Assembly (NCBI GenBank): GCA_942493095.1 | Contig: OW818675.1 | Coordinates: 2,970,001 to 3,002,000, forward strand | Direction of reading: 5' to 3' | Length of the DNA: 32,000 bases | Origin: Candidatus Electronema halotolerans | GTDB taxonomy: Bacteria; Desulfobacterota; Desulfobulbia; Desulfobulbales; Desulfobulbaceae | In this document: positions 1-32,000 of the stretch, in pieces | Numbering within the stretch: the stretch's first letter is position 1 | How the letters are laid out: each line of letters begins with the position of its first letter | Translations under genes and position numbers: made by a program | Notes under the pieces: model-generated | Seen by the model: the letters and a program-made list of their open reading frames with translations, nothing else | The model's database searches: none | What the model was told of the DNA's origin: nothing

Positions 1-485
1 CCCATATCAGCCCGCATGATCAGGGACTTGTCCTTATCGCCCTCTCTCAGGCTGACGACTGTTTTCTCGGCGATGAAAGGAGGCAGAACTGCTGCTGCGC
101 CGCCATCCAAGGTGAAGGTCATGGGCAGTTCTGCCGGATTGCTGACTGTGACTAACTCCATCAGCGGCGCAGCCTCTTTTTGCGCTGTCCGGTATTTTTT
201 CAGCTTGAAACTCTTCAGACCGCCGCCCTGCTCAAAAAAGACCGCCTTGTAGAGCGGTGTTTCCACGACAATGTCGCGGGCTTTAGGATCAACTGCCACG
301 ACCGGCGGAGCAGATTTGGCTGCGGCAGTCGGCGCAGGCTCAGACTGGACTGCCGGAGCGGCGGCCTGCTGGCTCTGCTGCTGTTCAGCAGGCGCAGGCG
401 GCTGGGGCGGCGTGAAAAAATACTGCCAGCCCAGCAGGATGAACATGGAAAGAATGATGGCCAATAAAGCCCGGTAGGTGTCCAT
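1..485 (-). CDS. yidC: membrane protein insertase YidC, N-terminal part (gene runs off the window start)
   Basis: The minus-strand frame is open from the ATG at 485-483 to the window edge. It is absent from the ORF track because there is no stop inside the window. My translation is MDTYRALLAIILSMFILLGWQYFFTPPQPPAPAEQQQSQQAAAPAVQSEPAPTAAAKSAPPVVAVDPKARDIVVETPLYKAVFFEQGGGLKSFKLKKY, a typical YidC N-terminal TM helix followed by the start of the periplasmic domain. It lies downstream of rpmH-rnpA-yidD, the conserved order. Confidence 0.8.
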   Translation of the reverse strand, partial: MDTYRALLAIILSMFILLGWQYFFTPPQPPAPAEQQQSQQAAAPAVQSEPAPTAAAKSAPPVVAVDPKARDIVVETPLYKAVFFEQGGGLKSFKLKKYRTAQKEAAPLMELVTVSNPAELPMTFTLDGGAAAVLPPFIAEKTVVSLREGDKDKSLIMRADM

Positions 486-501
486 TATGCAGGTTCTGTT
501 G

Positions 502-528
502 AAAAAAATGCCGGAATGGGAATCCGGC
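502..528 (-). terminator. hairpin plus T-run between yidD and yidC (possible attenuator or partial terminator)
   Basis: The minus strand reads GCCGGA-ttcccat-TCCGGC followed by A-TTTTTTT-C. That is a 6-bp GC-rich stem, a 7-nt loop and a 7-T run, located 16 nt upstream of the yidC ATG. Confidence 0.3.
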
Positions 529-535
529 AGCGGAA

Positions 536-769
536 CTATTCCACAGGATCATAGCCGCCAGCGGCAAAAGGATGGCAGCGCAGGATGCGCCGCACCGCCA
601 GCAGGCTGCCCCGCAGCGCGCCGTGGCGGACCACAGCCTGCGCCGCATACTCAGAACAGGTGGGGATGTAGCGGCAGCAGGGCGGAAACAGCGGGGAAAT
701 GCAGAGCTGATAGCCCCGCACCAGCAGCAGGCAGAAGGCCGCTGCCAGACTATGGCTGCGGCTGCGCAT
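536..769 (-). CDS. yidD: membrane protein insertion efficiency factor YidD
   Basis: 77-aa ORF carrying the YidD signature ...[29 protein letters not shown]...G..L...[14 protein letters not shown]. It overlaps the rnpA 3' end and precedes yidC. Confidence 0.9.
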
Positions 770-1115
770 GACTCTGCTCCGGCCTTCCGGTCAGCCGGGC
801 GACTGCGGCGCGGACAGCATCCATGCCTGTGAGGGAAAATTCAGGCCGCACCGCCACAACAATGTCGCTGGCCAGCGGAAATATCTGCCGGTGCAGGCGG
901 AAGGTTTCGCGGATGAGCCGTTTGATCCGATTGCGGCGCACCGCGCAGCCGGTTTTGCCCGGAACGCTGATGCCCAAACGGCTGTGCGGCAGCGCATTGG
1001 CAAGAAAAATCAACGCAAAACCGGAGCCGCGCAGCCGCCTGCCTTTTTGATAGACCAAGTTGTATTCTCTGGTCTTTCTGAGCAGACAGGATTTGGGCAG
1101 GGCGAACCGCTTCAT
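750..1115 (-). CDS. rnpA: ribonuclease P protein component
   Basis: 121-aa basic protein ([17 protein letters not shown]...[13 protein letters not shown]) with an ATG start, lying 5 nt downstream of rpmH as in the conserved rpmH-rnpA pair. Confidence 0.9.
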
Positions 1116-1120
1116 GCGGT

Positions 1121-1258
1121 TCAGGCGGAGAGCCGCTTCCGTCCTTTGGCCCGCCGCCGCCGGATGATTGCCTGACCGGAGCGGGTTTTCATGCGGGCGC
1201 GGAAACCGTGGGTGCGGGCGCGTTTGATATTGCTGGGCTGAAAGGTTCTTTTGCTCAT
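1121..1258 (-). CDS. rpmH: 50S ribosomal protein L34
   Basis: Not in the ORF track (under 60 aa). My translation from ATG 1258 is [45 protein letters not shown] followed by TGA at 1123-1121 (45 aa). This is the near-invariant L34 sequence. Confidence 0.92.
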
Positions 1259-1532
1259 GATGATTTCTGATGGGTCTGATTGATTGGATATCCAGCCTCT
1301 GTCCTCAGTGGAACTCCAGCTGGGCGGGCAATAGGTTCATGGACAGCAGAGGCTGCGGCATGTTGAAATGCGGGCAGACTGAGGCCGGTGCATTGATGTG
1401 AAGGGACATATTGTACTCAGCCGCCTTGCTGCTGTCAAATTATATTTTCCCTGTATTTCTTGCAGACTCCTGACCTTGCTGTCTCGTCAAGCGCAGGTCC
1501 GGCCCGCCTTCCTTGCTGCCGGACGCATGAAG

Positions 1533-2834
1533 TTATATGGAAAAATACGGGATGCCGTTCAGGCTTGAGGCTGTCTTCTGATTGATGCGCTGGATGCGCT
1601 GGGCCAGCAGTCTTGTCAAAAATAAAACATAATGCGGCTTTTCTTTGATCACCTGCACGAATTCTCGTTTTGAAACCTCTATCAGTCGGCCTTCTGTCTG
1701 CGCCCGCACGGTCGCGCTGCGATGATTGTTGAGCAGGAAGGACATCTCTCCCATGAACATGTCGTCAGAGTTGAGGCATGAGACAACTTTGCCATCCACA
1801 ACAACATCATATCGACCGCTGACGATGTAATAGAGATAACTGCTTGGCTCACCCTGATGAAATATAATTTCTCCCTCGCTGATCTTTCTTGCCTCAATAT
1901 TGACAAACAGGCTTGGGATCAGGCTGGATTCATCCTGATTGCAAACAAATTCAAAGGTGACAGAATTTCCTTTGTCATTATAGGATAAATTGCTGGTCAG
2001 GCTTCTGGTGATGATGATGCCGCGTCCGTTAGGCAGCTCAAGCGAGACATCAGTGAAGGAACGCCAGTCAAAACCTTGTCCTTCATCAGTAACATGAAAA
2101 TGAGCTATGAACGCATTGATGCTGTACTCGAACAAGACCCGCCTTTTTTTCACTTCCGGGTCAAGAACCCGCTCCTGAATCAGCTCATCAATCATTTTTC
2201 CATGCTGCAGGCATTGCGTTTTCTCCTCGAAACTGATATTGCAGTTTCCATGTTCAACGGCGTTGAGCAGCATTTCCGTCAGAGCGATCTGCAAATCCAT
2301 TTTCTTGGCTTTATCGATCCGCTTCGCATTAAAAAGGAAATTGCAGACAAGATTGGTGTAGCACTGCACTTCGAGCAGATCGTTTTTCAGCCGGAATGAG
2401 CCGGAGATATACTCCATAATATCCATGCTCAGACCGCGCTGAAAAAGAATGCGGCGGTTGTTGCGGATGATCGACATGATGGTCGAAAGAGACCGCTTGA
2501 TCTGCTTTCTGTCAACAATGACGATGATGTTGACCCCTTCGCCTTGAATTTTCTCAATGCGTTTCGCATCAGCGGCAGTTTCGCAAATTGCAATGATGCC
2601 GCTGTTGAGCAGCCAAGGGTCTTCCATCACCGCTTCCAGCAGGACAAAACTGTCAATGCCATCATCAGAGAAATTGACAAAGAGCAGCTCAGGAAGCTCA
2701 AAGTACATGTAGTACGCAGCTTCATAAGGATTGTCGATGCAGAAAACCTTGTCGCCGCAATCTTGCGCGCCAATATGCTTTGCCAGCAAATCGAACAGTC
2801 CTTCATCTGTTGTGACAACGCAATAATCAGCCAT
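1533..2834 (-). CDS. multidomain signalling protein: REC-like N-terminus, RsbW/SpoIIAB-type HATPase (serine kinase/anti-sigma-like) domain, C-terminal cyclic-nucleotide-binding domain
   Basis: N-box-like LTEMLLNAVEHGN, G1-like FHVTDEGQGFD and G2-like NGRGIIITRSL are present. The C-terminal cNMP-binding fold reads IIFHQGEPSSYLYYIVSGRYDVVVDGKVV...FMGEMSFLLNNHRSATVRA. The track ORF starts at a TTG (2852). The ATG at 2834 is preceded by AAGGAGGAG at good spacing, so MADYCVV is the likely start. The gene is markedly A+T-rich: the 60-nt line starting at 2281 has 24 G+C, against 45 in the folA line starting at 3121. Confidence 0.75.
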   Translation of the reverse strand: MADYCVVTTDEGLFDLLAKHIGAQDCGDKVFCIDNPYEAAYYMYFELPELLFVNFSDDGIDSFVLLEAVMEDPWLLNSGIIAICETAADAKRIEKIQGEGVNIIVIVDRKQIKRSLSTIMSIIRNNRRILFQRGLSMDIMEYISGSFRLKNDLLEVQCYTNLVCNFLFNAKRIDKAKKMDLQIALTEMLLNAVEHGNCNISFEEKTQCLQHGKMIDELIQERVLDPEVKKRRVLFEYSINAFIAHFHVTDEGQGFDWRSFTDVSLELPNGRGIIITRSLTSNLSYNDKGNSVTFEFVCNQDESSLIPSLFVNIEARKISEGEIIFHQGEPSSYLYYIVSGRYDVVVDGKVVSCLNSDDMFMGEMSFLLNNHRSATVRAQTEGRLIEVSKREFVQVIKEKPHYVLFLTRLLAQRIQRINQKTASSLNGIPYFSI

Positions 2835-2903
2835 AGTCTCCTCCTTTTGCAAGACTGAAATATTGATTTTTAAGCTGTGGCGGCAGCATGACGCGCTTGA
2901 AAT

Positions 2904-3401
2904 TCACGCTGGCTGACTTTGCCACTGCCAAGTCTCAATCGTGTATGGCACTGGCCCGGCAACTGCCTCGGTCTTGGTGAGCTGAAAGGGGGGAGAAGCA
3001 AAAGCGGGGAAGAACACGTCGCCTGGAAATTCCTGCTCAAGCCGGGACAGCAGCAGCGTGTCCGCCTGCGGCAGGGCCAGACGGAATATCTGCTCGCCGC
3101 CAATGATGAAGAGCTTGGCCGCCTGCCTGCGCCGGGCCGCAGCAATGCCGTCAGCCAGCGACAGAGCGACCTCGCCGCCTTGGGCCGTGAAACCGTTGTT
3201 GCGCGTCACCACAATGCTGTGCCGTCCAGGCAGGGCGCGGCCTATCGAATCCCACGTCTTCCGGCCCATGAGCAGACAGTGGCCCCAAGTAGTCTCCTTG
3301 AAGCGGGCCTGCTCGCCCGGTACCTGCCACGGAATGGTGTTGGTGCTCCTGCTGCCAATGACTCTGTTGGCAGCCACAGCGGCAATCAGAATCAGCTCCA
3401 T
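2904..3401 (-). CDS. folA: dihydrofolate reductase
   Basis: 165-aa protein with the DHFR N-terminus MELILIAAVAANRVIGSRSTNTIPWQVPGEQARFKETTWGHCLLMGRKTWDSIGRALPGRHSIVVTR and a later LFIIGGEQIF. It starts 3 nt after the recA stop. Confidence 0.9.
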   Translation of the reverse strand: MELILIAAVAANRVIGSRSTNTIPWQVPGEQARFKETTWGHCLLMGRKTWDSIGRALPGRHSIVVTRNNGFTAQGGEVALSLADGIAAARRRQAAKLFIIGGEQIFRLALPQADTLLLSRLEQEFPGDVFFPAFASPPFQLTKTEAVAGPVPYTIETWQWQSQPA

Positions 3402-3404
3402 GCC

Positions 3405-5528
3405 CTATTCATCGTAGAGGCTGTCTCCGGCCCCGTCCTCCGGTAGGATTTCATCCGCATAGACCTCTGAAGCAGCCGAACCAACAGCCGGAATGCACTG
3501 CTGGCGCACCTTTTGATCAATTTCCAGCAGCATTTCAGGATGCTCCTTCAGGAACGTCTTTGAGTTCTCCCGGCCTTGACCGATGCGCTCGTCATTATAG
3601 GAATACCAAGCCCCACTCTTGTCAACGATCTTCCGATCCACTGCCAAATCAAGGAGATCTCCTGTCCGGGAAATGCCCTCGCCGTAGATGATGTCAAATT
3701 CGGATTCCTTGAAAGGCGGCGCAACCTTATTTTTGACCACCTTGACTCTGGTGCGGTTGCCGATCATCTCCTGCCCGTCCTTGATCTGGCCAATGCGGCG
3801 GATGTCAAGGCGCACCGAGCTGTAGAATTTGAGGGCATTGCCGCCAGTGGTGGTTTCTGGAGAGTTATGCACCACCACGCCGTCAACAAGATAGCAATGA
3901 TTGCCTTCCACTTCCAAGTCGAACCGGTTCATGTCTCTGGTTTCAGGTTTTTCATGGATATCGAGAATAGGCATAGGAACAGCTTTCAAGACACGCTGGG
4001 CAGTGCACTCGAACGGGACAAATTGCCCGCGTAACTTAGGCAATAGTTTGTATTCCATTGACGGATGCACGTAGGGAGCAATCATTGCATGAAATTTCGG
4101 CGTTTCCTGAACACCGAAATTGATCAAACCACGCGCCGTGAGCGTGGCCATGATTCCGCGCTGATGAAACCAGCGCACCAAAGCCTGCTGCTTCTCCAGC
4201 GAAAATCCCGCACAGCAAATTGAGCAGCGATTCTCCCGTTCACTGTCAAAAGTGCCATCATCCATATACCAAATGGCAACTGCAAGCGGAGTGAGATGAT
4301 CAATCAATGCCTGTGAGGGATTCTTACCAGTTTCGGCATAATTTTCTTGGCTCAGTTTGGTCAGTTCATACATTGGGATGGTATCAAAACTGTGACCGCC
4401 TCTCATATTTGTTGTCTCCGAGCCGATCAACCCCTCAAAAAGCGATTGTTTCCAAAGACAGTAAGCATCTTGAGCCTGACCATGTCCAATGCGAAGCGCA
4501 GTGTTGTAATCACTTACCTGTCGCAAACTACCATCTCCAAGAATAGAGCCAAACACGACTTCTTCCTGAACTGGCGAAAGATAGTGTTCAACCATTGTCA
4601 TCAAGCGATCACCAACCTTCAGTTCTCCTGCTGATTTGTATCCGTATTCGGAAAGCAGCAGATGATTAGTTGTGCAACCAAAGGTATGATGTCCATTGCC
4701 GCTGTTAGCATCCACTGTGAATTGGAGAAACAGCTCGGCGGGGCCGTTATTGAACCAGTTGACAATGCGGCGCGGCTCAAAGGCACCCGTTGTCACATCA
4801 TAGGATATGACTTCAAGAGGCATCTTCTGGTTGACAATTTTGCCTATTTTTTCTGTTGTGCCGTCAGCAAGCACCACCCGTGCGTTATAATGAAAGCATC
4901 CGAACATCACCCCGATTTTCATCCTGATCTGATTGATGAAAATCAACACCGTATTGGTTTTCTGAATCACGCTGGTGAACTTGCGCATGGCTTGAGACAT
5001 CAGCCGGGCTTGGAGGCCAACATGCATATCGCCGACATTGCCGTCAATCTCCGCTTTTGGCACTAAAGCTGCCACCGAGTCAATGACAATCACATCCAGC
5101 CCGCCGCTGCGCATGAGAATTTCGCAGATTTCCAGAGCCTGCTCGCCGAAATCCGGCTGTGAGACCAGCAGGTTGTCAACATCCACGCCCAATTTTTCCG
5201 CATAGGTGGTGTCAAGGGCATGTTCCGCGTCGATGAAGGCCGCATTGCCGCCTGCCCGCTGGGCCTCGGCAATGACGTGCAGGGCCAGCGTGGTCTTGCC
5301 GCTTGATTCCGGGCCGTAGATTTCCGTCACCCGCCCGCGAGGCAGGCCGCCCACGCCCAAGGCAAGGTCAATGCCCAAGGTGCCGGTGGAGATGACCGGA
5401 ATGTTGAGCCGCTCATGCTCGCCAAGGCGCATGATTGAGCCTTTGCCGAACTGCCGATGAATCTGGCTGATCGCGCTGTCAACGCTTTTCTGTCGTCCTT
5501 CCGCCTGTTTATCCTGGGTTGCTGCCAT
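3405..5528 (-). CDS. recA: recombinase RecA precursor interrupted by an in-frame intein
   Basis: The N-extein carries the RecA motifs [13 protein letters not shown] (Walker A), [12 protein letters not shown] and [14 protein letters not shown]. The C-extein is [23 protein letters not shown]...[24 protein letters not shown]. 345 unrelated residues lie between them. The track ORF starts at 5552, but AGGAGA precedes the ATG at 5528 (MAATQDKQ...), so 5528 is preferred. The spliced product would be about 362 aa. Confidence 0.9.
3864..4898 (-). mobile_element. RecA intein (345 aa) with LAGLIDADG homing-endonuclease domain
   Basis: - Starts with Cys (TGC at 4898-4896; [13 protein letters not shown], block A).
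- Has a TxxH block B (CTTNHLLL).
- Has two LAGLIDADG-type motifs ([11 protein letters not shown] and [11 protein letters not shown]).
- Ends ...[20 protein letters not shown] (His-Asn; AAC at 3866-3864), followed by Ser+1 (TCT at 3863-3861).
- The sequence is A+T-rich relative to the exteins: the line at 4321 has 24/60 G+C, the extein line at 5281 has 40/60. Confidence 0.85.
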
Positions 5529-5999
5529 TGTCATTCTCCTGTCATGGGTCAAAGCGGCAGCATTCTGCTGCCAGAGCAGATTGTATCAAAGCAACGGGAC
5601 TTGCGGCAAGATAATTTGCCGTGCTTCACCGCAGGCAACGGCATCCTATCGTTGCAGCAGCAAAGCATCTTATCTGAATTGTGGAAAAAATCTGAACGCA
5701 GATGGGAAATTCTTTTATGAGGGCGGCGGCCTGTTCATTGGCGCAGTCGCCTCTTCCGGCAAGGCAGGTCCGCCCAAGGCGATGCCTTGGGCTGATCTAT
5801 CGCAACCTTTTGGATTGGTGAAAAAAAATCTGAAGGAGTTCCGGTGCAAGTGAGCACGGAGCAGCACTCCCTCCAAACTTCGGCCAGCTCCCTGCTCTTC
5901 CCCATCATCCCCATCATCCCCATCATCCACATAGCCTTCCCCGCCGGGCGCACTTACAACTTGAATCCACACTCTTGGCAAGGAACTCTGGCTGCGCTG

Positions 6000-6908
6000 T
6001 CAAGCGGCTTCGCCGCGCTCCTCTTCCCGCAGGGTCTGGAAGGAATGAGGGTGCGTGAGGTTGAAGCTCTCTGTGCGCTGCAAATAGCCGGGATCAAATC
6101 CTTCCTTGCGGATGCGCTGAATCAGGCCGCCAAAGTCGGCAGCAGTCTTGACAAGGGTTGACTGCGCTGTCTTGGGCAGGGCATGATCCGAGACAATGCG
6201 TGAGCCGTGCTCTACTTCCTGCCCTTCGTCGTGCCTGTCAGTGTAATGCTGGGAAAGCACGACAATCCGGGTGCCAAGGAAGACCGCCTCCTCCAAGTCA
6301 TGAGTGACAAAGAAAATGGTCATGCCGAATTCCTCCCACAGCTCCAGCAGGAAGACCTGCATGTTCTCCCGTGAGCCAGGGTCGAGCGCGCCGAACGGCT
6401 CGTCCATGAGCAGGATTTTCGGCCTCATGATCAGCGACTGAGCAATGGCCACCCGCTGCCGCATCCCGCCGGACAGCTTGTGCGGATGCTTGCGCCAGTG
6501 CTCCTTCAAGCCGATTCGGGCCAAATAGCGCATGGCCTCGTCTTGAAATTCCTTCCTGCGCCGCCGCCATTCAAAAAAGCCGCAGGACAGGCGCGGGCCG
6601 ACCAGCACGTTGTCAAGCACGTTCAGGTGCGGAAACAGGGAATACTTCTGATAGACTATGCCCCGGCTGCGGTCAGCAAAGCCGCAGGGCTGGCCGTCAA
6701 TCAGCAGGGTGCCGGAGGTGGGCATCTCCTGTCCCAGCACGAGGCGGAGCAGGGTGGTCTTGCCGCAGCCGGACGGCCCGACCACGGTGACAATCTCGCC
6801 TTCAGCCACAGCCAGATCAATGTTGTCCAGCACCACCTTGCGGCCATAGCTCTTGCACACGTTCTGCAAAAACAGGCAGCTTGCACTGCGCAGTTCGTCC
6901 GGGTTCAT
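6000..6908 (-). CDS. ABC transporter ATP-binding protein (NitT/TauT nitrate/sulfonate/bicarbonate-type)
   Basis: Walker A GPSGCGKTTLLRL, Q-loop YQKYSLFPH, ABC signature LSGGMRQRVAIAQSL, Walker B ILLMDEPFGALD and H-loop FFVTHD are all present. The ATG overlaps the DoxX stop. Confidence 0.9.
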   Translation of the reverse strand: MNPDELRSASCLFLQNVCKSYGRKVVLDNIDLAVAEGEIVTVVGPSGCGKTTLLRLVLGQEMPTSGTLLIDGQPCGFADRSRGIVYQKYSLFPHLNVLDNVLVGPRLSCGFFEWRRRRKEFQDEAMRYLARIGLKEHWRKHPHKLSGGMRQRVAIAQSLIMRPKILLMDEPFGALDPGSRENMQVFLLELWEEFGMTIFFVTHDLEEAVFLGTRIVVLSQHYTDRHDEGQEVEHGSRIVSDHALPKTAQSTLVKTAADFGGLIQRIRKEGFDPGYLQRTESFNLTHPHSFQTLREEERGEAA

Positions 6909-7330
6909 AACTCTTTTTCAGCATGTTCAGCATCAAGGCTCAATGCGCCGGGGCCGTTGGCGATGATCATCAGCAGACCGCCAATAATTGACAGGTTCTT
7001 CATAAATGATTTCAGATGTTCCTGCATCTGCGCAGGCTCAGTGAAGGTCCAGAAATGATGAAAGTAATAGGTGCCTGAGATGGTGAAGATCAGGAGCAGC
7101 ACCGCCCCTGTCTTAGCTCTGAAACCGGCCATCAGCGACAGGCTGCCTGCGAGCAGGAACACGATTGCCCCGGCCAGCATGAACTTGGGAAACGGCACGC
7201 CTTCCTGCGCCATCTGTTCCGCCACATGCTGGAACTCTGGAATCTTGTTGCACAGCGCGGTCTGAAGAAAGACTGAGGCAAGCAGCATCCTGCCGATCAG
7301 GTTGATGATCCCTTGCATGGTCTGTCTCAT
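6905..7330 (-). CDS. DoxX-family small integral membrane protein
   Basis: 141 aa with about four hydrophobic helices. The N-terminus LIGRMLLASVFLQTALCNKI... and FMLAGAIVFLLAGSLSLMAGFRAKTGAVLLLIF are typical of DoxX. AGGAG lies 9 nt upstream of ATG 7330. The gene is embedded between the ABC permease and ATPase genes. Confidence 0.65.
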   Translation of the reverse strand: MRQTMQGIINLIGRMLLASVFLQTALCNKIPEFQHVAEQMAQEGVPFPKFMLAGAIVFLLAGSLSLMAGFRAKTGAVLLLIFTISGTYYFHHFWTFTEPAQMQEHLKSFMKNLSIIGGLLMIIANGPGALSLDAEHAEKEL

Positions 7331-7336
7331 GTCTGT

Positions 7337-8170
7337 TCACTCCTGCGATTCCAAATACCACGCATAGCGCATCCTGAGCAGGAGACGCAGGAAAAAGTCA
7401 ACTGTCGCGCCGATCACGACAATCCAGAGGACGTAGGGAATGATGATATCCATAGCCAAGTAGCGGCGGACTAAGAAGATGCGGTAGCCAAGGCCTCTGG
7501 TGGCGGCAATCGCTTCCGCCGCAATAAGAAAAAGCCAAGCAGGCCCCATGCTGATCCGCACGGTCTGAATCAGGCGGGGCAGGATTTGCGGCAGGATGAT
7601 GCGGAAGGCAAGGCTGAACTGCGAGATGCCCAAGGTGCAGGCTTTGATGATCTGCTGGCGGGGAATCTTTTTCACGGCCAAATGGATGTCGCGGGTGATG
7701 AGGGGAAAGGTGCCGATGAAAATCAGCATCACCTTGGCCAGCTCATCCACGCCAAAAACAATGAAAAGAACTGGCAGAATGGCCAGCGGCGGGATGATCG
7801 AGACAAAGGTAAGAAAGGGAAAAAAGAGCTGCTCCATGCCGACAAAAAGGCCGAGGAAAAGACCGCAGAACAGGCCGCAGAAGGCTGATGCGCCCAAGCC
7901 GATGCCGATGCGCCGCAGGCTTGCGCCCGTATCTGTCCAGAGCTGATACTCGCCAGTGCGCTTGTTCTCCTCAAAGGCGGCCCGCTGCATGGCCGCAATC
8001 ATTTTGGAGGCGGGCGGCAGGAGCTTGTCTGAGGGATTTTCCCGATGGCGCAGGGTTGAAGCGGTGCCATAGACGATGATCAGGAGGAGAAAGGGGATCA
8101 GGGGCAGCAGCCAGCGCAGCCACGCAGGCGGCGAGGCATGAATGCCAAGGAATTTGGGTGGAGAAGACAT
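7337..8170 (-). CDS. ABC transporter permease (NitT/TauT family, BPD_transp_1-type)
   Basis: 277-aa polytopic membrane protein with an EAA-like loop (ACTLGISQFSLAFRIILPQILPRL). It lies directly upstream of the DoxX and ABC ATPase genes. Confidence 0.85.
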   Translation of the reverse strand: MSSPPKFLGIHASPPAWLRWLLPLIPFLLLIIVYGTASTLRHRENPSDKLLPPASKMIAAMQRAAFEENKRTGEYQLWTDTGASLRRIGIGLGASAFCGLFCGLFLGLFVGMEQLFFPFLTFVSIIPPLAILPVLFIVFGVDELAKVMLIFIGTFPLITRDIHLAVKKIPRQQIIKACTLGISQFSLAFRIILPQILPRLIQTVRISMGPAWLFLIAAEAIAATRGLGYRIFLVRRYLAMDIIIPYVLWIVVIGATVDFFLRLLLRMRYAWYLESQE

Positions 8171-8182
8171 GGCAGGGTTGGT

Positions 8183-8875
8183 TTAAAGCTGTTTGTGATC
8201 GAGCTGTTCGAGCCGCGACAGCCATTCAGCAAAATGAGGGCACTTCTCGCGAATTGCATTCAAGCCGATCAATTCAGCCACCTGCGGCCCTATGACAGAC
8301 TTTGCATATTTGTAATCAGGAAGCTGGGCGATGATGCGTTTGCTGGGAGCTGTTGCCAGGCCGTCATCAATCAGTTCCGGTGAGGCAAAGTCATCCGCAA
8401 TGGCTTGAAGTGCGGCAATTGCCTTTGCATCCTGCGGATAGAAAAGGGCAAATTGTGCAGGTTCAGCAAACAGACACGCCTCATACTCATGCAACTGGAC
8501 ATAAGGGACAAAGCGCGAATCGCCAATGTCATCGGCAAAAGCCTGCTCAAGCAGCGCAACACGTTCCACTGGTGAATTGCGCAGTCGTTCCGCCTCGTTC
8601 CAGCCGGGAAAATCATCAGGAAGGGCATAGAGGTCAATCATGGTGGTGAAAAACACATCATCAGCCTTTTCCTGAGCTGCAAAGCGCAGGATGTCAGCCT
8701 TGACCGGCGCGTACTTGAGTACGCCGCCCCGATGCACTTTGCCCCTTTTTCTTGCATGAGCGATGAGAATCGGCCCCTGCATGAACACTCCGAAAGCAGC
8801 AAGATACGGTTTGAGCACTGTGTCGGCAAAGGTCTGCTCTGTCTGCCCTTCGGCGAAAAGATACAGCCGGGCCAT
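8183..8875 (-). CDS. DUF4276-like protein (predicted TOPRIM-like nuclease partner of the upstream ATPase)
   Basis: 230 aa. The N-terminal strand-Glu motif is MARLYLFAEGQTEQTFADTVLKPYL, followed by an acidic segment FFTTMIDLYALPDDF. This matches my recollection of DUF4276-family proteins, which in annotated genomes sit next to AAA/ABC ATPases. Its start codon shares one nucleotide with the ATPase stop (TGATG at 8877-8873). Confidence 0.65.
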   Translation of the reverse strand: MARLYLFAEGQTEQTFADTVLKPYLAAFGVFMQGPILIAHARKRGKVHRGGVLKYAPVKADILRFAAQEKADDVFFTTMIDLYALPDDFPGWNEAERLRNSPVERVALLEQAFADDIGDSRFVPYVQLHEYEACLFAEPAQFALFYPQDAKAIAALQAIADDFASPELIDDGLATAPSKRIIAQLPDYKYAKSVIGPQVAELIGLNAIREKCPHFAEWLSRLEQLDHKQL

Positions 8876-10002
8876 CAGTGCGGCCCTCCGCCGGTGATAA
8901 TGTTTTTCTCCCAGACTTCGCCAAGGCTGTAATCTTCAAGCCATGCCTCCAGTTCTTTCGGATCAAGCCGTCTGAACTGCGATTCATTGCCTTTCCGATT
9001 CGTCACAATCACATCTTCCGCCTCAAAGCTGTTGAGGAAGGTGCTTGACTGGGTGCTGACAAGCACTTGCGTGTGCTGCGAAGCCCGGCGGAACAAGGAG
9101 GCTATGACATTGAGAGCATAAGGATGCAGGCCGAGTTCAGGCTCGTCAACAATGATCAGATCAGGCAGTTCATTTGCTGGCTGCATGAGCAGCGTGATCA
9201 GACAGATAGCGCGCAGGGTGCCATCTGAAAGCTGGTGGGGGCCGAAGACCTGATCAGACCCTTTTCCCCGCCAATTCAGCATGATCTCCCGTTTGCCCGG
9301 ACCGGTTGGCTCCAGATCAAAGTCATCAAAAAACGGGGCGATGAGACTGACTGTCCTGACAATTGGATGATACGCAGCACCGTCTTTTTCATGGCGCAGT
9401 CTGTAAAGCAGAGCGGCCAAGTTGCCCGCATCAGGCATCAGCCAGTAGTCATCGGCGATATAACAGTATTGGTGAATCCGCGCCGTGGGCGAGGTGTCAT
9501 GAAAATGATAGACCCGGCAACGAGTGAGCAGATGGATTAACCCCCGCACCTCCATTTTATGAAATGAGCTAATGTCCTTTGCTGAGTTTGCCAGTGAGAG
9601 CATCCGTGTTTCACGATGTCCTGCGGCTAATGAAATCTTCTTTGGAGATGGATGCCCAGATGAAAAGAAGCTCAGAATCTCTTCAGCAAAAACAAGTGTA
9701 TCTCCCGTTGCATGAATCAAGCGCATTTCATAGATGTTCTTGCTGCTGTCCACTTCAAATTCCAGCTTGGCCTCCATCTGCGGTGTCATCTTGGGGCCAA
9801 AGTGCAGTAGGGACTGCGCACGCCCGGACATGCCAATGTGCTGCTGAAGCCGCTCCGCCATCATCTCGTTGAGCATCTTGAAAAATGAGACAAAGTTGCT
9901 CTTTCCAGCCCCGTTCGCCCCAATGAGGACATTCAGATTGCGCAGCTCAATGTCCATTTCTTTAATGGACTTGAAGCCTTTAATGATTATCCGTTTCAGC
10001 AT
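8875..10002 (-). CDS. ABC/OLD-type AAA ATPase (AAA_15/AAA_21-like), no fused nuclease domain
   Basis: 375 aa. The N-terminal strand is MLKRIIIKGFKSIKEMDIEL. Walker A GANGAGKSNF, ABC signature-like QLSDGTLRAI and Walker B/D-loop DLIIVDEPELGLHP are present, followed by LVSTQS. This layout is typical of the SMC/OLD-like ATPases of Septu PtuA, PARIS AriA and Gabija GajA type. Confidence 0.8.
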   Translation of the reverse strand: MLKRIIIKGFKSIKEMDIELRNLNVLIGANGAGKSNFVSFFKMLNEMMAERLQQHIGMSGRAQSLLHFGPKMTPQMEAKLEFEVDSSKNIYEMRLIHATGDTLVFAEEILSFFSSGHPSPKKISLAAGHRETRMLSLANSAKDISSFHKMEVRGLIHLLTRCRVYHFHDTSPTARIHQYCYIADDYWLMPDAGNLAALLYRLRHEKDGAAYHPIVRTVSLIAPFFDDFDLEPTGPGKREIMLNWRGKGSDQVFGPHQLSDGTLRAICLITLLMQPANELPDLIIVDEPELGLHPYALNVIASLFRRASQHTQVLVSTQSSTFLNSFEAEDVIVTNRKGNESQFRRLDPKELEAWLEDYSLGEVWEKNIITGGGPH

Positions 10003-10284
10003 CTTTTTCTTGATTTTATCCTGTGACGCGACATTGCCTAGCAGAATTTTTCTGTCTCCGTCAAAGCCGCTGTGCTATCTTCGCCGCATGCGAACCCGAC
10101 TGACCATGACTGTTGCAGCACTGCTGCTCATCGCCATGCTGCTGATCTGGCAGCGGGATGTGAGACAGAAAATGCAAGATTTAAAACAGGTTCCGAGATA
10201 CTTTCCTTTGCGGAATTCTGTCTTGACGGACAGGAAGGCCAGCTCATCCTGATGTTGGAAGAAGACATGCAGGCAACCGACATC

Positions 10285-11046
10285 TCACCTCCTCTGTTGG
10301 CGGCAGCCATGACTGAATCCAGCATCATAAAGGCGTGAGGCGGCAGCCGCTTCATCTGATAATGCAGCTCCCACCAGAATCATTGCCGTTTTGCGGATGC
10401 CTGCCGCCTGCACCTTGGCGGCAATGTCTGCTAATGAGCCTTGGATAATGCGCTCATCCGGCCAGGAAGCCTTTTCCACCACTGCCGCGCTTGTCTCGGC
10501 TGGATAACCGCCTGCAACCAGCTCGGCAGCAACCTGCTCAATCATGCCCACAGACAGGAAAATGCAGAGCGAGGCCCGAATTGCCGCCAGCTTGGGCAGC
10601 GACTCTGCTTCCGGCACTGGCGTGCGTCCGCTGATGCGGGTGAAAATCACGGTCTGGGTGATCTCCGGCACAGTCAGTTCCGCCTTGAGCGCGGCGGCGG
10701 CGGCAAAGGCCGAGCTGACTCCCGGCACCACTTCATAAGGGATGCCCTCCTGCTCAAGCCGCTGCATCTGCTCGCGGATGGCCCCGTACAGAGCTGGATC
10801 GCCAGTGTGCAGACGCACCACCTTCTTGTCCGCCTGCCAAGCCGCAGTCAGCACGGCCAGCACCTCATCCAAGGTCATTCCGGCAGAGTCGTGAATTTCC
10901 GCCTGCACCCCATCCAACAGGGCTGGATTGACCAAGCTGCCTGCATAGACGATCACGTCTGCCGCATCCAAGAGGCGGCGGCCTTTGAGGGTGATCAGTT
11001 CCGGGTCGCCCGGCCCAGCTCCAAGAAAGATAATTGGCTGCTTCAT
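10285..11046 (-). CDS. cobM: precorrin-4 / cobalt-precorrin-4 C11-methyltransferase
   Basis: MKQPIIFLGAGPGDPELITLKGRRLLDAADVIVYAGSLVNPALL...VVRLHTGDPALYGAIREQ...YEVVPGVSSAFAAAAAL...TQTVIFTRISGRTPVPE is the classic CbiF/CobM pattern. An ATGA overlap joins it to the upstream cbiL. Confidence 0.9.
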   Translation of the reverse strand: MKQPIIFLGAGPGDPELITLKGRRLLDAADVIVYAGSLVNPALLDGVQAEIHDSAGMTLDEVLAVLTAAWQADKKVVRLHTGDPALYGAIREQMQRLEQEGIPYEVVPGVSSAFAAAAALKAELTVPEITQTVIFTRISGRTPVPEAESLPKLAAIRASLCIFLSVGMIEQVAAELVAGGYPAETSAAVVEKASWPDERIIQGSLADIAAKVQAAGIRKTAMILVGAALSDEAAAASRLYDAGFSHGCRQQRR

Positions 11047-11819
11047 GTGCTTGCTGTGCTGACCTGCTTTTTCCGCAGAATCATGGTGGAGAAATAATGG
11101 AGATCGCGGCCCTGCGCCTCGCGGATATTGTTGTAAATGCGCTGATCAGGCAGGCCGCAGCGTTCAACCAGCACCGCCTTGTCAGTCAGGCCGAGTTCGT
11201 CCAAGAGACTGATCAGACGGGGAAGCTGGCGGAACATCTTCATCAACACCACCGCGTCTGAATTGAGGAGAATACCGCGCAGCCGCTCGTCGTCAAAGGC
11301 GGCTGGCACCACGGTGAGCACGTCATCGCCCAAGCCCAGCGGGCTGCCGACTTGGGCCGAGCAAGCTGACATGGCCGTGATGCCCGGCACAATGGTCACG
11401 GGCAGGCCGGGCCGCAGCTCGTGCAAGGTGGCAAGCAGGTAAAAGGCAGTGGAGTACAGCCCTGGATCGCCGAGCGTGGGAAAGGCCACGTCCTGCCCCT
11501 GCTCAAGGTGAGCAAGCACCTTTTGCGCCGCCCGCTGCCAGCCCTGCGCCGCTTCCGGGTCTGGCCCACAGCCGAGACGAATTTTCTTCATTGGAAAGCA
11601 GAGTTCCAGCACAGTCTTGTCGGCAAGGCCGACCATTGCCGCTGCAATCTGCAAGGCACTGCTGCTGCCGTCCTCCTTAGCCTTGGGCGCGGCCCAGACG
11701 CGGCACTGCTCCAATATCCGCACTGCCTTGCAGGTCATCAGCTCCGGGTCGCCCGGGCCAATGCCGACAATATGCAGACGACCTGTCTGTTTTGCGTCTG
11801 ATGTATATTCCGCCTTCAC
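11043..11819 (-). CDS. cobI: precorrin-2 / cobalt-precorrin-2 C20-methyltransferase
   Basis: GRLHIVGIGPGDPELMTCKAVRILEQCRVWAAPK...LELCFPMKK...DVAFPTLGDPGLYSTAFYL...IVPGITAMSA matches CbiL/CobI. The only start for the full ORF is a GTG at 11819, so the start is uncertain. Confidence 0.85.
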   Translation of the reverse strand: MKAEYTSDAKQTGRLHIVGIGPGDPELMTCKAVRILEQCRVWAAPKAKEDGSSSALQIAAAMVGLADKTVLELCFPMKKIRLGCGPDPEAAQGWQRAAQKVLAHLEQGQDVAFPTLGDPGLYSTAFYLLATLHELRPGLPVTIVPGITAMSACSAQVGSPLGLGDDVLTVVPAAFDDERLRGILLNSDAVVLMKMFRQLPRLISLLDELGLTDKAVLVERCGLPDQRIYNNIREAQGRDLHYFSTMILRKKQVSTAST

Positions 11820-12064
11820 AAAGTTCTCTGCTGCACCAGCATGTTGAGGTCTTTCATAGCGTTTGATTTCCTTATGGACAGGATGAGGATTGCGTCAACG
11901 TGGTTGTTTGGCTCAAGGCTTTGCGCAATAAAGCAGAAGAAAGAAAACTCGTCAACGTAAACTTAGCGGGGTGCCAAAGTTCTGGCGCATCTTTCTCCGT
12001 GCTTCAGCCGGACTTTCGCCGGTCCAGTGCTTATGACCTTAGCGGCCCCGAAGAGAATGCGCTG

Positions 12065-12430
12065 CTACTGCTGTTCATCGTTGTCCCCGGCCAGCAGGTC
12101 CATGATTTTGTCCACAGACAGTTTGGACAGATCAGTGACCTTGCCGCGAATCTTGAGATAGACAGGTTTTCCGTTCGTCTGAATTGCTGCGAGCAGCTTT
12201 TTGACCCGCTCCATGCGCTTAACTCGTTCGGCAAACTGAAGCGAGCCTTCAATTGTGGCTGCGATCACGACAAGCTGCCAGATTACATCGCCCGGCCCTT
12301 TATGCTCGCCATCCGGCGGCGGTGCTGGGGTGAACTGCGCAGTCTGCTGCAACTCGCTCTGAATGAATTCTGCCACAGCAGCTTCCAGTTCCGGCTTGTC
12401 TTTGGGCAGGCGAAATTCTATTTCAGTCAT
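12065..12430 (-). CDS. small hypothetical protein, EACC1-like (effector-associated constant component) by pattern
   Basis: 121-aa ORF with an ATG start and a weak RBS. The layout is:
- an N-terminal strand (EIEFRLP)
- a helix (ELEAAVAEFIQSEL)
- a Pro-rich linker ending in GxxG (PAPPPDGEHKGPGD)
- a hydrophobic helix (VIWQLVVIAATIEGSL)
- a C-terminal beta-alpha unit (KPVYLKIRGKVTDLSKLSVDKIMDLL)
The family call rests on recollection of EACC1 sequences only. Confidence 0.5.
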   Translation of the reverse strand: MTEIEFRLPKDKPELEAAVAEFIQSELQQTAQFTPAPPPDGEHKGPGDVIWQLVVIAATIEGSLQFAERVKRMERVKKLLAAIQTNGKPVYLKIRGKVTDLSKLSVDKIMDLLAGDNDEQQ

Positions 12431-12474
12431 GGCTTTTGTCCAATTCTCTTTTCAGGGTATCTGCTCCGAAGAAG

Positions 12475-12756
12475 TTAATAAACTTGATCATGCTTGCCTA
12501 TATCAAGCAGAACAATGACTTCAACATCCGCGCTTTGTTCGAGCGAGAACACAATTCGGCAATCATAGCCGCAACTACATGCGCGCAGCCCTTCCAATGT
12601 TCCGCTCAGTTTATGCGTATTCAGTGATGATGAGAAAATATCTTCCTGCATTTGTTCAAGAGTCATTTCAATGCTCTTCAGCAGTTTCTTGTCGCGGCGG
12701 ACAAATTTGCTGAAAGCTCGCTTGAACTTTGGGGTTACAACCAGCTCGCGTCTCAT
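12475..12756 (-). CDS. type II toxin, RelE/ParE (RelE/StbE-YafQ-like) mRNA interferase family
   Basis: 93 aa: ...FKRAFSKFVRRDKKLLKSIEMTLEQMQED...LNTHKLSGTLEGLRACSCGYDCRIVFSLEQ...IVLLDIGKHDQVY. This is the characteristic HKL.G.L.G...C....D.RI.F....I.LL.IG.HD.VY pattern. An ATGA overlap joins it to the upstream small ORF. Confidence 0.8.
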   Translation of the reverse strand: MRRELVVTPKFKRAFSKFVRRDKKLLKSIEMTLEQMQEDIFSSSLNTHKLSGTLEGLRACSCGYDCRIVFSLEQSADVEVIVLLDIGKHDQVY

Positions 12757-12980
12757 TCCTCTTTGTTCATGTATTCCCGAAGTTCTTTGATCGCATCCTG
12801 CGCTGACTGAGGTTTCAGCTCGCCTCGGCGAAACATTGCTAAAGAATCTTTTGCATCTCTGGAAATTTCGTGCCGCACAGCTTCAATGTCCCAGCTATGT
12901 ATCAAATCAGCAAGTATTTTCCGCTGTCTTGGAGAAAAATGTCGGATTGTTTCCACCACCTGTTCAAATGTCATGGACAT
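12753..12980 (-). CDS. putative antitoxin of the RelE/ParE-type toxin
   Basis: The track gives a 129-aa ORF (to 13142) that would overlap the 3' end of the 1329-aa gene. GGAGGA lies 8 nt upstream of the internal ATG at 12980, giving a 75-aa protein MSMTFEQVVETIRHFSPRQRKILADLIHSW...FRRGELKPQSAQDAIKELREYM. Its size, position and 4-nt overlap with the toxin fit an antitoxin. Confidence 0.6.
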   Translation of the reverse strand: MSMTFEQVVETIRHFSPRQRKILADLIHSWDIEAVRHEISRDAKDSLAMFRRGELKPQSAQDAIKELREYMNKEE

Positions 12981-13098
12981 GCCTGCATTCCTCCGGCTGG
13001 CAATCTTTTGTTTTTCTTGGCAGTACAGCCCTTCGACTTCGCTCAGGGCACTCGCGCCGATAAGCACTCTGAATGCGCGCTGCGCTTTCAATCTGCCT

Positions 13099-16000
13099 TC
13101 AGGCATCTGGTTCAACAATACTCCATTCCTCGAATTTCTCAAGGGTTTCTATGGGCTGATTGCCGCTGATGACCTCAGCAAGGGCGGCCAGCAGCGCAGG
13201 GTTGGGATGGCCGTCCTGCTCGGCCCTGCGGACATTGTCTGTCAAGTTCCAGCCAAGGGAGCGCACCCCGTCCAGCAGGAGTTTTTTCAGAGGGCTGAGA
13301 GTCTGGGGCTGGCAGTGGGCGTAGCGGTAGAAGGCCAGTTCTACAGCTAAATCCGGGGCTTCTTTTTCCTGATGCTGCTCTGCCTGTTCCAGCATTTCGA
13401 CAGCCTTGCTGCGATTGCCTTGCACGAAAAGAAGTTTGGCGTAGTTGCCAAGATTGTTTGCATCTTTCGGGTCAGCCTCCACAGCCCGCTCGTACATGGC
13501 TTCCGCTGCTGCGTAATCTTGCTTCTGCTGCCAAAGAAAATTTGCGTAGTTGCCGAGATTGTTCGCATGATTCGGGTCAGCCTCCACAGCCCGCTCGTAC
13601 ATCGCTTCCGCCGCTGCGTAATCTTGCTTCTGAAAATGCAAAAAATAGGCGTATCTGCCGAGATTGCGCGCATGATTCGGGTCAGCCTCCACAGCCCGCT
13701 CGTACATCGCTTCCGCCGCTGCGTAATCTTGCTTCTGAAAATGCAAAAAATAGGCGTAGTTGTCGAGATTGTTCGCATGATTCGGGTCAGCCTCCACAGC
13801 CCGCTTGTACATGGCTTCCGCTGCTGCGTAATCTTGCTTCTGATTCGCCAGAAAGAGAGCGTAGTTGCCGAGAGTGTTCGCATGATTCGGGTCAGCCTCC
13901 ACAGCCCGCTCGTACATCGCTTCCGCCGCTGCGTAATCTTGCTTCTGATTCTTCAGAAAGAGGGCGTAGTTGCCGAGAATGTTCGCATGATTCGGGTCAG
14001 CCTCCACCGCCCGCTCGTACATCGCTTCCGCCGCTGCGTAATCTTGCTTCTGATTCTCCAGAAAGACAGCGTAGTTGCCGAGATTGTTCGCATGATTTGG
14101 GTCAGCTTCTATAGCCCGCTCGTACATGGCTTCCGCTGCTGCGTAATCTTGCTTCTGCTGCCAAAGAAAAGTGGCGTAGTTGCCGAGATTGCGCGCATGA
14201 TTCGGGTCAGCCTCCACCGCCCGCTCGTACATCGCTTCCGCTGCTGCGTAATCTTGCTTCTGATTCTTCAGAAAGAGGGCGTAGTTGCCGAGATAGATAG
14301 CTCTTTCTTTATCTGTTTTTGCCAATTGCAGAGCTGTGTCCAGCCGGTTTTCTTCATCTGCCAGATCAGCGTCCTGCAAAAGTTTCTCTGTGGTTTTGTC
14401 CAGTTCGCCAAAATACAGAAAATATGCCTGCCTGAGCAGTTCTCCTCTTCCCGAAAATTGACTGAACATCAAAAAAAGAATACCTTGAGACTCTTTTTCT
14501 GCTTCTTTTTTCTTTTTATCGCGCTCTTCATCAAAAACTTTATACAGTTCGGTAAACTGAAAGACAGATAACCCCTCTAAAGCATAGCCACTCACCCGTA
14601 ATTTTTCAAAAACATGAAGTGAAAGCGACAGCTCAAGATAATTGATAAACGTATCTGCATCAAAGCCGATTTCCTCCCAATCTGCTGCACAGTTCCTAAT
14701 GCAAAGCCGATGCAAAGCGGCAATGCGCCGCTGGTCTGTCTCGCTGGAGAGCGGCAGTTCTCCTGCATATTCGGCGGAAAAATGATTAGCGCGAATAAAG
14801 TCAATACTCTCCTTGAGAGTCTCTGTTTCCGGCACCGCATACTCTGCCAAAAAATCCTTGAACCAAATCCGCCAGAGCAGCGGCGCGCAAATCTTGGCCA
14901 GAAAATTTCTATCCTCCCGGCCCAGCGGCTCCACCACCTTCCTTGCCAAACCATAGCAGGAAATATGGCCGTCCACATCCCGGCCCTGCCAATGACAGAG
15001 CAGGCCGAAGTTGTCCAACCGTTGCAGGGCTGCTGCCGGATCAGCAATTCCGGCCTTTGGACCAGCTTGCAGGAGCAGCTCTTCCGGCACCGGCACCTCA
15101 AACAGAGTCAGCAGACGCAGGAACTCACGTTCGCTGTTGCGCAGTGCCCGACTGTAAACCTCCAAGGCAATGCGCTGAAAATACTTGTCAACTTCATCCG
15201 CAGGCGATGCTGCTTCCAGCTCGGCTTGCGAGGCGGCAATTCGCTGCAAAGCACTGTCCAACGCGGCCAACTCGCCCTTGAGCAGCGGCGGAAAAAGCAC
15301 GGCCTGCAAACCGGGATTGCCCTGCGCTGCGGCAAAAATCCGCTCCAGATACTGCGCATCCTGAACCTTATCCCGCTCTTGGCTCCCGTCGCGCTGGAGC
15401 AAAGCCAGCCAGTGCTTTTCCTGCTCGGCCACAGTCATGTCCGGCACATTGATTGCCCGCAGCTTGGCGCACAAATCCTCGCCGTGGCGGTTGCGCAGAG
15501 TGAAGCAGCAGCGGGAGGTGAGCAGCAGGCGCGAGTCGGTGTCCGCTTCGGCAAACGCTTCAATCAATGCCTTGAAAACAGGTTGATATTCCCGCTTGAC
15601 CTCGGCCTTGTCTCCTTGCGTAGGCAGCGGCTCCAGAATGTGCTGCTCCAGATCGTCTGCCACCAAAACTATGGGCTGCTGATCAAAGATCCCTTCCAGC
15701 AGGCTCAGGAGAATGCCTTTCAGCCTGCCCGGATCCGCCTGCACCTTGGCTAACAGCCCAGCAAAATCAATCTCCGCATCCCGCGCAGCATCTTGCAGCA
15801 CTTCCAGCAGATCAATGGCCTGATAATGGCGATACAGGACAGCGGCCTTGCAGCGCGGCTCCAGCCGGTCAACAATCCGGGCCGCCAAGCTGGATTTGCC
15901 CGTGCCGCCAATGCCGTAGAGCAGCACGGGCCGCTGCTCGGCAAAGGCTTGCAGAGCCTCCTTGGTCTGCCAGCGTCTGCCGACAAAAGTTTCCCGGCTG

Positions 16001-17088
16001 GCAACCTGCACTTCCCCTTTTTTGTTGTCCAACAGCTCATGGCAGGGCCGCCCGCCGCGCTTGGGACTTTTCGGCTGCCGCCGCGAAATCAGGGGCAGGC
16101 CGCCTGCCGGGCCGAGACAGCAGCGGGCGGAATGCCAGTACGGGCAGCCTTCCCGGAGCATGGCCTGCCGGGCAAGAGCGCAGGCTGCGGGCACAGTTTC
16201 CTCAAATTGCAGGGCCTGATAAAAATGCTGGGCAAAACGGGTCGCGTCCTCGTCTGCTACAGCTCCGTCCCAGCCGACAAGATTGGCAATACCGAGGCGG
16301 GCCAGTTCAACCAGCAGCGAACGATGGTCGCGGTGTTCCGCGCTGTGGCAGGCTGAGAGAAAAAGAGTGCTGAACTGGTCGCGCAGGGGAATGAAATCAT
16401 GGGCCGTCGCAGGCAGGAGGCCGAATTGCCGGTCTTCGAGATGCAGGACAAAACCGCGTTCCGGGTCAAAGCTGCCGTGACAGGAAAGATGGAGGACATC
16501 GCAATGAGCGGTGTCAAGAAGGCGACTGCGCAGCCCGTCCAGACTGCCGGATTCATCGACAATCAGATTGAGCGTGCGACAGGTGCGGGCAGCGGCGAAA
16601 ATGGCCCGCTCTTCCGCTTCATAGCTGAGACCGCTGCTCAGTTCCGGGTCAGCGGCCATGAAAACTAAGGTCAGATCGCGGTATTGCGGCTGGCGCAATG
16701 TGGGTGCTGGTTGACCAGCGCGCCGGAGCACTTCAAAAGGCTGAGGAGCAGCAGCAAGAAATTGGCTGTCTGCGGCGAGAATCTCCCACGGCAGCCGCAG
16801 GAGCAGTTCGTCATCATCTGCCTCAGCAAGAACAATGAGCTGCCGCGTGCCGGGCGCATCCAGCCATTGCCGGAGAAGCTGCGGATTGCCGTTGAAAATT
16901 AACTCAGCCAGCCGTTCACCAAGTGCAAGCAGGGCGGCGTTGTCTCCAGATTGACGCAGGTCGGCGTAGGTTTCGTAGCAGTCCTCTAACCCGCTGCGCA
17001 GTGCATCAGTCAGGTCGATGGACAGCGGCGGCTGGCTGGCAAGGTTGAGGAGCAGATTGTTGTCAGCAAGCTGAAGCGTCAGATTCAT
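13099..17088 (-). CDS. CHAT (caspase-like) protease - STAND P-loop NTPase - TPR repeat protein (NLR/Avs-like tripartite architecture)
   Basis: 1329 aa.
- CHAT-type catalytic dyad contexts: DVLHLSCHGSF (His204, nt 16479-16477) and TLFLSACHSAE (Cys247, nt 16350-16348).
- NTPase: FVGRR...PVLLYGIGGTGKSSLAARIV (Walker A, residues 392-399) and QPIVLVADDLEQ (Walker B).
- A helical region of about 450 aa.
- A C-terminal array of 35-aa TPR-like repeats (DYAAAEAMYERAVEADPNHANNLGNYA.FL..QKQ). Confidence 0.9.
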   Translation of the reverse strand: MNLTLQLADNNLLLNLASQPPLSIDLTDALRSGLEDCYETYADLRQSGDNAALLALGERLAELIFNGNPQLLRQWLDAPGTRQLIVLAEADDDELLLRLPWEILAADSQFLAAAPQPFEVLRRAGQPAPTLRQPQYRDLTLVFMAADPELSSGLSYEAEERAIFAAARTCRTLNLIVDESGSLDGLRSRLLDTAHCDVLHLSCHGSFDPERGFVLHLEDRQFGLLPATAHDFIPLRDQFSTLFLSACHSAEHRDHRSLLVELARLGIANLVGWDGAVADEDATRFAQHFYQALQFEETVPAACALARQAMLREGCPYWHSARCCLGPAGGLPLISRRQPKSPKRGGRPCHELLDNKKGEVQVASRETFVGRRWQTKEALQAFAEQRPVLLYGIGGTGKSSLAARIVDRLEPRCKAAVLYRHYQAIDLLEVLQDAARDAEIDFAGLLAKVQADPGRLKGILLSLLEGIFDQQPIVLVADDLEQHILEPLPTQGDKAEVKREYQPVFKALIEAFAEADTDSRLLLTSRCCFTLRNRHGEDLCAKLRAINVPDMTVAEQEKHWLALLQRDGSQERDKVQDAQYLERIFAAAQGNPGLQAVLFPPLLKGELAALDSALQRIAASQAELEAASPADEVDKYFQRIALEVYSRALRNSEREFLRLLTLFEVPVPEELLLQAGPKAGIADPAAALQRLDNFGLLCHWQGRDVDGHISCYGLARKVVEPLGREDRNFLAKICAPLLWRIWFKDFLAEYAVPETETLKESIDFIRANHFSAEYAGELPLSSETDQRRIAALHRLCIRNCAADWEEIGFDADTFINYLELSLSLHVFEKLRVSGYALEGLSVFQFTELYKVFDEERDKKKKEAEKESQGILFLMFSQFSGRGELLRQAYFLYFGELDKTTEKLLQDADLADEENRLDTALQLAKTDKERAIYLGNYALFLKNQKQDYAAAEAMYERAVEADPNHARNLGNYATFLWQQKQDYAAAEAMYERAIEADPNHANNLGNYAVFLENQKQDYAAAEAMYERAVEADPNHANILGNYALFLKNQKQDYAAAEAMYERAVEADPNHANTLGNYALFLANQKQDYAAAEAMYKRAVEADPNHANNLDNYAYFLHFQKQDYAAAEAMYERAVEADPNHARNLGRYAYFLHFQKQDYAAAEAMYERAVEADPNHANNLGNYANFLWQQKQDYAAAEAMYERAVEADPKDANNLGNYAKLLFVQGNRSKAVEMLEQAEQHQEKEAPDLAVELAFYRYAHCQPQTLSPLKKLLLDGVRSLGWNLTDNVRRAEQDGHPNPALLAALAEVISGNQPIETLEKFEEWSIVEPDA
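13414..14292 (-). repeat. tandem array of 8 complete 105-nt (35-aa TPR-like) repeats plus a partial ninth, inside the 1329-aa CDS
   Basis: Unit boundaries on the minus strand are 14253, 14148, 14043, 13938, 13833, 13728, 13623 and 13518. The plus-strand string gattcgggtcagcctccac recurs exactly at 13569, 13674, 13779, 13884, 13989 and 14199, with a variant at 14094. This is strict 105-nt phasing. Confidence 0.95.
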
Positions 17089-17118
17089 GCGCGTCTCGTT
17101 ACCCTGCCCTGCATCTCC

Positions 17119-17945
17119 TTATCTGCCCGGTCTGTTGAAATTTTCCTCCAGCGCAGCGATTTCCGCCACCGACAAACCGGTTGCCTCGGCCACGAGTTCA
17201 GGGGCAACGCCCTTCCGCAGCAGATTCTTGGCAATCAGCAGCTTTTCCTTCTTTGCCCCCTCTTTAATGCCCTCCTCAAATTTGGTCTGCTGGAGTTCCT
17301 CTTGATGATATTCCTCAATCATTCTGGCCCGCTCCTCCGGCGACAGCTGATCCCGCCGAATGGCCTCGAACAATTTCTGAATCACCGCCTGACCGTACAG
17401 GCTCTCGTCCACCTCTTCATCAAGGGTGTCGTTGCGTTGATGGCCCGCAGCCATTCTCGGTACGGCTCCGGCGTTGCGTCGGAAACATATTTCGGGCAGA
17501 GATAAATCACCTTATGGGAAAGTTCCTGAAGCGGCTGTCCGGTCAAATCACGGGAATCAAAATCAATCACCGCAATGTCCCGCTGGTGACGGTCGCCAGA
17601 GGTCAGAACTACCACGGTATATACGGTCAAGGGCGGGCGATAATTCTTGGAACTCGCCACTTGCTCCAATAACGCCGCGCAGTGGTAATAGAGAAAGCGG
17701 TCGTAGTGATCGTTGGTTCGGGCGTGCTGAATATCAACAATCAGCCGGTGCTCGGTGTCTTCCGCGAAAAGATCAAAGCGGGGCTTGACATAGCCGAGGG
17801 GCGGATCGAATTCCTTTTCTGTCTCCACATGCTCAATGCTGACAGGCCGACCGATCATATCGCGGGCAAAGGCCGTGAAAATCTCCGGGTCGCAGAAAGC
17901 CTTCTTGAAAACCACTCCGTATTTTAGCGAAGCGACTTGTTTCAT
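17119..17945 (-). pseudogene. Rpn-family / PD-(D/E)XK nuclease family transposase gene split by a frameshift
   Basis: ORF 17382-17945 gives the nuclease core (LKYGVVFKKAF...FDLFAEDTEHRLIVDIQHAR...YYHCA...) and ends ...PEPYREWLRAINATTPLMKRW*. ORF 17119-17454, in another frame, continues with NDTLDEEVDESLY...KEGAKKEKLLIAKNLLRKGVAPELVAEATGLSVAEIAALE, the usual C-terminal HTH tail of this family. The frame switch maps to about 17425-17445. Confidence 0.7.
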
Positions 17946-17977
17946 CTCTGTTCACCGAATTCTGTTGGGAAAATCCA

Positions 17978-18595
17978 TTATTCCTTCCGCATCAACGCAG
18001 GATAATCCTGCCGCAGAAAATTATGCAGCAGCACCAGTCCGGCCTTGGTCATGATGGACTCAGGATGAAACTGCACTCCTTCCACGGCCAAAGTCTTGTG
18101 GCGCAGGCCCATCAGCTCGCCCTGATCGGTGTGGCAGGTTGCTTCGAGACAGTCCGGCATGGTGCTTTCCTCAACCACCAAAGAATGATAGCGCATTCCT
18201 TCAAAGGGATTGGCCAAGCTGGTGAACACGCCCTTGCCGTCGTGGAACATCGGGCTGGTTTTGCCGTGCATGACCCGGCCCGCCCGGATCACTTTGCCGC
18301 CAAAAGCCTCGCCAATGGACTGATGGCCAAGACAGACACCGAGAATGGGAATCTTGCCGCTGAAATGCTGAATCGCGGCCACGGAAATACCCGCCTCCTT
18401 GGGTGTGCAGGGGCCAGGCGAGATCAGCAGGCGGTCGGGCCGCATGGCCTCAAATTCCTGCACCGTGATCTTGTCATTGCGGAAGACCCGGATTTCCGGC
18501 GGCTGCCAGTTTTGCGGCGCATCTGGCGGCGCAGCGGCCAAGGTCTGAACAATATTGAAGGTGAACGAGTCGTAGTTGTCAATAATGACGATCAT
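17978..18595 (-). CDS. trpG: anthranilate synthase component II (glutamine amidotransferase; TrpG/PabA type)
   Basis: MIVIIDNYDSFTFNIVQ...LLISPGPCTPKEAG...PILGVCLGHQSIGEAFGG...HGK...RYHSL...GVQFHPES is a class-I GATase with the Cys-His-Glu triad context. The ATG at 18595 overlaps the trpE stop (TGATG). The track start at 18598 is a GTG. Confidence 0.85.
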   Translation of the reverse strand: MIVIIDNYDSFTFNIVQTLAAAPPDAPQNWQPPEIRVFRNDKITVQEFEAMRPDRLLISPGPCTPKEAGISVAAIQHFSGKIPILGVCLGHQSIGEAFGGKVIRAGRVMHGKTSPMFHDGKGVFTSLANPFEGMRYHSLVVEESTMPDCLEATCHTDQGELMGLRHKTLAVEGVQFHPESIMTKAGLVLLHNFLRQDYPALMRKE

Positions 18596-20079
18596 CACAG
18601 CGGCAGCCCCTGCTCGGCAAGTTCGACAGCCCGGCGCAAAGCGCGGGCCTTGTTGACAGTTTCCTCAAATTCCGTTTCCGGCACTGAGTCGGCGACAATG
18701 CCTGCCCCGGCCTGAATCCAGAGATTATCACCCTGCATGACAAAAGTGCGGATGGTGATGCAGAAGTCCATGTTGCCGGAAAATCCGAAATAACCGACCG
18801 CGCCTGCATACGGCCCGCGCCGGTCCGGCTCCAGCTCGTCAATGATTTTCATGGCCTGAATCTTGGGCGCGCCGCTGACCGTGCCTGCCGGAAAACAGGC
18901 TTCCAGCACGTCAAACTGATCTTTGCCCTCGGCCAGACGACCATGCACGCCAGAGACGATGTGCATGACATGGCTGTACTGCTCGACCACCATCAGGTCG
19001 CGCACCTCAACGTGGCCGCGCTCCGCCACCCGGCCTGTATCGTTGCGGCCCAGATCAACCAGCATCAGATGCTCGGCCCGCTCCTTGGGGTCAGCAAGCA
19101 GCTCTTCGGCCAATGCCGTGTCTTCCTCTGCATTGGCACCGCGCTTTCGGGTCCCGGCAATCGGACGCAGCTCAATCTCGTCATCCTCCAAGCGCACGAG
19201 AATTTCCGGCGAAGAACCGATCAGGAAGAGATCATCCAAGCGGAGATAAAAGAGATAGGGGCTGGGATTGACATGCCGCAGGCAACGGTAGAGCAGGAAG
19301 GGGTCAAGCTGGGTCTTACTCTGAAACCGCTGTGACAGCACTACCTGAATGATGTCGCCTGCTAAAATATGCTCTTTGGCCTGCTCAACCATGCGGCAGA
19401 AGGTTGACTCATCCATGTTGGAGCGGAACTGATGCGGCTCGCAGCCTGCGGAGGACAAGAGAGCTGCTGGCACAGGCTGCCGGAGCTGCTCCAGCACCGC
19501 TTCAATCCGGGCGCAGCCGTCGGCGTGCAATGCCGTAGCGTCCTTGCCTGCCTTTGGCACCACATTGCAGACCACAGTCAGTTTCTGGCCGACTGAATCA
19601 TAAATCAGGACCAGCCGAGGCACGATGAAGGAGGAATCAGGAATATTCATCGGCACATGGCTGTCCGGGATTTCTTCAATAAAGCGAATCATGTCATAGC
19701 CAAGAAAACCAACCAGACCGCCGTAGAAACGAGGCAGGCCCGGCGCAGTGCTGGCATTGAAGACCTTGAGCAGCTCGCGCAGCTCCTTGAGCGGATTGAC
19801 ATTCTCCCGGATTTCCTCCTCCTGGCCGCTGCGGGTCAGCGTGACTTGGCCGCCTTTGGAGGAAAAGGTCAGCAGCGGGTCAAGACCGATGAAGGAGTAG
19901 CGGCCCCATTTTTCCCCGCCGGTCATGGATTCAAAGAGAAAGGCGTGCCGCTCTTTGCCTGCTGTTTTGGCAAAGATGGTCAAGGGTGTTTCCAAATCCG
20001 CGATCACCGTCCGATGCAGCGGAACTAATCCGGCCTGCTCCATCAGCTCAGAGAACGCTTTCAGCTCAGGAAAATACAT
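18595..20079 (-). CDS. trpE: anthranilate synthase component I
   Basis: FLFESMTGGEKWGRYSFIGLDP, ...SPEILVRLEDDEIELRPIAGTRKRG..., LMLVDLGRNDTGRV and GAVGYFGFSGNMDFCITIRT are TrpE/chorismate-binding motifs. The track start at 20085 is a TTG. The first ATG is at 20079 (MYFPELK). Confidence 0.9.
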   Translation of the reverse strand: MYFPELKAFSELMEQAGLVPLHRTVIADLETPLTIFAKTAGKERHAFLFESMTGGEKWGRYSFIGLDPLLTFSSKGGQVTLTRSGQEEEIRENVNPLKELRELLKVFNASTAPGLPRFYGGLVGFLGYDMIRFIEEIPDSHVPMNIPDSSFIVPRLVLIYDSVGQKLTVVCNVVPKAGKDATALHADGCARIEAVLEQLRQPVPAALLSSAGCEPHQFRSNMDESTFCRMVEQAKEHILAGDIIQVVLSQRFQSKTQLDPFLLYRCLRHVNPSPYLFYLRLDDLFLIGSSPEILVRLEDDEIELRPIAGTRKRGANAEEDTALAEELLADPKERAEHLMLVDLGRNDTGRVAERGHVEVRDLMVVEQYSHVMHIVSGVHGRLAEGKDQFDVLEACFPAGTVSGAPKIQAMKIIDELEPDRRGPYAGAVGYFGFSGNMDFCITIRTFVMQGDNLWIQAGAGIVADSVPETEFEETVNKARALRRAVELAEQGLPL

Positions 20080-20091
20080 GATCAATCTGCG

Positions 20092-20130
20092 GAAAAAGAA
20101 AAAGCCACAGAAGCAGTGCGCTTCCGTGGC
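20092..20130 (-). terminator. rho-independent terminator downstream of rpsT
   Basis: The minus strand reads GCCACGGAAGC-gcact-GCTTCTGTGGC (11-bp stem including one G-U) followed by TTTTTCTTTTTCC. It lies about 30 nt after the rpsT stop. Confidence 0.65.
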
Positions 20131-20162
20131 CGACAGTCCTGAATTTGCGGATGCCAGCCGGT

Positions 20163-20435
20163 TCAGGCGGCAGCTGTCATCAGGTTGACGCGCTTGGTCA
20201 GCCGGGAAATCTTGCGGGCGGCAGTGTTCTTGTGAATCGTGCCCTTGCTGGCCGTCTTCTGGATGATCGGCGCAACTTTTTTCAAGGCTTCCTGCGCAGC
20301 CTCGTTTGCGCCTGAGGCCAAGGCATCCTCCAAGTGGCGAATGGCAGTGTGCATTCTTGATTTGTTCATCCGGTTGCGCAGACGGCGCACCTTGGACTGC
20401 CGGTCCCGTTTTGCTGCTGAAGCATGATTAGCCAT
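20163..20435 (-). CDS. rpsT: 30S ribosomal protein S20
   Basis: MANHASAAKRDRQSKVRRLRNRMNKSRMHTAIR...IHKNTAARKISRLTKRVN is the canonical S20 sequence. AAGGAG lies 6 nt upstream of the ATG. Confidence 0.95.
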   Translation of the reverse strand: MANHASAAKRDRQSKVRRLRNRMNKSRMHTAIRHLEDALASGANEAAQEALKKVAPIIQKTASKGTIHKNTAARKISRLTKRVNLMTAAA

Positions 20436-20512
20436 GAAAGCTCCTTGCTGCTTGCTTAATAGTTGAATAAATGGAATGAAACTATAGCGGAACCGCCTGC
20501 GCCTGTCAACAG

Positions 20513-21160
20513 CTATTTGTGCTTTGCGCTGGCTTGTCCGGTCCGGGATTGTTCTGCTGAAACAGAAGCGGAAGAAGACGGCTGCTCCGCCGCCTGTCTC
20601 AGGCCGAGCAGATACTGCCAGAAGCGGATTTCCTCAGCCGTGCTGGGCACAGGCGGCACAACTTCGATCACTGGCACCTCATCAACAGAACGCCGGGCCA
20701 TCTCCGCTGCTGCTGTCTGCCAATCAGCGAAGAGATCAGGAATATCTGTTGCGGCCTGTTTCTTGTCAATCCTGTTTGCACCTTTTCCCGGCCATGTTTT
20801 GACTGCGTCGCCTTCTAAAATCGTGCCGTTCAGGTCAGCTCCAGCCAAGTCGGCTCCGATCAGCCATGCGCCGTGCAGATCAGCATCCCTCAGATTGGCC
20901 GAAGTCAAACAGGTGAAATTGAGCTGCGCTCCAGTCAGGTTCGCGCCCTGCAAATCCGCTTTGGCCAGATTGAGATGATTCATGACCGCGCCGCGCAGAT
21001 CACAGCTTGGACAGGCATTGGTGGTGAGAAGCTGATTGAAATGCTTTTGGATATCAGGGTAAGGCGAACCGAGCAGCTCGGCGCGGCAATGGCCGCCCCA
21101 GAACTGCGCTGCAATAAGCAACCACACCGGACGGAAAAAAATGCGCCCGCAGAACTTCAT
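20513..21160 (-). CDS. pentapeptide-repeat protein with N-terminal signal/anchor
   Basis: The hydrophobic N-terminus is RPVWLLIAAQFWGG. It is followed by consecutive A(D/N)LxG-type pentapeptides: CDLRGAVMNHLNLAKADLQGANLTGAQLNFTCLTSANLRDADLHGAWLIGADLAGADLNGTIL. Confidence 0.8.
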   Translation of the reverse strand: MKFCGRIFFRPVWLLIAAQFWGGHCRAELLGSPYPDIQKHFNQLLTTNACPSCDLRGAVMNHLNLAKADLQGANLTGAQLNFTCLTSANLRDADLHGAWLIGADLAGADLNGTILEGDAVKTWPGKGANRIDKKQAATDIPDLFADWQTAAAEMARRSVDEVPVIEVVPPVPSTAEEIRFWQYLLGLRQAAEQPSSSASVSAEQSRTGQASAKHK

Positions 21161-21185
21161 GCTGCTCTCCCGCCCTGATGCGGCA

Positions 21186-21632
21186 TCAGGGCCAGACCAA
21201 ACTTTTGTGAATCCAGCCAGTGAGCTGTGGATGATGGATTTTCAGCCAGTCTCCCTTCTGCTCAACTTTCTGGAGGATGACATCACGAACCACCTTGCCG
21301 ACCTGATCATAGTCAGTGCCGGGGCCGGAGCGGACATTGCCTCTGCTGACCTTGACGATCACATAAGGGGTGCTGGAGGTCAGCGAGGCATAGATCCAGC
21401 CTTGATCGTTTTCATAATCGCGGACATTGAGCCAGTCTCCCTTCCGTTCCAGAATTTCGAGCGGATACCCGGCAGGCAGTTCAAAAAGCACTGCCGAATC
21501 AGTGGTCGGGCCGGAGCGGAGATTCACTCCGTCCTTGCTCACAGAGACAAACTCAGCCGCTGCCACAACTGAAGCCAGCATCGTCGCTGCCAGCAGCATC
21601 AGCATCACTGCCAGCAGAGTTCGGTGTTGCAT
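21186..21632 (-). CDS. secreted tandem bacterial SH3-domain protein
   Basis: A signal peptide (TLLAVMLMLLAATMLASVVAAAE) is followed by two SH3_3-like units: VNLRSGPTTDSAVLFELPAGYPLEILERKGDWLNVR...GWIYASL and GNVRSGPGTDYDQVGKVVRDVILQKVEQKGDWLKIHH...GWIHKSLV. AGGGGGA lies 6 nt upstream of the ATG at 21632. The track start is 21653. Confidence 0.75.
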   Translation of the reverse strand: MQHRTLLAVMLMLLAATMLASVVAAAEFVSVSKDGVNLRSGPTTDSAVLFELPAGYPLEILERKGDWLNVRDYENDQGWIYASLTSSTPYVIVKVSRGNVRSGPGTDYDQVGKVVRDVILQKVEQKGDWLKIHHPQLTGWIHKSLVWP

Positions 21633-22395
21633 TGCAATCCCCCTTTGTTTCATTATACTGTCCTGATGTGAAATACAATAGAAATTCCTGATTGCCCTTG
21701 GCCCCGCAGACTGCGGCGGCAGTGCTGCGGACGCAGGTCAGACCCAGTTCCTCGCCTGCCCGCCTGATTGCGGTCATGGCCTCCTGATGCAGGCTGCTCT
21801 CCCGGACGATGCCGCCCGCGCCGACCTTGCCCTTGGGCAGCTCAAACTGCGGCTTGACCAAGGCGAGTATCCTCGCGCCGTTGCAGAACAGCGGCAGGAG
21901 CGGCGGCAGCAGGAGCTGAAGCGAAATAAAGGATGCGTCAAGGACGGCAAGGTCCAATGCTTCAGGAATTTGCTCCCGGCTGAGGAAACGGGCATTGGTG
22001 CGCTCCAGAACCGTGACCCGCTGATCTTGGCGCAGCTTCCATGCCAGCAGGCCATAGCCGACATCAACACTATAGACCTTGGCAGCCCCATGCTGGAGCA
22101 GGCAGTCAGTGAAGCCGCCGGTTGAGGCCCCGATGTCAGCGCAGACCCAGCCGCTGGGGTCAAGGGCCAGCTCGCGCAGTCCTCCGGCCAATTTCTCGCC
22201 GCTCCGGCTGACATAGGCGGATGCTTTTTTCCTGAGCCTGATCTCGCAGTCCGCTGCCACTAAGCTGCCCGCCTTGCAGTCGGAACGGGTGTTGACCAGC
22301 ACCTGGCCTGCGCCGATCAAGGCTTGGGCCGCTGCCTGATCCGCAGCCAGACCGCGCTCTGTCAGGAGCAGGTCGAGCCGCTGCTTGGCAGGCAT
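21553..22395 (-). CDS. tlyA: TlyA-family rRNA (cytidine-2'-O)-methyltransferase
   Basis: An S4-like N-terminus (QRLDLLLTERGLA...AQALIGAGQVLVN) is followed by YVSRSGEKLAGGL, the SAM motif DIGASTGGFTDCLLQHGAAKVYSVDVGYGLLAWKLR, and LVKPQFE. Confidence 0.85.
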   Translation of the reverse strand: MPAKQRLDLLLTERGLAADQAAAQALIGAGQVLVNTRSDCKAGSLVAADCEIRLRKKASAYVSRSGEKLAGGLRELALDPSGWVCADIGASTGGFTDCLLQHGAAKVYSVDVGYGLLAWKLRQDQRVTVLERTNARFLSREQIPEALDLAVLDASFISLQLLLPPLLPLFCNGARILALVKPQFELPKGKVGAGGIVRESSLHQEAMTAIRRAGEELGLTCVRSTAAAVCGAKGNQEFLLYFTSGQYNETKGDCNATPNSAGSDADAAGSDDAGFSCGSG

Positions 22396-23534
22396 CAGTT
22401 GTTCAGATTTTCCAGCCGCTCCCGCGCCACCTTGGCCTCACGGCTCCGGGGATGATCAGCAAGCAGCTTGGCATAGACCACCTTGGCCGTCTCCTTGTCG
22501 GTCAGCTTTTCAAAGGCCATGCCCTGCCGCAGCAGAGCCGCTGAGATGTGCGGATCATCGGCATAATTGGAGATCACCTTCTGGTAATCAAGGATGGCCA
22601 AATCATATTCGCCCTGATTGAACAGGCATTCTCCCATCAGATACTGGGCCTTGGCCGCCTCCCGTTTGTCAGGCTGCCCGCCAAGAAACTGCTCAAAGAC
22701 CTTGTAGGCCGACTGATACTCTTTGGCTTTGAAGCGGCTCATGCCCTGCTCCATCAATTTGTCATCCGGTCGGGCGGCAGAGCTGCTGGAACCGGGAATG
22801 ACCACTGGCTCATCATCTTTTGGCTCTTGGTAGTGAACCACTGGAACCACTGTTTCCCCGCCGCTCTCCTTGCGCACCTTTTTACTGTCCGGGTGCAGGA
22901 CGGTTGCAGGGGCTGGCTCAGGCGCTGGCTCAGGCGGGGTCTGGACAGCAAAGCTGCCTGTTCCGCCCGTTTCCGCCTCTTGCAGAGCCAGATCAGCTTT
23001 TCTCCGGGCCGCTGCCGCCCGTTCCGCCGCCTCTTTTGCCCGCCGCTCCGCCGCTCTGGCTTTTTCTGCCGCCTCCTGCACCTTATGCTGGCTGCGTGTT
23101 TCAAGACCGCTTGACAGCTCGTCAATCTTTAGTTCCAAGGAACGGACCAGCTCCTCGTTTGACTTGGCCAACTGGCTGTTTTCGGCCTGCGTCTGCTCAA
23201 TCGCCGCATAGAGCGAGGCGATTTTGTCCTCTGTCTCAGCCTTGTACTGATTGAAACGCTCAAGGTTCTCCTGATTCACCGAGCGGAGCTGCCGGGCCTC
23301 ATCAGCCACAGTTTCCAGCCGGTTGACAGAATTGGCCGTGTCCTTGAGCAGCTGATCCAGAGCTTGGGATTCAACCTCTTTGATTTTTTTCGCCGTCTTC
23401 GACTCAACACTCTTGACCTGCTGATTGACGGTGCGGAGCTGGTAGTTGAGCCGCCGCACATCATCCTGACTTGCGCACTGACAGAGCAGCAGGAGGGAAC
23501 AGCCTGCCGCCGCCGTGATTTTGAACCCGTTCAT
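22395..23534 (-). CDS. cpoB: CpoB/YbgF-like Tol-Pal associated protein (coiled coil + C-terminal TPR)
   Basis: A short hydrophobic N-terminus is followed by a long coiled coil (VRRLNYQLRTVNQQV...LELKIDELSS), an Ala/Pro-rich linker and a C-terminal TPR region (YKVFEQFLGGQPDKREAAKAQYLMGECLFNQGEYDLAILDYQKVISNYADDPHISAALLRQGMAFEKL). It lies immediately downstream of tolB. Confidence 0.7.
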   Translation of the reverse strand: MNGFKITAAAGCSLLLLCQCASQDDVRRLNYQLRTVNQQVKSVESKTAKKIKEVESQALDQLLKDTANSVNRLETVADEARQLRSVNQENLERFNQYKAETEDKIASLYAAIEQTQAENSQLAKSNEELVRSLELKIDELSSGLETRSQHKVQEAAEKARAAERRAKEAAERAAAARRKADLALQEAETGGTGSFAVQTPPEPAPEPAPATVLHPDSKKVRKESGGETVVPVVHYQEPKDDEPVVIPGSSSSAARPDDKLMEQGMSRFKAKEYQSAYKVFEQFLGGQPDKREAAKAQYLMGECLFNQGEYDLAILDYQKVISNYADDPHISAALLRQGMAFEKLTDKETAKVVYAKLLADHPRSREAKVARERLENLNN

Positions 23535-23572
23535 AGCTGATCATATAAGAAAAAATTAACAGAACCGTTCGT

Positions 23573-24853
23573 TCATCTGGAGCGCGGCGACCAGCGCGGA
23601 TAGGACTGACTGCCGGGCAGCCGGAAAAGGACCCGCTCGCCTTGGCCGTTGGCCATGATGGCGCAGATTTCCATCTGACCGTTTTTTTTCCGGGAAAAGG
23701 CGATCTGTCTGCCGTCCGGCGACCAGGATGGCGACTCGTAATCGCCATAGCTGGAGGTGATCCGGGTCGGCGAGCCGCCCTCGGCGGAAATGGTGAAAAT
23801 ATGATAATGACCGCCGTTCAAGCTGGTGTAGGCGATTTTATCGCCTTTAGGCGACCAGGACGGCTCCACATTTTCCTTCCCCTGCAAGGTCAGCAGGCGG
23901 GTGCTGCCGCTGCGCAGGTTCATCAGATAGACCTGCGGCCTGCCGCTGCGGTCGGAAACAAAGGCAATGGACTTGCCATCCGGGGAATAGGAGGGGGAAA
24001 CGTTGATGCCGGAGCGCTGCGTCAGGCGATCCTGAATCTGCCCCTGCATGTCAAGCCGATAAAGATCAGGATTGCCGTCCTTGCTCAGGGTGACGATCAT
24101 GCTTCTGCCATCCGGGGCAAAGGCTGGAGCCAGATTCATGCCTTCCCGCCGCGACAGGGCCTTGGTCAGCTGGCTCTGGTTCAGATCGGTGATGTACAGA
24201 TTCTGGTTGCCGCGATGATAGGAGGAATAGGCCAGCAGGCGGCCATCCGGGGAAAAACGCGGCGAGACACAGAGATTGTTGTGCCGGGTTATCCGACGGA
24301 CATGACGGCCCAGCACATCGGCAATATAGATTTCCTTGCTGCCGGAGGCATCAGAGACAAAGGCGATGGAGGTGCGGCTGATGCCGGGTTCGCCGGTGAA
24401 GTCCTCGACCAGGGCATCGGCAAGCTGCAGGGCCAGCTCGTCCTGCTGCGAGGCCGGGCCGCTGAAGCGTCTGGCAGGAAGGGTTTTGTTGGCAGGCACA
24501 TCCAAGAGCGCGCCTTCGACAACCATTTTGCCGCCCTGATCAGAGACCTTGCCAAGCACCACATAATCTGCGCCGCTGCCGCGCCAGTCTTTGTCAGGTC
24601 CAGCCTGGCCTGCGTCAACAATACGGATGAAGCCGTGAAAATCAAGACCCTTGATCAGCATCTTGGCAATATCCCTTCCTGCGCTGCCGCCAGTGAACGG
24701 CGGCACTGCCACGGCCAGCTTGCGCACCCCGGAGCTGGCAATATCCAGCTCGATGCGCTTTGCCGCCGCAGGCGAGCTGAAACAGAGCAGCAGCAGGACA
24801 AGGAAAAAATGGAAGAGCGCGGACATCCAGGAACTGCGGTCTGTTGTGTGCAT
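23573..24853 (-). CDS. tolB: Tol-Pal system beta-propeller protein TolB
   Basis: A signal peptide and N-terminal TolB domain are followed by repeated propeller blades (SPRFSPDGRLLAYSS, APAFAPDGRSMIVT, SPSYSPDGKSIAFVSDRSGRPQVY, EPSWSPKGDKIAY, SPSWSPDGRQIAF). Confidence 0.9.
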   Translation of the reverse strand: MHTTDRSSWMSALFHFFLVLLLLCFSSPAAAKRIELDIASSGVRKLAVAVPPFTGGSAGRDIAKMLIKGLDFHGFIRIVDAGQAGPDKDWRGSGADYVVLGKVSDQGGKMVVEGALLDVPANKTLPARRFSGPASQQDELALQLADALVEDFTGEPGISRTSIAFVSDASGSKEIYIADVLGRHVRRITRHNNLCVSPRFSPDGRLLAYSSYHRGNQNLYITDLNQSQLTKALSRREGMNLAPAFAPDGRSMIVTLSKDGNPDLYRLDMQGQIQDRLTQRSGINVSPSYSPDGKSIAFVSDRSGRPQVYLMNLRSGSTRLLTLQGKENVEPSWSPKGDKIAYTSLNGGHYHIFTISAEGGSPTRITSSYGDYESPSWSPDGRQIAFSRKKNGQMEICAIMANGQGERVLFRLPGSQSYPRWSPRSR

Positions 24854-24871
24854 GGTTTTATAAAAAGAAAA

Positions 24872-26380
24872 TTATGTCAAGCCTTTAGGCGTGAAGTTCA
24901 GTTCAAATTCCAGCTTTGGCTCCCGAATCAGAGCCGGGAAGTCAGGCAAGGGCTCGGCACTGCGCAGGGCCTTGAGCACAGACTGGTCAAACAGGGCATC
25001 GCCGGATTTTTTCTCAATTTTTATATCGTCAATCGCCCCTTTTTTGCTGACGGTCAAGGCAACCACGGTTTTCAGGCCCTTGCTGGCCGCCATCAATTCC
25101 GGCAGCTTCCAGCAGCTGCTGATTTTATCATTCAAGGATGCAGCATAGCGATTCAAGACAGCAGGACTGGAGCCTGCACCCCGGCCATTGCCGCCGGTGC
25201 CAGCCGCTGAAGCTGGGCCGCTGCCGTGAACTGCGGCCACGACCGATTTGACCGCCGCATCTTCCTGGAGAGCACGGGCTAACTGTGCTCTGGCCTGCGC
25301 CGCCGCCTGCTGGGCCTGCTGGGCTTCCTGTTCAATCCGTTTCGCCTCTGCCAAGGCCTCGCGCCGTTTCTGCTCGGCCAACTGTCTGCGAGCCGCCGCC
25401 GCTTTTTCAGCCTTTTCAGCGGCAGCCTTTTTCTCTTCCGCCAATTTAGCCGCTTTAACCTGCGCCTCTTTCTTCTTAGCTTCAGCGATTTTCGCCTGCT
25501 CGACCTGCCGCGCTTTTTCCGCAGCAGCCTTTTTTTCTTCCGCCAATTGAGCCGCCTTGACCTGCGCCTCTTTTTTCTTGGCTTCAGCGATTTTCGCCTG
25601 CTCGACCTGCCGCGCTTTTTCCGCAGCAGCCTTTTTTTCTTCCGCCAATTTGGCTGCTTTAACCTGCACCTCTTTTTTCTTAGCCTCGGCAAGCTGCAGC
25701 TCTTCAGCCTGCCGCGCCGCCGCTTCCTTTTTCTTAGCTTGTTCAGCAACCGCTTCTTTTTGCACCGGAGGCGCAGCTTTCTGCTTCTCCGGGTTGAGCG
25801 AAACAGCCTCCTTGGGCGCAGCCTGCGGTGCTGCCACTGCTTTCTTGACCGCCTGCGCCGGTTTGATGACCTCAATCTTTGCCACTGTCTGCTGCGGGGC
25901 CGGTTTTTCCGGCTCAGGAGCTACCGCTGTCTTGACTTCCACCTTTTCCACGGTCTTTTCAACCACCACCGGCAAAGGCGGCTCCGGCTTGCTCTCCACC
26001 ACAGGCTTGGGCGGCGGGGCAACCGCCTTTTTCACCGCATTATGAGGCCGGATGATCTCCACCGTTTTCGCAACAGGCCGGGCCGGTTCCGGTTCCGGCT
26101 CCGGCGCAGGTTCCGCAACAGGGGGCGGCTCAGTGACTGGCGCGGCCTCTTTGGCTGCCGGGGGGGCAGGGCCGGATTCATTCATGCTGATCAAATCGAC
26201 CGTGACAATGTTTTCCAAATTGAATTTAGGCCTGCTGTCGGTCAGGTTCTGCAACACTGCCGCGCTGCCAAACAGGGCAAGATGGAGGGCCACTGCCAGA
26301 TTCAGCGGCCACTGCCAGCCAGCGCCGTCATCGCGCTGGGCCAGAAAAAGCTCCCATTCATCACGCCGCATTACGCTCAT
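24872..26380 (-). CDS. tolA: TolA-like cell-envelope integrity protein (TonB/TolA C-terminal domain)
   Basis: An N-terminal TM anchor (WPLNLAVALHLALFGSAAVL) is followed by a Pro-rich spacer and a long Lys/Ala/Glu helical domain. The C-terminal TolA/TonB-like domain reads NRYAASLNDKISSCWKLP...VVALTVSKKGAIDDIKIEKKSGDALFDQSVLKALRSAEPLPDFP. An ATGA overlap joins it to tolR. Confidence 0.75.
   Translation of the reverse strand: MSVMRRDEWELFLAQRDDGAGWQWPLNLAVALHLALFGSAAVLQNLTDSRPKFNLENIVTVDLISMNESGPAPPAAKEAAPVTEPPPVAEPAPEPEPEPARPVAKTVEIIRPHNAVKKAVAPPPKPVVESKPEPPLPVVVEKTVEKVEVKTAVAPEPEKPAPQQTVAKIEVIKPAQAVKKAVAAPQAAPKEAVSLNPEKQKAAPPVQKEAVAEQAKKKEAAARQAEELQLAEAKKKEVQVKAAKLAEEKKAAAEKARQVEQAKIAEAKKKEAQVKAAQLAEEKKAAAEKARQVEQAKIAEAKKKEAQVKAAKLAEEKKAAAEKAEKAAAARRQLAEQKRREALAEAKRIEQEAQQAQQAAAQARAQLARALQEDAAVKSVVAAVHGSGPASAAGTGGNGRGAGSSPAVLNRYAASLNDKISSCWKLPELMAASKGLKTVVALTVSKKGAIDDIKIEKKSGDALFDQSVLKALRSAEPLPDFPALIREPKLEFELNFTPKGLT
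25409..25690 (-). repeat. 2.8 copies of a 102-nt (34-aa) tandem repeat in the TolA helical domain
   Basis: AEAKKKE(V/A)QVKAA(K/Q)LAEEKKAAAEKARQVEQAKI occurs twice, followed by a 26-aa partial copy. The plus-strand string cgacctgccgcgcttttt recurs at 25501 and 25603. Confidence 0.9.
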
Positions 26381-26823
26381 TTGTCCGCACCTCCTGCATT
26401 GTCTTCATCCGGCGAAGTCACCATGCCCAATTTGGTGAAACCAGCCCGTTTAATCTGCGACATGACCTCCACCACCTTGCCATAAGGCACATCCGTGTCC
26501 GCCTGAAGGTAAATCGGCTCCTCTTTTTTGTCTGGAGAATATTTTTCCAGCTCTGAAAAAAGCATGGACAGGCTAATCACCACGTTATCGTTGCCAACGG
26601 CAATTTTCCCGTCAGCACTGACGATCACCATCAAAGGATCCCCTTTCTGCGGCAGGGCCTCAGCAGTGATTTTCGGCAGGTTGATGTCAATGCCTTGGGT
26701 CATCATGGGCGCAGTGACCATGAAAATGATCAGCAGCACCAGCATGACATCCACCAGCGGAGTCACATTGATCTCCGCCGCCAGTCTCCGGCGGTCTCTG
26801 CCGCCCAAAGTTCCCATTCCCAT
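26377..26823 (-). CDS. tolR: TolR (ExbD/TolR family biopolymer transport protein)
   Basis: 148 aa with AEINVTPLVDVMLVLLIIFMVTAP...DINLP...ISADG...Y.., the canonical ExbD/TolR layout. It lies between tolQ and tolA. Confidence 0.85.
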   Translation of the reverse strand: MGMGTLGGRDRRRLAAEINVTPLVDVMLVLLIIFMVTAPMMTQGIDINLPKITAEALPQKGDPLMVIVSADGKIAVGNDNVVISLSMLFSELEKYSPDKKEEPIYLQADTDVPYGKVVEVMSQIKRAGFTKLGMVTSPDEDNAGGADK

Positions 26824-26863
26824 GACTGATTATTTCAGTGTGCGTTGGCTGGATGGACAGCGG

Positions 26864-27559
26864 CTATGCTCTGGTCAGCATGTCGCGTTCGATCAAATTG
26901 AGGAAGTCAGAAGAAAAGTTTTCTATTTCTCCTTCAAAATCAAGCACTTTCTTGGAGTAGAAATTATAGAAGATCACTGCGGGAATGGCCACGGCCAGTC
27001 CGGCGGCAGTGGCGACCAAGGCTTCAGAAATGCCGGGCGCTACCACGGACAGCGATGCCCCGCCTCGTGCGCCGATCTCTTGGAAAGAGACCAAGATGCC
27101 CCAGACTGTGCCGAAAAGACCGATAAACGGGGTTGCGCTGCCCGCAGTGGCGAGAAAGGCCAAAGAACGCTCCAGCCGCTCCAGTTCAATGAGCTGGGCC
27201 TTGCGCACCGCCCGCTTGAGATTGTCCAAGACGGCCAGCTTTGTTTGCAAAGTTTCTGGCTTTTCCGCCCGTTCGTTGCGGGCCGCGCTGATTTTGCGCA
27301 GCTCATTGAAGCCGGAAACAAAGACTGCCGCCTCCGGGCTGTCCACAGCCGCCTTGGCTGATTCATAGGCATTGTTCAAGGTTTTTGATTCCCAGAAATC
27401 AGCGAGGAAATCGTCAGAGGCCCGGCTGGAACGACGAAAAAGCAGATATTTGGCAATGATGATCCACCAAGAAATCACAGAAAACAGCAGCAGGGTGAGC
27501 ATGACCAGCTTGACAACAAGCCCGGCATTGGCCATCATGCTGAAAACAGTGAGATTCAT
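26864..27559 (-). CDS. tolQ: TolQ (MotA/TolQ/ExbB proton-channel family)
   Basis: Three TM helices and the conserved C-terminal half LERSLAFLATAGSATPFIGLFGTVWGILVSFQEIG...VAPGISEALVATAAGLAVAIPAVIFYN. The track ORF starts at 27634. The internal ATG at 27559 (MNLTVFSMMANAG...) gives the usual length of about 231 aa. Confidence 0.85.
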   Translation of the reverse strand: MNLTVFSMMANAGLVVKLVMLTLLLFSVISWWIIIAKYLLFRRSSRASDDFLADFWESKTLNNAYESAKAAVDSPEAAVFVSGFNELRKISAARNERAEKPETLQTKLAVLDNLKRAVRKAQLIELERLERSLAFLATAGSATPFIGLFGTVWGILVSFQEIGARGGASLSVVAPGISEALVATAAGLAVAIPAVIFYNFYSKKVLDFEGEIENFSSDFLNLIERDMLTRA

Positions 27560-27827
27560 GAAGTTTGCTCTGCAATGGTAAGTGGTTGAATTTTTGGCAT
27601 GATCCAAAGGCCGAGATCGAATCCGGGGGAGCACGCTGCCGCGCTGTCAGCAGGAAACAGCGGCGGGCCGGAATGTTTCTGACAAATTATAGCGGCTTCT
27701 GAGAATTGTGTCGACCCCCATCTCAATATAGTGTACATAGCCGGGAAGAAAAGCAAGTGCTTTGTCCGCTGTTTTTCGCTCAGGCGCAAGAAAGGGAAAT
27801 CATCCAGAAAGACAACGGGAGATTTTT

Positions 27828-28778
27828 ATGACAGATGCAAGCTCAAGCTATGACGTGATCATTGTCGGCGCAGGCCCTGCCGGCATCCAAGCAGCCATTC
27901 ACGCGGCCCGCAGGAAAACCCACGTCCTGCTCTTGGGCCGGATTGCCAGCAGCGCGCTCTACCCGGCCCATGTGGAGAATTACGCCTGCATTGAAGGGGT
28001 TGCCGACGGGCGGCAGCTCTTGGAAGCAGGCTTGACCCAGGTGCGGCGGTTTGGGGCTGAGGTGCTGCCGGAAGACCTGCTCAAGATCAGCCAGGAGGAG
28101 GACGGCCTTTTTGCCGTGGAGCTGGAAAGCGGCAGAATCGCCCGCAGCCGCAGCCTGATTCTGGCAATGGGCATGGCCAAAAGCAAGCTCAAGGTGCCGG
28201 GCGAGAGCGAGTTTGCTGGCCGGGGCGTGAGCTATTGTGTTGACTGCGATGCCAATTTTTTCCGGGGCGCAACCGTGCTGGTGGTCGGCAGCAGCAGCGC
28301 GGCCATTGACGGTGCCCTGACCCTGCTTGATTATGCTGGCAAAGTCTATTTAGCTGCGGAAGCCCTGAATGTGTCGGCAGAGCTGCGCCAGCGGCTGGAG
28401 CAGAGCGCGGTGGAGCTGCTGGCAGGCCGCCGGGTGCAGGAAATTCAAGGCAGTGAAAAGGGGGTGGAGGCGGTCCTTTTGGACAACGGCGGAACGGTCA
28501 AGGTTGACGGCGTGTTCATCGAGCTTGGGGCCAAAGGCGCGCTGCAGCTTGCCGCGCAGCTCGGTGTGCAGATGGATATGGAACAGTTCAAGCATATTGA
28601 GGTCAACCGGAAGCAGGAAACCAATATTCCAGGCATTTACGCTGCCGGAGACATCACCGGCACACCCTATCAGATGGCCAAGGCTGTGGGCGAAGGCTGC
28701 GTGGCCGGAATCGAGGCGGCCATGCACGCCCGCAGGATGAAGCAGGCCGGCACAGCAGACGAGAGCTGCCCGTCCTGA
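27828..28778 (+). CDS. thioredoxin-reductase-like flavoprotein with degenerate NADPH-binding motifs
   Basis: The FAD motif is YDVIIVGAGPAGIQAAIHAAR, the redox CxxC is SYCVDCDANFF and the C-terminal FAD motif is GIYAAGDITG. GSSSAA stands where TrxB has GGGN(S/T)A, and there is no HRRxxxR motif. GGGAGA lies 7 nt upstream of the ATG at 27828. The track start is 27762. Confidence 0.8.
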   Translation: MTDASSSYDVIIVGAGPAGIQAAIHAARRKTHVLLLGRIASSALYPAHVENYACIEGVADGRQLLEAGLTQVRRFGAEVLPEDLLKISQEEDGLFAVELESGRIARSRSLILAMGMAKSKLKVPGESEFAGRGVSYCVDCDANFFRGATVLVVGSSSAAIDGALTLLDYAGKVYLAAEALNVSAELRQRLEQSAVELLAGRRVQEIQGSEKGVEAVLLDNGGTVKVDGVFIELGAKGALQLAAQLGVQMDMEQFKHIEVNRKQETNIPGIYAAGDITGTPYQMAKAVGEGCVAGIEAAMHARRMKQAGTADESCPS

Positions 28779-29267
28779 CATTGCCAGCAGATTGGTGGGC
28801 AAGCAAAAAGACGCTTGTCCACCCTGCGGTGCGTGGTTTCGTGTGAAAGGGAGCCGGAAGGACAAGGGGAGGCCGGATGCGTCAGGTTGCGGAAAAAAAA
28901 GGTGTTGCGGAAAAATTTTCTCAAGTATATATTCAGCCAGTTGACTTTGCGTCGTCATGCGGCTCGTGGTGAAATTTCTTGTAATTTTGGATACGTGCGC
29001 ACTGTTGGAATATCTCCTTGAATCTGCGTTGTTATTTGATAAAACCTCCTCCAAAATGAGGCAAAACCGAGCCGAATCAGAGGAGGTTTCCAGAAAACGT
29101 TTGGCAACTGCCTGATTTTTCTGGCACGAAAACAGGCAGGGTCACAATGACACTCCGGGGCGTCCTGGGTTATGACGGTATTTCGGCGCATTGCACGGAC
29201 AGTCGCGTCATTTCCCTCAGCATTTTCTGAACGCAGTGCCATCCATCCGCAGTTCTCCTTGCACCAG

Positions 29268-30140
29268 ATGATCACCCTGCAAGCACCGGCCAAAATCAAT
29301 CTCTATCTGAAGATTCTCGGCAGGCGGCCTGACGGCTACCATGAGCTGGAAACGCTCATGCAGAAGGTTGCTCTGTATGACGAGCTGGAGCTGTCTTTGG
29401 CCGACAAGCCGGGGATTTCGCTCTCCTGTCCGGGCACAGACCTGCCAAAGGATGAGCAGAATATCGCTTTCCGGGCCGCCCGACTCTTTCTGGCCCACAG
29501 CGGTAAAGAAAATCAGGGATTGCAAATAATCCTGCACAAACGCATCCCGATGGCGGCAGGGTTGGGCGGCGGGTCCAGCGATGCGGCGGCAGTGCTGAAA
29601 GGACTGAATCAGCTCCTTGCCGCTGGCTGTTCTGCTGAGGAGCTGGCAGAAATGGGCTTGCAGCTTGGTGCGGACGTGCCCCTGTTCATCTATGATTACC
29701 CGGCAGCGTGGGCCACAGGCATCGGCGAGCGGCTGGAAGCGGCTGCACCGCTGCGCGGCTGCAAGGTGCTGTTAGTCAATCCGGGCATCGCGGTTTCAAC
29801 CAAGTGGGCCTATCAAACTTTTGCCCAAATTTCTGGACGAATTGCATTGACAGAAGCCGCCGCACCGTTTACATTGTCAAATCCTTTATCGCAAGCACAG
29901 CGGCATCTGCCGCCGGAGCTGTTCAATGATTTGGAGGCAGTCACTGCGGCCCGGCACAGCACGATCAGCACCTTGAAAAAACGGCTTTTAGCTGCCGGAG
30001 CCAAGGGAGCTTTGATGTCTGGATCAGGCTCCACAGTCTTTGGCCTGTTTGCCGACCACACAGCAAAACAGGCTGAACAATGCTGCCACGAATTGAAAAA
30101 AGAATACGGACAGACTTTTCTTGTTGCGCCGTTGCTGTAG
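29268..30140 (+). CDS. ispE: 4-diphosphocytidyl-2-C-methyl-D-erythritol kinase
   Basis: MITLQAPAKINLYLKILGRRPDGYHELETLMQKV...ILHKRIPMAAGLGGGSSDAAAVL...GADVPLF...MSGSGSTVFGLF carries the GHMP-kinase motifs of IspE. The track ORF begins at 29172, but the family N-terminus aligns with the ATG at 29268. No clear SD is present. Confidence 0.88.
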   Translation: MITLQAPAKINLYLKILGRRPDGYHELETLMQKVALYDELELSLADKPGISLSCPGTDLPKDEQNIAFRAARLFLAHSGKENQGLQIILHKRIPMAAGLGGGSSDAAAVLKGLNQLLAAGCSAEELAEMGLQLGADVPLFIYDYPAAWATGIGERLEAAAPLRGCKVLLVNPGIAVSTKWAYQTFAQISGRIALTEAAAPFTLSNPLSQAQRHLPPELFNDLEAVTAARHSTISTLKKRLLAAGAKGALMSGSGSTVFGLFADHTAKQAEQCCHELKKEYGQTFLVAPLL

Positions 30141-30183
30141 GAACGGCCCTGTCCGCAGCGAAAATTCGCAAGATTGACAGGCA

Positions 30184-30258
30184 TGGGGTGTCGTCAAGCG
30201 GTAAGACACAAGGTTTTGATCCTTGCATTCGGGGGTTCGAATCCTCCCACCCCAGCCA
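30184..30258 (+). tRNA. tRNA-Gln (anticodon UUG)
   Basis: Hand-folded cloverleaf:
- acceptor TGGGGTG/CACCCCA
- 3-bp D stem GTC/GAC
- anticodon stem CAAGG/CCTTG with loop TT-TTG-AT
- T stem GGGGG/CCTCC with loop TTCGAAT
- discriminator G and an encoded CCA. Confidence 0.95.
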
Positions 30259-30293
30259 TCTTTGCGCAGGAAGCAGTGCGATAAGGAATTGAA

Positions 30294-31232
30294 ATGCCCA
30301 ATATAATGAAGGTATTCACCGGCAACGCCAACCCGGAGATTGCGCGGGAAATCTGCAATTATTTGGACATGCCGCTCTCCAGTGCCGAGGTGCGGAAGTT
30401 CAGCGACGGCGAGATTTCCGTTGAGATCGGCGAAAATGTGCGGGGCACGGATGTCTTTGTCATCCAGCCCACCTGCACCCCGGTCAACGATCACCTGATG
30501 GAGCTGGTGATCATCGTTGATGCGCTGCGCCGGGCTTCAGCGCGGCGGATCACCGCTGTTCTGCCCTATTACGGCTATGCCCGCCAAGACCGGAAAATCC
30601 GGCCACGGGTGCCCATCACCGCCAAGGTGGTGGCGGAAATGCTGATGGCGGTCGGCACGAGAAGGGTGCTCTGCATGGACCTTCATGCCGGACAGATTCA
30701 GGGTTTTTTCACCATTCCGGTGGATCATCTGTATTCCTCCCCGATCATGCTGGAACACATCCGCAAGAATTTTGACGACGTGGTCATGGTTTCGCCGGAT
30801 GCGGGCGGTGTGGAGCGCACCCGCGCCTTTGCCAAGCGGCTCAATGCGGATTTAGCCATTATTGACAAGCGGCGCGAGCGGGCCAATGAATGCGAGGCCA
30901 TGAATGTCATCGGCAACGTGAACGGCAAAACCGCCATTCTCTTGGATGACATGGTCGATACCGCAGGCACCCTTTGCGGCGCGGCGGCCAAGCTCAAGGA
31001 AAAAGGGGCGAAAGAAGTTCACGCCTGCTGCGCCCATGCCGTGCTTTCCGGGCCAGCCATTGAGCGGATCAACAATTCGGAAATCAAATCGCTGGTGGTG
31101 ACCAATTCCATCCCTCTGGGCGACAAAGGCGAACGTTGTCCCAAGATTAAAGTGCTTTCTGTGGGCGAGCTGCTGGGCGAGGCGATCAGCCGCATTCATT
31201 CTGAGGACTCAGTCAGCTACCTCTTTGTCTGA
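30294..31232 (+). CDS. prs: ribose-phosphate pyrophosphokinase
   Basis: [15 protein letters not shown]...[21 protein letters not shown]...NDHLMEL...[24 protein letters not shown]... and DMVDTAGTL are present. AAGGAA lies 5 nt upstream of the ATG. Confidence 0.95.
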
Positions 31233-31340
31233 GCCGCCTTGCCGCGCAGAGAAGATGGACAGAGATATTGCAGCCAGGACTGGTGCCTGCGCTGAAAAAA
31301 GAGTTTCTCGACATATTTTGATGAACTGGAGAACAAGATC

Positions 31341-31895
31341 ATGATTCAGGTGAACATGTCGGCTGCAAAGCGGACGGCGTTTGGCAAAGGCGAGTGCCGT
31401 CGGCTGCGCATGGCGAAAAAGACCCCGGCGGTGATTTACAGCAAGGGTGAGCCAAGCCTGCCCCTGCTGTTCGATGAGACAGTCCTGTACAAAGACCTGC
31501 TTTTCATCCACCGCCGCAACGCGGTGGTCACGCTGCATGTTGAAGGGGATGAGAAAGAGAGCCGTCATGCCATGGTTCAGGAAATTCAGAAAGCTCCGGC
31601 AGTGGAGCGGGTCCTGCATGTGGATTTTCTGGAAATTGACCTGAACAAGCCGGTCTGCTTGGAAGTGCCTTTGCAGGTTACTGGCACCGCCAAGGGCGTG
31701 GAAATGGGCGGCGACCTGACCGTGACCAAGTCGTCAGTCACGCTGCGCGGCTGTCCTTTGGACATTCCTGATGAGATTGTCGCTGACGTGACCGCCTTGG
31801 ACAAGGGCGACCATCTGACCTGCTCCGCCCTCACCGTTCCAGCCAAGGTGGAGATGCTCGACGATCCGGCCACGGTCTGCGCCTCAGTGGCCTGA
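31341..31895 (+). CDS. rplY: 50S ribosomal protein L25 / general stress protein Ctc
   Basis: 184 aa: ...RTAFGKGECRRLRMAKKTPAVIYSKGEP...LHVEGD..E.RHAMVQEIQKAPAVERVLHVDFLEID... followed by the Ctc-type C-terminal domain. GGAGA lies upstream of the ATG. It follows prs as in the conserved prs-ctc(-pth) cluster. Confidence 0.9.
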   Translation: MIQVNMSAAKRTAFGKGECRRLRMAKKTPAVIYSKGEPSLPLLFDETVLYKDLLFIHRRNAVVTLHVEGDEKESRHAMVQEIQKAPAVERVLHVDFLEIDLNKPVCLEVPLQVTGTAKGVEMGGDLTVTKSSVTLRGCPLDIPDEIVADVTALDKGDHLTCSALTVPAKVEMLDDPATVCASVA

Positions 31896-31953
31896 CCCAA
31901 GCCGCACAGACTTTTCTGTCCGCATTCCACCTGCCTTGCGGGCAGCATTGAGA

Positions 31954-31990
31954 AACCGGAAGAACCTGCTTGGTTCCTCCGGTTTTTTTA
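31954..31990 (+). terminator. rho-independent terminator after rplY
   Basis: ACCGGAAGAACC-tgctt-GGTTCCTCCGGT is followed by TTTTTTT. Confidence 0.7.
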
Positions 31991-32000
31991 TGGGCAAGAC

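Follow-up and report, generated by a model that had tools for sequence, protein, structure and literature searches.

Does the overlapping gene pair of Candidatus Electronema halotolerans, predicted to encode an ABC/OLD-type ATPase and a DUF4276-like protein with a TOPRIM-type core, form a PARIS- or OLD-like defence module, and is such a module new? We find that the pair is a typical HEC-01 module, a candidate anti-phage system already catalogued in PADLOC-DB; the find is real, and it is not new. HEC-01 (Hma-embedded candidate 01) was described in 2024 by Payne et al. as an ABC ATPase plus TOPRIM candidate and was defined by its embedding in Hma systems (bioRxiv 10.1101/2024.01.29.577857). Here the HEC-01A and HEC-01B models match two genes that adjoin on one strand. 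The original prediction held that no pair containing a DUF4276 protein had been characterised in defence, a view now outdated: HEC-01 has been tested twice (10.1101/2024.01.29.577857, PMC12881386), and Mad3-Mad4 is such a pair within MADS.

Gene layout and flanks

Coordinates refer to the window, the whole 32,000-nucleotide stretch of DNA that was analysed (Table 1). Tetrapyrrole methylases (cobM-like and cobI-like) lie on one flank of the pair and a NitT/TauT-type ABC transporter, comprising permease, DoxX and ATPase, on the other, so that the pair is indeed wedged between unrelated metabolic genes. The predicted TGATG overlap between the ATPase stop and the start of the 230-aa protein is likewise present, with base 8875 shared; it suggests translational coupling of HEC-01A and HEC-01B, and presumably fixes their stoichiometry. 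As had been noted from the line at 9541 (29/60 G+C), the pair is more A+T-rich than cobM: its G+C content is 52.0%, below the 55.8% of the window and the 61% of cobM, and its GC3 is 0.54–0.59 versus 0.67–0.77 in housekeeping neighbours. The G+C shift is moderate, as 15% of equal-sized windows are still lower.

Table 1. Features of the HEC-01 pair and its immediate surroundings in the window.
Feature	Position	Strand	Remarks
HEC-01A ATPase ORF	8875..10002	minus	375 aa, ATG start
HEC-01B DUF4276 ORF	8183..8875	minus	230 aa, ATG start
TGATG stop/start overlap	8873..8877	minus	HEC-01A TGA and HEC-01B ATG share base 8875
Walker A GANGAGKSN (K34)	9895..9921	minus	HEC-01A residues 28-36; coordinates verified
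ABC signature LSDGTLRAI	9205..9231	minus	HEC-01A residues 258-266; coordinates verified
Walker B / D-loop LIIVDEPELGLHP (D286, E287)	9121..9159	minus	HEC-01A residues 282-294; coordinates verified
STQS at the usual ABC ATPase switch-histidine position	9046..9057	minus	Q318 invariant
LFAEGQTE, end of strand beta1 (E9, E13)	8837..8860	minus	HEC-01B residues 6-13
TTMIDLY, end of long strand 74-81	8627..8647	minus	HEC-01B; D81 invariant, Y83 nearly so
QLHEYEA	8477..8497	minus	HEC-01B; invariant E130 and E132, candidate extra metal ligands
Leader 5' of HEC-01A	10003..10068	minus	Resident sequence, not cassette; aligns with relative L090
Weak promoter-like site TAGGCA-16-TAAAAT	10040-10013	minus	In HEC-01A leader
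Downstream junction	8171..8194	minus	Last four HEC-01B codons, stop and 12-nt spacer to permease ATG (8170)
Sensor histidine kinase 5'-end remnant	10069..10323	plus	Beside cassette; blastn and tblastn to intact 490-aa kinase of L090

The leader of HEC-01A can be aligned, up to the ATG, with the leader of a 66-aa ORF in L090, a relative that lacks the pair, and the SD-plus-TTG start usual in the HEC-01 family is absent from the Electronema halotolerans copy. A scan for promoters and terminators returned a single promoter-like site, in this leader, whose match is not above chance, and no terminator-like site between the pair and the permease, with which the pair is probably co-transcribed. On the downstream side, homology to the pair-less contigs L089 and L090 picks up again at 8194, within the end of the HEC-01B ORF. 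Upstream of the leader, only residues ~1–99 of the sensor histidine kinase remain, with the frame broken, as judged by blastn and tblastn against L090; this remnant marks a rearranged site adjoining the cassette.

HEC-01A, a small ABC ATPase

HEC-01A matches the PADLOC HEC-01A model PDLC04175 at 2e-140 (465.9 bits; residues 2–371 against profile positions 6–360 of 363). Its Pfam matches are AAA_21 (3e-25) and AAA_15 (8e-18), and the Pfam search found no nuclease domain in it. Among 52 homologues, G28, N30, G31, G33, K34 and N36 of the Walker A motif, S259, D260, G261, T262, L263, R264 and A265 of the signature, and D286, E287, P288, E289, G291, L292, H293 and P294 of the Walker B/D-loop are invariant. 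S-T-Q-S is found in 52/52 homologues, so that an invariant glutamine takes the position at which a switch histidine is usual in ABC ATPases. The C-terminal tail of HEC-01A (…GEVWEKN..GGGPH) is invariant as well. When the AF2 model (pLDDT 72.7) was compared with the PDB by Foldseek, PtuA/retron Eco7, Rad50 and SMC heads were matched with E-values of 1e-13 to 1e-10, the PtuA chains being best. With a Walker A motif, Q-loop region, signature, Walker B motif and ABC head fold of the SMC/Rad50-like clade, HEC-01A belongs to the small ABC ATPases of SMC/Rad50/PtuA-like type and has all three motifs intact. As predicted for the 375-aa protein, whose motif coordinates we verified, it carries no fused nuclease. 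It has at least 8000 homologues, the best 120 of which are 66–87% identical.

HEC-01B and the Toprim question

The second protein matches the PADLOC HEC-01B model PDLC04188 at 1.1e-75 (residues 1–226 against profile positions 12–227 of 230) and Pfam DUF4276 (PF14103) at 3.9e-52, with 177.7 bits against a cut-off of 30.2 and coverage of profile positions 1–192 of 192. The family matches of both proteins far exceed what chance would give, and the expectation of a DUF4276 protein beside an AAA_15/AAA_21 ATPase was correct. More than 4382 homologues were found, corresponding to 3534 representatives at the 50% identity level.

The AF2 model of HEC-01B is confident (pLDDT 94, pTM 0.90) and opens with a strand (2–8) followed by a helix (11–26). 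Across 70 representatives that are 38–66% identical, E9, E13, D81, E130 and E132 never vary and Y83 is at least 90% conserved; in the model, E9 sits at the end of the first core strand and D81 at that of the third. Strands and helices follow one another in an order compatible with a Toprim domain, and E9 supplies the conserved glutamate that ends the first core strand of such domains; after the third core strand, however, HEC-01B has D81-L82-Y83 rather than DxD, the second aspartate being missing in the clade. Judged from the sequence, the invariant E130 and E132 may compensate for it as metal ligands. The acidic set of HEC-01B can be written E-x3-E / D-x-Y / E-x-E, compared with E / DxD in canonical Toprim.

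DUF4276 has been placed in the Toprim superfamily (PMC12065111), and HEC-01B is a presumed Toprim-like metal-dependent nuclease, the Toprim fold of which could not be confirmed independently by fold and profile searches. Foldseek comparison of the model with the PDB and BFVD gave no match at E ≤ 1e-3, and the 50 best matches included no Toprim protein; the best viral fold match (BFVD) was an RloB-like protein with a non-significant E of 0.044. The family profile matched nothing among PDB sequences even at E 10. Alignment of the 70-sequence HEC-01B alignment with P2 Old and E. coli YbjD using hhalign was not significant (probabilities 0.15% and 1.5%); LFAEGQTE was set on RCWLLVEGETE at YbjD 377–388, with only the EGxTE motif aligned. 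Thus, the predicted TOPRIM-type core keeps its literature assignment and its invariant E9, but the second motif is DxY instead of DxD and the searches gave no confirmation.

Distribution and horizontal acquisition

The ATPase gene lies directly upstream of the DUF4276 gene, on the same strand, in 80/80 related loci from about ten phyla, and stop and start overlap by one base in 74/80 (43 with TAATG, 31 with TGATG). Clustering of 903 neighbour ORFs revealed no recurrent third gene, the sole recurrence being synteny within Nostoc. A search for conserved flanking DNA or terminal repeats between loci found only a common 5' leader of ~25 nt (SD plus TTG start) and nothing downstream. The pair search matched 311 of 185,579 species genomes, plasmid copies were present in 13 of 72,556 records, and no copy of HEC-01B was found in phage genome records (50,697) or PHROGs. 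Identity across phyla is 60–72%, unusually conservative for an arms-race gene. In genome L076 the DUF4276 gene is intact and the ATPase is cut down to its last 62 residues, and at L040 and L066 the ATPase genes are frameshifted, possibly by nanopore errors; from these loci, HEC-01B without HEC-01A is tolerated.

Among close relatives, contigs L089 and L090 carry the transporter operon at ~92% identity with a 66-aa ORF in the pair's stead, and the operon also stands without the pair in L088 and L091. The same slot is filled differently in Electronema sp. PJ, by the toxin-antitoxin pair BrnT/BrnA, and in Electronema sp. V4. V4 does possess the pair, 80% identical, at another locus, where DNA homology to the window is restricted to both ORFs (10002..8200). 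Because ~92% identical flanks exist without the pair and a sister species carries it at a different locus, we conclude that the pair is a self-contained accessory two-gene cassette that was acquired horizontally by the cable bacterium Candidatus Electronema halotolerans, where it replaced a small ORF; the slot, which is variable, lies immediately upstream of the NitT/TauT transporter operon. Conservation of the pair as part of that operon in all relatives, the outcome that would have spoken against a defence module, was not observed, given the pair-less operons and the different flanks elsewhere. With dN/dS values of 0.13 for HEC-01A and 0.08 for HEC-01B, against 0.11 for the orthologous permease, both genes are under purifying selection (about 0.1) and are taken to be functional. 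Flanks with and without the cassette, together with its other locus in the sister species, therefore describe an autonomous, selected two-gene unit.

At 37 loci, few of the 148 genes nearest to the pair are defence genes. At L010 the pair is directly flanked by a Type III methyltransferase on one side and a Type III restriction enzyme on the other, and at L008 the distance to a Type III methyltransferase is 3.8 kb. The association of the pair with defence islands is weak.

Possible functions of the pair

We consider it reasonably probable, largely by analogy, that the pair is an ATP-controlled HEC-01 nuclease module acting against phages or other mobile DNA. As in OLD, Gabija, PARIS and Mad3-Mad4, a dimer of the ATPase would bind ATP and sense foreign nucleic acid or an infection cue, and this sensing would then license the DUF4276 nuclease. 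The latter, with an active site putatively formed by E9, E13, D81, E130 and E132, could cut nucleic acid of phages or other mobile elements, or host RNA in an abortive response. In this scheme we infer the formation of a HEC-01A-HEC-01B complex, the nuclease activity, its substrate and trigger, and the defence phenotype. In E. coli, HEC-01 protected against none of the BASEL and classic coliphages that were tried (10.1101/2024.01.29.577857), whereas in a 2026 study E. coli B gained protection from at least one of T4, T5 and T7 through a HEC-01 of cold-seep origin, a positive result from a spot assay whose size the text does not give (PMC12881386). The same study counts HEC-01 among the most abundant candidate systems of sediment microbes (PMC12881386), yet its phenotype is disputed. 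The conservation map offers targets for mutation, namely E9, E13, D81, E130 and E132 in HEC-01B and K34 and E287 in HEC-01A.

An unlikely variant is that this highly conserved HEC-01 clade represents a nuclease gated by ATP, with a metal site of non-canonical type and a conserved target, and is perhaps not a classical phage-defence island gene. The features behind this reading are the identity of 60–72% over about ten phyla, the unusual acidic set of HEC-01B and the glutamine of the ATPase. By analogy with PARIS AriB and RNase M5, candidate targets would be host tRNA or rRNA, or alternatively non-phage mobile DNA. If true, a conserved target would explain why phages lack the pair, why its link to defence islands is weak and why the coliphage test failed.

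It is unlikely that the pair is an orphaned accessory of some methylation-based system; in that case it would, in the manner of Mad3-Mad4 in MADS or of pairs embedded in Hma or Type III RM operons, work only with partner methyltransferase or restriction machinery and do little by itself in the Electronema halotolerans genome. Such a role would fit the similarity of HEC-01A to mad3 (PADLOC, 7e-28) and MAD3 (NCBIfam, 4e-27), the membership of Mad4 in DUF4276 (PMC12065111), the position of the pair inside a Type III RM operon at L010 and the lack of defence by HEC-01 alone in the 2024 test. Against this, the pair is kept in all 80 loci with no recurrent partner gene, and RM or MADS genes are missing from the vicinity of most loci; HEC-01A scores 95 bits on MAD3, where the cut-off is 420, and HEC-01B matches no mad4 model at E ≤ 1. 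Stand-alone HEC-01 did protect E. coli in the later study (PMC12881386), and purifying selection continues on the stand-alone Electronema copies.

Quite unlikely, in our view, is a selfish or addiction cassette, in which the nuclease would be a potential toxin restrained by the ATPase and kept because its loss is harmful, not for protection from phages. No small gene resembling an antitoxin accompanies the pair, plasmids seldom carry it (the 13 records above), and the loss of HEC-01A is tolerated at L076 and, unless their frameshifts are nanopore errors, at L040 and L066. These observations weigh against a cassette that otherwise resembles an addiction module in being patchy, horizontally moved and tightly bounded, with two genes and no fixed neighbours, in sharing its slot with BrnT/BrnA in a sister species, and in the Pfam label of AAA_21 as a 'putative AbiEii toxin' domain.

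The resemblance of the HEC-01A model to Rad50 and SMC heads, matches to PHROG SbcC-like and NCBIfam RecF/RecN models over the P-loop region, very high conservation across phyla with dN/dS of about 0.1, and the weak defence-island association could also point to cellular nucleic-acid maintenance, with a Rad50/SbcC/RecF-like ATPase and a repair nuclease, or an RNA-processing Toprim RNase resembling RNase M5. We regard this as very unlikely: a maintenance function is hard to reconcile with a pair matched in only 311 species genomes, missing from a near-identical relative, located elsewhere in a sister species and atypical of its genome in GC3. Moreover, HEC-01A has neither a coiled-coil insert nor an Mre11/SbcD partner, and the repair-protein matches are confined to generic ABC motifs. 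Finally, a functional part of the NitT/TauT-type transporter, such as a further nucleotide-binding subunit plus accessory protein, is extremely improbable and effectively refuted by the pair-less operons of L088–L091, for although the pair shares the strand of the permease and ends 12 nt before its start codon with no terminator between them, the operon has its own ABC_tran ATPase (6000-6908), HEC-01A reaches only 22.9 bits on ABC_tran (cut-off 25), and 80 other genomes carry the pair between unrelated flanks.

Comparison with known systems

The preferred reading, an ATP-controlled nuclease module, places the pair near several systems. In MADS (Maestri et al.), Mad3-Mad4 combines an AAA_15/21-type ABC ATPase with an adjoining DUF4276 protein (PMC11464382, PMC12065111). 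Both contribute to defence (10.1101/2023.03.30.534895; PMC11464382): MADS is weakened when mad3 or mad4 is deleted, and mad5 can be lost only when mad2 or mad3 is missing as well (10.1101/2023.03.30.534895). Despite the likeness of HEC-01A to Mad3, membership in MADS was rejected. HEC-01A scores 95.4 bits on NF047739 (MAD3), far under the cut-off of 420, and its neighbours are cob methylases and an ABC transporter, whereas MADS is an eight-gene methylation-based system with mandatory MAD6-8, none of which flanks the pair.

The predicted affinity to PARIS and OLD holds for the ATPase-plus-TOPRIM logic, which is that of the literature (10.1101/2024.01.29.577857), but the pair is not PARIS. Like PARIS, it has an ABC ATPase sensor and a separate Toprim-type effector in two genes, and AriA models match HEC-01A at 2e-25 and 5e-20. 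However, AriB belongs to DUF4435 and HEC-01B to DUF4276, with no match of HEC-01B to AriB/DUF4435 models in PADLOC and Pfam at E ≤ 1; HEC-01A has 375 aa compared with about 55 kDa for AriA; and PARIS is often borne by phages or satellites, unlike the HEC-01 family with its lack of matches in phage records. PARIS was rejected because DUF4435/AriB is lacking and the AriA match (2e-25, versus 2e-140 for HEC-01A) is limited to a generic 304-position AAA_21-like core.

Similarity to class 2 OLD and Gabija is seen in the HEC-01A profile, which matches the OLD structure 6p74 at 2e-7 and GajA at 1e-3, in PADLOC matches to Old (1.7e-18) and GajA (2.7e-16), and in the N-terminal AEGQTE of HEC-01B, which resembles the VEGETE that starts the C-terminal domain of E. 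coli YbjD. In OLD and GajA, by contrast, ABC ATPase and Toprim domains are fused and the second Toprim motif is DxD, while HEC-01B shows no significant profile similarity to P2 Old or YbjD, and no GajB-type helicase partner accompanies the pair. OLD classes 1 and 2 and Gabija were rejected on the two separate ORFs and the lack of an adjacent UvrD-like gene. AbiL and Septu fail on partner and domain tests: AbiLi matches HEC-01A at 1.6e-24, but its partner AbiLii is RloB, reported as another Toprim member beside DUF4276 (PMC12065111), rather than DUF4276 itself; and Septu, whose PtuA gives HEC-01A its best PDB fold matches, would require an HNH PtuB partner that is missing here.

HEC-01 itself shares the whole architecture, an ABC ATPase followed on one strand by a TOPRIM-like DUF4276 protein, with full-length matches to both models. 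Nothing essential differs; the Electronema copy stands outside Hma, has no SD-plus-TTG start and lies in front of a transporter operon. The locus opens no new class of system, being one ordinary copy within a candidate family already known; with near-identical flanks that do and do not carry the cassette, and a sister species that carries it elsewhere, it constitutes a clean natural experiment.

Results

The locus holds the two overlapping minus-strand genes of the original prediction, an ABC ATPase and a DUF4276 protein, at the lengths described there, and all of the motifs quoted from them were found. Base 8875 is common to the TGA stop of the ATPase gene and the ATG start of the DUF4276 gene (TGATG at 8877->8873, read on the minus strand). 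In Pfam, the ATPase matched AAA_21 (3e-25) and AAA_15 (8e-18), with no nuclease domain found in it, and the second protein, as predicted, matched DUF4276 across the whole profile (3.9e-52; 177.7 bits, cut-off 30.2). Full-length matches in PADLOC-DB were to HEC-01A (2e-140) and HEC-01B (1.1e-75), respectively; HEC-01B models were the only ones matched by the DUF4276 protein. Other matches of the ATPase were much weaker (mad3, 7e-28; AriA, 2e-25; also AbiLi, Old and GajA) and reflect the common ABC core. MAD3 identity was rejected, as the NCBIfam score, 95 bits, fell far short of the 420-bit cut-off. Each of the two proteins has a 100% identical database entry from the cable bacterium Candidatus Electronema halotolerans. 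The pair is a typical member of the catalogued candidate family HEC-01, and not a new kind of system.

Coordinates of the HEC-01 pair, its motifs and related features in the window and in comparison loci (L)
Feature	Location	Strand	Remark
HEC-01A (ABC ATPase)	8875..10002	minus	375 aa
Walker A GANGAGKSN	HEC-01A residues 28-36		coordinates verified
Signature LSDGTLRAI	HEC-01A residues 258-266		coordinates verified
Walker B LIIVDEPELGLHP	HEC-01A residues 282-294		coordinates verified
STQS	9046-9057	minus	usual switch-histidine position
HEC-01B (DUF4276 protein)	8183..8875	minus	230 aa
LFAEGQTE	HEC-01B residues 6-13		coordinates verified
Sensor histidine kinase 5' remnant	10069-10323	plus	~first 99 codons, frame broken; 490-aa gene intact in L090
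Permease slot, window			HEC-01 pair
Permease slot, Electronema sp. PJ	L091 7419-7965		BrnT/BrnA toxin-antitoxin pair
Permease slot, Electronema sp. V4	L088 7469-7951		160-aa ORF
Permease slot, closest relative	L090 3382-3582		66-aa putative secreted peptide
439-aa protein	1533-2852	minus	HATPase_c_2, C-terminal cyclic-nucleotide-binding domain
recA with intein	3405-5552	minus	LAGLIDADG homing endonuclease
YafQ/RelE-type toxin gene	12475-12756	minus	Pfam 7e-8
ORF upstream of toxin gene	12753-13142	minus	129 aa
CHAT/STAND/TPR protein	13099-17088	minus	1329 aa
Second AAA_21-like ATPase	L013 692-1657		Desulfomonilaceae MAG
Pair within Type III RM genes	L010 5716-13965		Planctomycetota MAG
Truncated ATPase, intact DUF4276 gene	L076 8800-10681		Nostoc sp. 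'Peltigera membranacea cyanobiont' 210A

When one genome per species was scanned, 311 species carried the clade, and the best 80 loci (60-72% identity) were analysed. These came from Chloroflexota, Acidobacteriota, Planctomycetota, Desulfobacterota, Cyanobacteria, Bacillota, Bacteroidota, Betaproteobacteria, Nitrospirota-like lineages and Latescibacterota. In all 80, the ATPase gene lay immediately upstream of the DUF4276 gene, with a one-base stop/start overlap in 74 (TAATG in 43, TGATG in 31), and the identities of the two proteins to the window copy correlated across loci (Spearman 0.41, p = 5e-4). No third gene recurred among 903 neighbouring ORFs (784 clusters), other than through synteny in Nostoc. 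In most copies (38/72) the ATPase gene opens with a TTG preceded by an AGGAG Shine-Dalgarno sequence; this TTG lies two codons ahead of the ATG of the window copy. This AGGAG-N7-TTG leader, in the 36 nt before the ATPase gene, is common to loci of several phyla (L008-L087), where it is the sole conserved non-coding part of the cassette. In L013, a second and distant ATPase, which shares 26% identity with HEC-01A, is encoded 7 kb upstream of the pair.

Two metagenome contigs from close relatives (L089 and L090) share 92% identity with the window across the permease-DoxX-ATPase operon; this match ends at 8194, within the final four codons of the DUF4276 gene. Homology resumes at 10069-10147 and 10156-10312, and between these blocks a 66-aa ORF stands in place of the pair; weaker homology in the leader extends right to the ATPase ATG. 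Judging from these breakpoints and the leader homology, roughly 8195-10002 took the place of about 234 nt, and the leader that now serves the cassette is resident sequence. cobM runs with its 3' end (10285) into the truncated histidine kinase remnant, and the site has therefore been rearranged. Electronema genomes differ in what occupies the slot immediately upstream of the NitT/TauT permease. In Electronema sp. V4 the pair is present at a different locus (80% identical), with DNA homology to the window confined to the ORFs alone (10002..8200), and flanks of the pair in other genomes are unrelated. Between the two Electronema copies, dN/dS was 0.13 for HEC-01A and 0.08 for HEC-01B, against 0.11 for the orthologous permease. 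The pair is more A+T-rich than its surroundings, as had been remarked, but the shift is moderate: 52.0% GC versus 55.8% for the window and 61% for cobM, with 15% of equal-sized windows lower, and GC3 of 0.54-0.59 versus 0.67-0.77 for housekeeping neighbours.

The original prediction had named conservation of the pair in the transporter operon of all relatives as an observation that would count against it. That reading, in which the pair belongs to the operon, is ruled out by the pair-less operons of L089 and L090, the location in V4 and the unrelated flanks. These comparisons and the dN/dS values show an accessory, horizontally moved cassette under selection.

Defence-model matches were few among the 148 nearest genes of 37 non-redundant loci: one Type III RM pair, PD-T4-6, mad6, three PDC-S03 and four Uma2. 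The pair of L010 is immediately flanked on one side by a Type III methyltransferase (8e-189) and on the other by a Type III restriction enzyme (1e-225); L065 has an upstream flank in common with L010, and the pair of L008 is 3.8 kb away from a Type III methyltransferase. Thirteen plasmids carry the family, each time with an AAA ATPase alongside, and it was absent from 50,697 phage records and PHROGs.

Elsewhere in the window, recA (RecA, residues 22-218; RecA_C, 631-685) is interrupted by LAGLIDADG_2 and Intein_splicing domains. The YafQ/RelE-type toxin gene overlaps the upstream ORF by 4 nt, and the two are probably a type II toxin-antitoxin pair of low GC (44.7%); in L058 and L014 a similar toxin lies close to the HEC-01 pair. 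The 1329-aa protein combines a CHAT protease-like domain, a STAND NTPase (AAA_16/nSTAND1) and many TPR repeats, an architecture reminiscent of conflict or signalling systems, and matched no PADLOC model at 1e-5. Likeness of the 439-aa protein to Pycsar effector models is limited to the cNMP-binding part (PycTIR, 3.5e-17).

Discussion

HEC-01 was defined as an ABC ATPase with a TOPRIM-domain protein embedded in Hma systems; the predicted HEC-01B structure is reported to have a metal site in common with the Burkholderia OLD Toprim domain, and the system did not protect E. coli from any of the phages tested (Payne et al., bioRxiv 10.1101/2024.01.29.577857). In cold-seep microbes HEC-01 is among the most abundant candidate types, and E. 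coli B carrying one representative was protected from at least one of T4, T5 and T7 (2026 study, PMC12881386). The Toprim superfamily includes DUF4276 and RloB, and MADS has a DUF4276 protein in Mad4 (PMC12065111); ABC ATPase plus TOPRIM systems include MADS3-4 and AbiL (PMC11464382). Deletion of mad3 or mad4 weakened MADS defence, and mad5 could be deleted only jointly with mad2 or mad3 (10.1101/2023.03.30.534895). Because these phage tests and deletions were already published, the earlier view of DUF4276 pairs as experimentally unexamined is outdated.

The HEC-01B model is confident (pLDDT 94, pTM 0.90). A strand (2-8, ending at E9) is followed by a helix (11-26), a hairpin insert, a helix (55-68) and a strand (74-81, ending at D81), then by helices and a short strand ahead of E130/E132. 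Among 70 representatives (38-66% identity), E9, E13, G50, G51, D81, E130, E132, P177 and F215 are invariant and Y83 nearly so. This pattern suits a Toprim-like metal site, although DxY replaces DxD. Foldseek of the model against PDB and BFVD gave no match at E <= 1e-3 (the best viral match, an RloB-like protein, had E 0.044), the family profile matched no PDB sequence, and hhalign gave no significant alignment to P2 Old or YbjD, the top one to YbjD placing RLYLFAEGQTE opposite RCWLLVEGETE. Because our own searches gave no significant fold match, the Toprim assignment is presumed, taken from two papers.

The best-supported reading of the pair is a nuclease module under ATP control, of the OLD/PARIS/Mad3-4 type, for which we infer a complex of the two proteins and a nuclease activity. 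The ABC ATPase would sense a presumptive cue, and this sensing would license the DUF4276 nuclease to act on its putative substrate. That HEC-01B is instead a toxin needing HEC-01A as antidote seems improbable: in L076 the DUF4276 gene is intact whereas the ATPase is reduced to its last 62 residues, fused in frame to an upstream membrane-protein gene, and ATPase genes are frameshifted in two nanopore-derived MAGs, which argues against such dependence.

The HEC-01A model, of moderate confidence (pLDDT 72.7), matches the folds of PtuA/retron Eco7, Rad50 and SMC heads (E 1e-13 to 1e-10), and its nearest solved relative by sequence is a class 2 OLD nuclease (2e-7). Usual ABC ATPases carry a switch histidine where HEC-01A instead has an invariant glutamine, Q318, found in 52 of 52 homologues.

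Follow-up and report, generated by a model that had tools for sequence, protein, structure and literature searches.

A CHAT-STAND-TPR protein of a cable bacterium and its small partner: a probable protease-gated cell-death system

The 32,000-nucleotide stretch of the Candidatus Electronema halotolerans genome analysed here (the window; contig OW818675.1, positions 2,970,001 to 3,002,000) probably encodes an NLR/Avs-type system of two genes in which a protease gates abortive infection or cell death, and which a toxin-antitoxin (TA) cassette interrupts in this genome. The large gene specifies a CHAT protease joined to a STAND NTPase and a TPR array, and the small gene specifies a 121-aa protein that is most likely the target of this protease, to judge from related systems. 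Since the small gene is a conserved partner and its product a probable cleavage target, the system would belong to the protease-gated cell-death defences. The features of the locus are as follows, with the evidence in brackets.

12065..12430, minus strand: small partner protein, 121 aa, CAK8723547.1, probable EACC1-type pro-toxin (synteny, AlphaFold2 model, conservation)
12475..12756, minus strand: RelE/YafQ-family type II toxin, 93 aa (Pfam, NCBIfam)
12753..12980, minus strand: putative antitoxin, 75 aa, ATG at 12980 (start overlap with the toxin, ATGA; counterpart at related locus L090)
13099..17088, minus strand: CHAT-nSTAND1-helical-TPR gene, 1329 aa (ORF call, Pfam domains, exact database match)
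13339..14340, minus strand: TPR sensor array, about residues 917-1250 (Pfam TPR families, TRF repeat, per-codon analysis)
15109..16002, minus strand: STAND NTPase module (nSTAND1/AAA_16), residues 363-660 (Pfam, motif invariance, fold match)
15892-15915, minus strand: Walker A, G392-S399, GIGGTGKS with Lys398
16144..16923, minus strand: CHAT (caspase-hemoglobinase fold) protease domain, residues 56-315 (Pfam, conservation, fold match)
16348-16350, minus strand: codon of catalytic Cys247
16477-16479, minus strand: codon of catalytic His204
17119..17945, minus strand: Rpn-family remnant, two overlapping ORFs, 17382-17945 and 17119-17454 (PDDEXK_2, Rpn C-terminal)

Architecture and conservation of the large protein

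The large gene is a single uninterrupted ORF with an ATG start, and its product is identical to the Candidatus Electronema halotolerans database entry CAK8723559.1. The tripartite effector-STAND-repeat organization, which the original prediction had likened to NLR and Avs proteins, was confirmed by Pfam searches, AlphaFold2 modelling and fold matches. Both domain assignments score above the Pfam cut-offs: CHAT (PF12770) matches residues 56-315 (E=4e-21, 76 bits against a cut-off of 24) and nSTAND1 (PF20703) matches residues 363-660 (E=4e-8, 33.7 bits against 27.1), with a further AAA_16 match at residues 367-482 (E=1e-9). A helical region separates the NTPase from about residues 917-1250, where many TPR families match.

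The catalytic dyad and NTPase motifs, likewise proposed to be intact, were evaluated in an alignment of the window protein with 105 homologues (106 sequences). His204 (in VLHLSCHG), Gly205 and Cys247 (in LFLSACHS) are invariant, as are Gly394, Gly397, Lys398, Glu481, Thr524 and the sensor arginine, Arg526. The Walker B motif (IVLVADD, residues 473-479) comprises D478-D479 plus E481, and Asp478 and Asp479 are present in 105 and 104 of the sequences, respectively. An AlphaFold2 model of residues 1-700 (pLDDT 86.7) places His204 and Cys247 directly after the neighbouring beta-strands 198-202 and 241-244, and its top PDB matches are Csx29 (8eey_B, E=5e-10), SAVED-CHAT (8tl0) and separase, followed by AAA+, ORC and ZAR1 structures for the NTPase part. 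The gene is real and, judging from its sequence, its product looks active.

The TPR array is encoded by a 105-bp tandem repeat (13438-14294, 8.2 copies according to TRF); eight 35-aa units within it (residues 938-1217, nucleotides 13438-14277) are nearly identical, and the units are homogenised inside each orthologue. Per-codon analysis revealed three hypervariable positions in each unit: these 3 of 35 codons hold 69 of the 136 non-synonymous codon-pair differences among the eight units, and no synonymous change was found at them in the same comparison.

The domain order, at first regarded as reversed, turned out to be widespread, given that 174 protein clusters resemble the large protein at E<=1e-5 and 338 relatives were confirmed among GTDB species genomes. 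Earlier work had reported CHAT at the N-terminus of STAND-TPR proteins (Dyrka et al. 2020 preprint; Kaur et al. 2020/2021), and the 2020 preprint lists CHAT among the domains that bacterial NLRs often carry at the N-terminus.

A conserved small partner gene

The original prediction saw no substrate gene nearby, which proved wrong, since the ORF at 12065-12430, which it had noted as a small EACC1-like neighbour but set aside, is a conserved partner of the family. Using an iterated profile, partners were found at 39 of 90 CHAT-STAND loci, including 8/8 loci with sufficient flank in the closest clade, and went undetected at about half of the related loci having complete flanks. Wherever it was found, the partner gene adjoins the CHAT-STAND gene on the same strand, mostly on its 3' side and in about 10 cases on its 5' side; this adjacency and co-orientation are fixed across phyla. 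A 4-bp overlap between the two genes is frequent, and in five listed relatives (Pseudoalteromonas, Thiofilum, Kitasatospora, Ca. Electrothrix scaldis and a metagenome contig) the partner lies directly 3' of the large gene with an overlap of 4-8 bp or a gap of 1 bp. At related locus L001, the ORF 3' of a 62%-identical large gene encodes a protein 78% identical to the small protein of the window. In two database proteins (P0184 and P0202) the small domain is fused behind TPR or other sequence.

The AlphaFold2 model of the small protein (pLDDT 80) has a ferredoxin-like fold, in the order beta1-alpha1-beta2, a flexible loop modelled with low confidence (residues 37-50), a hydrophobic beta3, alpha2, beta4-beta5 and alpha3. 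In the loop, which is the predicted cleavage region, a basic residue is conserved at Lys44 (K or R in 96/106) and position 48 is acidic; residues 49-67 form a conserved hydrophobic segment. In other lineages the central segment of the family (...GDPVAIAALVLAIPSA...) is likewise hydrophobic and contains a patch of small residues. The window protein keeps Arg69, Asp107, Lys44 and Leu101 of its family. No Pfam match was obtained among about 35 family members, even at E<=1 to 10. We infer that the small protein is a member of the EACC1 family from its likeness to published descriptions of EACC1, on which the assignment rests, no sequence or profile link to reference EACC1 having been obtained; a broad-profile search with the small family did not recover the Ktedonobacter protein.

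Proposed mechanism

According to Kaur 2020 ('System 4'), EACC1 is small, has alpha+beta extensions and a conserved hydrophobic helix in which small residues occur, and is paired with an N-terminal-caspase protein that may carry STAND and repeats. In Ktedonobacter racemifer, the KrAvs12 caspase cleaves EACC1 at Asp49 to give a toxic C-terminal fragment that makes liposomes permeable, leading to a membrane pore (Evans et al. 2025 preprint, PMC12642450). The locus, initially singled out as the most plausible uncharacterised system of the window, has the same design as EACC1 with a caspase-Avs12 fusion, which has been characterised biochemically in that preprint.

By analogy with EACC1 and caspase-Avs12, we postulate that the large protein would act as sensor, switch and protease. 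The C-terminal TPR array would bind a trigger, possibly a phage protein as in the related systems, and binding would free the nSTAND1 NTPase for ATP binding and oligomerisation, gathering the N-terminal CHAT domains and switching on the His204/Cys247 protease. The protease would then cut the partner in its exposed loop, near His43-Lys44-Gly-Pro-Gly-Asp48, and strip off an N-terminal beta-alpha-beta inhibitory piece, and the freed C-terminal piece with its conserved hydrophobic segment could oligomerise in the membrane and kill the infected filament cell.

The small protein could instead associate with the membrane and serve as a sensor or regulator by which the caspase-like domain is activated, with the protease acting on itself or broadly on proteins of the cell or of a phage. 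Such an activating role was the original proposal for EACC1 (Kaur 2020), the central segment of the partner family is hydrophobic enough for membrane embedding in most lineages, and for other CHAT or caspase-like proteases in defence, the targets are multiple or not adjacent (Evans 2025, PMC12642450). We consider this explanation unlikely, because direct cleavage of EACC1 with release of a toxic, liposome-permeabilising fragment argues against a sensor-only role (Evans 2025, PMC12642450), the modelled window protein is a soluble ferredoxin-like unit whose exposed loop fits a latent pro-form, and the large protein has a TPR sensor of its own with hypervariable positions.

Genomic context and distribution

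The variable surroundings anticipated by the original prediction were found outside the cable bacteria, where CHAT-STAND loci occupy unrelated, mobile-element-rich contexts, whereas a fixed trpE-trpG neighbourhood is common to Ca. Electronema (the window) and Ca. Electrothrix scaldis. Conservation of this neighbourhood in two genera is less typical for a mobile defence island, and is what would be expected if the same protease-to-pore mechanism served a vertically inherited, non-antiviral cell-death or stress module of multicellular filaments, for instance by sacrificing damaged cells. In agreement with such a role, multicellular bacteria show an enrichment of EACC1-type systems (Kaur 2020 Table 1), the DnaK-like chaperones to which EACC1-protease proteins are fused suggest stress sensing (Evans 2025, PMC12642450), and PADLOC-DB (2023) returned no match for either protein. 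This role nevertheless seems improbable: the hypervariable, homogenised TPR units point to a fast-changing ligand, typical of conflict, the spread across phyla is patchy and in unrelated contexts with many transposases, TA genes and recombinases, a 91%-identical copy is placed in a different context, and characterised relatives of caspase-Avs12-like design are triggered by phage proteins.

In the window genome a RelE/antitoxin cassette (12475-12980) is inserted between the large gene and its partner, which lie about 670 bp apart, so that coupled expression of the two genes is not assured. The toxin matches Pfam YafQ_toxin (E=7e-8) and NCBIfam RelE_StbE (33.9 bits, above cut-off); family searches gave no match for the putative antitoxin, and a near-identical antitoxin adjoins a YafQ toxin at L090. 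Between trpG and the CHAT-STAND system, the two ORFs at 17119..17945, with matches to Pfam PDDEXK_2 (17382-17945) and to an Rpn-family C-terminal domain (17119-17454), together resemble a single Rpn-family PD-(D/E)XK nuclease gene with a frameshift, and intact Rpn genes flank the system at L001, L090 and L091. The cassette, the Rpn remnant and an HEC-01 candidate defence pair all lie less than 5 kb from the system, and the window contains no CRISPR array or cas gene.

It is very unlikely that the insertion and the frameshifted Rpn gene mark the dismantling of an uncoupled or decaying system, as the separation of genes that overlap by 4-8 bp in relatives, an E. laxa copy apparently split into two ORFs and the lack of a convincing promoter signal at the locus might suggest, since both window ORFs are full length and retain the invariant residues of the large protein and the four family residues of the small one, the four genes are co-directional with gaps of 118 and 44 bp, which fits a single transcript, and in L090, a close relative, a near-identical TA cassette together with an Rpn gene likewise precedes a small gene that is intact, indicating that the separation has been long-lasting without loss.

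Comparison with known systems

The TPR array resembles the internally conserved TPR or WD repeats of fungal and bacterial NLRs (Dyrka 2014/2020; Paoletti 2007) in that units are 80-95% mutually identical, variation is concentrated on one face of a helix, at few positions, and units are homogenised per orthologue; the NTPase of those NLRs is NACHT or NB-ARC, whereas that of the window protein is nSTAND1/AAA_16. With Avs and bacterial NLR-like proteins the large protein shares an N-terminal effector, a central STAND NTPase with conserved motifs and a C-terminal TPR-like sensor in one polypeptide, but it is set apart by the nSTAND1 type of its NTPase and by a protease effector whose killing most likely depends on a second gene product, and it matched none of the PADLOC Avs models (2023 set).

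The best structural matches of the CHAT domain, Csx29 (TPR-CHAT, of the type III-E CRISPR Craspase) and SAVED-CHAT (associated with CBASS and type III CRISPR), are proteases that, once activated, cut a dedicated product of a neighbouring gene, as proposed here. They differ in domain order and are switched on by Cas7-11/target RNA or cyclic oligonucleotides instead of a STAND NTPase.

In comparison with EACC1-caspase systems, a TA cassette stands between the two window genes, the sensor is an array of homogenised 35-aa TPR units, and the small gene, as in most relatives, lies 3' of the protease gene, whereas EACC1 was described as 5'. The catalytic cysteine is residue 247, against 152 in KrAvs12, so that the window protease has a longer N-terminal part. 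Common to both are a small (about 115-130 aa), non-enzymatic protein encoded next to and in the same direction as the protease gene, with a hydrophobic central segment containing small residues and alpha+beta structure on either side, and a large caspase-superfamily protease followed by a STAND NTPase and repeats. The small protein and KrEACC1, which is cut at Asp49, also share an exposed linker near residue 45-50, nSTAND1 has been reported in EACC1 systems (Kaur 2021) as it is found here, and systems of this kind are enriched in multicellular bacteria. The window would add a cable-bacterium member to a type of protease-gated cell-death defence that was described recently.

A conserved partner gene beside the CHAT-STAND gene

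The original prediction held that no obvious substrate gene lies near the large CHAT-STAND gene and listed a small EACC1-like ORF as a mere neighbour, but comparison with related CHAT-STAND loci overturned this view, as the ORF at 12065-12430 proved to be a conserved partner of the large gene. The two genes are:

13099-17088, minus strand, big gene, 1329-aa CHAT-nSTAND1-helical-TPR protein
12065-12430, minus strand, small partner gene, 121-aa protein

Downstream of a big gene that is 62% identical to that of the window (locus L001) there is a 119-aa ORF whose product is 78% identical to the 121-aa protein. In a metagenome contig, in Pseudoalteromonas, Thiofilum and Kitasatospora, and in the complete chromosome of Ca. 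Electrothrix scaldis, a homologous ORF of 117-124 aa begins 1 bp past the stop codon of the big gene or overlaps it by 4-8 bp. With an iterated profile, the small family was detected in 39 of the 90 related loci compared, on the same strand as and directly beside the CHAT-STAND gene every time. The small gene is located 3' of the CHAT-STAND gene in the window and in most related loci, and 5' of it in about ten (L037, L040, L043, L047, L050, L053, L059, L070, L077 and L081). Within the closest clade it is present in every locus having enough flank, and among the more distant loci whose flanks are complete, roughly half are without a detectable partner.

The small family is narrow, comprising 62 clusters by word search, and a single-round profile recovered only 29 of its representatives at E<=1e-3 among 1.84 billion proteins. 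All database members are annotated as 'hypothetical' and none carries a Pfam domain; likewise, Pfam, NCBIfam and PADLOC searches, permissive thresholds included, provided no family for the small protein and about 35 of its relatives. In two database entries the small domain is fused behind TPR or other sequence. The system is a two-gene unit, of which the likely effector, the small partner, was overlooked in the first reading.

Protease, NTPase and sensor modules of the big protein

The gene at 13099-17088 (minus strand) is one uninterrupted frame, and an exact-sequence look-up identified its 1329-aa product as CAK8723559.1, an 'AAA ATPase domain-containing protein' of Candidatus Electronema halotolerans, a cable bacterium, which is multicellular and filamentous and belongs to the Desulfobulbaceae. 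The motifs claimed for this protein are located at the predicted residues, namely VLHLSCHG (His204), LFLSACHS (Cys247), GIGGTGKS (Lys398) and IVLVADD (473-479), and both domain calls were borne out by Pfam, with CHAT (PF12770) matching residues 56-315 (76.1 bits against a cut-off of 24, E=4e-21, profile positions 3-271 of 289) and AAA_16 matching residues 367-482 (39.6 bits against a cut-off of 32.6). The nSTAND1 family (PF20703) matches residues 363-660 by a small margin (33.7 bits, cut-off 27.1), and dense matches to TPR families occupy approximately residues 917-1250.

When the window protein was aligned with 105 homologues, all of them 900 aa or longer, His204, Gly205, Cys247, Gly394, Gly397, Lys398, Glu481, Thr524 and Arg526 proved invariant in all 106 sequences, and Asp478 and Asp479 are kept in 105 and 104 of them, respectively; Walker A, Walker B and the sensor arginine (R526) of the NTPase module are intact in this alignment. 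The placement of the proposed catalytic dyad agrees with an AlphaFold2 model of residues 1-700 (27 sequences, mean pLDDT 86.7), which places His204-Gly205 just behind strand 198-202 and Cys247 just behind strand 241-244, two neighbouring beta-strands, as in the caspase-hemoglobinase fold. The best Foldseek matches of this model were Csx29 (8eey_B, E=5e-10) and the filament of SAVED-CHAT (8tl0, E=2e-8), besides separase (5fby/5fc2, E=4e-7), and its NTPase half matched AAA+/ORC-type ATPases and the plant ZAR1 resistosome, ranked after the CHAT matches. A sequence search of the PDB gave no match to the protease-NTPase part, the full profile matching TPR proteins only. Given the profile, conservation and fold evidence, the CHAT and STAND assignments therefore stand, and the protein was rightly read as an NLR/Avs-like sensor carrying a caspase-like effector. 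Judging from sequence and model, the enzymatic modules are likely active.

The TPR array comprises eight 35-aa units (residues 938-1217) that share 80-95% identity at the DNA level. Three codons, at unit positions 1, 4 and 5, account for 69 of the 136 non-synonymous codon-pair differences between units and for none of the synonymous ones, of which the rest of the unit has 108. The variable codons follow the pattern x-F-L-x-x-Q, with a spacing (i, i+3, i+4) that corresponds to one helix face. Each orthologue likewise has units that are homogenised among themselves and vary at the same positions. In a preprint (Dyrka et al. 2020), the same pattern is described for fungal and some bacterial NLRs with internally conserved repeats and is associated there with rapidly changing binding specificity. 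Homogenised repeats with variable positions are a known phenomenon, and the codon pattern supports the view of the TPR array as a ligand-binding sensor, presumably under diversifying pressure.

The architecture of the big protein is not unusual. A search with residues 1-900 returned 174 protein clusters at E<=1e-5, almost all of which combine CHAT, AAA_16 (often nSTAND1 too) and TPR, from sources including Thiotrichales, Vibrio, Pseudoalteromonas, Rhodospirillales, Magnetococcales, cyanobacteria, Streptomyces and Kitasatospora, and a scan of one genome per GTDB species confirmed 338 relatives. Bacterial NLR-like proteins often begin with the caspase-like CHAT domain (Dyrka et al. 2020 preprint), caspase-STAND-repeat proteins have been assigned to conflict systems predicted in multicellular bacteria (Kaur et al. 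2020), and nSTAND1, which was defined in 2021, was reported in 'EACC1 conflict systems' (Kaur et al. 2021). The proposal of an unusual, reversed domain order is not sustained, given that CHAT-STAND-TPR is both common and already published; a reversal with respect to TPR-CHAT holds relative to Csx29 only, and not as a general statement.

Structure and conservation of the small partner protein

An AlphaFold2 model of the small protein (37 sequences, pLDDT 80) predicts a ferredoxin-like unit, in which beta1 (2-9), alpha1 (13-27) and beta2 (33-36) precede a low-confidence loop (37-50, PPPDGEHKGPGD) that is followed by a hydrophobic beta3 (51-58), a long alpha2 (66-86), a beta4-beta5 hairpin and alpha3. 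Fold matches of the model were weak, generic ferredoxin-like or PII proteins (E>=0.009) and were set aside as uninformative, and a PDB sequence search gave no match to the small protein. The most conserved residues among 106 family members are Arg69, Asp107, Leu101 and Leu79. Loop position 44 is basic (K or R in 96 of the 106 members), with an acidic residue four positions on, at 48. The window segment DVIWQLVVIAATIEGSLQF aligns to (R/K)GDPVAIAALVLAIPSAILA in other lineages, a strongly hydrophobic segment with a patch of small residues at its centre.

Genomic context and history of the locus

E. scaldis carries, in this order, a pentapeptide protein gene, rpsT, trpE, trpG, CHAT-STAND-TPR, small partner, Rpn, MacB, ABC and Lon. 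The features of the window that bear on this order are:

20513-21160, pentapeptide protein, upstream as in E. scaldis
18595-20085, trpE, upstream as in E. scaldis
17978-18598, trpG, upstream as in E. scaldis
17119-17945, minus strand, frameshifted Rpn-like gene between trpG and the system, absent there in E. scaldis
12475-12980, minus strand, RelE/YafQ toxin and antitoxin cassette between the big gene and the small partner, not so in E. scaldis

Downstream of the system the window contains cobalamin genes, whereas E. scaldis has Rpn-MacB-Lon. The Rpn-like gene of the window consists of two overlapping ORFs that, taken together, look like a single frameshifted gene for an Rpn-family PD-(D/E)XK nuclease ('putative transposase'), and intact Rpn genes flank the system in L001, in L090 (a related metagenome contig), in the related locus L091 and probably in L012 (Ca. 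Electrothrix laxa). A common insertion giving rise to the window fragments and to the flanking Rpn genes of these relatives was rejected, since the identity is only 31%, over the C-terminus; the window Rpn is therefore a different paralogue.

The close relative L090 contains near-identical antitoxin and toxin genes (2-498), then an Rpn gene and then the small partner, and the RelE/YafQ cassette seems to be mobile around this locus. Another copy of the big gene, 91% identical, is found in a different context, beside ribF and rubrerythrin genes, and outside cable bacteria the contexts are unrelated, often with transposases, recombinases or TA genes. Comparison of these contexts therefore indicates that the system is patchy and mobile at large scale, yet stably placed in cable bacteria, with small mobile cassettes inserting repeatedly within and near it.

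Other observations were made on the related loci. In L001, an antitoxin remnant is located downstream of the small partner (5617-5865), and the big gene is separated from the partner by a 570-bp spacer (4666-5238) with several copies of a repeat of about 70 bp (gttgaaaagctgttgacaaac...gtttgaacagagcatt), which may be a small repetitive or mobile element. The CHAT-STAND orthologue of L012 (6001-9667) is apparently split into ORFs of 412 and 354 aa and is without most of the TPR region, the small partner gene being intact; this split reflects a pseudogene or else assembly errors, the genome being a single-cell MAG.

In the window, an adjacent gene pair at 8183-10002 (minus strand) matches HEC-01, a candidate defence system of PADLOC. 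Two cobalamin-pathway methylase genes separate this pair from the small partner gene, which is about 2 kb away:

8875-10002, minus strand, HEC-01A, AAA_21/AAA_15 ATPase (E=2e-140)
8183-8875, minus strand, HEC-01B, DUF4276 protein (E=1e-75)

Together with the TA and Rpn elements, this pair confers only a modest defence-island flavour. Elsewhere in the window, recA (3405-5552, minus strand) is split by an intein with a LAGLIDADG homing endonuclease, forming one 715-aa ORF in which the RecA N- and C-terminal parts surround Intein_splicing and LAGLIDADG_2 matches. A 439-aa protein (1533-2852, minus strand) has a histidine-kinase-like ATPase domain (HATPase_c_2) and, at its C-terminus, a cyclic-nucleotide-binding domain; its weak matches to the PADLOC models of Pycsar effectors involve the cNMP-binding part only. 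A second tandem repeat (25413-25684; 102-bp period, 2.7 copies, 91% match) lies inside a 502-aa ORF (24872-26380, minus strand), where GC and AT skew are strong.

Relationship of the small partner to EACC1

Alignments and the AlphaFold2 model of the small protein agree on a central hydrophobic segment with small residues (e.g. AALVLAIPSA; VVIAATIEGS in the window) and alpha+beta flanks. Short alpha+beta extensions on either side of a conserved hydrophobic helix are described for EACC1, a small protein of caspase systems, whose partner has an N-terminal caspase-superfamily peptidase, optionally followed by STAND NTPases and repeats (Kaur et al. 2020). When a phage tail-connector protein is present, EACC1 of Ktedonobacter racemifer is cut at Asp49 by the caspase of an Avs12 fusion (KrAvs12); of the two fragments, the N-terminal one is inhibitory, and the C-terminal one is toxic and permeabilises liposomes (Evans et al. 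2025 preprint, PMC12642450).

The small protein is similar to EACC1 in size, linker position, hydrophobic core, type of partner protein and taxonomic spread of its family, and the locus is similar to an EACC1-caspase system in that a standalone small protein is encoded beside a co-directional N-terminal caspase-superfamily gene with a variable C-terminus. Unlike the published 5' arrangement, the small gene is 3' here, although the 5' order is present among relatives. A protein search for the K. racemifer EACC1 with a broad profile (A4 alignment) retrieved only unnamed 'hypothetical proteins'. The small protein is probably of the EACC1 type, to which it is likened by published description and not by sequence, and it is therefore filed as a probable, not a proven, EACC1 member.

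Alternatively, the small family could be distinct from EACC1 and represent separate, undescribed protease-licensed membrane toxins, long kept at one cable-bacterium chromosomal site. This proposal, which is based on the lack of Pfam or PADLOC annotation, the mostly 3' position and the translational coupling of the small genes, appears rather unlikely to us. If it were correct, the system may act as a cell-suicide switch at the level of the filament, its TPR sensor being open to rapid re-tuning, and repeated insertion of TA and Rpn genes between the protease and substrate genes may be tolerated.

Proposed mechanism

The anatomy of the system and the linkage of its genes are directly established. 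Considering the small protein as an EACC1-type substrate, we infer from the work on EACC1 and KrAvs12, and from general STAND biology, that a trigger would bind the TPR array of the big protein, upon which the nSTAND1 module would take up ATP and oligomerise, and the CHAT domains would be switched on by proximity. The protease would then cut the small protein within the exposed loop 37-50, presumably between Lys44 and Val49, and the C-terminal fragment would assemble in the membrane, leading to cell death.

It is quite improbable that the small protein, with its hydrophobic segment, acts as a membrane sensor instead of a substrate, and a non-antiviral cell-death or stress role of the module in the filaments is given the same low probability. 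Least credible, and indeed highly improbable, is that the TA insertion has uncoupled the locus: both ORFs of the system are intact and keep all conserved residues, and the four genes (big gene, antitoxin, toxin and small partner) are co-directional, with gaps of 118 and 44 bp. A scan for promoters and terminators gave a background level only.

Comparison with known systems

As the big gene and its small partner are a unit, the substrate question becomes directly testable. Read as an EACC1-type pair, they would add cable bacteria (Desulfobulbaceae), and also a large, mostly unannotated CHAT-nSTAND1/AAA_16-TPR clade of Proteobacteria, Actinobacteria and other phyla, to the known range of protease-gated pore systems of the EACC1/caspase-STAND type. 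The partner gene can be on either side of the protease gene. In addition, the TPR units, homogenised yet hypervariable at three positions, provide a compact model for specificity retuning in bacterial NLR-like sensors. None of this is conceptually novel beyond the 2020-2026 literature.

Among other known systems, the Avs models of PADLOC-DB v2.0.0 gave no match at E<=0.01, a result that applies to the earlier families only, since this library is older than Avs7-21. The type III-E CRISPR Craspase (Cas7-11 with Csx29 and Csx30/Csx31) was rejected as its defining neighbours are absent; the window has no CRISPR-like repeat and no Rfam CRISPR family, and no cas-like domain was found in the ORFs scanned. 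A bacterial gasdermin system was also rejected, as Pfam and PADLOC detected no gasdermin neighbour in the scanned region. The locus is best classed as an EACC1-type protease-gated system with a caspase-STAND-repeat protein, from which it differs in minor variations, namely the 3' partner, the nSTAND1-TPR sensor clade, the TA insertion and the cable-bacterium host.

What the first reader, a model, noticed from the sequence alone, without database searches (positions are those of the whole stretch)
13414..14292. Near-identical 105-nt TPR repeats with variation confined to a few codons (hypervariable recognition surface?)
Seen in the sequence, eight complete 35-aa units are almost identical at the DNA level, with long exact strings recurring every 105 nt. 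The units are:
1. DYAAAEAMYERAVEADPNHARNLGNYATFLWQQKQ
2. ..I......NN....V..EN...
3. ...NI....L..KN
4. ...NT....L..AN
5. ...NN.D..Y..HF
6. ...RN.GR.Y..HF
7. ...NN....N..WQ
8. A degenerate last unit.

- Substitutions cluster at repeat positions 21, 22, 28, 31 and 32. The scaffold positions (DYAAAEAMYERA.EADPNHA, LGNYA, FL, QKQ) are invariant.
- High internal conservation with a few hypervariable positions is the pattern described for fungal NLR repeat domains (WD40/ANK/TPR). There it is attributed to repeat shuffling plus diversifying selection on the ligand-binding face.
- The repeat length is 35 aa rather than the canonical 34.
- Such arrays are also prone to assembly collapse or expansion, so copy number may be wrong or polymorphic.
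Basis: seen in the sequence. Interest (0 to 1): 0.7.

Follow-up and report, generated by a model that had tools for sequence, protein, structure and literature searches.

The report
Hypervariable TPR sensor of bacterial NLR
The repeats are real: they form the sensor arm of a caspase-like "NLR-type" protein of a cable bacterium, kept near-identical by recombination except at a few residues on the predicted ligand-binding face. This pattern is already known from fungal and some bacterial NLR-like receptors.

Summary
**Observation confirmed.** Window 13414-14253 (minus strand) holds eight in-frame 105-nt/35-aa TPR units, 75-95% identical in DNA, preceded by a half-degenerate unit.

**The gene.** They lie in a 1329-aa ORF (13099-17088, minus strand):
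- caspase-like CHAT protease;
- STAND NTPase (nSTAND1/AAA_16);
- helical linker;
- TPR array;
- conserved ~100-aa C-terminal cap.

**Variation.**
- It is concentrated at unit positions 21, 22, 28, 31 and 32, which are canonical TPR positions 2, 3, 9, 12 and 13 (helix A, concave face).
- The same positions are the most variable in seven independent orthologous arrays.
- Helix-B positions are fixed within each array but differ between species.
- 63 of 66 units are closest to a unit of their own array, so the arrays evolve in concert.
- Two Electrothrix relatives, 91% identical outside the array, differ by two exact whole-unit indels (12 against 10 units).

**Rejected.** A diversity-generating retroelement.

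**Not testable here.** Copy number in this window; several MAG contigs break at this array.

**New here.** A ~120-aa ferredoxin-like partner gene with no known family (12065-12430) follows the receptor gene in all 8 loci examined.

**Verdict.** This is a new member of a known kind; function is inferred, not shown.

The parts
13099..17088 (-). Whole gene: 1329-aa CHAT - STAND NTPase - TPR array - C-terminal cap (bacterial NLR-like protein)
   Evidence: ORF list and translation. Pfam: CHAT 76 bits, AAA_16 39.6 bits, nSTAND1 33.7 bits, many TPR families. Full-length orthologues P0001-P0010.
16144..16923 (-). CHAT (caspase-like) protease domain, aa 56-315. Putative catalytic His in HLSCHG (aa 200-205) and Cys in FLSACHS (aa 243-249).
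   Evidence: Pfam PF12770, E = 4e-21. The His and Cys motifs are conserved in most orthologues that cover the region.
15109..16002 (-). STAND NTPase module, aa 363-660. Walker A is GIGGTGKSSLA (aa 392); Walker B is IVLVADDLEQ.
   Evidence: Pfam AAA_16 and nSTAND1, both above their curated cut-offs. Walker A is conserved in orthologues. Walker B was read from the translation.
14359..15108 (-). Helical linker between the NTPase and the repeats, aa 661-910; no family assigned
   Evidence: Translation. Conserved in orthologues. AlphaFold shows helices in the part modelled (aa 876-910).
14254..14358 (-). Unit 0: half-degenerate TPR unit, aa 911-945. Helix B has diverged; helix A is LGNYALFLKNQKQ. 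Acts as N-terminal cap of the array.
   Evidence: In-register slicing and 44-59% nucleotide identity to the other units. An equivalent degenerate first unit is present in all orthologues.
13414..14253 (-). Eight 105-nt/35-aa TPR units, aa 946-1225. Variable codons are at unit positions 21, 22, 28, 31, 32, with single changes at 10, 13, 24, 25. Unit 8 (13414-13518) is diverging.
   Evidence: TRF; codon table; dN/dS; four-gamete test; AlphaFold pLDDT about 90 with alternating helices; PDB fold matches to CTPR and OGT superhelices, E about 1e-12.
13099..13413 (-). Conserved C-terminal cap, aa 1226-1329 plus stop (motifs ELAFYRYAHC, RSLGWNL, DGHPNP); no Pfam family
   Evidence: 80% identical to E. 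scaldis against 61% for the N-terminal 910 aa. Present after 35-aa arrays in all orthologues and in short stand-alone TPR proteins. Modelled with low confidence without an alignment.
12065..12430 (-). Conserved 121-aa partner gene with a predicted ferredoxin-like fold; no known family
   Evidence: tblastn and blastp: homologues lie directly downstream of the receptor gene in 8 of 8 loci. No Pfam, PADLOC or NCBIfam hit. AlphaFold pLDDT 78.8, beta-alpha-beta-beta-alpha-beta. Only weak PDB matches. Only 29 clusters in 1.84 billion representatives.

Best explanation
**What it is.** The repeats are the sensor domain of a bacterial NLR-like (STAND) protein of a cable bacterium (Candidatus Electrothrix lineage). 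Its parts, in order, are an N-terminal caspase-like CHAT protease, a central nSTAND1/AAA_16 NTPase, a linker, a TPR superhelix of about 8.5 units of 35 residues, and a conserved C-terminal cap.

**How the array evolves (shown).**
- Units recombine with one another by unequal crossing-over or gene conversion.
- This keeps the structural scaffold near-identical within a lineage, synonymous sites included.
- It also changes copy number by whole units.
- Diversity persists at five to seven helix-A residues (canonical TPR positions 2, 3, 9, 12, 13, plus 5 and 6) that line the concave groove.

**How it works (inferred).**
- The groove binds an extended segment of a protein ligand. An invariant Asn at TPR position 6 sits where O-GlcNAc transferase has its asparagine ladder.
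- The variable residues set the specificity.
- Ligand binding releases the NTPase to oligomerise.
- Oligomerisation brings CHAT domains together and activates proteolysis.
- The substrate may be the co-transcribed ~120-aa partner protein or other cell proteins.
- The outcome is growth arrest or death of the affected cell.
- Whether the ligand comes from phage or from non-kin cells is open.
For: **Architecture**
- Pfam finds CHAT, AAA_16 and nSTAND1 above their cut-offs, plus TPR families.
- The catalytic His/Cys motifs and Walker A are conserved in most orthologues that cover those regions.
- The TPR model has pLDDT about 90, and its best fold matches are CTPR and OGT superhelices at E about 1e-12.

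**Concerted evolution**
- Scaffold dS among units is only 0.24 (0.07 in P0007).
- Units 4, 6 and 7 are identical over nt 1-57 yet differ at 10-15 of the remaining 48 nt.
- 25 of 36 site pairs fail the four-gamete test.
- Helix-B positions 3, 4, 7, 8 and 10 are fixed within arrays but differ between species.
- 63 of 66 units have their nearest nucleotide neighbour in their own array.

**Diversity on the binding face**
- The same five positions top the within-array entropy across eight proteins.
- Seven of the top eight belong to the published concave-face set (PMC1261162).
- On a helical wheel, positions 21, 25, 28 and 32 lie within 42 degrees of one axis, opposite the conserved L23, Y26 and L30.
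- Internal control: non-core helix-B positions differ in 4% of unit pairs, the five helix-A positions in 71%.

**Copy-number change**
- Two exact 35-aa indels separate E. scaldis from P0001, which are 91% identical outside the array.
- Copy number is 3-13 units across orthologues.

**Precedent**
- Fungal NLR repeats show the same pattern (PMC4986451).
- It has been noted for bacterial NLRs (bioRxiv 10.1101/2020.01.06.895854).
- TPR sensors of Avs proteins bind phage proteins and trigger oligomerisation (PMC13581612).

**Partner gene**
- It lies downstream in 8 of 8 loci.
- Its start overlaps the receptor's stop by 8 nt in E. scaldis.
- One in-frame fusion of receptor C-terminus and partner exists (P0262).
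Against: - No experiment bears on function.
- PADLOC finds no known defence family for either gene.
- No homologue is found in phage records.
- In Electrothrix the pair sits at a conserved chromosomal position next to trpG. That is not typical of mobile defence islands, although a HEC-01 candidate system and a toxin-antitoxin pair lie within 5 kb in the window.
- Positive selection is not formally shown. The variable sites were chosen after looking at this array. In the other arrays dN/dS at those codons is 0.7-1.35. Nei-Gojobori counts are unreliable under gene conversion.
- The mapping to the concave face rests on alignment to consensus TPR and a helical wheel, not on coordinates.
- The partner's role is a guess. 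Its fold matches are weak (E >= 0.009).
Confidence: 0.7

Rival explanations
1. Relaxed constraint, not diversifying selection. The five positions are simply solvent-exposed and free to drift, while homogenisation and purifying selection keep the rest alike. No ligand-driven diversification is involved.
For: - dN/dS at the variable codons is about 1 in three of four arrays: 0.71, 1.03 and 1.35.
- Their local dS is also raised, at 0.42-0.76. That is expected if these codons simply escape homogenisation.
Against: - Other exposed, substitution-tolerant positions (helix B positions 3, 4, 7, 10) differ freely between species yet are invariant within each array. Exposure alone therefore does not predict within-array diversity.
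- Gene-conversion tracts that make flanking codons identical would also erase drift at the five codons unless variants were retained by selection.
- The positions coincide with the known ligand face.
Confidence: 0.2
2. Assembly artefact. The array, or its copy number of eight, is produced by mis-assembly (collapse or expansion) of a repetitive region.
For: - Orthologous arrays break short-read assemblies. Contigs L001, L010, L011 and L013 end at or inside the array.
- In the E. laxa single-cell MAG the whole array is missing.
- Many array-only hits are fragments on 1-3 kb contigs.
Against: - All eight units are distinct and the reading frame is intact through the array into a conserved cap.
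- The longest exact internal repeat is 90 nt, short enough to be bridged by 150-nt reads or k > 90.
- A complete 5.09-Mb E. scaldis chromosome carries a 12-unit array at the syntenic site.
- The existence of the array is therefore secure; only the exact number of units is uncertain.
Confidence: 0.1
3. Targeted hypermutation by a diversity-generating retroelement (DGR), as described for STAND sensors of multicellular bacteria, creates the variable codons.
For: - DGR-diversified nSTAND1/NACHT/CHAT proteins exist in multicellular bacteria (PMC10907252).
- The commonest codons at several variable positions are AAC and AAT, the codon type favoured in DGR templates.
Against: - No template copy of the unit exists anywhere in the 32-kb window.
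- No reverse transcriptase was found among the ORFs scanned.
- Variable nucleotide columns are not adenine-biased: 8 of 26 have A as the majority base, against 29 of 105 in the unit.
- Many differences fall at non-A bases.
- Known DGR targets in that study are C-type-lectin folds, not TPR arrays.
Confidence: 0.02
4. An ordinary scaffold TPR protein (for example PilF/PilW-like, as some sources name relatives). Its repeats would be alike because of a recent internal duplication and would have no sensing role.
For: - JGI names relatives 'Tfp pilus assembly protein PilF'.
- NCBIfam gives weak PilW and PrsT matches.
Against: - Those NCBIfam scores are far below the curated cut-offs (95.6 against 154 bits; 76 against 312 bits).
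- The protein carries CHAT and STAND NTPase domains.
- Homogenised arrays with lineage-specific scaffolds recur in orthologues of different bacterial lineages (for example Pseudoalteromonas, Thiofilum, uncultured Thiotrichaceae). That requires ongoing homogenisation, not one recent duplication.
Confidence: 0.02

Closest known systems
Fungal NLRs with highly internally conserved WD40/ANK/TPR repeats (HET-E/NWD family; Podospora NB-ARC-TPR genes; Dyrka et al. 2014, PMC4986451)
   Same: - Tripartite architecture: effector, STAND NTPase, repeats.
- Repeats more than 80% identical to one another.
- Whole-unit copy-number polymorphism between close relatives.
- Variation confined to a few positions mapping to the concave face of the TPR helices (one search compared).
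   Different: - The organism is a bacterium.
- The NTPase is nSTAND1/AAA_16-type rather than NACHT or NB-ARC by Pfam.
- The effector is a CHAT protease.
- The unit is a 35-residue near-canonical TPR, not the 42-residue TPR_10/12 type.
- There is no population sample, and no formal site test for selection was run here.
Bacterial TPR-like '42PR' repeats with high internal identity (Marold et al. 2015, cited in bioRxiv 10.1101/2020.01.06.895854)
   Same: - Near-identical tandem helical repeats in bacterial NLR-like proteins.
- The wider CHAT-STAND family of this gene contains them: 44 of 120 homologues have 40/41-aa units, up to 100% identical.
   Different: - Here the period is 35 residues.
- The motif is canonical TPR (LGNYAxFL...DPxxA).
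- A specific C-terminal cap follows the array.
- The Marold paper itself could not be read, so the comparison rests on the citing text and on my own knowledge.
Antiviral STAND NTPases (Avs) and bacterial NACHT proteins
   Same: - Effector - STAND NTPase - TPR-like sensor.
- Avs sensors bind a phage protein through an extensive interface, and binding drives oligomerisation and effector activation (PMC13581612).
   Different: - There is no sequence match to any PADLOC Avs or NLR model.
- The characterised Avs sensors described in PMC13581612 are irregular TPR-like bilobed or enveloping domains; that paper does not describe arrays of near-identical units.
- A defence phenotype has not been tested for this family.
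O-GlcNAc transferase TPR superhelix and designed consensus TPR (CTPR) arrays
   Same: - Best sequence and fold matches.
- Regular superhelix.
- The Asn at TPR position 6 (N25 of the unit) aligns with the Asn of the OGT 'SNLG' motif. That this is the asparagine-ladder position is my own knowledge.
   Different: - This is a structural analogy only.
- OGT and CTPR units are 34 residues.
- There is no evolutionary or functional link to NLR signalling.
Protease-plus-substrate death modules: type III-E Craspase (TPR-CHAT Csx29 cleaving Csx30), caspase-like proteases with bacterial gasdermins, type IV Thoeris caspase-like protease
   Same: A caspase-like or CHAT protease, activated by an upstream sensor and encoded next to a small protein that could be its substrate (papers listed).
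   Different: - The partner here is a ~120-aa ferredoxin-like protein unrelated in sequence to Csx30 or to gasdermins.
- Cleavage is entirely hypothetical.
- Activation would come from a fused STAND-TPR module, not from CRISPR RNA or a TIR-made signal.
DGR-diversified STAND sensors of multicellular bacteria (Doré et al. 2024, PMC10907252)
   Same: - A similar protein class: STAND NTPases (nSTAND1 or NACHT), some with peptidase or TIR effectors. CHAT is found in one non-STAND target (DGR 2).
- The same ecological setting: multicellular or filamentous bacteria.
- The same apparent goal: a rapidly diversifying C-terminal sensor.
   Different: The means of diversification is repeat recombination plus retained point variation, not retro-mutagenesis of a lectin fold. 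DGR hallmarks are absent.

Membership tests
Tetratricopeptide repeat (TPR) | Helix-turn-helix unit of about 34 residues with small or large residues at consensus positions 4, 7, 8, 11, 20, 24, 27, 32 | tested here: met
   - Multiple Pfam TPR families, E = 1e-17 to 6e-31.
- Ungapped alignment to CTPR gives L23=W4, Y26=L7, A27=G8, L30=Y11, A5=A20, Y9=Y24 (consensus F/Y), A12=A27, P17=P32, with one extra residue in the A-B loop.
- AlphaFold shows paired helices at unit positions 20-34 and 2-15.
Tetratricopeptide repeat (TPR) | Units stack into a right-handed superhelix with a concave groove | tested here: met
   The model has pLDDT about 90 across the array. The best PDB matches are 8- and 16-repeat CTPR superhelices and the OGT TPR domain (E = 3e-12 to 1e-11).
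STAND NTPase / NLR-like protein | P-loop NTPase of the STAND class with Walker A and Walker B motifs | tested here: met
   AAA_16 scores 39.6 bits (cut-off 32.6) and nSTAND1 33.7 bits (cut-off 27.1), covering aa 363-660. GIGGTGKSSLA and hhhhDDLEQ are conserved in orthologues.
STAND NTPase / NLR-like protein | Tripartite order: N-terminal effector, central NTPase, C-terminal superstructure-forming repeats | tested here: met
   CHAT aa 56-315, NTPase aa 363-660, TPR aa 911-1225.
STAND NTPase / NLR-like protein | Ligand-induced, nucleotide-dependent oligomerisation | not testable with these tools
   Needs biochemistry.
CHAT / caspase-like (clan CD) protease | CHAT domain with a catalytic His-Cys dyad | tested here: met
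   PF12770 scores 76 bits. H in HLSCHG and C in FLSACHS are conserved in most orthologues that cover the region. The assignment of these residues as catalytic is by analogy, from my own knowledge.
Highly internally conserved (HIC) NLR repeats under concerted evolution (Dyrka 2014 sense) | Units more than about 80-85% identical within one protein | tested here: met
   Mean 88% nucleotide identity for units 1-7. Amino-acid identity is about 86% (30 of 35 positions fixed).
Highly internally conserved (HIC) NLR repeats under concerted evolution (Dyrka 2014 sense) | Repeat-number polymorphism between close relatives | tested here: met
   - E. scaldis against P0001: 12 against 10 units through two exact 35-aa indels, at 91% identity outside the array.
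- This was not tested for the window's own species. Its closest relative, P0002, is cut off before the array.
Highly internally conserved (HIC) NLR repeats under concerted evolution (Dyrka 2014 sense) | Units cluster by lineage rather than by position, with mosaic units | tested here: met
   63 of 66 units have their nearest neighbour within their own array. 25 of 36 site pairs are incompatible in the four-gamete test.
Highly internally conserved (HIC) NLR repeats under concerted evolution (Dyrka 2014 sense) | Positive diversifying selection at positions on the interaction surface | tested here: inconclusive
   - dN/dS is 2.1 at the five codons in the window, but the sites were chosen post hoc.
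- It is 0.71-1.35 in three independent arrays.
- The location on the concave face is supported.
Known anti-phage defence systems (PADLOC-DB v2, including Avs and bNACHT models) | Significant match to a model of a known or candidate defence protein | tested here: not met
   No hits for the receptor or the partner at E <= 0.01. The neighbouring pair 8183-10002 does match HEC-01.
Diversity-generating retroelement target | Nearby reverse transcriptase and a template repeat with adenine-specific mismatches | tested here: not met
   No extra copy of the unit, no A bias, and no RT domain in the ORFs scanned.

The most novel reading that the evidence does not exclude
The gene pair would be an undescribed two-component caspase-like death or immunity module of filamentous bacteria, working as follows.
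- A 35-residue TPR array re-tunes its specificity by unit shuffling. This would be a germ-line analogue of receptor diversification.
- It senses a phage protein or a non-kin determinant.
- The fused CHAT protease then cleaves the conserved ferredoxin-like partner, possibly in its variable loop at about aa 34-50.
- Cleavage releases a toxic or signalling fragment.
- In a cable-bacterium filament this would sacrifice single cells to protect the multicellular conductor.
Probability: 0.25. Interest if true: 0.75.

Novelty: new member of a known kind. Interest (0 to 1): 0.45.

Why it matters
- Near-identical repeats with a few variable ligand-face residues are the hallmark of fast-evolving NLR receptors in fungi. 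For bacteria the pattern has been noted only in passing.
- This locus gives a clean bacterial example with orthologues in several lineages. Each array is separately homogenised, and whole-unit gains and losses are visible between close relatives.
- The rules of NLR sensor diversification could therefore be tested in bacteria. The variable residues are few and precisely predicted, which suits swap experiments.
- It also flags an uncharacterised, narrowly distributed partner protein that always accompanies this caspase-like receptor. Cable bacteria are a lineage in which programmed cell death would have consequences for a multicellular filament.
- Practically, it warns that such arrays break or distort short-read assemblies.

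Tried and rejected
- **DGR hypermutation.** Rejected: no template copy, no adenine bias, no reverse transcriptase in the ORFs scanned.
- **Gasdermin or another known effector beside the protease.** None found. Neighbours are a YafQ-like toxin-antitoxin pair, a split PDDEXK_2 gene, trpG/trpE and cobalamin genes.
- **PADLOC, NCBIfam and Pfam for the partner.** No hits.
- **Fold search of the partner model.** Only generic ferredoxin-like or PII-like matches, E >= 0.009 and TM <= 0.40, with no functional lead.
- **Exact-sequence look-up of the window protein.** Not on record.
- **Closest relative, P0002 (91-92% identical).** Its contig diverges and ends just before the array, so no within-species comparison was possible.
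- **E. laxa single-cell MAG locus.** The gene is fragmented and the array absent, so it is uninformative about copy number.
- **Marold et al. 2015.** Could not be retrieved.
- **Look-up of a distant 41-aa-repeat homologue (P0064).** Intended to test for the partner; failed.
- **Phage records.** No homologue. Plasmids hold only distant CHAT proteins, at most 39% identity.
- **My first regular-expression attempt to extract units.** Mis-specified; replaced by an HMM built from the eight units.
Full report
**1. The observation**

Tandem Repeats Finder reports one array at 13438-14294: period 105, 8.2 copies, 88% matches. It also reports a 315-nt higher-order period. The array lies on the minus strand in a 1329-aa ORF, 13099..17088.

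In the protein, 'DYAAAEAMY' recurs exactly every 35 residues, eight times (aa 946-1225 = window 13414-14253). A half-degenerate unit that keeps only helix A precedes it (aa 911-945 = 14254-14358).

- Units 1-7 are 82-95% identical in DNA. Unit 8 is 75-82% identical to the others.
- Positions 21, 22, 28, 31 and 32 hold 2, 3, 6, 6 and 4 different residues.
- Single changes occur at positions 10, 13, 24 and 25.
- Ten scaffold codons carry synonymous differences only.
- No other copy of the unit exists in the window.

**2. What the gene is**

Pfam finds the following:
- a CHAT caspase-like protease domain (aa 56-315, 76 bits);
- a STAND-type NTPase (AAA_16 and nSTAND1, aa 363-660, both above their curated cut-offs);
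- many TPR families over the repeats.

The putative catalytic His (HLSCHG) and Cys (FLSACHS) and the Walker A motif are conserved in most orthologues that cover those regions. The last ~100 residues form a conserved cap with no family. This is the effector-NTPase-repeat architecture of NLR-like proteins. PADLOC has no model that matches it.

**3. Organism and locus**

- The best genomic relative of the receptor is Candidatus Electrothrix laxa (64% identity).
- The small downstream gene has 72-93% identical homologues in E. laxa, E. scaldis, E. aarhusensis and Desulfobulbus sp. US2.
- In the complete E. scaldis chromosome the order is rpsT - trpE - trpG - CHAT/STAND/TPR (1481 aa) - partner.
- The window has the same rpsT, trpE, trpG and receptor order.

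The window therefore most likely comes from a cable bacterium, and the gene is at a conserved chromosomal site. Full-length orthologues also occur in Pseudoalteromonas, Thiofilum and an uncultured Thiotrichaceae bacterium; partial ones (contigs cut before the array) occur in Cocleimonas and Vibrio cholerae.

**4. Where the variation sits**

An HMM built from the eight units recovered in-register units from the orthologues. Within-array entropy, averaged over eight proteins, is highest at unit positions 28, 22, 21, 31 and 32, then 19, 25 and 24.

Ungapped HMMER alignment to consensus TPR gives unit position 20 = TPR position 1, with one extra residue in the A-B loop. The variable positions are therefore TPR 9, 3, 2, 12, 13, then 34, 6, 5.

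- Magliery & Regan identify 2, 5, 9, 12, 13, 33 and 34 as the concave-face, most variable positions of TPRs in general. They identify 2, 5, 6, 9, 12 and 13 as the residues that contact peptide ligands in HOP (PMC1261162).
- Seven of my top eight fall in that set (P = 9e-6).
- The AlphaFold model (pLDDT about 90 over the array) puts helix A at unit positions 20-34 and helix B at 2-15.
- On a helical wheel, positions 21, 25, 28 and 32 lie within 42 degrees of one axis, and conserved L23, Y26 and L30 lie opposite.
- The best fold matches are CTPR superhelices and the OGT TPR domain (E about 1e-12).
- The nearly invariant N25 aligns with the Asn of the OGT 'SNLG' motif. From my own knowledge, this is the asparagine-ladder position that binds extended peptides.

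**5. Concerted evolution**

- Scaffold codons show dS = 0.24 and dN = 0.014 among units. In P0007 the scaffold dS is only 0.07. The similarity is therefore recent at the DNA level and not merely protein-level constraint.
- Units 4, 6 and 7 are identical over the first 57 nt but differ at 10-15 of the remaining 48 nt.
- 25 of 36 informative site pairs fail the four-gamete test.
- Helix-B positions 3, 4, 7, 8 and 10 never vary within an array but differ between species. Consensus units include DYAAAEAMYE, DYEQAETFYQ, DYPGAEALYE, DYAQAEIFYL and DYVEAEAMYI.
- 63 of 66 units from eight arrays have their nearest nucleotide neighbour in their own array.

**6. Diversification**

- At the five codons dN = 0.89 in the window (dN/dS = 2.1 against local dS, 3.7 against scaffold dS), but the sites were chosen post hoc.
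- Using those same sites in independent arrays, dN is 0.54-0.99 against 0.04-0.21 in the scaffold, and local dN/dS is 0.71-1.35.
- Positive selection is therefore suggested but not proven.
- An internal control argues against simple relaxed constraint. Non-core helix-B positions differ in 4% of unit pairs, the five helix-A positions in 71%. Yet the helix-B positions tolerate change between species.

**7. Relatives differ in copy number**

- Orthologues carry 3 to 13 full units.
- E. scaldis and metagenomic P0001 are 91% identical over the 926 residues before the array. Their arrays differ by two exact 35-residue indels (12 against 10 units).
- Six of their 11 substitutions fall at the five variable positions (P = 0.002).

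**8. Assembly caveat**

- Contigs L001, L010, L011 and L013 end at or in the array.
- The E. laxa single-cell MAG lacks the array.
- Many array-only database hits are fragments.
- In the window all units are distinct, and the longest exact internal repeat is 90 nt. The array is real, but eight units cannot be verified without reads.

**9. The partner gene**

- A ~120-aa gene follows the receptor gene in all eight loci where downstream sequence exists. In the window it is 12065..12430, separated from the receptor by an inserted YafQ-like toxin-antitoxin pair.
- In E. scaldis its start overlaps the receptor's stop by 8 nt.
- It has no Pfam, PADLOC or NCBIfam family.
- Its predicted fold is ferredoxin-like (pLDDT 78.8), with only weak PDB matches.
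- Only 29 clusters are found among 1.84 billion representatives.
- One record fuses it in frame to the receptor's C-terminus (P0262).
- Its role as substrate, adaptor or regulator is unknown.

**10. Wider picture and novelty**

- In the CHAT-STAND family, 50 of 120 homologues have at least 60% adjacent-unit identity. Their periods are 41 (38 proteins), 40 (6) and 35 (6).
- The 35-residue unit plus cap also occurs in short stand-alone proteins. Of 112 hits, 107 have period 35, and 39 of those are highly homogenised.
- The literature already describes this regime in fungal NLRs (PMC4986451).
- I found no paper on this 35-residue class, its cap or its partner.
- DGR-based diversification of similar sensors is known (PMC10907252), but its hallmarks are absent here.

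**11. Verdict**

The finding is a new member of a known kind. The evolutionary mechanism (homogenisation plus retained variation on the ligand face, with unit gain and loss) is shown by sequence comparison. The signalling mechanism (ligand binding, oligomerisation, CHAT proteolysis, possible cleavage of the partner) is inferred by analogy with characterised STAND proteins (PMC13581612) and is untested.

Noticed in passing
window 12065-12430 (-): A conserved 121-aa gene of no known family, with a predicted ferredoxin-like fold. It follows the CHAT-STAND-TPR gene in 8 of 8 loci across Electrothrix, Pseudoalteromonas, Thiofilum and Thiotrichaceae. One record (P0262) fuses it in frame to the receptor's C-terminus.
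   Followed up: yes
window 3405-5552 (-): The recA gene (715 aa) is interrupted by an intein with a LAGLIDADG homing-endonuclease domain (Pfam RecA, LAGLIDADG_2, Intein_splicing).
   Followed up: no
window 8183-10002 (-): An AAA_21/AAA_15 ATPase (8875-10002) plus a DUF4276 protein (8183-8875). They match the PADLOC candidate defence system HEC-01 (HEC-01A 2e-140, HEC-01B 1e-75), about 3 kb from the partner gene.
   Followed up: partly
window 12475-13142 (-): A YafQ/RelE-like toxin (12475-12756) with a small upstream antitoxin-like ORF, inserted between the receptor gene and its partner. In E. scaldis the two genes overlap directly, and in E. laxa the same cassette lies after the partner.
   Followed up: partly
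window 17119-17945 (-): A PDDEXK_2/Rpn-like nuclease gene is split into two overlapping ORFs (187 and 111 aa). The E. laxa homologue is an intact 270-aa ORF (L002 12349-13161), so this is a probable frameshift or pseudogene in the window.
   Followed up: partly
window 25413-25684, inside ORF 24872-26380 (-): A second tandem repeat (period 102 nt, 2.7 copies, 91%). It lies in a TolA-like protein (TonB_2 C-terminal domain) within a tolQ-tolR-tolA-tolB-cpoB cluster.
   Followed up: no
L001 10600-10731; L010 1-459; L011 1-632; L013 1-598; L002 10960-11260: Orthologous genes in short-read MAGs are cut at or just before the TPR array. In the E. laxa single-cell MAG the gene is fragmented and the whole array is missing.
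   Followed up: partly
proteins P0150, P0155, P0178, P0193: The same 35-residue homogenised TPR unit plus the same C-terminal cap occurs in short proteins without CHAT or NTPase domains. P0155 has an N-terminus with a SIR2-like GAGxS motif. This suggests a portable sensor module.
   Followed up: partly
proteins P0041, P0060, P0078, P0028, P0064 and others: More distant CHAT-STAND homologues carry 40/41-residue repeats that are 94-100% identical between adjacent units. They include proteins from Rhodomicrobium, Streptomyces, Kitasatospora and Rhodovulum.
   Followed up: no
window 13414-14253, higher-order structure: Synonymous markers at codons 4, 7 and 12 give the haplotype A-C-T in units 2, 5 and 8. 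This matches the 315-nt (three-unit) period seen by TRF and suggests that part of the array grew by duplication of a three-unit block.
   Followed up: partly
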